A stretch of DNA of 54,196 nt from Catajapyx aquilonaris (lineage: Eukaryota). The notes below the pieces were generated by a model, which worked only from the letters and a program-made list of their open reading frames with translations, made no database searches and had not been told where the DNA came from. Shown here piece after piece: positions 1 to 54,196 of the stretch. Position numbers and translations under genes: made by a program. The number at the start of each line of letters is the position of its first letter. The stretch's first letter is position 1. Location of the stretch: positions 1 to 54,196 of the forward strand of contig JYFJ02002631.1 in assembly GCA_000934665.2 (NCBI GenBank), read 5' to 3'.

Positions 1-269
1 CTCTATCAACAAAACAGTCCGCTTGCCTAGCTCCTCTCGCCTGACGCGTCTGAGCGCACCCGTTCCTTGTCTATGAACCCCCTCTAGATGGCGTTTCTGG
101 ACCATATTCCGGACACGGGTTCCTATGTCAAAAATACTTGTCTTGGTCCCTTCTATTACCCCTACAAGTTTGTCGATTGAATTCATTTGCACCCTGTATA
201 GATGGCATCCATATAGCAAGGGGGGGCCAGAAAACTAAAGGTGATCCCACCATTTCACCGCCACATGCA

Positions 270-450
270 GCTCGGGGTGGGGGTGGGGAGTCACGATCCC
301 CTTTCGTTTACTGGCTCCCCTTGAGATCTCTGGGCCATCTATATTCCAGTCCATATTGTAATCGCCGGACCTTAAAACATAGTAATGGTCAAATCTGTAC
401 ATGTTACCAGTTTTGAATAAAAATACACACAATGACTTAGGACTCAAACC
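270..450. mobile_element. Degenerate fragment of the MITE family found at 41.1-41.9 kb (one TIR arm)
   Basis: GGGGTGGGGAGTCACGATCCCCTTTCGTTTACTGGCTCCCC...ATTGTAATCGCCGGACCTTAAAAC...TGTTACCAGTTTTGAAT is colinear with 41730-41895 (GGGGGTCACGCTCACCTTTTGTTTCCCTGCCTCCC...ATTGTAATCGCCGGATCTTCAAAAC...TGTTACCGTTTTTGAAT). Confidence 0.7.
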
Positions 451-1806
451 TCAAGCAATATTGTGCCTGCGCTGCCAAAAAATTGTGATGAAATTGTGCT
501 GGCAAAATTAGAATGGCCTCCAACCAGTGTGATCTATGGATAACCTCCTGAAACTGAAGTACCTGATCTATTGCATCCATAACATGACAGGGATCAGTGA
601 CCTGAAATCATGAATGGAAGAGAATCTCTTTTTTTATTAACTTGGCAAGTCAGTCTATCCAGATCATATTTAAAATATTATTGATTAGTGTATTAAGTGA
701 TCACTATAGGCCAGGTCAGATGTAGGAAGAATCTCAGATTCAATTAATTTTATTTATTGATGACAACAATCAGGAAATGATGAATAAATCTGGGATTTTT
801 AATGCGTCTGACGGGGAGCAGTTGCCTTTTTTTTCAGTCGTACTGGAAATAAAAAATAAACATCCTAAGGAGTACACCATGTTGTTTGAAAAAGAGTGAC
901 TAACCTTTACACTTATTTTGCGGCCCTTTCTCTTACTTATAGGCAATGACAATAAATTTATTGGTAAATTTGTAACTCAGAGGCTGTGGACCAGACATTT
1001 CAGAATTATCATCTGATACGTAAGGGAGAGTGTAGAGGAATATATGACTCGACTATTTTTCTCAAGGTGTGAAACTAAAGGTTCTTGTCACCATGACATA
1101 GTGGCACCAGCTGACCCAATTCTCCCTGAAGAAATGCAATGTATGATGTAACTGTCTTTGTGAAACTGGCATGAAGAAACTGATTTATGCCACTGCATTT
1201 GAGATTTCTGATATCCCAATCTTTACTCTGTTCCTCAACCACTGCATTATTCCAAATCATTGACAGTTACGTGTGACTTGGAAGTTATCATGAAGCTCTG
1301 ATGGGTTGTTAATACACAAATTCATTTTAAATTGAAGTTTAATCACATGTATCACTGTTGTGCTACTGGCATGATCAAGGTCAAGATACCAAGCATTTGG
1401 GAATGAGTTCTGCTGATCATGAGTATCTATGGGTGTGTGTGAGCATCCAGCCTCCAGTGTACTCGTCAAGTAAAAGTGTAGGGGATGTTATGTTACAATG
1501 ACCAATAATTATGTATGTGACTTAACATTTGCTGAATACAAGCAGCCACTAGTGTTGTAAAAAAAAGCCGGAAATTTTGACTGCCAGAAAAAAACGCTTT
1601 TTTGGGAAAATAGGTTTTCCCCCAAACATATTAATTTTTTTCACAATTTTTGGGGATTTTTTTTGCACAGTATCTCTCAAGTTCTTATCATATCCCACTA
1701 TTCAGAAAAGTCAATCACTGCAACCTGGCATTGTAGTTGTTGTGTTCTACAGCATTTTCTTTCAAAATATGCGATACTTAAAAGTAGAATTGAACTTCAA
1801 TTGCAG

Positions 1807-3303
1807 GCAGGATGTGTAAGACCATCCCTGGACTGGAAAAAAGAGCTCCAACACGATCCACGTAAAGGTGGACTGAAGGAACTGTACCGGGACTGCCACC
1901 TATATGAAAAACTGAATGATTCCTCCGCTGGTGGCAGTAAGTTAGCACACGAGAACTAATATTAGAATCAGTTTCACAACAGGGGCAGATGTGGTCACAA
2001 TGATGTAGGCACAAATCCAGCTCATTTCCCACTACAGTCAGTCACATCATGTTGTTGCAACCATGTCTCAAGCGCATCTGCCCCCGTAGTTTAATAGCAT
2101 GTGTAGTTTAGATTTGGGCATTGGATAAATGCTGTTTCAGGCCACCACAAGTACAAGGTCTACAAAGATGCGGAGCTCATGCACCCATTCCAGCTGTTCA
2201 ACAGCAGCATTGACAATGCCATCATCTGGCCATCATCAAGAGATAGCTTCTTTTTTTTCCGCGCTGTGGTTGTTGACCCTCAGTACAGGTTGGAAACTAT
2301 ACAAATGTTCTTTATTTACTACACTGTTCTATTTTGTTACATTACTAAAAGCTGGATCATTTCACAGTTTCTGTGAAGTTCAGACTTACTTTACTGTAAA
2401 ACTGATTGGATATCCGGTGCAAAAGAGTGGCATCCCATATCAAGTAGCTATGATCATGATCGTGTTTGTCATCGTTTGTTTGCTTATCTGCTACTGGTGG
2501 TACTCGAGGAATTTCAGAGAAACACTCGCTATTCAGCAACAGGAAGCAGAGGCTATGAGAGAGGAAAACAAACGTGTGGTGGGTGTGCCAACAACTTTTT
2601 TCATACCAATATGTTTGTAGTTAGCACATGACAGTATAATAGGGTGTGGTGAGGGGTAGTCAGTCACTTTGGAGGTCACTGTACACTTTGCTGGAAAGTT
2701 CACACTTATTCTGAATGAATGAACTCATTTACAAGTTGGAGGTAGAAAAGCTCAAAATGTCTCTGTGGGACTTACGTAAATTGGGAGTGAATTATAACTT
2801 CAGGGGGTGGATTCATCAAATGTCGTAGTTCAAATTTTCGTCGTAACCGATTGTAACCTTAGTTACCTTATAAGGTAAGGTAACCCATGGTTACGACCGG
2901 TTATGACTAAAATTTAACGTACGACATTTGATGAATCCACCCCAGGTCATTTACCACTTGGGCAAGGTTTGGGCATAATCTAATTAATGTTTTTTTCAAT
3001 GCAAATTTTGATTGATAGACTCGAGGCATGAGAGTTCCAGAGGTAACCCGAGGTAACCTATAAGGAATGATTCAGCCCTGTTTCCCATTGCATGCCTCTC
3101 CTTGTCAGATCTTATGATGCTGTGCCATTAGAACGAGTGCATTTTAAAAGTCTTTTGAGGTAATGGTGAAACATTATCACTGATGTGTGGGCATTTTAAA
3201 AACTTATTAGGTGCTGGCGCGATTGCTATCTCAAGATCACCTGAAGATGGAGATGGAGAGAGTAGCTAAAGAAAAAAGGAAGAGCCACGTGAAGGAAGAC
3301 TGA
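1807..3303 (+). CDS. CATSPERE: 3' exons of a CatSper auxiliary subunit epsilon/delta-like single-pass membrane protein (5' end probably outside the window)
   Basis: Exons 1807-1936, 2141-2288 and 2368-2578 join in frame through GT-AG introns (phases 1 and 2): AGCVRPSLDWKKELQHDPRKGGLKELYRDCHLYEKLNDSSAGGS|HHKYKVYKDAELMHPFQLFNSSIDNAIIWPSSRDSFFFFRAVVVDPQYS|FCEVQTYFTVKLIGYP...QVAMIMIVFVIVCLLICYWWYSRNFRE. This fits my recollection of the CATSPERE C-terminus (GC..W..ENYxxC; PYEIxNSSNGNHIFWP; YVFRVKILDPNYSFC; TM helix then SYFRY). The terminal exon is uncertain: candidate 3211-3303 (VLARLLSQDHLKMEMERVAKEKRKSHVKED*), with AATAAA near 3427. Confidence 0.72.
2804..2943. mobile_element. Palindromic 140-bp MITE (PIF/Harbinger-like termini) in an intron
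   Basis: GGGGTGGATTCATCAAATGTCGTA...TACGACATTTGATGAATCCACCCC. Almost the whole element is self-complementary. The TSD is ambiguous. Confidence 0.8.
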
Positions 3304-3988
3304 TGTGAGCAGGTGGCTGACTAATGACTGAATTGGACTGAAGTCTGGAATTCAGTCTGGATGCAGTTCATGAAAGAGAAAGTTTTCACAGAATTGTTTT
3401 CAATTTTGTTCTGGGTTTCTTTGTCTAATAAATTGAAGGGAAGAAAAGAAAGCTTGTTGACCAAAGGTTATCTTACCTAGGATGTGCCATGGTTTAGTTG
3501 CCTGTGTGACCCGAGCGGTTAGGTACACACAGTAAATAGTCAGTGGGTTCAGTTCTGTCATCCTCTTTAATGTGTTATCTTACAAACATTTAGTGAAAGG
3601 GAAAAAGGATATCAAGGTGGGGTGGGGCACGACCAGTCCCCCGGGATATTGTCCCGGGGAAAAGGCCTGGAGTGAAACAATTCACTCCCTTATATAGCAG
3701 AGTACAGTGCATTGTGGGTGGAAGCACAAGGAAAAGTCACGTGACATAATGCTGGCAGAAAGTAAGAGTGAAACGAATGGGGTAATCAAATATGTACTGA
3801 TATAAAGGTGATGCAAGGTAGCATCAGACTGCATTGAACTGTAGGACGTTTAGACATAGTAAAACCGGTACGGTCACACCTGTCTGTCATATTCTGAACA
3901 GAAATTTGCTTATGATTGAAAGGTTTTTCTGAATCAAGTGATTCTTATTCCCACTGGTTTCACTGCAATTATTGTTCATTTAGGTATA

Positions 3989-4106
3989 TAGTCTGGTGAC
4001 CCGGGGTAGCTTGCCCCCTGGGGTAACTGGTTGTTTACTGCTATCCTCTTACATATGCTGCCATGGTGATTGCCCCCGGGATAGCTTACCCTGGGTCACT
4101 AGACTA
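3989..4106. mobile_element. Short MITE with ~23-bp imperfect TIRs
   Basis: TAGTCTGGTGACCCGGGGTAGCT...AGCTTACCCTGGGTCACTAGACTA. Confidence 0.7.
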
Positions 4107-4309
4107 GGGGCCTTATGCAACACCTGGTTTCATCCACCATACACAATACAAGTCATGTGAAGAGCAAATGTTACTTTTCTCAATTTCATTTGAGATACCA
4201 AATCTGCGTGACTGCTATTGAAGTGTTGGTGGGAAATATGAATAAATCATTACTTCATGCATACATGTGCCTATTTATTGGTCATATTGGATCGTGAATA
4301 CCTGGTGCA

Positions 4310-6121
4310 CTACTCCTCTTTGCTTGCTTTGGAAGGAGATTCTTCTTCTTCTTCCTCTTCGTCGTCCTCTTCCACCTCACCTGCTGGTTTCCACTGGCCA
4401 ATCATGATGGTGCTAGTGACTAGCACAGCCGCAATCTGCAAAGTACATACATCGATGTAAAGTTCCATGTCTTTACCTAGTGTAAGTAAATTATGATAGA
4501 ACTTGCCGATGTCAGAAGTGGCCGTGATAAACTGAAGACGCCGGATGCCGTGATGCGGATGGGAGGTCCTGACATTTGCTGGATCGTCGCCTTGACCTCT
4601 TCCTTAAGTTCTGGACCGAGGCTACCAATGCGCAACTTCATGAGGTCATGTGCAGGGGATCTGGCCTCACGGGCGATGCCATCGGAGGCACTGACCATTA
4701 CCCAAAATCGGATGAAGTACGTCATAGTGATTACCGCAAAGAAGATTCTGAACGTGGTCCTTTCATGATCTTTCCAGTACAGGACCAGAAGGCTAACACC
4801 TAGTCGGAAAATCAGACCCGTGATGTGGATTATCATTGCTGGCCCGTATATGGAGCTAACCTTGTTGGCTATCTCTGCTAGTTCCTGCAATGGAGTTAAT
4901 AATAGAGTGACAGTTATCAGAACTCGAATACTCAGAAGCTGGGTAGTGGTATTACCATGTGAATGAGTCTGGCCTGAAACAGGTGCTTGGCTGTGTCCCT
5001 TTCGTCAACGAATAACGCATTTGACATGAAATTGGGAAGTACGAGTCGAGGAGGCGCTTTCTCCTCTTCTGCAGCCGCCTCTGTGTCGACTTTTGAGCTT
5101 CCTATCCGGAGGCTCTCGGGGGGCTGTTGAAAACTGGCCAACAGATGTCTCGTTCCGTGGCCGAGTATGGAGAACCTGCGTCTGATAGCATCTGCCAAGA
5201 AGATGACTTGCAACGCGATGGCCGCATCCATCATTTCTCCAAACCCGAGGCAGAGAGCAAAGGCGTAGTCGCCAATGTTTTCCTTCAATGGGAAGTCCTT
5301 CTTGAACTTGAAGATGTACCGACCCAGAACGAATCCCATGGGAAGAGTGCCCAGGCCAGCCAAAATCCTTCCTTCCCACACCATTGCCGAGTTGACTTGA
5401 GGGCTTAATGACTCGTCCACTTCCTGCAGCTAAACATTTTGCAGGTTTTAAGTTTGACATACCACATAATATAGGGTATATAGGTAATTATGCCCTCAGT
5501 TCATCAGGCACTCAACAAGCGAAGAAAATTTACAGAAGGTCGTGATTGTTGCTTTTATTTAAACTACTACCTAAAGTGATCAATGCATCACATGCACAAT
5601 GTATAATGTGCTGTACTTACCTTTAAAAGAAGCCTGCATATGCTCTTGTACTTTCCCTGCATGACGGCATAGTTGGCCACTGCTGAGATTCCAACAGCAA
5701 TGTAGGACAGCACAGCACTGTAATAGTCGAACCAGTGCATTTCCTCCAATAGGTCGAAGAGAACAGGCCAGTGTTGGTGCCACACGAAGAAAGTTTGTCC
5801 CAATGTTGCTATTGGAACCAGCGGCGTCAAGAACTCCCTGGACGTCCATCTCTTTGAGCTGGCCGATGCGGAGGACGCTGGCAAGAGCTTCTGAGGGATG
5901 AGCCATTTGGCTGGAAATACTCCTAGGAGAGAAGATATAGCTGCCACAGGGAAGAAGGCCCCGAAGACTGTCGTGGGTTTCGGGCTTTCCTTCTCAGGCA
6001 GAACTTCATCTCCAAGTGATGCTCCTTCTGGTTGCTGGCCAAAGTAAGAGGCGTCGTCACACGTGGAATCCCGACGCTCTATCACCTGGATCACGGAGCT
6101 GTCCAATTTCGTGCCCGCCAT
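4310..6121 (-). CDS. Gustatory receptor GR1 (divergent; 4 exons)
   Basis: Exons 6121-5621, 5423-4956, 4884-4507 and 4435-4310, all phase 0. The last intron uses a GC donor (TCG|GCAAGT). Motifs: LLGVFPAK, PPIRITASGVFSLSRPLLTS, and a divergent TM7 IAAVLVTSTIMIGQW followed by an acidic tail. Confidence 0.88.
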
Positions 6122-6685
6122 ATGTACAGCGCTCCAATGTCAAAAGAGGCACGAATTGTTTCTCTCCGTTGGGGGAGGTCCAGCGCACCGTGAGAATGTA
6201 CCCAGCTGAAACTTTTGGATTCGGACCACCCTAATGCGGTTTTGAGGTCCGTAAGCACGTTTGAAATATGGACGAGGGCCATTACAGGTCTTGCACGTGT
6301 GTTGTTCTCATTGGGTTTCGAAAGATTTATTTGGATTGCTTTGACCTTTATTAATATTTGGCGCAGTCTGATTTCTGACATGCAGGGTTTTTTTGCCATT
6401 TTCGCCATTTTCGCCATTTCGATATTTTTGATTAATTTCGTGGTGCATTTATTATCACATTAGCTATAACAATGCCAATAGGGGAACGTGATTTTACCAG
6501 GAAAGGGGAGCCGAAAAATATATTATTTTCCTGGGAATAGCAAATACTTGTCGATGCTTTTTATAGGGGACAGCTAGTGATATGTAACTAATATCCCTAA
6601 TAATTGTAACTACATGCAGTAGTGCTCTGCCTCAATTAAATAATTATATTCTGTACAGTAGGGCCTAGTTTGAAACCTTGGAGGA

Positions 6686-8099
6686 TCAGTGAGCTGCAGT
6701 AGAAGAATTGCCGGTGTTTACAGGCCCTGTAGTCTCGCCCGTCTTGAACTGAACAAGAACCACCAGATAAGTTGTAATAGCTCCTCCTATCTGAAATGAA
6801 ATGAGCTAGGAGAATGTGCAAAGTTTTCGAGAAACACAAAGTTTGGTCTGCGCAAGGGTCTGCGCAGCATTTTCCGGACGCTAATAAACACTAAAACACT
6901 ATATAGAGACATGCCAGTGTTGTGAATAATGCATAATAAATTTAGTATATTCTGACATTATGAAGAAATCAGGACTCACCGAAGTAAGCAGACTGCGGTT
7001 AATTGGAAAGAAGTTGGCTGCCGTGATAGTTGGAGGATCAACGTAGAGTTTGTGCATCAGCATTGCGATCTCTTTGCGACAATCAGGACTCAGTTGACAC
7101 CAGCTAGCTTGCTGCAAGTGCTTCAGTGTGGATCTGGCCTGGATGAAAAAAAAAATGATGAGACTCGACATCGCATTATTTGATTAGAGGTTGGAATGTA
7201 ACCTCTTCGGAGAGCTGTTCCGACATGAGGGCGGGAATGGAGAGTGACACTAATCCACATGCCAGAAGTATGATCTTCTCATGGACGGATCCAGCACTCG
7301 ACGAATAAAAAATGAGGATGTAGCTGATGCACACCACTTGAAATAAGTTTTGAAGGTACATGATGAGGAGTATCCAACCATAAGTGTCGCTCACCATGTC
7401 TACGATCCAGCTAATCTCCAAATGACACCGACAGAAATGCGCTAATTGGTAAGGAGGACATGTAGCCAATCTCTGATTGACACCCCTGAAAAGACGTCTC
7501 AAAGCACTTGCAATGAATATTACGTGAAGTGTCGGAGTGACATTCATGACGTTGCTGATGGTAACCACAACTTTCCACGGGATTGGCGCTAATGCCAGGA
7601 GTGTCCACATATTCCAGCAAGGTACAGCGACTAGGAGAGTTATCATAATGAACATGCTCATCCTTCTGATGAATGAACTTGTTTCATTCACATTGAACCT
7701 ATTTTCGAAACCGTGTATTTCGACACAGAGACGACAAAGGCGGGAAGTGATCAAAGACATATACAAGGTGGTAACAAAATTGCAACCACAAACAAGTATG
7801 TAGTGAGGGATTTGCATGTATGATATTACCCAGTCGTTCATTGGATCTTCGAACTTGGTCCTGTACACAAAAGTGGTGATTCCTGATCCAAGGAGGCACA
7901 GCAAGTATATGGTTTGGTAGAGGTGATCTAAGCTTGGAAAAGTGCATGTCGGGAGGCCAAGATTGGTGATCACATTCTTGGCTGGGAACATGCCTAGAAG
8001 CTTAGACACGATTAGAATTGGACGGATGCTATCCAGGAATGCGCTTGACGACGAGTATTTCTTCTGTGTCGGTACGAAGAGCGGATTAATGTTCGTCAT
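6686..8099 (-). CDS. Gustatory receptor GR2 (3 exons)
   Basis: Exons 8099-7203, 7138-6980 (159 nt) and 6790-6686. Motifs: IRPILIVSKLLGMFPAKN, PPTITAANFFPINRSLLTS, IGGAITTYLVVLVQF. Confidence 0.93.
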
Positions 8100-8535
8100 G
8101 GCTTAATTTTGTGTGAAGCTTGACGTAATGGTACGGTCAGAATATATTCAAGTGCTGCAGGCTAATGGTCACCTTCCTTTATCGAATCATGTCACTAATT
8201 TTTCCGTTACTTTACATTAAGGCCTGATATTTCCTGACATTTCTCTTTAGTCATTAGTCAGCTGCCATTCATTGCAACAAGCCGCACTTATTCTCCGTCA
8301 TGGTCTTGACATTCTTTTTCGAAGCCCGCGTGGAACACTTACGTCATTTGAAGACAAATGGCACCTTTAATGAAATAAATAATATTTGTACTGGAACAGC
8401 TGCCAAAGAGTAGGAGCTACGTACAGTACTAGCAAAATCACAAAAGGAATCACTGTACGCTTTTCTCTCAATTTACGGTTAGTTATGATAATTATAATTT
8501 AAAACGTGTTGTGTTGTATGTAATATTAATTGCTG

Positions 8536-9387
8536 CTATATGTAATTACTCATTTTGAACTGGACAAATATGACCATTTAACTGGTGAGAAGCTCGGCTA
8601 CCTGTAACAAAAATTTGAAGTGACGTAAGGTGCACTATACCACAGATGCACAGATGAGATTATGCAAGAGCACTGCTTTAGCAACGATTACGTGTCCCCC
8701 AAATTACTCATTGTCCCTATCCACAAATGACACAAATTGCTGTGAGGGCAAGACTGTGTATATTTATAAGTGCAAAATGTAGGACCTTACCTCACGATAA
8801 AACGCTATGAATGAGTCATGCTGATTAGCTGTTTAACAAATAAACGCTTCTATATTTATCCAGGTAACATGCAACGTTTAGTGTTACTAATTGACAACTA
8901 TGCGCCGAACCAACATATAGACATCTGAATCAACATGGTTTCGAAACTCCTGGAACAACCCAACATCTGTGTGTAGAAAGCTGGCCTTTTCTATACCTTA
9001 GCAAATTCTATTGCGTGCACTAGATAAACTCATCATCGAGTCATGCCAAAGAAACCATCAGTCTTAATCACTGGCATGTCATCGAGGTAGGTGTTTGCAA
9101 AAGACACTCTAGACAACCGATGGTCAGTCCTCGCATAACTATCATAGCACCAGCTACCTTGAGATACACATGAATTAGAGAGGGTTAATCATTCATTAAT
9201 GAAGGTCAATACGTAGCTATGTGAAAACTCAAATACAGCGTACTGCACTGCTACAATAAGGAAGCCACCAACAGACATTTGACACAGTTAATTTAGGATC
9301 AATGTTTTTATTATTTAGGAATCTGTCCTGTTGGACTAGCGTGCCAATATGATTAACTTTTGATGATGTTGTTGCCTTGTCAGTCAT
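8536..9387 (-). pseudogene. Heavily decayed GR2/GR3-like pseudogene
   Basis: Terminal exon 8601-8536, behind a TTTTGTTACAG acceptor, reads VAELLTS*MVIFVQFKMSNYI*, with a stop at the conserved Tyr. Upstream remnants are DRFLNNKNIDPKLTVSNVCWWLP (cf. AFLDSIRPILIVSKLLGMFP) and TLHV..KRLF..ANQH near 8877-8820 (cf. GR2 PTLHV..RRLFRGVNQR), with many stops. The terminal exon is convincing; the 5' boundary is tentative. Confidence 0.62.
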
Positions 9388-9544
9388 CGTAAGGTTACTG
9401 ATGTCTGTTGTACAGTATACAACACGCAATACATCCTTCTATGCTCTTAGACACCTGTGTATTTACAAAAACTATTATCAGGAAATCGAATCGCACTAAT
9501 TGCTCGATACTCATTAAGCACATTACCCTTACAATAGGGCTCCC

Positions 9545-10904
9545 TCATAATGTGGAATTGGAAAAATGTCGATCCAACGAGGTGACGCCTGCAGCACTGT
9601 CGTCGGCACTCATTTTGAACTGAACTAGAATTACCAAGTATGTCGTGATGGTCCCTGCGACCTGGAAAAAGGAAATAATGGGTAAACCATCACACTTTCT
9701 TCCAGTGGTAACGTACAGATGTTAAGAGGCTTCTGTTGATGCTGAAGAAGCTTCCTGCAGTGATGACTGGAGGTTCGTGGCTGAGCCTGTGCTGGAGAAC
9801 TTTGACTTCTTCACGACAATCGAGGCTGAGTTGGCTGAGGCTGACATTTTCCAGGTCCGACATAGCAGAATTTGCCTGAAATAGAGCGACAAATCACTTA
9901 AACTATGCAAAATTTGTGCAAGGCATACTCACGTGATGCGGAATGTTTCCAAAAAGATAAGTGTCAAGAATAAAACGGAACGTCATGACAATTAGCCTCG
10001 TTGGTGTTCCTGATCGCATCTTCTTGTTGATGACATCAACGATAACTCTGTACAGCATGGTCACCATGGTCAGAAACATCGTTCCGTAGTGAACCAGCAG
10101 AATCATCCCATACTCCTGGCTGATGGACTGGACCTCTTGAGTCAGCCATGAATGCAGCAGAGCACAACGTTCCAGCTCCTGAACACTCACAAGCGTTGGT
10201 ACCCTTATTCTGGACATGTCTTCTACAGAAACTGACTTGGACGGTAATTTCCCCGCAACTTGAGCGATGCTCTCATTGACCTTCTTCAGCATCACTGCTG
10301 TGATTTGAGCCAAGAGGGTCACGAACGCGAGATTGGCAAAGCACATCATCTCGAAGGTAACAAGCCCAACAAAGTACAGGGTTTTAGACAAGTTTCCTTC
10401 AAGTCCTCTGGACATAAACTGGATTATGTACACTACCGCAGCGATAACAATAGAGGCGAAGATTCCTCGTCCAGTTCTCCTGACATCATCCCGAACAGGA
10501 AGATACTCAAAAATTTGTTCCAATTTGGTAAGTATTTGACAAGTTCCTGATGAAGCCTGGGTCATCATGCACATGCAGAGGGTGGCTGTGATGGAGATCA
10601 CAAGAGGATAAGCCAGACCTACCAACACATCTGTCCATGCTGACACTTCAAGCTTCTTACGAATTCTTTCAGACGTGTAGGTGCAATAAAACGCTGCTGT
10701 TGCCAATACTAGTGACCAAAAATTCTCCCTGCTGGGAAAAGAGCTTCTCAAAGGACGTCCACGACCGAAAATAACATTTTTCACAGGAAACACTCCAAGA
10801 ATCTTGCACGTAACCAACACTGAGCGAATGCACCGCAAAAATTCGTTCTTATTGGTATGTCCTCGTTCAGGAGCTACCTGAATGATCCGGTTGGTAAACT
10901 TCAT
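9545..10904 (-). CDS. Gustatory receptor GR3 (3 exons)
   Basis: Exons 10904-9933, 9875-9717 (159 nt) and 9661-9545. Motifs: CKILGVFPVKNV, PPVITAGSFFSINRSLLTS, VAGTITTYLVILVQF. Confidence 0.93.
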
Positions 10905-12309
10905 GTTTCTGAGTGATACACACCCTTTCTCATCACTGTCTGTTCAGATATTTGCCACGAGTGGTTGGGAACATTGATTAATTATTTACTGAAGCAGAAC
11001 AATGACCTGACGCATTGATCATGACAATTTTATGCGCAACACAAAAAAAACCCGGAAAAAGTGTGTTTTACCTGAGGAGCAGCCTACACACGAATCGCAC
11101 ATTATGCTTTACATTATGCACAAGACTGGCCCACTGCATGAACTCACATGTCGAAACTTGTTTTAATCATGTGACAGTCACGGGTGGACGTTGGGTTTCG
11201 TATTGGCATGCTACTTCCTGTCTGGTGAGATATAAAAAGAACGAAATATATAGTGGCAAAGAGGGTCAATTTGTTCGTAAAGGCCAGTTCAGCCAACTTC
11301 TGGCTATCGGCATTAATGAAAGGTACAGCTAATTACATAGCTCACAATGCATGATGAATATAAAGAAGGCATATGACTTAGCACTACCGTGAAAAAAGGT
11401 TTTGCGCTGCTTATCCCTGATCCATTAGTGTGGAGGTAAGTGGTTCCAAGTTCACATGCAAACTCCACAAATGAGTATGTTAATTCATTAACATCATCAA
11501 TGTAATTTTCCGGAGGGTCTACTCTAGAGAAGTCACTGTCGCGTGACTGCATATTATATAGTAATGCCCTCGACGCCCATTTTCCTGGAATGAATTTGAT
11601 ATGAACAATAGGAAAAAAGAGGCTGTAAATTAAAGGGATTTTATACAATTCTGATATTACAAGGTGGTGTAAGTTCTTTATTGAGTTCAGTGCAGATGAA
11701 AAATGGGTTTTCCATTTTCCCACAGTGCTACAATCACTTCTATATAGTGTACCAGGTATCAGGAAGTCAGAATGGTCTTGGCATAAATATGGCACACTCT
11801 GAACACTACGTATACAATATTTTCTACATTTTAAAAACTATTACATAAATGTGTCTGTTAATGTGTGAATTGTACCGAAATTGTGAGGAACCTACATGTT
11901 GTTGGAAGGAAAATGTGGATTTGTGAATTGCAGGGTGTCCCAATATTGTTTGGTACTAAATATGGTCTTAAAGAGGAGAATTAAATATGATTTGGTGTAC
12001 AATTAACAATGATTAGAATGGAAACACTGAATTGGCTGGTAATAGGCGACGAACTTATATTATCTAGTGGCTATAGTTTGAGAAGGATTTATATCATTTG
12101 CAATACGATAATAATATGGAATAGTCAGTGTGCAAATTCGAAAACCTGCAAAGTGCTTGTTTGAATTATTAAAATAGAATTTATGCGGATTTATGCTGCC
12201 TGAGAGGAGAATATTAATATATTATGACTGGATTTCAGATCAATCTTATAACAACGCATCACCATTCAGAGAGTAGTAGTTACTGCCGAGTAGGGCATGG
12301 AGTAGGGTT

Positions 12310-13901
12310 TTATGGGTCCAAATTGCTCTCCCATGCGTCGGAACAATTACAGTTGGTTTGGTTGATTACTGCTGGAAAAATGGTAGGAATGAGAGGTGTT
12401 ATTTGTGTTGGATAAGCCTTTGCGTCGGCTGGAACTTCGGCACCCTTGAATTGTGCCAAGACGATCAAGTAGGTGATGACGGTTGCTGCAATCTGAATAA
12501 TGGGAAAAAGTGATACAAGTCAATTTGCTTTAAAATTTAAAAAAAGTTAAACTCGAAAATGTTATATGCCTACTGAAGTTATCAGTCCACGGTTCACAGA
12601 GAAAAAATTAGCTGCAGACATCTGAATGGGAGAGCCCATCATACGGTGTGTGACTTCTTGCACCTGATCAAGCAATAATAATTTAATTTTGAATTCAATT
12701 TAGTGCATTATTAGGTAAGAGAAAATATGCCTTACCTGCATTCGGCACTCAGGTGACAGGGCGTTAAGCTTCACTTTGTTCAAGTGAGGCAACATTCGAA
12801 AGGCCTGGAATATAACAAAAATAACCGTTTACTTCTGATCCTGATTGCCAAAAAAAAATTAATTACTTCTTCAGGAATATCGTGCAGAGCTATGCAAATC
12901 CAGACCACTATAATCGTTGAAACAAATGTATCCACCACGATTATTGGTTCTACATTTTTGCTCCGATAAATCAATCCTGCAAGACCGGTGATAATTTGTA
13001 CGAGAAAAGACATGAAGTTGACCATGATGCAAACGCCGTACACATCTCCCGTAGTGCTGACCAAATCAGACATTTCGGCGTATCTTCCTATCACTTCAGA
13101 CATGTCCTCGGATACATCCCGATCGGAATCATCAATGTCAATATGTATTCTGTCTTTTTTTGCTTCAGAATTGTCCATAATTCCTTTTGGAAGTCGTTCC
13201 AGAATAGAAGCAAGCGAAATATTGATATGTTTCAGACGCAACGTGATGGCCCTCCCTAAGAATAGCACATGCAGAGTAGGTATTATGGGAATGAGGCACA
13301 TGTTGATCATGAATGCGAAGATTACAATATGATATATAACACTTTGTATCAGCTGATTAACCGAAAAATAATAGAAGGCTTGCAACGGGGCCACATACAT
13401 CAGACACGTGAGTATTGCCAGCAACCAACCTCTTCGACACAGAAGCACATTGATAGCCCGTTTGGGCTGGACAGTATTTTCGACCCACTTGTCATATTCG
13501 TAGAATCCTCGTAACAAGGAGGAAATTTTGCCGGACTTCATTCTTATCATCAGATACTGAAATACCGAGTGTCCTAAACGATTTAACAGCTGCACTATCT
13601 GAACCTGGTCCATCACTGGCAGGTTGGCAAATAGACTGCCGATCATGTACAAGGCAACTATCACACCTGCCAGGGGAAGAACGGTGGCGATAAATGCGAG
13701 TATGGAGAATACGCAACAGAAGTAGTTTCGCGATCCGTACGGTCCGTGGATGATGTTCTTAACAGGAAGGAGTCCAAGAGTCCAGGTGATGATGGCCAGA
13801 GGTCGAAAGGCCTGGTAGATGGTCTTCCGGTCCTGTTTCGAAGGCCGTTTCTGCCAGAGCCGGCAGAAGCACTCGATGTCAGCGTCAGTATTTTCCTCCA
13901 T
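12310..13901 (-). CDS. Gustatory receptor GR4 (clade A; 4 exons)
   Basis: Exons 13901-12867, 12804-12736 (69 nt), 12663-12574 (90 nt) and 12492-12310. Motifs: TIYQAFRPLAIITWTLGLLPVKNI, PIIPTLHVLFLG, SAANFFSVNRGLITS, TYLIVLAQF. Confidence 0.93.
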
Positions 13902-15800
13902 TGCGGGCACTACGCACTGCACTTGTTTTGATCTTTCTCGAGGGAACTGCGTCTATGGGATGAGAAATACTCTCTCTAGGAAGTAGTTCGCTGACCAGAA
14001 CAGGCCAACTGAAAATGGGTGTGGTTCACTGGGGTTGGAGAGACAAACAGATGCGTATACGCACGGCATATGCATTACCTGGGAGCATTTTTCTATGCAA
14101 ATTAATTGTTGTAGTGCTCAACTGAGACATGGGCAGTACTGTATAGCAACGAATTAAAGTTTAAGATATTGCATCGTGTCATATTGTCTGCTGGAATTTT
14201 TGCTCTTGGCGGTCTGCTCCAAACATGCAAGAAGCAAGTATCTTGGACCCACCAAAAGTTCATACATATACTGTAGTACGACGTATTTATGACGTGCGTG
14301 TCTCTGCCATTGTCATGTCAGTAAAGGGCGTTGTCAAATTTTTTACCCCAAAAAACAGTTTAGACATACAGGAGTGGCGTCCTTTTTTCCGCTACGATAT
14401 GAATTTTCAAAATGCTTTCAATTGCCTTTCAATACTAAAACCTCATCTTACATCTCATATTTACCAGTGCTTGATTGTCTGGTGCCCATTTTTTCCAGTC
14501 GAGTATTACTCACGCAGATGTTTATTTGTTCTAAAAGTACATTACTTTATAGGTGCATAATATTGTAGCATAATTATTATGGAAAAGCTGCTCCCATCTT
14601 AGACTACTTGCACATTATTTTATAACTGGTGACAGGTGACCGGTACAGTAATTGGGTTTGCCCCCTCTTTCTGCGCCATCCAGGCAATGTGAAACCCACA
14701 AGGCAAAAGAATATTTTCGGAATTATTGTAAGACACACTCTACTACGTATTATGTAGATTGGAAAAGTAGGGTTTTGGAACAAAACTTGTGGTTATATAT
14801 TAATTTATTGTAAATGCTTTAATATACACACAACTTAATTAATGTTCTCAAAAGTGGCATACCAATAGAAGACTGAGATTGTGGCAACTTGATGTTTCAT
14901 TCCTTAATCAGTCACATTCTATAACATGTAATGTAACGAGGCAGGAAAATCGGGAGATGAAAAGAATAGCAAGATTAATAGTAATGAATATTCAAGAAAC
15001 GTACACTTTGTCATAATTTGGCATCATCACATTTGTCATCACATTTGTTATCATTACACTCTTAAAACAGCAACTTGATTCCATTAATTTGGTCTCATGA
15101 CTCATGGTTCACATGCCATGAGACCCAAAAAAGATCATGCTCTCTCGTGCATTCTGTACTTTATTTTGAGTGTGGAGATGCAGTATCGGTATGTGAAGTT
15201 TACATTTAAGTTAATATCTGACGTGAGATATACTGTACATCATATAAACCCTTTCAAATAGATACATGGAAATTATCAACTTCGCAATTCTTGCAATCCA
15301 GAGAAATAGTTTAATTTATCTCAAACTACAATATTACATAGTGAAGAGGGAGGGATTTATGTGGACTTTATAACCTCGATATCTGGTATCTGGTTACCAG
15401 GGTGTATGGTTTTATGCTGTATGCTGACTAGTCAAAAGCAATAGATATTAAGAAATTGTTACTTGACCCAGCTTTATAGCGTATAAAGCGTTATATTTTG
15501 TAGTCACTGTTCACAAAAAGATTTCTTTGGACGGTTTTTTAAAGATTGAGTAACTTAGGTTTAGATGAAGTTTCACACTCTCGGGGTTGTGTGAGGCAGG
15601 CCTATTGGAATTATCAAAATAAACATGGTGATAGTATTTTATTTCATTCCGAAAACGCATATGTATAGCACAAGTCTCAAGATCAATTCCGTAGGATACC
15701 TAAGCAGAAATAATTTAAACTTGAAAACAACCTTTCAATACCAGTTGAAGTGAGATTGCCTATTTATGGTCATTAAAGTTCTTGAGATTTTTAGAGATAA

Positions 15801-17162
15801 CTAGCAGGATACCCGGCGTTGCTCGGGTTAAGAAATACTTTTCCATGTAGGTGTAAGTCATTGATTTGGTAGTAACCTTTGAAATAATTATGGCTATACA
15901 ATGTTGGCATACCTGTAACATGGAGCATATTGCATGTGCATGAAGTCCAAACACCAAACTGCGGATGTCAGATTGTAAGAGAGTGCACAATACGCCTTAA
16001 AAATCCAGCAAAAGTATGGAAAAATTGAAGGCTGTGCAGTAAATGTAGAATAGCTTTGAGAGACCGTCTCTCTTAGTCATTCCCCAACCCCAAAAATAAT
16101 GGAAAACCTGGCCTGGATGACTGTGCCAGCAGGCAGCTATGGGGTCGCTGGAGAACTCAAGGCCCACCACCACGTTAAGGTTAAGGCGGCGCATGAGTAA
16201 AAATACGGTAGGTGCATTTTTCAGGGAATTTAAAAATTTCGTGGCGAAACCCACCGTTAATCGGAAAAATCACGAAGAAGGTGCCCTGCGCAAAGGTTTG
16301 GCCTTTACTATATGGTACCATACTCGATATGAATGCATTAAAATTGTGGACATACGGGCGCAGAAGCGTTCCCTACTTTGCCGCGTTCCTGCCGCCATTC
16401 GAATGGGCTTTTCGGGAACGCCATTCTCCTTTCACTTGAACTCGATGAAAAGGTCACTTCTAGGCCGAAAATGGGAAAATGACGACGAAGGTGCCCTGCG
16501 CCAGATCATGTCCTATATTTTTGGTGTAATGTCTGTGTCCATTGCATCATTTTTGCGCCCGTACGGCCGCAGAAGCGTGGACATGTGGAATCCCCATATG
16601 CTGCCCATGCATAAGCGAGTTTGTTTAGGTTGTCTCTCCAAGGGATTCATTGTTACCGTTTTTTGTTTGTTTTTTTGCTAATGCGCCGGTGTAGATTATG
16701 GAACTGCTTGTTGACCGCGATGGAACGTCGTTGCAGTGGGAACGTGTTTTTTATGGGTGTGTTTGTAATATAATTAAATATTGAAAGTTAATTGTTGATT
16801 ATTACGGAACGGGGATGGTTAGGGGGGGGGGATAGTGGGAGGGTGGGTGCATGGGACAGGAGGGGGGGGGGGAAGGTGGGAGGGGGTGATTCAAGGCCTT
16901 GGGCATTCAGTTGTTGCCGCGGTAACCCAAGACAGGTGATGTTTAAAGCCAATTGCTCATTATTGGAAGAGTGTTCGAAAGTTTTTTTCGCCTCCTGGGG
17001 CCAAGGATGACCTCGGAGGTCAATTCCAATGTGCTTATGTCATTCCCGGTAAAAAACAACCCCTAATCAATCCCCTCGGGAGTATGTCGAGGCCTCCGTA
17101 CAGATTTGCATAGCGGACAGACAGACAGACAGACAGACATACGTCGAGAAATATGTATTAGA
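15801..17162 (-). mobile_element. Non-autonomous Helitron (Lep1-like architecture)
   Basis: On the minus strand it begins A|TC (17162), followed by a (CTGT)n microsatellite at ~17116-17139. It ends with a subterminal hairpin CCCGAGCAACGCCGGG and CTAG|T (15801). It lies between A and T with no TSD and has no Rep/helicase ORF. Confidence 0.85.
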
Positions 17163-17308
17163 TACATTCAGACTTCTGCTTTTGTTCAACTCGGAAAATA
17201 TATCATATGATACACAAATAAAGATATTGAAAACAAATAACACGTATAAATCCCGAGACCATTCAGTTTTTGTATTGAAAGTAAATACATTTTTACGTTT
17301 TAAAAATA

Positions 17309-19293
17309 TTACGGCATATTTTTCGTTGCTAGCTGTAGTCCCAAGGTATAATTGTCACCACAAACACATATGCTTGGCGGACACACGCAGGGTTCATTGT
17401 AGTTGTGGTTGTAATCGTTGTCGATGTAATCACCGGACTCATTCCAACTGCCGGGGCCAACTGGGATAAGATAGGACATATTCAAAGGGAAATAGTGCAT
17501 GCGGGGAGAAACAGGCAATCTCCTGTTGAGGGCATAATTGGTAATGTCGTGGTCACCAAGTATACCACCAATACCACCAAATTCTGGTTCTGGAGTCGTA
17601 ATGAAAGTCTCGTTGTCGTACTCAGCAGTTGATGCGGGAACAATAATTTCCGAAATCTTGAACTGCGCCAAGACAATTAAGTAGGTGACGACTGCAGCAG
17701 CAACCTTGCAACGGGATAGAAAAATTATTAAACTGTACTTCCCCTCCGGAAAAGTGATGTGACTTTAATGTGCAGTACGACTTACAGAAGTCACGAGTCC
17801 TCGATTGATGGAGAAGAAATTGGCTGCAGATATTTGCATTGAAGGACCCATCATGCGGTGTATCAATTCCTGCACCTAGAGGAAACGAGAAGTACACATA
17901 TTATTCTGGTCAGATACTGACATTCGTGCTTGTAGCCTACTATAAAATAGAAGTGTAACATTGGTACTAGCAGGGTCTCTGAAAATTTAATATGCAGTTT
18001 AAGTATACGGTAATACAGTATAAAATACTGTAGTGGGCGGCTGACACATGGGCTTTAATTGCTGGTTAATTAATCATAATATTTTCACCTCCACTTAATG
18101 AAACCTTACCTGCAATCGTACATCAGACGCTAGTCCAATTAGCTTCACTTTGCAAAGATGTGGCAAAGCTAGAGTTGACTGCACATTTGAGAGGACAAAA
18201 ATCACAACAGTGCCATTAGTTTATACGATAGCAAAAATACAATGCAGTTTCAAGAATAATCTCAACTCACCTCATGTGGAATTTTCTGCAGAGAGTGGCA
18301 TGTCCACACTACCAAAACAACTGATATGAGCGTGTCCGCAAATATGTACATTTGAACCACGATGCTGACATAAAAGGCCAAAGCTAACCCGGTCACAATT
18401 TGGATAAGAAAGGACAAGAAATTGACGACAAGGCATAAACCATACAAATCTCCTACAGCACTGACCACATCTCCCATTTCGGTGTAACAACCCAGGGCTT
18501 TGGACAACGTGTCCGAATGTGTCTCTGTCATTTCAATGCATGTGTAATCTTTAGGCAAAGGGTTTTCTGGCATGCTGCTAGGAAGCACGCTTACAAGCTG
18601 AATCACGCTGTCGTTGACTTGGTGCAGACGGAGACATATCGATTTACCCAAGAATAAGACATGGACAGTCGGGATGATGGGCAGGATGCAAATGAACAAC
18701 AAAAGGAGAAAAAATATCAATTCGCTGACTACAGACACTTGGGACTGGGTCATGAAGAAATGCCTGGACATGTAGTAGCTCACCCACAGAAAGGTCACGT
18801 AAAAGAAAATGAAAAGCAAGATATGCCATGCTCTTTTTCGAAGCACGTGATTTATGGGATCCATTACGGTGTGCGTCTTAACCCACTCGTCGTACTTGTG
18901 GATGCGAAGAAACAGATCACAAATGTCACGACATTTCCACCGCACCAACCAGTACTGCACCATCGCGTGCATCACTCGATTCACAGCAAGCCCTATCAAA
19001 ACTTGCTTCAAAAATGGATACTCAGTGATGTGTATTTGATTCTGAATCATCACCACAATCACGGCCACTATGGACGACAACATCAGCATTGATATGATAA
19101 TGGACAAGGCCGAGCAACAGTAATTCAATGAACCGTACGGCACATGCTGGACACGTACGACGTTCCTGACAGGCAGCAGTCCAAAGACCCAGGTGAGAGT
19201 GGCCAGTGGTCGAAATGCGTGGTATATGGTGGGCACAACCTGGCCCGATGATTCCTGTCCACTTGACGACTTCTTTTTCGATCTTTTGAACAT
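17309..19293 (-). CDS. Gustatory receptor GR5 (clade A; very long C-terminal tail)
   Basis: Exons 19293-18271, 18178-18110, 17875-17786 and 17704-17309. TYLIVLAQF is followed by ~116 more residues. Confidence 0.92.
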
Positions 19294-19571
19294 GGCCGCA
19301 CTAGTTGCTGCAGATTTTCCGACGATCACATGACTTGGGCGTCTACAACTTGTTAAAGATTAGGCTAAAATGGAATGGGTGTGGTTGTCTTTTCAGAGGT
19401 TCTTTGACCCGGCCTGCAGTACGCAAGTCCACAATGTGCATATAGGCGGAGTTATTAATTTCTAGACAATTATTCTAGCATATGTAACTTGCATGTCTGA
19501 ATTTTCTCTCATGTCAGACCCAGAGTTGTATTAAATACATAATGTATATACATTGCTGGATTTTCCACATA

Positions 19572-21111
19572 TCATTCGCTCATGTTGAACTGGATCAAGA
19601 TGACTAGGTACGTAGTAAGAGCACCAGCCGCCTGTAATGAGAAGAAATTCATATTAAAACCCGGTACATAGTATTTCAAGATTTCTGCAAATGGGATTAT
19701 ACCGAAGTGAGAAGTTTGCGATTGATGACGAAGAAATTGGCCGCAGTGATGTCCGGAGGTTTACAGCTCATTTTGCCAATCATCATTTTGATTTCTCTTC
19801 GACATTCGCGGTTTAGAGGATTCAGACTCAGCTTTTCAAGGTCGGCCAAGCTCGAATTGGCCTGGAATGAGTATAATTATGTGCATTATTATCTTGCATC
19901 GAGTGTGGGCAGTCTCATAAGGATAAATATTATTAGACTAACCTTCGTGGTAACACCTTCAACGACGACACAAATTGAAATCAGTTTAAAGACCATGAAG
20001 ACGAGATAAGCACCGATGAAGGCCACTTTCTCCACTTCGGAGTCGACAATATTGGCTATGAAGGCGTATGTCACAAACAATATGGTTATGAAGCATCCTG
20101 CAAACTGAGTAAAGAGCAGCCAGCCAAAAGCTGCTGATGACTTTTCAACCAAGCCATTCAAATGTCCGTGAATCCTGCGAAAGCTTTCCAAACGTGAGGC
20201 CCATTCAACAGCAGACGATGTCCACGAATGTGGTCGTGTCTCTGTGTTGTCAACAGCAATTTCTAAGTTAGTCGAGATGAATTCTCTGACATTTGTTTCA
20301 TACGTGCGGTACAAAACACGTAGCAGGCTGCACAACAAAGCCATTCTAACAAACACATCAATAGTCATTATAGATCCAATTGTGTGCAGGATATGGAGAT
20401 CAGCGTTTTGGATATCTGTTCGTAATAGGAAGATACAAATGGCTATAAATGTGCCCGATGAGAGTAGATAAAAGGCAATGTATGGTATTTTGACTGCCCG
20501 TGATTTCTGTTTGCATTGTGCTAGTAGAGGGTTGATTTTATGGAAATCTTGCAGGAGGCGAACCCACTTGGGTGACAGTATCACTGACCAAAGGCAGCAA
20601 GCTATGTTCATGCCATGCATTGCCCCCTGAAAAAATAACAAGTTACAATTAAAATAGTGGACGTACGTTGTCGAATGGGAATTAGATTGCAAAACTACTG
20701 GAATTTCAAAATGTGATGGGCACGACCAGATTAAATGCCATAATGTGGGTTGCAGTTTTGGCGTACATAAATTAGTGTACTGACCGTAGTGACGTAAACG
20801 GCTATGTAGTCGATCAGTTTCAGCTTCCTATTTACGTCCACCAATGCGCTATAGTCGAGACGTTGCAGCCAACTGTACCCTAGGGACAATAGCAGGAGTA
20901 CCATGAAGCAGCTCCAAGCTCCTTCAGCACTGGCCAGACTACTTTCAATTTTCCAACCATCTTTCCTGAATATGATGTTTTTCACCGGAAATATTCCCAG
21001 GATTTTGGACGATATCAGGATAGGCCGCAAAAATGACACTACATCCGTAGGTGACTGAGAATCGTCTTTCTTTTTATCAACTTGGTCAGTAGGTCTGAAA
21101 AAACGTTTCAT
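19572..21111 (-). CDS. Gustatory receptor GR6 (clade C; 4 exons)
   Basis: Exons 21111-20785, 20626-19943, 19861-19703 (159 nt) and 19631-19572. Motifs: LRPILISSKILGIFPVKNI, SSAAFGWLLF, AAGALTTYLVILIQFNMSE*. Confidence 0.92.
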
Positions 21112-21853
21112 CCTCTTCCCCTCTAGTGTACCTACTGTTGCATATGTCTTAATTGAAAGAGACCACACGATGTATGACAGCGGTGCATTTTATTCACGTC
21201 CCAGCAGGCGGTGCTTCAGATGCCAGCATACAAACACCTCCGAGGATCCCTTTTGCCCTTTCCAAACAGGACGTGTCACTCCAATATATCGATTCATATC
21301 AATGATTTTCCTCTCCGGCTGAGCAGATAAATGGCTCAGGTTCGTGTGACATTGACGGTTATGAAGTACGCGAGTATTGCTGTTCTTGGGAGGTGGTTTG
21401 GGTATTGATTTGCACCGTGTCATGTCTTCTGAAATTTAGTTACGAGCTTTACAACCTTTAGGGTCATGGAGGACATTTATTGCTATGGGACGTGACTGTG
21501 GGAGTGACAAGGTTAAGGGTACCGTAATGGAAAAGGGAAAGGATGGGTACGGTACGCTGTTTACCAGGAATAATTAATCACTTTGATTTGTTTCACATCT
21601 GTCATTTTAGATTTATGTGCGTGGAGTGTCACATAGAGAGAGTGAAAAACATGATTCTGCCTTCCTTCATTATCGGCACTTCCCATTACATCACATTGTA
21701 ATACATCATAATACATATTTCATCTATGTATTTATATGATTATTCGAGAGTCATACTCAATAATTATTTGATATTAATCATGGTATTGTACATTCCAGTG
21801 TATCATTAAAATTTCGAGATTCAATTTACGCATTACATCAATTTGCGCATCAG

Positions 21854-23394
21854 TTAATATTGCGTATAGTTGTAATATGTAAGATTTTCAGCAGAAGTGT
21901 TCGAAAAGTCACTTGATTCTGCAGAACTAGCAAATGTGCCATAATCATCGGAGTTCCATTCTTCTTCTTTTTCGGCGCTCTTGAACTGTGCCAAGACGAG
22001 CAAGTAAGTGATGACAGAAGCAGCAATCTGGAAAAAAAAGCAAATTGGTAATAACTTGGCATAGAATGGAAACAGTTGCAAATGATTTTTACTGAGGTTA
22101 GTAGTCCTCTATTCACTGAGAAGAAATTCGATGCGGATATCTCCACTGTAGGACCAGTCATAAAATGTGTCATTTCTTGCACCTGCAAACACAATTTGGC
22201 AATATCAAAAGATAGCTGGAATTTGATGCAAAATTGTCTCACCTGCAGTCGGATTTCAGTTGGAATATCCAGACGACTCACTCTACGGAGGTTTGGATAA
22301 ACTCTCATGGACTGAAATGTTCAAGACAGTGAGTATATGTAATACACTAATATTTGACTGGATTGAAGTACCTCTTTCGGAATTTCTTGCAGGCAAGTGC
22401 AGGTCCACACGACAACTATTGTTGACAACAACGTGTCGGCTATATTGTGGATGTCGTCATAGGATTCAGGTTCATACAGAATTAGTGCCACTCCGGCGAC
22501 AATTTGTATTAGTGATGACAAGAAACTGACTACTATGCATGTGCCGTACAATTCTCCTGTCGTATTGACCAGATCTGCCATTTCGGCATCGAGTCCCATC
22601 AAAAAAGACAACTGTTTAGCCTTGTTTGCGTACATTTCCGGAGTATAAATGACCTCATCATGGGGAGATGACATCACGTTTTTTGGAAGGCTATCCAACA
22701 ATTCTAATAAGGTGTCATTACCTTGGCGAAGTCGGAAATAGATTGACTTTCCCCAGAAAATAATGTGCAGAATTGGGATGATTGGAATTAAGCACATAAA
22801 TATTAAAATAAAAAATATTCCGATGTGATAAAATAAGTTGACAGTAAATTTCCCCAATACAACTACATAAAATGCGTCCAAGCAACCCACATAGACGAAT
22901 GCGAAAAGAATCAGAAACCATGCCCTGCGATGCATAAGTCTATTAACAGAATATTTTGTGACAGAATTATTGGTAACGACCCACTCATCATACTTGTGAA
23001 ATCTTAGGAACAAGTCAGCTATTCTTCGTGACTTGCATCTCAACAGAAAATATTGAGTCAGTGAATGGACAACCCGATTCACTGATTGCATTAGGAAAAC
23101 TTGATCAATTACTGTCGTGTCATGTGGAATATAAATAAAGCCAAAATATCCACGACCAGCCATAAAGAACATGATCATTGTAAGTGCAACTACTATGAAA
23201 TAGGCGCAACAGACAGGATTTAAAGATTGATACGGTCCAGAGTAGATGTTCTTGACTGGAAAGAGTCCGAAGATCCACGTGAGGATGGCCAAAGGTCTAA
23301 AGGCTTGGTAAATATTAGCCACAGATGTCGAGCGTCTTCTGCAACAACTGCTAAAAACTACTGTCCGATTTTTCTCACTTTCTGGCCCCGCCAT
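21854..23394 (-). CDS. Gustatory receptor GR7 (clade A)
   Basis: Exons 23394-22372, 22311-22243, 22182-22093 and 22027-21854. Motif: IAASVITYLLVLAQF. Confidence 0.93.
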
Positions 23395-23445
23395 ATTTTT
23401 TTTAACTGCACTGAATAAGCTATTTCAAAGCGAATGTCACCGACT

Positions 23446-23552
23446 ACTGAGAGCGCATGATATATTTTTCTTTTTATATTCAGAGCAAACAGGGTGTGGC
23501 TGCTTTCCTTGGGGACATGTAAATGTTTTTACATAATGACTGTCAACAATTT
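23446..23552 (-). promoter_or_regulatory. GR7 core promoter: TCCCCAAGGAA / CCACACCC / TATAAA / TCAGT initiator
   Basis: On the minus strand, TATAAAAA starts at ~23478 and the TCAGT Inr has its A at 23448 (30 nt spacing). The same cassette occurs upstream of GR8, GR9 and GR10. Confidence 0.7.
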
Positions 23553-23988
23553 CAAGTCGTAATTAAATTAGGACATACCGAAAGTGGACACCAGAGCGGG
23601 AAATTTTGCAGTTTGTGAATATAATTTGAGATCTGAGGAAAAGCACGACCACAGGGCGTCTTTAGCAGGTCTTATTTTCAGACAGACTTTTCCTGCGATT
23701 ATAACTTAGTCTAATAATTAAAAAGCATGGAAGGGTGGAGGTGAACACTGTAATCGTGACAGTTCATAATTATGAAGTAATGTAATGACAGCATGTGGAG
23801 CCTAGCTGTTCTGATAGTAATTGATAAGTAATGTCTTAATCTTTACGTCAACCTATATCCTCCTAATACATCTGTGTGACCTTTGATTTTATTCTGATAG
23901 TGATACGTATATAACCGGAGATATATCATATATTTTTTACAATGTATAGGAGCCAGTGGAACTCTGATAGTCTCAGTTGTTTTTTAGA

Positions 23989-26256
23989 ATGACGGGACTC
24001 GTGCGATGGTGTCTGGATGCTCTCAGCATATTTTTCAGGATATTTCAAAAAGATCCAGAACCTGTGTACGGAGTTTATTCGCAACCAGGAAAGTGGTATC
24101 CATTCAAATTAGCCATCTTTTACATCACATATTGCTTCAGGCAGGTCAGTATTGCTTCTTCCATAAACTCTGTTGGCATATTTCATTTATTAATATTGAA
24201 GGCATTTGAAATAATCATATAGTGAATATCGTCATACTCACATTTCCGTTAATTAAAAATTGTCAAGTAGTTCACTCAAAAATTTAAATTGACTATTGAC
24301 TTTCTGAAACTATTACAGTGTATTTCAAAGTAGGCCACGAACATTGATCCAGAGTAACTTAGTATACGTATGTGAATGTTTTAGTGATATTTTACTGGGG
24401 AAATTCTATGACCTGCGCATAAATGCGGATTATTTTACTGGAGCAACGTTGTCATTTAAGTGGAGAGCGGCACCTCAGTCAAAAAACGCCGGCTATGGAG
24501 TCAAGTCACGTGCTTCTCCAGAAGAAATGGACCGTTTGCAGCCGCTGTCTTCACACCCAAAGGCATTTGACGCCGTCTTCTTTATGGGAGCCAACGAGTC
24601 AGGATATTACATGGCAATCTCGTCAGAAAGGAGACGCAATGGCCACGTTTACGGAATCTTCTATTTGCAGGTCAGTATTTTTAATAAGCTATGGACCGGT
24701 TGCATCAATTCAAGGAGGAAATCTCCGATTATGTCGATTTATTAAAATTGTTTCTTTTTTGTTGTCGCAATCTCACACATTTGCTGCCATTGAAATATTG
24801 ATGCAATTATACCGATACGTAATTATTAATCGAGTAGTCAGTTGTGAAACTGCTCTGTAAAAATATGCCTAAATCTATAAGGCAATGTTGTATGTTTACT
24901 GAACCCTTAATTTTAGATTCCTGGATTGGGACTGCTGAAGTGCCCAAACTTGCCCGACACCCACCTGATTGGCGACGTTGATCCGGATTTCTTTGGTGCT
25001 GAAGGAATTCGACTGAAACCATTGGAAGCTATGAAGAAATGGGAAGTAGGGTACTCAGGGAAGGCTGTTTTGATTGGAGACTCTGGCCAAAGAGAAGTGG
25101 TCGTGAAGCTGGAATCAGAGTGGTCATCGAATTTCTCACATTTTGATTATGATTCGGACATGAATCCGTGGACTGTATCTAGAGCGTTCGCGAGAGAGAA
25201 ATGGTCCAAAGAATATTTTAACAGCCTCAGAGAGTGAGTTTTTGTTTCAAAGACAATGCACATGTAAAGCAATATTTGATACATTTCAAAATATTGATGA
25301 TATGTATCTAATCTAGGGCTCATCAAACCCACTACGAGCAGATTGGCGAACTTAAAGGAAGTGTGCATATTGATGATGAAATTTACTCTGTGGAGATACC
25401 TTGCTTTAGAGATCACAGCTACGGTGAGTAGCCTACAAAATGTGTGCTCTTCTCTGTCATTAATTTTAGCCTACTTGTAATTGTGTCATACTTCCATGCA
25501 CATTAACAGACGAGATTTGTAAAAAAAGCTACATAATATTGGATGATCAGAAATGACATAATATGTCTTTATTAAAGTCAACCATGTTTTATTATGTGAT
25601 ATGCATTTTTAGGTGAAAAGCGAGACTGGAAGCTGATGCACAGATATGCATTTCATACAATATTCCTTAAAAACGGCTTAAGTGCGGTTGTAGGAGTGGT
25701 CTGCCAACCTTGCACTTGCTCTCGGTAAGCATTACTTTGGGGACTGTAAAGCCTTGTATATACTAACCGAATTAAATTTTTGCAGCTTGGAGTTGGGTTT
25801 TGTGTGTATGCCTAATGGGGATCTACAACCAGTGTCTTGGTGCGACCTAAATCTGGAATATCATGGGGAAGGTGGAAACCCTCCTGTAGATCACGCATTT
25901 CGATTCAGAGCAGGTTCTCTCAATTTGGAACAAATCAGAAGTTTATTAAGGTCCAGTTGTATGAACACAAGGTTAACTACTGAGTTAGTCTATAACCATG
26001 AGAGCTAACTCTTCTTAACTCATGTCCATACAACCGACCCTAAATTGTTTTGCCGCATGTTTTACTATGCAGCATTTTCTTTACAGGTGGCGAGACTTAC
26101 TTGGTTCAAGTTCAAGTGAAACAGGCTCCGTTTCATTACCTGGGAGAGGAATGGGAAGCTCGTAATGTAGAACGATTTGTGACATATCGAGTGAACAATC
26201 ACGATGGATGGGGGGTGTCGGAGTGGAATTATCGAAACCGGACTGGGAAACAATGA
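23989..26256 (+). CDS. Conserved uncharacterised protein (399 aa, 7 exons) with an RDHSYG-x-RDW motif; possibly AttH/CrtC/tocopherol-cyclase-like beta-barrel fold
   Basis: Exons 23989-24144, 24461-24670, 24917-25233, 25317-25423, 25613-25724, 25786-25913 and 26087-26256 join by GT-AG introns into a 1200-nt ORF. Motifs: YGVYSQPGKWY, HPKAFDAVFF, FDYDSDM..SRAFAREKWS, HQTHYEQIG, FRDHSYGEKRDWKLMHRY, GWGVSEWNYR. The family and fold call is from memory. Confidence 0.88.
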
Positions 26257-26454
26257 GTTAATAATATTCATTACGTATAATTATTAATTCAATGTGACCG
26301 AGCATAACACGACAATAATATGAAATGTAGATGTTCTTAAATACTTTTACAAATTATGGTTCGATACAGTTTGAATAATTATTTAGTACTGTCATAGGCT
26401 GGTATGTAATTACTCAAATTGTGCAAGAATGTCTGCTAATAGTGATGTAATATT

Positions 26455-28130
26455 TTAATAGGAAAAATTGCCAGCTGAGATGTTGAATAAACTTGATCCT
26501 GGATTACTAGAAAACATGTCGTTATCATCGTCACGGCGATTATTATCCGAGTGATCTTTTTCATTTTCCGCATATTTAAACTGGGCCAGGACTATCAAGT
26601 ATGTGACGATAGAAGCAACGATCTGAAAAAAGGGAGAATATCAATACTGGTCAATATGCCACATCACAGACGACATACCGAAGTAAGAAGTTTTCTGTTT
26701 ACTGAGAAGAAGTTTGATGCTGATACCTGAACTGGAGGGCCTGTCATAAGATGCATCATTTCTCGCACCTGCAAAATTCAATTAGTAGTTACTCGCATGA
26801 TAATATGCAATTAAGACTCAACCCACTTGTAAACGGATTTCAGGTGGAATGGCAAGAAGATCTACCCTGCAGAGATGTGGGAAGGCTCGAACGTACTAAA
26901 GTAAACAGCAAGCAAAGAATTGATCAAATGATCATCACTGACAGTGAGTGTACGAAGAGTTTCTTTCCAAACGGCAGTAGCTAATTCAGAAATATGTATA
27001 GATTTATCCAAAATTTTGACTTTACTTAGACTGGCCGTTTGTAAACAAACCCTTAGTTATAGTCTAGTAATCTTTAGACTTACCTCTTGCGGAATTTTTT
27101 GCAGACATGTGCAAATCCACACGACGAGAACAGCTTGCAACAATGTGTCGACGACAGTGTTGAGATCAGTGACTGTGAATACAGTTATGGTCGCACCCAG
27201 TCCAGTGACAATTTGTATAAGGAATGATAAGAAACTAGCAACGAGGCAAGCACCATATACGTTCCCTGTGGAATTGACCAGGTCAACCATTTCGGCGTTC
27301 AGTCCCATTGAGTGGGACAGATCATTGACCATGACCGAAGTTATCTCCTGGTTGGAAGTGGCACTCTGATGTGGAGAGAAGGACATCACTTTTTTAGGCA
27401 GGTGGTCCAACACTTGCACCAATGTGTCGCTTGTTCGACGAAGACGGAGGTGTATCGATTTCCCCAAGAAAAGTACATGCAGAGTCGGAATGATCGGGAT
27501 TAAGCAGGCAAAAACCAGAAACGAAAGTATTGCGATATGGTCACTTAAATTCTCTTCGTATCTCTGCAGAGACTTGTAATAAACTGCGTACAAGAAACCG
27601 ACATATACGATGGCGAAAATGACAAGAAACCACGCTCTTCGATGCATTACTCGATTGACTACAATTTTCTTGTCATCTTGCCTGGTTGCTTCCCATTCGT
27701 CGTATTGGTGGAATCTCCCAAACAAGTCGGCTATCTTACGATATTTGCATCTCAGCAGCCAGAACTGTATCAGTGAATGTAGGCTGCGATTTGTTGCTTG
27801 CAGGATTAAAACCTTATGTTGAATTGGCGTAATACCAGAGTTTATGGGGTAATTAAAAAAAAGTTCAACATCATATACTCCAAATATGGAACTTATCTCC
27901 AAAAATACAAGGAGTGTAAATATTACGAAGCAGAAGCAACATGCACGATTTAAAGACTGATACGGTCCACAGCAGATGTTCTTGACTGGAAATAGTCCGA
28001 AGATCCAGGTCAGGATGGCCAATGGTCTGAAGGCTTCGTAAATAGTCGAAGAACACGTAGACCCTTTCTTCCAGCAGCAGCAAAAAATGTTTCCACAAGA
28101 AGGTCTTCCGTCACTTAGCGATTCTCCCAT
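26455..28130 (-). CDS. Gustatory receptor GR8 (clade A)
   Basis: Exons 28130-27084, 26895-26827, 26768-26679 and 26622-26455. Motif: IVASIVTYLIVLAQF. Confidence 0.93.
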
Positions 28131-28179
28131 AGTTAATGGAGCGCACTAAAATTCTGATCCAGAATGAAGGTCACCTACT

Positions 28180-28310
28180 AATGATAGGGCATGCTGCGTC
28201 TTACGCTTTATATCCAGGGTAAACAAGGTGGGGCTACTTTCCTTAGGGACGTCTTCATAAGTTAGTGGATCGCGTCTAGACTTGTGTCTAGCACGCACTC
28301 ACAACAATTA
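28180..28310 (-). promoter_or_regulatory. GR8 core promoter cassette
   Basis: Minus strand reads TCCCTAAGGAAA-GTAGCCCCACC-TTGTTT-...-TATAAAG (starts 28212), with a TCATT Inr whose A is at 28182. Confidence 0.65.
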
Positions 28311-28444
28311 CATTATTATTTACAAAGATAACATAAGTATGCCAAGTGCATTTATTTAATATATGCATCAATTTGCTGTTAGATTCGCTAACACTTTAAT
28401 TAATTGCCGAGTAAACGGTATCGGATATTTATACATACCGATGG

Positions 28445-30038
28445 TTATTCCTCAGACGGAAATACCGTTGTACTTATAATATCGGTATAGTTAATAGGCG
28501 ACATGTTTTGGACAAAAATATCTAAGCTAGGAGGGGTGTTGACGTTTTCACTTTCTTGTGTAGTGATTCCTTGATTTTCGGCGCTTTTAAATTGTGCTAA
28601 GACAATCAAGTATGTAACGACAGAAGCAGCGGTCTGAAGAGAAAAATGAAAGTGACGTTCACATATTACGCAATTATTGGAGGAAAAGGCAATTTTATGA
28701 GAGTTGTTGCTCTTTACTTACAGAAGTAATGAGACCTCGGTTTACTGCAAAAAAGTTCGATGCCGATATCTGCATTGGTGGACCCATCATGCGATGTACA
28801 AATTCTTGAACCTGCAATAAAATTATTATAGTTGAAGCCAAAGGTGGTGTCAGAAAACCGAAATATTACTCACCTGCAACCTGATTTTAGGTGGGACATC
28901 AACTAGACTTACTCTGCAGAGATTTGGTAAGGCCCTAGTTGACTAAAAATATAATGTAATGCAAACATTATTGTTAACTGGGTATAGTTTTAGTAACGTC
29001 AACGTTTGTTTAGATAATTACCTCTTTTGGGATCTTCTGTAGGCAAACGCAAGTCCACACTACTCCTAGTGTCGACATCAGTGTGTCTGCGACGATATGT
29101 AGTTCTTGTGTTATGTCAGCATACAGAATTAGGGCTAGACCGGTGACAATTTGTATCAGAAACGACAGGAAAGTGACGACAAGGCAGAGCCCATACAAAC
29201 TTCCAGTGACATTAACTAAATCGGCAATTTCTGCGTAGAGTCCCATCAATTGGGACAGCTCTTGGGCTTCGTTCGAATCCTCATCTGTAATCTCATTTGG
29301 CCAAGTTGACATGCTTTTCGGAAACCTATCTAAAAGTTTGACCAACGCATCGCTGATTTGACGAAGACGAAGATAGATGGATTTTCCCAAGAAAAGCACG
29401 TGAAGAGTGGGCAGAATCGGAATGAGGCATAGAAACACCAAGGCTAAAAATATCAAGACATGTGCCTTGATATTATCTGCATGCTGGATCAGATAGCACG
29501 AATAAAAAGCGTGTAAAGAGCTGACGTAAATAATAGTCGACACCAGCAGAAACCGTGCTCTGCAATGCATGATCTGATTGGCGTACAGTTGTATGCTACT
29601 GTTGTTGGCCACCCACTTGTCGAACTTATGGAACCGTTGAAACAATTTAGCAATGCTGTGAGACTTGCACCTCATCAGCCAATACTGAACCACAGAATGC
29701 ACAATACGATTCCCCACAAGAACCACAAGCACCTGACCTAAAATTGACAACTTTGGCAAGTCGAAATCGAAGCCAACAGAGAGCAGTGTCATTATTCCGA
29801 TCACAAAAAACGCGACTATTGCCACGGATATGATGATGAAGCAAATGCAGCAGCCATAGTTCAAGGCTCCGTATGGACCACTGCATATATTTTTGACGGG
29901 AAGTAATCCGAAGATCCATGTCAGGATGGCCAATGGTCTGAAGGCTTCGTAAATGGTCTTATTGCCTCGAGTTGGCGACGCAGGTCGGTGTTTCCAACAA
30001 TTGCAGATACAGTATCTACTCTCACTGACTGATTCCAT
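28445..30038 (-). CDS. Gustatory receptor GR9 (clade A)
   Basis: Exons 30038-29022 (alternative ATG at 30101), 28942-28874, 28811-28722 and 28633-28445. Motif: TAASVVTYLIVLAQF. I prefer the downstream ATG because the TATA at 30126 puts the TSS near 30097. Confidence 0.92.
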
Positions 30039-30094
30039 AGCGTGGGCAACACTATTGTATTCTTCTACTGAGTAGCGGTCACTGAATAAAGACT

Positions 30095-30204
30095 TTGACA
30101 TTTAAACCCACCCGTGATCTTATATACCCATGATAAACAGGGTGTGGCTAGAGTTGCCTTTGGGACACTCTGACCTGTGTATACAGCACGCGAGTCAACA
30201 ATTT
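30095..30204 (-). promoter_or_regulatory. GR9 core promoter cassette
   Basis: Minus strand reads TCCCAAAGGCAA...GCCACACCCTGTTT...TATATAAG (30126-30119). Confidence 0.65.
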
Positions 30205-30548
30205 AGAGTCGGGTTTTGTAGATAAGTTATTAATAAATTAAAATGCAAAGGATAAGACAAGGTCGTCTGTTTAATTTAAAGTTCAGGTGGAAAGAACACA
30301 CATTTGCAGAGCACATTAGAGAGTGCCATAATTAAGAACAGCCCAGTATTATAATACTGTTATTACATTCTTGCCTAACAATTAACAACCATGGGAACCC
30401 TGGGGTTTGGATATAGCGAAACCCGCATTTCGTCACCTTTATGGGATGTTATCACTGATGGGTATACAAATTGGTATATCAGTAGCACTGTTGTTCTGAC
30501 CACTTTTTGAGTTGTTCAAAATGCTGAAGATATTATGGTGGCAGAATC

Positions 30549-32272
30549 TCACCCAAGAGGAAAAGTGTAGTTCATATTATTAAAATGAGTGTTGTAATCC
30601 GATTCGTTATAAGGTGGATGTAGTGTTATGCCGTACGCCGGATCTGGAGACGTGAACTGATTTTTACAATCGGACGTACTGTTTTCTGCACTTTTAAATT
30701 GTGCCAGAACAATCACGTAAGTAACTACAGACGCAGCGATCTGAAAGAAAATGAGAATTCTTGTTACGAAGTACCCTTTACATGCATATTCAGCAAGCAC
30801 TTACGGACGTAATCAGCCCAGTATTTACTGAGAAGAAATTAGATGCTGATATCTGCACTGGAGGGCCTGTCATGCGATGTATCATTTCCTGCACCTGTTC
30901 AATTCGATAGGCAGGCGTAATTTATTAATATTTAATAAAACACAAATGTCTCACCTGAAACTGGATGTCAGGCGAAGTGTCATGGAGATTCACTTTGCAC
31001 AGATGTGGCAATGCACGTGTTGACTAAAATAGTACAAATATGTGTTAAACGACCCTATATTCTTATAGTAAGTTAATCTTAAATTACTGGACCCAATTCA
31101 CTTGATGGTCACTCGTGACTCTCCTGTCCATTAAAAGCCAGCTTCGTGACTTAACTCAATTTCTACATGACAACCGGGGATAATCACTAGTCACGCATAC
31201 ACATGTGAGTTGTGCCCATGGAGTTGATTACCTCTTTTGGAATATTTTGCAGGCAAACGCAAGTCAACACTATGAGCACTGTTGACATCAGAGTATCGGC
31301 GATTAGGTGCAGTTCGTAAGTTAGGGTGTGATAGAGGATTAGGGACAACCCGGTGACAATTTGTATCAGAAATGAGAAAAAGCTAATAACCAAGCAAATG
31401 CCATACAAATCTCCCGTGATATTAACAAGGTCAGCTATTTCTGCATTTAATCCCATTAACTGAGAAAGCTCTTTGGCTGTATTCAAATTGGCCTCTCTCG
31501 ACTCCTCGAACGACAATGGTGACATATCCACGCTCTTAGGCAGACTATCCACAAGTCTAATGATAGCATCGCTGATTAGGCTAAGGCGCAGGTATATTGA
31601 TTTCCCCAGAAAAAGCACGTGCAAAGTTGGAATGATTGGAATGAGGCATATGAATGATAAGGATAAAAACAGAAGTATTTGTACCGTCAAGGGATCTCCA
31701 CGCACAAATATAGAGTACGTGTAAAACGCATGTAAAAAACCGACGTAAATAAACGCACTTATAAACAGAAACCGGGTTCTGCAATGCATGATTCGGTTGG
31801 CAGACCTCTTCCTAGTTGTAGTGTTGGCCGCCACCCATTCGTCGTACTTGTGAAAACGAAGGAACAAATCAGATATCCTGCGAGACTTGATCCTCAGCAG
31901 CCAGTATTGCGTCACGGAATGCACTATTCGATTTCCAATAAGCACTACCAGAACTTGTTCCAACACTGACAAGCGAGGTAGCCGAAAGTCAGGTCCAAGA
32001 ATGACCATTGCCGTGTTCACAAAAATCGCAGAAATTGCCAAAAACAAGACGATGAAGCAGATGCAACAGACACAATTCAAAGATTCGTACGGACCGCGAC
32101 AGATATTCTTGACCGGTAAAAGTCCGAAGATCCAGGTTAGGATAGCCAAAGGTCTAAATGCTTCGTATATTGTCTTGCTATCTTGCTCACATGACACAGG
32201 CCGACTTCTCCAACAATTATTGTTGCACAGGCAGTTCCTGTGATCACTATCACTTTCAGGCTCCTGATACAT
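30549..32272 (-). CDS. Gustatory receptor GR10 (clade A)
   Basis: Exons 32272-31232, 31023-30955, 30894-30805 and 30740-30549. Motif: IAASVVTYVIVLAQF. Confidence 0.93.
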
Positions 32273-32319
32273 GTTTAGAACCCCGCACTGTTGGGCAAAA
32301 GTATCCAGGACCTACTAAT

Positions 32320-32415
32320 GGAATAACCGGGCATTTGATCCTTAATTTTCTTATATACCAGGGATAAGCAGGGTGTGGCCACTTTCCTTTGGGAATGCTC
32401 GAATTGACACAATGG
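32320..32415 (-). promoter_or_regulatory. GR10 core promoter cassette
   Basis: Minus strand reads TTCCCAAAGGAAAGTGGCCACACCCTGCTT...TATATAAG (32357-32350). Confidence 0.65.
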
Positions 32416-33039
32416 GATTGGTGATCCTTGGTGCCACGCACTGCACCAGCTAAATCTAATTAAGAAAATGTTTCTTTCATGATATTGCCATCAGGGCACA
32501 CTCTGTAATGACAATGAAACATTGATTTATAGACACGCACACTATACGCTTATACATAATGAATTCTCCTAGGCCATTCTTGGCTCGCACAATAGATTAT
32601 TTTGAGTTGGACGGACTTGCTTACATGACGATTGCTTGATACGATGATAATACAAGGAGGGGCAAGAAAAAAATTTCTTCTGAAAAGAACTCCGAGACAG
32701 TATATGGTTACGCCTAGCAAGCAGTATATATTTTATTGCGTGCCAATAGCACATACAGTCTGCTATGGGGCATCGTAAAGGTTAATTTTTAATGCAGTTG
32801 GACGTAATTTTGGTGAAAAAGTCGGGGAGACACGATTTTCGAGTTTTATATTTTGCACTTGTCAGGTGTACTGCATCACAAACCAAGCCAGCAGCGTGGA
32901 ATTAATGATTAACTCAAAAATGTAATACGGCGAATTCGTAATGTACGAACAATCCACTTTTAATGACTTATAGCATATACTGCCCTTAAGTTTGCAAAAA
33001 GGTCAATGATTATTATGACGCAACATTGGGTGATGAAGC

Positions 33040-34646
33040 CTACATGGGTTCACTCAGGTTGAACTGGATCAAGATGACTAGATAAGTAGTGATTGCTCCT
33101 GCAGCCTGTCAAGACAGAGAAAACAAGGTGGTTAACAATCCGCACAAAATATTGCAAGTATGAAAGCGAGTACCGATGTGAGTAGGCGGCGGTTGATTGT
33201 GAAGAAATTGGCAGCAGTGATGGCTGGTGGTTCGCAGCTCAATTTTTGAATCATCATTTTGACCTCGCGTCGACATCCTGGTGCTAGGTCACGGATGCTT
33301 ATTTGCTGGAGGTCTGCTAAGGCTGAATTTGCCTGAACATCAAGCAAGATTCTATTACATCGTTATGCAATAACGATTCCAAACGTGTTAAACAAGCCAT
33401 GAAATTGACAGTGCAATGGTACTAAAAGTATAGCGTGACAATACAGAGTGGCATGCATAATCTATATCATAATGGTGAAGTTAAGCTGTGGTTGACTGAC
33501 CTCGGTGGTGACGCCTTCCATTTTGACACAAAATGCCACCAGTTTGAAGATCATGAAAGCCATGTAGAAACTCATCATTGCGATTTTAATCGGATCACGT
33601 TTCAGATATCCAGAGATGAAAGCATACGCGAGCAGTATAATGACAGAGAAACAGCCGACGAACTGAACAAACAGGAGCCAACCAAATGCGTCTGACGACA
33701 TTTTAACCATTCTATTGAGATGACCGTGAAACGTGCGAATATTCTGCAACAATTTGGTGAATTCTTCGCATGGGAGTTCTGTGTAAGGTGTAATGACAAA
33801 ATTCTCCGTCCTATCTGAATGTGTTAAGATTGAATCTCTGATCCTATTCGAAAGTGCGGTATACAAGACGTGAAAAATACTCGACAAAAGCGACATGCGA
33901 ATGAATATCTCGCTAATAATTATTCCTCCTATCGTATACAAAACATGCAAGTCCGGATTTAACGGGTCCTGATTGATCAGAATGGGGCAAACCGCAATAT
34001 GGATAATTACAATGAATGCGTACAAAATCAAGTATCGCGTTCTCCTGTCACGAAGCTTCTGCTGTACAGGCTCAAACAGGTAGCACATCTCATTAAAACT
34101 TTCTAAAAGGTTAGCCCACCGAGAAGACAAAACTACAGATAAAAAGCAGCTTATGATGTGCGTCCCATGTATCGCTCCCTGTGAGAAGAAAATGAATCCT
34201 TAATTTCTTATTTGTTGTAAAATATGTAAATAAATGCTAACCAAGTTGGCGTAGATGGACACATGATCTATAAACTTGAGTTCCTTTTGAATTTCCACTA
34301 GTCCACTGTAGTCGACTCTCGTTAGCCAGCTGTATCCAAGTGATATCAACGCTGCAAACACTGCAAGACTCCATATTCCCTCCAGACTGATCAGAGATCT
34401 CTGCAGCTTCCTCCCAGGTCTCCTGAAGATCACATTTTTGACCGGAAACACTCCCAGAATTTTGGAGATAGTCAGAATTGGGCGCATGAATATAACAAAG
34501 TCCTGAGTGCAGGCACTGTCACTCACTCGGCATCTGTCACTGGACCGATGCAAATCTTCCAAGACTGATGCGTCGACAGGATGAACATCTCGAGGTGAAC
34601 GGAGCTTAATTGATGCTGTGTAAAACACACTCTCGGAAAGCTTCAT
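33040..34646 (-). CDS. Gustatory receptor GR11 (clade C)
   Basis: Exons 34646-34242, 34178-33501, 33332-33174 and 33105-33040. Motif: AAGAITTYLVILIQFNLSEPM*. Confidence 0.92.
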
Positions 34647-35248
34647 GATTTGGGTGTGTTGCTCTGTCTGCTGGCGAAATGCTTTCTCTTTCTACTCGGT
34701 TGATGCACTTCTTTTGTCATTTATGATATCGTGATATGCTGGCCGGATATTCCTTGCGACGAGATGGTGATTAAACATTGGTCGATTCCGGGAAAACTAT
34801 ATTTTTGGTTGGTGTCTGCGCAGATGGGCGTGTCGTGTTCGTGTCAATTTCCCATCCTTTCTGCATCGAGCGCCTTCAATTTTTTCTATCGCGTACATTG
34901 AAATACTCGGTGAAATGTCAACGTGAATTCGCATATTTGCCTGTGACTGTTTTATATTAATGTTTATTTAATGAACGTTTCATGTTGCAATTTGCAGAGG
35001 AAAGTTGAGGTTGCTCGGCGAAAGTGATCAAGATAGTCAATACGGTATGTGTTAGATAAGTGATGCAAATATAAGCCTAAATCTAATATTGTACTAAAAA
35101 TTGGTGAAATTCTGCTTAGACGACGCCACAGGTTACATAGGAATGAAACAATTTGTTACCACATGAATAATAATGCAGATACGTACTGCGTGAAGAATAT
35201 ATTGCAAATGAAGGTGGCAGTGGAAATTAGTAAATATTAATGTTTTTA

Positions 35249-36035
35249 TCAGCAAATTCTCGGAAATGTTGGGTAGCACCTCGTATATAAAGCGTAGGAG
35301 GTCTTCCTATCGGAAAGAAATATTTCTGATGCTTTGAGGAAGTTCTTGCAGGCGTTGTATAATATTGTTATATTGAATGATCTAAGCCGGAGACATGTCG
35401 CTTTGCCGAAGAAACGTGCATGCACGGAAGGAATTAATGGAATCAGGCAAATGCCCACAATGTGAAGCATTAGCATGACATGTAGTACAATAGTTTCTAT
35501 ATCACTTGAATAATATGAAACACATCAATTTTCTTCGTGGACTACAGTGAAACCGATGCAGGCCAGTATCATATACCAAGCTGTTCGATACAACATATAT
35601 CTACGTAGTCTACGATTGATCTTCTGGCTAATCACACTGGTTGATATCCACTGGTCGTACTCATGAAAACGCAATGCCCTTCACCAACACAAGTTGTACT
35701 TGAGTGTGCACTACTCGTCTTATAAAAAGCACCGTAAAAGCTAGTTCTAAGAGCGATGGTTTGTTAATTCGATCCCAATTAGTAACGACAGCCAACTCTC
35801 CATGCACAATGCAAAGTATTACTGTCCCTATATCGTTGATTTGGCACACGAGCAGGGGCAAGAACAACGCCTATCAGACCTTCGAGAGATGTTTCTGGAG
35901 AGATATAATCCAATGATCCAACACAAGAGTTGACTTAATATTAAAAGACAGTTTGCTCTTCCTTGGCAGGAAATGCACTTCTGATCCGTCCTCTAGTGTA
36001 CCCGGAGAATTTTCAACTTCACTTCTGGACTCCAT
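35249..36035 (-). pseudogene. Clade A GR pseudogene (frameshifted, truncated exon 1; no 3' exons found)
   Basis: Fragments lie in different frames: WIIGLYLSRNI (cf. WIFGLFPVKNI), RRVVHTQVQLVL (cf. NRVVHSLTQYFL), FHEYDQWI (cf. FHKYDEWV) and ICLIPLIPSVHARFFGKATCLRLR (cf. CLIPIIPTLHVLFLGKSIYLRL). Confidence 0.85.
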
Positions 36036-36472
36036 GCTGTGATGGGTTCCACTAGTGAAAACTTCCTTTCTTGTATGGTATTTTCTAAAGAAACGTTTAG
36101 GACCAAGTCAGGCGCAGTATTTAATATATCTGCAGTAAAAGAGTGGGGGGAGGGGGGCACGTTGTCATTTTACGACTGGAACATCCACGTTTTGAGCATG
36201 ACATTGCTTAACTAATGAAATTGAGGCTTAATATTTCTGTGACAAATAGCATGCACATTTCCATTTTTATTCCGTATAGTCTTCTTCATGTGTGAGAATA
36301 GGTTATTAAATTATGTGTGCTTGTATTCCACTTCTCATTGCAGCATATAAGAGACTCCATGTTAATCTATCTTCTGCATGTTATGAGTTCCTTAATGACT
36401 GACATATGACTTCGCAGTCGCTCTAATATATTGTGCAATAATGACTTGAAGAAGTGACGCCCAAGTGACTTA

Positions 36473-38027
36473 TTATGGATGTGTTGTTGTAACTTCATTC
36501 ACTGGACTTTCACTCATTTGGAACTGCACAAGGATGACCAAATAGGTAGTGATGGCTCCGGCAGCCTGCGGAAGAAGCATCTCGAATAATTACATGATAA
36601 TACTATAAAAATGGTGAGATAGTATTAATTTTAGATGTCTGCTTTAGGAATATTTTTAAAATGCTATTTGACCGAAGTGAGAAGTCGGCGATTGATGGTG
36701 AAGAAATTGGCGGCAGTGATGACTGGTGGGTCACAGCTCAGTTTGTGGATCATCATGTTCACTTCACGTCTGGATTCGGGTGCTAGTTGAGCCAGGCTGA
36801 TCTTCTGCCAGTACACCAGGCTTGAGTTCACCTGCGTACAAGAGTACCGGTACTTGTATGTACATTAGAAATGGAAACTGAAATGATCCAACACCTTATG
36901 CCACTTACCTCGAGTGTGACCGCCTCCACACTGGACGACAAAGAGACCAGTCTGGTTATCAGAAACGCTAAATATAATAGAGTAAATGGAAATATATAGT
37001 CCTGCATGCTGGGCCTAGTCAATCCTGACACCATGTTGTACAGGAAAAGGATAACAGAGGCAAAAGCTTGGGTATAATCGACAAAAAGAAGCCATCCCCA
37101 TGCTGCAGAGGCCTTTGCGACCATGGAGTGTAAGTGACAATGAAGATTTCGAAGGTTTTCCAGGCGACTTGTCCTAATTGCTGGAGCACACACAGCAAGT
37201 TCTTCTGTTGAAGTGACTCTCTTCACCTTGTTTGCATATGACTTGAACAAAAGCTGAAGAATGTTTGACATCAGTAGAATCAGGAATAAAATGGTGATCT
37301 CTAATATCCCCCCTAATGTGAACAGGAGATGGATACCAACGGTTGCAACTCGCAGGCTTGAATTGATGCAGCAACTTATGGCATAAATGGTGACAAATGT
37401 TGCATGAGTCACTCTGTATCGCCTGTGAAGTGTCAAAATGCTAGACTTGGAGTCTTCGAGAAGGTCCATAACCTTGTTGAAATCCTCGAGGAGCTCAATC
37501 CATCGGGAGGTGAGAGCGATGCCCATGAAGAGAAACAACATGTTCATTGCATTGGATAGCGTCTGTGTAAAAAAGAGAAAGATGATGGAAAACCATTAGA
37601 AGGTGATTATTGTTTGCAACATCACCCTTATTATACTGACCGCGGTTGTGTGCACAATAAGGTAATCAATGCGTTTAAGTTGCTGACTGGGATCCACCAC
37701 GTCGGCCACGTCGATGTGCTGCAGCCAATAGGATGCCAAAGATATCATAAAGGCTGAGACCAGAAAGGACCAGATGCCTTCCAAGCCTTTTATACACTTC
37801 TGCAGTTTGGCTCCAGGACGTCTGACGATAACGTTTTTCGCCGGAAAGGCACCCAAAATTTTTTCCATCACCAGAAATTGTCGCATGATTGACACAATAT
37901 TATATTCTGAATTGTCATTCTTTCCATCCCATGCAACTACTTGACATGGTATGGTCCTAAGCTGCTCGTGGTTCGTAACCATTTTCACGTGCTGAATGAC
38001 GCAGACCTTTTTCTTCTCCGAAACCAT
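36473..38027 (-). CDS. Gustatory receptor GR12 (clade C)
   Basis: Exons 38027-37641 (start codon uncertain), 37562-36909, 36831-36673 and 36565-36473. Motif: AAGAITTYLVILVQF. Confidence 0.9.
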
Positions 38028-38768
38028 GGTCCCACGGGTTTCGAATAACGACACGTTCCCCAGCAATTTCAAACCGGAATGAATACTTTCTGCGTACTTG
38101 ATGAGGGATTCTCCTTGCACACGATCATCCCTTTAATAATCTAAATGTACCGTACTGTACTCCTCCCTTTTCCCTGTCGAAAACAAGGCTGGCATTTGTG
38201 GTCGATTATTAACGAGCCCAAGTGCGCAGATCTTCGTAGGGGTTCGTGCTAATAATGGCACCTATACAAAGGATGATTTATTACTTCGCCATTGTATTGG
38301 TATTGCTGTAGGTTGAATGATGTAACGAAGGCTAAAAATATTCTATGCTCAAGAATCTATAGCGTTAGTGATTTTCCATTCGCCTGTCATATTAGCATCG
38401 GTGTGGTCATTCCGGATGACAGTATTAAATGTTGAAAACGCTGAAAAACATTGCCAGGTTACACAAAATAACTTATATGGCTGTAGCCATTCCGTAATTT
38501 AATAATACGAAATCAGGCACAATAATAATAATTTGCCGAACATGTTATTGGCCACAAGGTGGAATTTTCTGAGGCGGGCAATAGTACAGAAAACGAACGG
38601 AAAATTTATGATATCCACATGAATGCGCTACCAAGGTTCCTATACTATCTGCTACCGAGGAACATATTATGCAGTGGCTCAGATGGATAATGCGTACTCC
38701 TGAACTTATAAGTTACATTAATTATGTCAGATTAGAATAGGTTGAACTTTGATGAAAACTAAAGTAAC

Positions 38769-40508
38769 CTATGGAGGTGGGGCATGTGTTACTGCATTAG
38801 TTGGTCCTTCGCTAATGTTGAACTGCACCAAGATGACCAAGTACGTGGTGATGGCTCCAGCTGCCTACAAAATAATAGTCAGCGTGAGAAAGGCCAGTTT
38901 AGAAAAACCGTATGACCAACACAATCTTAACTAATCATAGAAATGAGGGGATAATAAAGTTGAGTGACCGAAGTGAGAAGTTGACGATTGATGGTGAAGA
39001 AATTGGCGGCAGTGATGACAGGTGGGTCACAGCTCAGCTTTTGAATCATCATTTTAACTTCACGCCGAGACTCAGGATCCAGGTGACTCACACTGACTTG
39101 TTGCAGGTGCATCAGACTTGATTTTGCCTACACAAAACAAAACAAAAAGTATACTGATTACTGCCAAACATTGCTTAGTCAAGACAGCAGAAAGTGACTA
39201 ACCTCAGTTGTAACTCCCTCTACACATACGGAAAAGAAAGCTAGCTTGCAGATCTGAAAGGTCAGGTACAATACAATCAGCACCATCCTGACGTTCGTTG
39301 TTTTGGACCCGACCATTCCTGACATAACGTTGTAGAGCAAAAAAATAACATTCATGAAGCATTGCGTGAACTGAATAAATAAAAGCCAGCCGAATGCTGC
39401 AGACGCTTTATCAACTAGAGAATGGAGATGGCCGTGACTTTTTCGAAGATTTTCTAGATTCTGTGCCCTAAGTGACGCCAACAGACTCCTTCTGGATCCT
39501 GCTGGCACAAATGCTGCATACTCCGCAGGTGATAGGACTCTCTCTATCTTGTTTCCGAGCGATCTGAACATAAACTGAATGACTTTTGATAGGAATATCA
39601 TTCGGACGTACACGTCCGTCTCAAATATCTCCCCAGCTGTGAAGAACACGTGCAAAGTCATACTTCTTGGATTGGTGACTGTCATCAAAACACAGGAGGC
39701 GACATATGTAATTGCAAGAATGGCCGTAAACGCAGAAAAATAAAATCGTTTCTTCAGAATCCGAGACTTGCAATCTTCAAGGAGATTTTCCACCGCCTGA
39801 AATCCCTCGAGGAGTTTAATCCATCGGGAAACAAGGAGAATAGACATGACGAAGCCTGTCATCTTCATAACATTGCTTATCCCCTGAAAACGTAATAATA
39901 CATGTCGTGTTAACTTTTAGTAATGTAATTATGCGACAGTAATTTGAAATACATTTAAGCAACCATGCCAATTAATATAAGCAAAAACCTCACATTGGTA
40001 GGTTCAGATAAGTATATCAACAGGCACTTCAAATTAGCACTCATGCGTTCTTGTGATATGACAACTAAGTCAACTATGATTATGCTATACTAACCACAGT
40101 TCCATAAATCGTAACGTAGTCAATGGTTTTGAGTTCCCTGTCTGGGTCCGCAAAGCTTCCCAGATCTGGGTGTAGTATCCAATCGGTTACCAAATATACC
40201 ATGCCCGCGAAGATAAGGAGGGACCAGACACCTTCAGGGCCTGCCAAACGCCTCTCCAGCCTGCATCCAGGATTCCTGAAGACAACATTCCTCACTGGAA
40301 ACGCTCCCAATACTTTAGACACGATCAGAAAAGGCCGCATTATAGACACGATATCGCTTCTCTCTATGGAATTCCATGCAACTTGTTGGTCGTTGACTCT
40401 TCTTAGGTTCACTCCTTTTGACACCATCTTCAGGTGATCAAGTATGCACTTCCTTTTCTTGTCAGCTGGCACCATGTCCCTGTCGTCACATGATGCCAGG
40501 AGTTTCAT
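38769..40508 (-). CDS. Gustatory receptor GR13 (clade C; recent paralogue of GR15)
   Basis: Exons 40508-40095, 39883-39203, 39127-38969 and 38864-38769. Motif: AAGAITTYLVILVQFNISE. Confidence 0.92.
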
Positions 40509-41132
40509 ATTGGCATGTAGACCTACTAAAGAGACTCTCCCTCCACACTTTGAGATTCTCTTGATACTACGTCTACCTCTATATGACGTCTTAAATAATC
40601 CAATTCGTTGCGCCTTTCCCTTGAAGGACTGGAGGCTCACCCAATTGTGGTCGATTTTGGGATGACCCCCTACTGCGCAGAGCTGGTTGGTGTCGTGTTA
40701 AGAAGTCTGGTTTTTCTATGCTATTTATTGCTTGGGCATTGAATTACCATTATTTTCTTCCAGTGTCTGTCGCATTTTTGATTTGGTAGCTCTCATAGAT
40801 TTTTTCTGAGGTTATTGTTATATAGAGTGAATTGAAATGACAATATATTCATTGACACTGATGTATTCAATGCCATGTATTTAAGGTGCATTCCATTAAT
40901 CACAATAAGTGCTACCCATACGATGGAGCTAAAAAATGGGCATTTGAGAGATTACGCACGTAGTACATTGGTATACTTCTTCTTGCATTGATAAATGCAT
41001 GCTGTCAAAAATATCATTATTATACAATCATTAGAACTTTCCAGAGACAGTAAGGTAGAGTACAAGGGCGTCTTTTTACACGTAATTGATTTGCCATTTC
41101 TTTGAATACGTATATGCAGGAGTTTTCATACA

Positions 41133-41911
41133 ACGAGGATTGTTTCATAAGTCATGGCGCGTATTTTTAAATTCAAAAAAGGTAACACATACAGAGATGA
41201 CCTTTGCTGAGTTTTGAAGCTCCGGCGAATACAATTTCATCTAGCATATAGATGTCTCGCATATCTCCAGGGAGGCAGGGAAACAAGAGGGGATCGTGAC
41301 CCTCCCCCCCCCTCCCCCACCGCACCATCGCCCTAAGACGGCTCCAGCCAGACGCGCTTGGAGCTGTTGGACGCTGCATGCTGGACACTCGGCGATGGAC
41401 AACACAGGAGCTTGCTTTCGAGTGTGGGACAATTATTCAGAGCACTATGACCGTAGCCATGTGTCGTCATTAGCCACAAACGGTTTGAAAAACACATCGC
41501 CCTCAATGCGCTCGAGTTCCAAGCGAAGGCAAAATGGTGGCTCTTTGCACATCAAAGAGATGGTGAGGAACCAGTGAGGATGCCAACATCCTGAGACCTT
41601 TCAGTCTTTCAGAGTCCTGAGCATGACTTGTCCCACACTCGAAAGCAACCTCCCGTGTTGTCCATCTCCGAGTGTCCATCATGCAGCGTCGAGCGTCCAA
41701 CAGCTGGAGCCGTCTTAGGGCGATGGTGAGGTGGGGGGGGGGGTCACGCTCACCTTTTGTTTCCCTGCCTCCCTGGAGATATGGAAGACATATATGTGCC
41801 AGATCAAATTGTAATCGCCGGATCTTCAAAACTCAGCAAAGGTCATCTCTGTGTGTGTTACCGTTTTTGAATTTAAAAATACGCGCCATGACTTATGAAA
41901 CAACCCACGCA
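41133..41911. mobile_element. ~780-bp MITE with ~300-bp imperfect TIRs (mariner-like termini)
   Basis: 41141-41432 (TGTTTCATAAGTCATGGCGCGTATTTTTAAATTCAAAAA...GAGTGTGGGACAA) is the reverse complement of 41628-41902. The element is absent from the paralogous site at ~50330-50350. Confidence 0.88.
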
Positions 41912-42523
41912 TAGTACCGTATGTGGTCCAGCCGCGATCACACTAGTTCGTCCAAAATGATTGAAAATGGATAGAATATGTCGAAATATCAACAAACGAA
42001 GCTGCTCCTGTACTCCTGTATGTTTAGTCTCAGAAGTGTAGCAGAGAAGTGTCATGTTTATTTTTGTTTTCAAATTGTTAATTTTTAACGATATATTTGG
42101 AAAAGTCGTAAAATGGAGCGTCGTAGAAAGGTGCCTACTTGTACATGGTGCACAGTACAGCAGGTTACATAGGTCGGTTACTCGTCCCACTGCTAGTTAG
42201 CAGACCAATGTCAACAACATACTAATAACCAATGGTAATCCATAAAAAAGCGTATGGAAGAATACTCACTATCAGAAGCAGGCAGATAGCAGAGACTAAG
42301 CAGTAGGACGAAAAACCCACCCTGTAGTCAGGATTCCTCCCTGACCTTTCTCAACGATATGATTGCCTGGGTTATTAGAGATTTTGGGAGCGGAAGTATT
42401 GATAGCCAGCAGTGGCACAAAACAGGGAATTATTGTTTATAACCATGATATAAAATGGCCGTGTCACATAAGGAATCATTAATCGTGTTTTGTCAATATT
42501 ATTATTTCAGATCCTCGCTCCTC

Positions 42524-44190
42524 TTATGAAGCTTTGCATGACTGTGCTTCATCGGTTTTCTCTCCCATCTTGAACTGCAACAAGACCACCAAGTAGGTAG
42601 TAACAGCACCTGTCAACTGAAAGAGAAATTATATTGCATTTATGATTTTACACATATACAAGTAGCCTACTTTAATCGAGATTCTTCAACGTACCGAAGT
42701 GACAAGTCCGCGGTTGACTCCAAAGAAATTGGCTGCAGTGATAACAGGAGGATCAGCTGTCAACTGATGAATCAACATCTGCACCTCTTGGCGACTATGC
42801 GGATCCAGTCCAGATAGGTTCACACGGCGAACGTGGCTCAGCCCCGAATTGGCCTGAAATGAAGAGCAAAGTTGTGATCGGGATAGAAAACCTTGTGATT
42901 GGAAATGTAATCATCACCTCGTTGTGGAGTCCTTCCAAGACGAGGCACAAGATGGAAAGCTTCAAGAGAGACATTCCCAAGTAGGCGATGATAGCCAGCA
43001 ACTTCTCCATCATAGATCTGTCTGAGCTTGTGTCTGAAAGGCTCAGGTAGAGTACAAATATGAGGGTGAGGAAGAATCCCAGGACTTGAGCCAGGAGGAT
43101 CCATCCAAACGCGCTGGAGGATTCCTCGACCCGATCATGAATAACTCCATGGAGTCGTCTCAGTTGACTCAGTCTTTCTGCTGGACTTTCTTCTAACCAA
43201 GCAGCTTGCTTCGAAGCATCTTGGTTTTCTAGTTCTCCTACTATCTTTTGTAAGTTGTCTGAAATAGTTTTGTACAAGCAGCTGCAAGAGGCAGCAATCA
43301 GGGTCATCCTAACGTATGTGTCGCACTGGATCATTGCTCCGAAGGAGAATAGGAAGTGAAGGTCGCTGTTCTTTGAATCTACGTACATGTACATCCCTCC
43401 GGTAATGGTATGCATAACGATTAGAGATAATTCCTGGATGAGAAAACTGTTTCTCAAATATTTGAGTCGAGTGTGGCACTGATCGACGAGGACTTGGACC
43501 GATCTGAATCTTTCTAGCAAGTTGGCCCATCGGTGGGACATCACGATGGACAATATGATGCACAACAAGCTGGTTCCATTTGCCGACAACTGGAATCAAT
43601 AGCAAGTCATGACTTAGTGAATAATGCTCGAATCATTACATCGGATCTAGTATTGAGAAAAGGCAGCGGGAATTATACGTATCTTACCATAATGGAAAGC
43701 ATATGAGGAGAGAATTTGTGAAAGTTGTGCTACGACAATATCTCTCTTCCCCTTTATGCATTTTTGTTTTGTAAAATCAAAGCCGGTTCACTATCCATCA
43801 GCTGGTAAATATTACAATCACGGAAATAGTTACTCATATACTAACCAGGATCCCGCTCATCGACACCTTATCCGTCATCACGAGTTTCTTATCATCATGG
43901 GCGAATGGTGTGTAGTTCATATGCCCAATCCAGCTCTGGGCCAAATAAATCATAAGAGCAAAAACGGAAATGCTGTACAGGCTATCTAGACTGAACAGAC
44001 GAACTTCCAGCCTGCGGTCACGTCGACGGCGTATGACGTTTTTTACTGGAAATAGGCCAAGGAGCTTGGTGGCAACCAGAACAGGACGAATGATTGAGAT
44101 GAAGTCGTTGTTGGATGCCATCTCCTCTCCTGTCAATCCCTCTCTTGGTGTAACAAAGATAGGAGTGGTCTTAGACATTGTCCTGAACAT
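42524..44190 (-). CDS. Gustatory receptor GR14 (clade C; recent paralogue of GR16)
   Basis: Exons 44190-43846, 43589-42918, 42853-42695 and 42616-42524. Motif: LTGAVTTYLVVLLQF. Confidence 0.92.
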
Positions 44191-44525
44191 CACGGCGTCT
44201 CATTAACACTTCTGACACTGAAAGTCAAAGGCGCCCTTTACTGCATAACCATTTTTCCATATTCTATAATAATATTCCTGCTCAGCCTGACTTATATGCA
44301 ACCTCACCCTTGGCAAGCGGGTCGTATAGGATGCAGGCTCAAAATTAAAACCCGGTTACCTTCAGCCGCAGGCCTTCATATAATACAATGTATTATTATT
44401 CAGGTTTTATGAGTTTGCCAGCTTATAATAAGTTACTCTACATCTCTGCGAAAATGGCCTGAAGAAGGGAGGATTTGAAGATTACAAAATATAGGAAATA
44501 ATATCTTGTCCTTCTATGTATTATA

Positions 44526-44949
44526 CAGGGTGTTCATGAAAAACACCGACACACCTATATCACCCCCGACCTAGGGACCAGACGATCACATTATGTATAG
44601 GAGTGATTATTCCTGGGCCGCCTCATTACCGCGCAAATTGCCTTATAAAATATCCCGGAAGTTAGGCCACCCAACGAACCCTTCCCCAGTCAGAAGGGTC
44701 TGGAAGGTCTGGGGGCCGGACTTTGTTGGTTTGTTGCCAACAGGTGGTAAGGCCTCCATGGCTAGTTACACCTGTAAATTCTATTTAAAAGTCAGATGGA
44801 GCGATTAGGCAAAAATCGCTAATCAGCAACGAGTCAATTATCTCAGTAATGAGGAGGTGTAGACATAATGACTCCTCTACATAAAATGACCCTCACGTTA
44901 CCATTGGCCACTGGTTATCAGTTTGTCGGTGTTTTTCATGAACACCCTG
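44526..44949. mobile_element. 424-bp Tc1/mariner-type MITE
   Basis: Perfect 26-bp TIRs (CAGGGTGTTCATGAAAAACACCGACA) flanked by TA on both sides. The empty site is in the duplicate copy at ~53521. Confidence 0.92.
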
Positions 44950-46436
44950 TATACCATCAGCCTAATATATTGGCAATTATAATTATATAATATTATAAAA
45001 TTATAATTATTGTTCTTGTTAGGCTGCTCACAATAGGACTTGATCGGAAAAATATCACACCATTTCAGAGCCACGCCCGAAATAAGATTTCGATAAAGGA
45101 CATTAAATGTGGGTGCTTTGGAAAATTAATTAAATTTTAATTAACTTGCCAAAGCACCCGTCAATGTTCCGATTTTCTCTTACCTTTTTGGAGTCCTATC
45201 ACAAGCCAACGAGCAAAAATGCGTGAAAATTTGCACTTGTTGCATCTTGCAGTTTTGCTACCATGTGTCGCAAAGACTAATGATTTGGGTACCTACACCA
45301 GTGCATAGGTACTAAACAGCCGAATATAATATTGTACATGATTATATGAAATCTGCAAATCATCGGTATTAACGTAAAATGCACTAATCTACAAGAAAAA
45401 CACCAGTTTCGAGGTAATCGATGGCAAAGATTTGACTTTGCACTTCGTTTCATGGTACTTAAGACTGAAAATCCTGGCTTTTTGGTTTTATGACTAAAAT
45501 GAGTGGTCAAAAACGGCTCTCAGACCCCTCAAATGCACTTACCCGGCGATAGAGCAGAAAAATGTTATTTAGTGGTGTAAATAACTCATTACCGCAAAAA
45601 TTAGACTTGGTGTGGTATCACTATGTATCACTTGTACGATAATAGTCACACTAACCTTCCAATGACGTACACAGGCAACCTGTTGGGCTACCCTTGTGAG
45701 AAAGTACAGTTTGTAGGACTAACCTTCAGAGTAGGCCTACATACGCAAGTATTGCCTATTTATCGTTTTTAAGTACCTCCCTCCCACCGCACCGATTTAT
45801 CTTCATGCCACTAAAGCGGTCACCCAAACTCGATAATTTACTGCAATACGCTGCTTGCCAAGACCGGAGTTGTCATAATGTCGTTCATTTGACAAGGTAT
45901 CACCAGGGCCGGATCTACGGGGTGGCAAACAGGGGCACATGCCCCATGAGGCAACAAGGTGGGGGGCGGCATGTCTTGTCCCTGGAAATATACACTTGTC
46001 ACATAAATAAATTAACGCGATTTTGCTCAACCCCTGAAAGCAAAACTTTGAAAGAAATTTGTCCCAACAGGCAATCAACTGGCCTATTTTGGCTCTTTTC
46101 TGGTATAGCTTTTGAACTTTTTGAAGCAATTAATTTCTGGTCGGTAACACACCCCAAACGAGATAGAAAGCATCATATAGGTCCATTGACATCCCATTGT
46201 TGTTGTCTTGTTCCATTGTGCTCATTGTTTAGTTGTTATAAACCGACTATGGGTGTCCATTCTCAAGATGCTTCTGTAGGCAGCCCCTACACACTCTAGA
46301 AGTCTGTCCCGAATTACAAGAAACACCCTGTATTTGTATAATTTGCTTGGCTAACGCCAATTAAACAGAAGGGTGCTGGAATTTAACGTGCCTTCGATGG
46401 GAACACTAGTGGGGTTCTATGAGATCATTTTATGTA

Positions 46437-46585
46437 CTATCGGTCTCAATTAGTTTCTGCCACTTTATCCTGTCTTGAAGCAACCCTTAGCACATACCCC
46501 ACGGTGAGGAGGTGTGCATGTGTGTGAAGCGTTTCATCAAGACCAGGATAAAGTGGCCGGAACGAATAAATATTGAACCCGATAG
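46437..46585. mobile_element. ~150-bp TA-flanked MITE
   Basis: TA|CTATCGGTCTCAAT...GCCACTTTATCCTGTCTTGA pairs with TCAAGACCAGGATAAAGTGGC...ATTGAACCCGATAG|TA. Confidence 0.75.
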
Positions 46586-46877
46586 TATACTGTACATAAA
46601 TTATATTGTGTGCGTCCGCGGACTAGTTTCCGAGATAATTGACATTATACATAGGTGATTATATAGGTGTCAATTTATACGGTAAATACCTGTATTTTAT
46701 TTGTATTCGGGTATTCCACTGTATGGGTGGGTTCCTAGCCTACATTTTTCAAACCCATGTAAGAAAAACTCGTCCTTATTTTTAAATGAATTTTGATGTT
46801 TTTTTGTTTGAGGCCATTAGCAATATAGGAGAAAATATCGCAAGTTGCAGCTTAAGTATGTCATAAAGTAAATATTC

Positions 46878-46934
46878 TGATGCTCTTATGCACAAATAAA
46901 TGTTGATGCTCTTATGCACAAATAAATGTTGATG
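46878..46934. repeat. 26-bp perfect tandem duplication
   Basis: TGATGCTCTTATGCACAAATAAATGT x2, followed by TGATG. Confidence 0.9.
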
Positions 46935-47642
46935 TTTTTTGCAACTTATAGTATGCTCATAAGAGATTATATTCAAATGGTACACTCTGCCTACTTGCCG
47001 AGTTCAGTTTGTGTTAACTTATTAGTTATTAGTATGCAGTTGGAAAATAATGCCTTTGTTAGCTTCAATGATTTTTTGACATCTTTCTTGATCTAAATAG
47101 GTAATAGGTTATGAATCTAACTGATCAATGATAACACAAGGTGACACTGAGTGTTATTATTATATTAGTGTTACACTCATAAAATGTTACATAAAAGAAT
47201 AATTGTGTCATGGGACTGAGTGACTGAGATGACTGAGATGACTTAGGGTTCCTTCAATGATAATGATTTCTTGGCATGAGTAATTCTTGCTTAGGATGTC
47301 ACTGAGGCAAATGATCAACATATTTACTGTAATACTCGGTAATACTAGTGAGTTTCGTGTCGTTTAGTCGTTATAGACTATTAAAACATAATCATTTGCC
47401 TAAAATAATATCCTTTCTGCACACCCAACACGATAGCAGTTCTTCCTATTCTTCAATTTATTCATGCAATATTTGGTGGGGAATATGTGATTCAATCTTA
47501 TCTTACAATTGTGTGCAGAGGTTCCCAAAAACCTTTGTGACATGCAGTGCCTCGGAGATCATTTTCATTGGGCACGTGCTCCAGAACCTTCAATGTTAAG
47601 TCCGATGAAATGAGGCTGAACATTGATGAAAACTAATGTAAA

Positions 47643-49590
47643 CTATGTAGGTACGGCAGGTGTTACTGGATTCGTTGGACCTTCGCTCATGTTGAACTGT
47701 ACCAAGATGACCAAATACGTGGTGATGGCTCCAGCAGCCTACAAAAAATAGCTGTTGTTACTATACAGTGTATGAGAGTTGTCAGTTTAGTATAATCGCC
47801 TAATACTGTCGCTGAGATTTCTATTAGTATCCTGATGATTTGCGTAAATGCAAGTGCAAGTGAGCATCACGCTGGATATTTTTTCTGCCTCGTTAGAGAA
47901 CAAACAATCTGATTCTGCAGGGCAGTGCAGTGTTACTTGAAATCGACAAAAATTGAGTTTTTGGAATAATGACGCACATAATTCAACATATATAGACAAC
48001 AAAATATCCACATTATTATTATTATGTATTGTCTTTAATAAATGTTGCCTGACCGAAGTGAGAAGCCGGCGATTGATGGCGAAGAAATTGGCGGCAGTGA
48101 TGACAGGTGGGTCACAGCTCAGCTTTTGAATCATCATTTTAACTTCATCCCGAGACTCAGGTTCCAGGTGACTCACATTGACTTGCTGCAAGTGCATCAG
48201 ACTTGATTTTGCCTAGACAAAACAAAAAATATATTACTGCCAAACATTGCTTAGTCAAACCAGACGGATTGAGACTAACCTCAGTTGTAACTCCCTCTAC
48301 ACATACGGAAAAGAAAGCGAGTTTGCAGATCTGAAAGGTCAGATACGATACAATCAGCACCATCCTGACGCTTGTTGTTTTGGACCCGACCATTCCTGAT
48401 ATTAGGTTGTAGAGCAAAAAAATAACAAGCATGAAGCATTGCGTGTACTGAATAAATAAAAGCCAGCCGAATGCTGCGGACGCTTTGTCAACTAGAGAAT
48501 GAAGATGGCCGTGACTTTTTCGAAGATTTTCTAGATTCTGTGTCCTAAGTGACGTCATCAGACTCCTTCTGGATCCTGCTGGCACAAATGCTGCATACTC
48601 CGCAGGTGAGAGGACTCTCTCTATCTTTTTTCCGAGCGATCTGAACAAGAACTGAATGACATATGACAGGAATATCATTCGAACATACACGTCCGTCTCA
48701 AATATCTCCCCACATCCGAGTAAGATATGCAAAGTCAGACTTCTTGGATTGATGGCTGTCAGCAAAATACAGGAGGCGACATATGCAATTGCGAGAATGG
48801 CCGTAAAAGCAGAAAAATAAAATCGTTTCTTCAGAATCCGAGACTTGCAATCTTCAAGAAGATTTTCCACCGCCTGAAATCCCTCGAGGAGTTTAATCCA
48901 TCGGGAAACAAGGAGAATAGACATGACGAAGCCGATCAGTTTCATAGAATTGGTCATCAACTGAAAATGTAAATAATACAAGTCATGTTAACTTTTTGTA
49001 ATGTAATTATGCAACACTATAGTACTATTAACAACCATGTCAATTAATATAAGCAAAAACTTAACATTGGTAGGTTCAGATAAGTATATCAACATGCAGG
49101 CACATCAAATTAGCACTCATGCCTTTAACTTGTGCTATCATGACAACTATGATTATGTTATACTAACCACAGTTCCGTAAAGCGTGACATAGTCAATGGT
49201 TTTGAGTTCTATGTCTGGGTCCACAAAGCTTCCCAGATCGATGTGCAGTAGCCAATCGGTTGCCAAATATATCATGCCTGCGAAGATAAGGAGGGACCAG
49301 ACGCCTTCAGGGCCTGCCAAACGCCTCTCCAGTCTGCATCCAGGATTCCTGAAGACAACATTCCTCACTGGAAACGCTCCCAATACTTTAGACACGATCA
49401 GGAGTGGCCGCATTATAGACACGATGTCGATGTCGCTTCTCTCAGGGGAATGCCATGCAACTTGTCGTTCGTTGACTCTTCTTATGTTCACTCCATTTGA
49501 CAGCATCTTCAGGTGATCAATTATTATACTCTTCCTTTTCTTGTCAGCTGGCACCATGTCCCTGTCGTCACATGATGCCAGGAGTTTCAT
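47643..49590 (-). CDS. Gustatory receptor GR15 (clade C)
   Basis: Exons 49590-49168, 48960-48280, 48212-48054 and 47738-47643. Motif: AAGAITTYLVILVQFNMSE. Confidence 0.92.
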
Positions 49591-50127
49591 ACTGGCATGT
49601 AGACCTACTAAAGAAACTTTCCCTCCACACTTTGAGATCCTCTTGATACAATATTATGTATATATGCCGTCTTAAATAATCCAATTCGTTGCGCCTTTCC
49701 CTTGAAGGACTTGAGGCTCACCCAATTGTGGTCGATTTTGGGCTGACCCCTACTGCGCAGAGCTCGTTGGTGTCGTGTTAAGAAGACAGGTTATTCAATG
49801 CTATTTATTGCTTGGGCATTGAATTACCATTTGTTCCGGTTTCTGTCGCATTTCTGATTTGGTAGCTCTAATAGAAAAAACTATTTTTAGGTCATTGTAA
49901 TATAGAGTGAATTGAAGCGACAATATATTCATTGACACTGATGTATTCAATGCCATGTATTTAAGGTGCATTCCATTAATCACAATAAGTGCTACCAGTT
50001 ATTAGCTCTTGGTGCTACCCATACGACGGAGCTCAGAAAATCGGCATTTGAAATATTACGCACGCAGTACATTGGTAATACCTCTTCTTGCATTGATAAA
50101 TGCATGCTGTCAAAAATATCATTATTA

Positions 50128-50252
50128 TCCTCTAGAGACCCAATGTATAGTATGCTATACATCCGGTCCGCATTTTTTTAACCTCAGAAAAAATACTCAG
50201 AAAAAAATGCAGACCGGATGTATAGCATACTATACATTGGGTCTCTAGAGGA
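50128..50252. mobile_element. 125-bp near-perfect palindromic MITE flanked by TA
   Basis: TCCTCTAGAGACCCAATGTATAGTATGCTATACATCCGGTC...GACCGGATGTATAGCATACTATACATTGGGTCTCTAGAGGA. It is absent from the paralogous site at ~41020 (ATCATTATTATACAATC). Confidence 0.9.
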
Positions 50253-51239
50253 TATACAAATTATTAGAACTTTCCAGAGACAGTAAGGTAGAGTACAAGG
50301 GCGTCTTTGTACACGTAATTGATTATGCAGGATTTTTCTTATTAGTATGTCGTACATCTGCAATCACACTAGTTGGTCAAAAATGATTGAAAATGTAGGC
50401 AATATGTCGAAATATCAACACTCATAATATAACGAGGTATAGGTGACCAGACACATTGGCCTGCACCAAGACACATGCGGACACACTGATGAAATTTTGC
50501 AAGGTCGACTCTTTCACAGATTTACGATTATCACCCATTTGCGTGGTTAGCTGTTCCTACATTTTCGACTTGGTTTGAAGGACCAAGGAATAACGAGCTA
50601 ACTGCCGCTGCCGGTTGGCCTACTAGTAAGAACCACCATGTATCACTTCTGTAGACCCTGCCACAATGCACCACAAAAACAAACGAGGCTCCTCTACTCC
50701 TGTATATGTTTAGACTCAGAAGTGTCGCAGAGAAGTGTCATGTTCCTTTTTGTTTTCAAATTGTCAATTTGAAAAGATAATTTTGGAAAAGTTGTTAATG
50801 TGAAAAGTCGTAAAATGGAGAATCGTTAAAAGGTGCTTACTTGTATCGTACATAGGGCACAATACAGTAGGTTACATAGATCAGTTGCTCGTCCCACTGT
50901 TAGTTAGCAGTACCGATCCCAACAACTAATAACCACGGCAATACATTAAAAAAGCTTATGGAAGAATTCTCACTAGCAAAAGCAGGCAGATAGCAGAGAC
51001 GAAGCAGTAGGACGAAAAATCCACCATGTAGTCAGGATGATTCCTCCGTGACCTTTCTCAACGATTGCCTGAGTTATTAGAAATTTTGGGAGCGGAAGTA
51101 TTGATAGCCAGCAGTGGGACAAAATACGGAACTATTGTTTATAGTTATAACCATGATATAAAAACGCCGTGTCATATAAGCAATCATTATCAATGTTTTG
51201 TCTATACAGTATTATTATTATTTCAGCTCCTATCTTATC

Positions 51240-52924
51240 TTATGAAGCTTTGCATGATTGTGCTTCATCGGTTTTCTCTCCCATTTTGAACTGCAACAAG
51301 ACCACCAAGTAGGTAGTAACAGCACCTGTCAACTGAAAGAGAAATTATATTGCGTTCATGATTTTACACATACAAGTACTTTAATCGATAGTCCTCAATG
51401 TACCGAAGTGAGAAGTCCGCGGTTGACTCCAAAGAAATTGGCCGCAGTGATAACAGGAGGATCAGCTGTCAACTGATGCATCAACATCTGCACCTCTTGG
51501 CGACTATCCTGATCCAGTCCAGACAGGTTCACACGACGAACGTGGCTCACCCCCGAATTGGCCTGAAATGAAGAGCAAAGTTGTGATAGGGATAGAAAAC
51601 CTTGTGATTGGAAATGCTGTAATCATCACCTCGTTGTGGAGTCCTTCCAAGACGAAGCACAAGATGGAAAGCTTCAAGAGAGACATTGACAGGTAGCAGA
51701 TGATTGTCAGGATCTGTTCCAGCACAGATCTTTCTGTGCCAGTGTCTGAAAGGCTCAGGTATAGTACAAATATGAGGGTGAGGAAGAATCCCAGGACTTG
51801 AGTCAGAAGGATCCATCCAAACGCGCTGGCGGATTCCTGGACCCGATCATTAATAACTCCATGGAGTCGTCTCAGTTGACTCAGTCTTTCCGCTGTTGTC
51901 ATCGTCGGTGGCAAAGCCTCCGTTGGACCTTCTTCTAACCAAGCAGCTTGCTTCGAAGCATCTTGGTTTTCTAGTTCTCCTGCTATCTTTTGTAAGTTGT
52001 CTGAAATAGTCTTGTACAAGCAGCTGCAAGAAGCAGCAATCAGGGTCATCCTAATGTATGTGTCGCACTGGATCATTGCTCCGAGGGAGAATAGGAAGTG
52101 AAGGTCGCTGTTCTCCGAATCTATGTACATAAGCATTCCTCCGGTAATGGTATGCATAACCATTAGAGATAATTCCTGGGTGAGAAAAATGTTTCTCAAA
52201 TATTTGAGTCGAGTGTGGCACTGATCGACGAGGACTTGGACCGATCTGAATCTTTCTAGCAAGTTGGCCCATCGGTGGGACATCACGATGGACAATATGA
52301 TGCACAACAAGCTGGTTCCATTCGCCGACAACTGGAATCAATAGCAAGTCACGACTTGTGAATAATGCTCGAATCATTACATCGGATCTAGTATTGAGAA
52401 AAGGCAGCGTGAATAATATCTTACTAAACCGAAGCATGAGGAGCGAATTTGTGAAAGTTGTGCTTCGACAATATATCTTTTCCCCTTTATGCATTTTTGT
52501 GTTGTAAAATCAAAGCCGGTTCACTATCCATCAGCTGGTAAATGTTACATTCAATGAAAGAGTTACTCATACTAACCAGGATCCCGCTCATCGACACCTT
52601 ATCCGTCATCATGAGCTTCTTATCTTCATCAGCGAATGCTGTGTAGTTGATATGCCCAATCCAGCTCTGAGCCAAATAAATCATGATAGTGAAAACGGAA
52701 ATGCTGTACAGGCTATCTAGACTGAACAGGCGAACTTCCAGCCTGCGGTCACGTCGACGTCGTATGACGTTTTTTACTGGAAATATGCCAAGGAGCTTGG
52801 TGGCAACCAGAACAGGTCGAATGATTGAGATGAAGTCGTTGTTGGATGCCATCTCCTCTCCTGTCAATCCCTCTCTTGGTGTCGCAAAGATAGGAGTGAT
52901 CTTAGATATCGTCCTGTACACCAT
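51240..52924 (-). CDS. Gustatory receptor GR16 (clade C)
   Basis: Exons 52924-52577, 52331-51630, 51562-51404 and 51332-51240. Motif: LTGAVTTYLVVLLQF. Confidence 0.92.
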
Positions 52925-54103
52925 GGCGTCTCATCATTACTGTAATGCTTCTAACACTGAAATTCAAAGGTGCCCTTTACTGCATAACCATTTCTCAATA
53001 TTCCATATTTTACTGCTAATGAATGCACCTTATATACACAAGAATATTTATTACCCAGGCATGATGGTATAGGGTGGGTACACCAATAGCTGCAAACCTG
53101 CAACTTAGCTGTCATTGTTTCTCCATTTGTTACCCCTTATGGGGTTCATGATACAATCGGGAACCATGCAATGCGCTGTTTGCGTGTCTGCCAGCCTCTC
53201 CATTAGGGGAGCTAAGGTAGTAGAAAGCTTATCCACAGTCATAGTTAAAATTAATCTTGTCGTATTACACTGTGCGTTTCAAACACCTGACACATGCGCT
53301 TTATTTGTAGCGGGTATGACTGTGCCATGAATCAGCTGGGTTGTAACCTGCAAAATAATTGATATTTTTCTCTTTGGATTGAAGTGTCCTATTGAGGAAT
53401 TATGAGTTTGCCAGCTTATAATACCTACGATATACGATATATCTCTGCGAAAATGCCATGAAGAAGGGAGGATTTAGCTCACATAATATAGGAAATAATA
53501 TTTTGTCCTTCTGTGTAGAATATACCATCAGCCTTCAGCCTAGTTGACAATGTTATTATTAGGCTGCTCAAAATAGGACTTGACCGGGAAAATATCGCAC
53601 CATTTCCGAGCCATGCCCGAAATATGATTTCGATACAGGACATTGAATTAACTTGATCCAAAGCACCCGTCAATGTTCAGATTTTCTCTGACCTTTCTGG
53701 AGTCCTATCACAAGACAACGAGCAAAAATGGTGAAATATTTTGCTGGTTGCAGCCTGCAGTTTTGCTGCCATGCGACGCAAAGACAAATGAGTTGGGTAC
53801 CTACATCAGTGCAAAGGTACTGTACCAAAGTAGGCTACAGCCGAATATAATATTGTAGACTACATGATTATATGAATACTGCTTATCGTCGATATTCACG
53901 TAAAATCCACTAATCTACGCGTAAAACACCAGTTTCAAGGTAATCGATGGCAAAGGTTTGACTTTGCACTTGTTTATAGTTAAGACTGAACATCCTGCCC
54001 TTTTGGTTTCATGACTAAAATGAGGGGTCTGAGATCAAAAACTGCTAAGTCCACTTCGAAAAACTTGTCGTAAAATGAGCAACAATTATTGATGATTGCT
54101 TAA

Positions 54104-54196
54104 AGGGACACTCCACTCAAAATACAAGTTGGATTCTAAAAATCGGGCAGAAAATCCTGATTCCGAGGGTATAAGCAGTTTTCCTGAGAGACGAAC
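54104..54196. mobile_element. Possible start of a TTAA-target (Kolobok-like) DNA transposon cut by the window edge
   Basis: TTAA|AGGGACACTCCACTC resembles Kolobok-type termini. The other end is not visible. Confidence 0.35.

Follow-up and report, generated by a model that had tools for sequence, protein, structure and literature searches.

The CatSper channel is essential to mammalian male fertility and to sea-urchin sperm chemotaxis. According to the available portion of PMC9205950, the whole channel is lost in mice when any one of its transmembrane (TM) subunits is lost. The same portion describes the sea-urchin channel (CATSPER1-4 plus beta, gamma and epsilon), an invertebrate form of CatSper with an epsilon-type subunit present at 1:1 stoichiometry. 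Epsilon follows the same pattern of gain and loss as CatSper1-4, beta and gamma, one that can be traced to flagellated protists, as stated in the accessible text of 10.1101/459487. The paralogue CATSPERD (delta) has in common with CATSPERE (epsilon) the C-terminal domain family PF22850 and the single-pass architecture.

In the window, the whole stretch of 54,196 nucleotides that was analysed, positions 1807-3303 of the plus strand are very probably the 3' end of a CATSPERE-type gene, that is, of a gene for an epsilon-type CatSper auxiliary subunit (CATSPERE/CATSPERD family), as judged by sequence comparison. The last ~100 residues of mouse CATSPERE (PDB: 7eeb, chain H) are collinear with exons B and C of our model, and both proteins have an N-x-S sequon, W-P and D-P-x-Y, then F-C followed by one TM helix with an aromatic-rich inner end and a short tail. 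The tail is 51 residues long here, whereas the mouse chain ends 13 residues past the aligned part. The similarity is low (19.8 bits for exon B and 15.1 bits for exon C) and the comparison is limited to the C-terminal part of the protein, with most of the ectodomain probably lying upstream of the window.

Gene model and transcript evidence

The model consists of four exons (Table 1) whose joined frame is open for 582 nt, giving 193 amino acids and a stop. AG stands at each of the four acceptors and GT at each of the three donors. Codons are split at both the A/B and the B/C junctions, a single frame being retained through the 130 + 148 + 211 nt of exons A to C, and exon D joins exon C in phase 0. 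The initial annotation had proposed three in-frame exons within 1807-2578; the canonical AG/GT sites and the fitting phases bear this out, and every peptide string that it quoted is present in the exon translations, among them the NSS sequon, the DPQY that closes exon B, the hydrophobic segment and CYWWY. Its statement that the motif is split across frames is right for exon C, which is shifted by the 79-nt second intron, but not for exons A and B, which share a genomic frame across the 204-nt first intron. Exon D, with the TGA, is an addition to that earlier model, which ended at 2578. Exon A is assigned to the gene by its splice sites and frame alone.

Table 1. Positions of the features of the four-exon model in the window.
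Feature	Position	Strand	Description
Exon A	1807-1936	+	130 nt, phase 1 at end; acceptor ...attgcag, donor gtaagt; first exon found in the window
Exon B	2141-2288	+	148 nt; acceptor tttcag, donor gttgga; membrane-proximal extracellular stretch with N-x-S sequon
Exon C	2368-2578	+	211 nt; acceptor tcacag, donor gtgggt; end of ectodomain, TM helix, start of cytoplasmic tail
Exon D	3211-3303	+	93 nt; acceptor ttattag; final 30 codons of the tail, then TGA
Single predicted TM helix (approximate limits), CYWWY at its end	2432-2503	+	hydropathy and alignment with the TM region of mouse CATSPERE
AATAAA, likely polyadenylation signal	3427-3432	+	pattern search; 124 nt past the stop

The 193-residue model has one hydrophobic segment, at residues ~112-142 [12 Kyte-Doolittle windows of 19 residues exceed 1.6, all of them starting within residues 112-124], from which 51 residues follow to the stop. 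The protein end thus has a single TM helix near the C-terminus and a short tail, as the family architecture requires. The cytoplasmic tail is rich in lysine and glutamate. No upstream exon was recognised in 1-1806, and 0 of 18 plus-strand ORFs (17 of them within 1-1959) match any CatSper family in Pfam. Searches of the window with Rfam and for tRNA genes returned 0 matches and 0 genes, respectively.

A search of sequencing runs with positions 1800-2600 identifies four DNA runs, all from a single sample from which the assembly may have been made, and a run of unrecorded kind and tissue from a different sample and study (X5), in which 0.49 of the sampled words are present. None of these runs is on record as RNA. 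The contigs of X5 and of one of the DNA runs (X1) were compared over 1-4400. One of the X5 contigs, 354 letters long, aligns to 2364-2577 and goes on at 3210-3335, skipping 632 bases with GT..AG ends; the 2578 to 3211 joint has a depth of 4.2 with 126 letters on its shorter side. This joint was not found in DNA run X1. The contig shows directly that the junction of exons C and D is used, and the gene therefore appears to be transcribed and spliced. The same X5 contig carries 14 unplaced letters past 2364, as would be expected if it continued into exon B. X5 contigs also cover 3313-3500, which includes the AATAAA at 3427.

An unspliced X5 contig at 2552-2791 runs across the exon C donor. On reading through this donor the frame stops 14 codons on, at 2618-2620 (ORF 2129-2620), and the contig may represent a second, shorter form of the C-terminus or just pre-mRNA. 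X5 is without cover in the bins 1765-1911 and 2206-2352 and has a further unspliced piece at 816-1118; nothing is concluded from the gaps.

Similarity to CATSPERE and competing readings

Five peptides from the window were used as queries against the sequences of the PDB (177,635 distinct sequences, E <= 10). The two best matches of the exon B peptide are both CATSPERE, with 45 of its 48 residues aligned: a 921-residue CATSPERE chain [PDB: 9ubw/9ubx, residues 823-867, E = 0.0074] and the mouse chain [7eeb_H, residues 872-916, E = 0.0083, 19.8 bits]. The exon C peptide matches residues 918-972 of the same mouse chain (E = 0.16, conditional E = 9e-07, 15.1 bits), so that the two matches are collinear and adjacent, and the one residue between them is that of the split codon. 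Two other proteins, a designed TM protein and Piezo1, score slightly above CATSPERE with the exon C peptide, because a TM helix draws unrelated membrane proteins. None of the three control peptides (exon A and the upstream ORFs 1017-1151 and 726-899) matches CATSPERE in the PDB at E <= 10. Treated as a directed test on one target, exons B and C together weigh far more than either match by itself, with a joint expectation near 1e-8 by our own arithmetic, which is far beyond chance. In the alignment the N-x-S sequon of exon B shares a column with the N-Y-S of mouse.

In Pfam, exon B matches a single family, the CATSPERD/E C-terminal domain PF22850 (13.9 bits, E = 0.039, positions 130-162 of 215); exons were scored singly, and this score falls below the curated cut-off of 27.4 bits. 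No PF22850 match is reported for exons A and C, likewise scored singly; 53 positions of the domain model remain after the exon B match, and exon C has 54 aligned residues. The PDB matches of exons B and C, PF22850 and the single hydrophobic segment agree with the proposal of the initial annotation that the locus encodes the C-terminal region of CATSPERE/CATSPERD with one TM helix. The GC..W...C motif that it cited for exon A is unconfirmed, as this exon alone shows no similarity in the PDB or Pfam, neither to CATSPERE nor to PF22850. Unlike epsilon, delta chains are absent from the PDB matches of exons B and C at E <= 10. Since epsilon, not delta, is found among these matches and among the subunits to which the accessible text of 10.1101/459487 assigns the shared ancient gain-and-loss pattern, epsilon-type is the better label, though the evidence for it is weak.

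Larger collections add little. In a library of 1.84 billion representative proteins, exon B finds neither a CATSPERE orthologue nor any relative above ~50% identity. A word-index search of a 5.8-billion-cluster protein collection gives no match for the exon B and exon C peptides against longer proteins. The ESM Atlas has no usable match for exon B, and scans of metagenome contigs with exon B and with one gustatory-receptor ORF reveal no relative.

Two other readings of the locus have to be weighed. It might be an orphaned or truncated copy that retains just the 3' part of a CATSPERE-type gene, a duplication or a transposon insertion having severed it from the upstream exons, in which case it would be transcribed and no channel subunit would be made; we regard this as improbable. 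Such a fragment would fit the lack of a recognised upstream exon within 1-1806, the very high-copy repeat at 1-520 (depth to ~3x10^5 vs ~35 for single-copy sequence) and the unspliced X5 contig over the 2578 donor (2552-2791). However, the 193-codon frame is open, the splice sites are canonical, the conserved columns are kept and one contig is properly spliced. As to the upstream part, PF22850 positions 1-129 need ~130 more residues, which possibly lie before the start of the window, and the upstream introns may exceed 1.8 kb. The initial annotation had also held that the gene is not a relic, a view that the open frame, the splice sites and the spliced contig uphold.

The locus might instead encode an unrelated single-pass membrane protein that is like CATSPERE by chance, for example a hemopexin-like blade followed by a TM helix as in membrane-type metalloproteases, and this we consider very improbable. 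The thought arises from the phmmer search of the 1.84-billion library with exon B, in which the only five matches at E <= 0.001 are repeat proteins, three of the five being built of hemopexin repeats and two of other tandem repeats; exon B is identical to one hemopexin repeat at 12 of 20 residues. These E-values, however, are sums over 3 to 9 repeats that are nearly the same; one repeat taken alone has a score of 30.8 bits, at which 48 x 2.36e11 residues x 2^-30.8 gives thousands of chance matches (our own arithmetic). The Pfam Hemopexin family does not match exon B at E <= 10, and among the PDB matches at E <= 10 there are 0 hemopexin-domain proteins, CATSPERE coming first over 45 residues. 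Exon C, moreover, independently extends the alignment to CATSPERE. The library matches being summed chance scores without hemopexin support from Pfam or the PDB, a hemopexin-blade identity for exon B was rejected, and an epsilon-type CatSper subunit is the reading retained here.

The stretch behind these matches is a 20-residue motif in exon B (2194-2253), L-F-N..I-D.A-I.W-P-S....F-F, that resembles the first blade strand of a hemopexin repeat (PF00045) in a bacterial protein. The likeness is judged to be chance: for a single repeat the match does not exceed chance, and the adjacent exons are not in keeping with the repeat.

Gustatory-receptor array and its junction with the gene

A tandem array of gustatory-receptor (GR) genes, about 16 of the 7tm_7 family, fills 4.3-53 kb of the window (4310-53000) on the minus strand. 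Pfam 7tm_7 is matched by 16 of the 30 scanned ORFs at E <= 0.01, and 15 of these exceed the cut-off of 26.6 bits. The motif TY.....QF follows an acceptor in 15 minus-strand final exons and is divergent in one, at 4417. Two gene structures recur, one with a single long first exon of ~310-390 codons (e.g. 18262-19359, 22321-23424 and 31187-32311) and one in which this long exon is split in two (e.g. 20731-21189 + 19889-20827; 34200-34691 + 33462-34199). Features in the Atlas lead to 7tm_7 clusters in which arthropods supply most of the known members, and the word-index search with a 365-residue GR ORF against proteins of similar length gave no match.

Positions 38952-44268 and 48036-53007 form a segmental duplication of ~5.3 kb with two GR genes, the copies being 87-93% identical in DNA. 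The closest GR gene to the CatSper-like gene is in a tail-to-tail arrangement with it (4310-6139, minus strand). Its last exon has TSTIMIGQW in place of TY.....QF, and its C-terminal tail is acidic and rich in glutamate; the gene may be a divergent member of the array or a decaying copy.

Between the gene and the array are repeats (3.5-4.1 kb) in which the short-read contigs are interrupted. A single contig of X5 connects 3313-3500 with 3879-4091, and both flanks have equal depth in X1 (35.6 and 33.5). Contamination or a mis-join between 3.3 and 4.3 kb had been raised in the initial annotation as a check on its reading; the bridging contig and the equal depth argue against contamination, while the adjacency itself is unproven.

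High-copy repeats occupy 1-520 and 3505-4116, with a summed X1 contig depth of ~3x10^5 at 1-147 and ~1.4x10^4 at 3970-4116 (single-copy ~35). By eye, 3985-4105 resembles a short element whose terminal inverted repeats are imperfect; a repeat search of 3300-4300 found nothing at seed 9. A form without the 378 bases of 3501-3878, which have CT..AC ends, is present in both X1 (depth 34.3) and X5 (depth 9). Because the shorter form also occurs in a DNA run, these bases are taken to be an insertion or deletion by which haplotypes or individuals differ in a repeat copy, and not an intron.

Proposed role and lineage

By analogy with the complexes of mouse and sea urchin, the complete protein would be a type-I membrane protein with a large extracellular part, made up in this family of beta-propeller and Ig-like parts, that is probably encoded upstream of the window. 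Together with the beta and gamma subunits, epsilon would make up a canopy on the outside of the cell above the pore tetramer of CATSPER1-4. To this the part of the protein found here would contribute the membrane-proximal end of the ectodomain, the helix that anchors it beside a pore-forming subunit and the lysine- and glutamate-rich tail. Because loss of any TM subunit removes the channel in mice, Ca2+ entry into the sperm flagellum would depend on this gene wherever the channel persists.

The host was first taken to be an arthropod from the GR array. The array itself is real, with 7tm_7 matches in 16 of the 30 ORFs and TY.....QF in 15 exons, but it is not diagnostic. The 7tm_7 gustatory-receptor family occurs outside arthropods too, and so the array does not prove an arthropod, plausible as an arthropod host is. 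The GC content (0.40-0.44) is uninformative on lineage.

The novelty claimed for a CatSper subunit in such a host was overstated, as CatSper is on record in several invertebrate groups in the accessible parts of PMC6660944 and PMC13674862. The former places CatSper in Echinodermata, Brachiopoda, Cnidaria and Ctenophora, describes arthropods as mixed and gives the channel as absent in Mollusca. The CatSper1-bearing species in Table 1 of the latter include at least one springtail, one brachiopod and one tube worm among the annelids. No dedicated study of CatSper in arthropods or springtails is among the matches listed. With CatSper recorded in several invertebrates, an epsilon-type subunit in one more is therefore an expected part of the channel and of modest interest; its importance would grow only should the host prove to be a protostome, arthropod or other, that has all of the subunits. 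That an arthropod host lacking a public protein annotation keeps a complete, expressed CatSper channel with its epsilon subunit is a tentative proposal that we hold to be rather unlikely. In a bolder version, the epsilon-type gene would outlive the pore subunits and take another role.

If an arthropod with the full channel were indeed the host, the very patchy arthropod record of CatSper would be widened and a protostome would become available for studies of sperm Ca2+ signalling by way of CatSper. Since many animal lineages have lost the channel, every additional lineage in which it persists is of help in dating the losses. Such lineages would also test the co-evolution of CatSper with the sperm Na+/H+ exchanger and soluble adenylyl cyclase that is proposed in the available text of PMC6660944.
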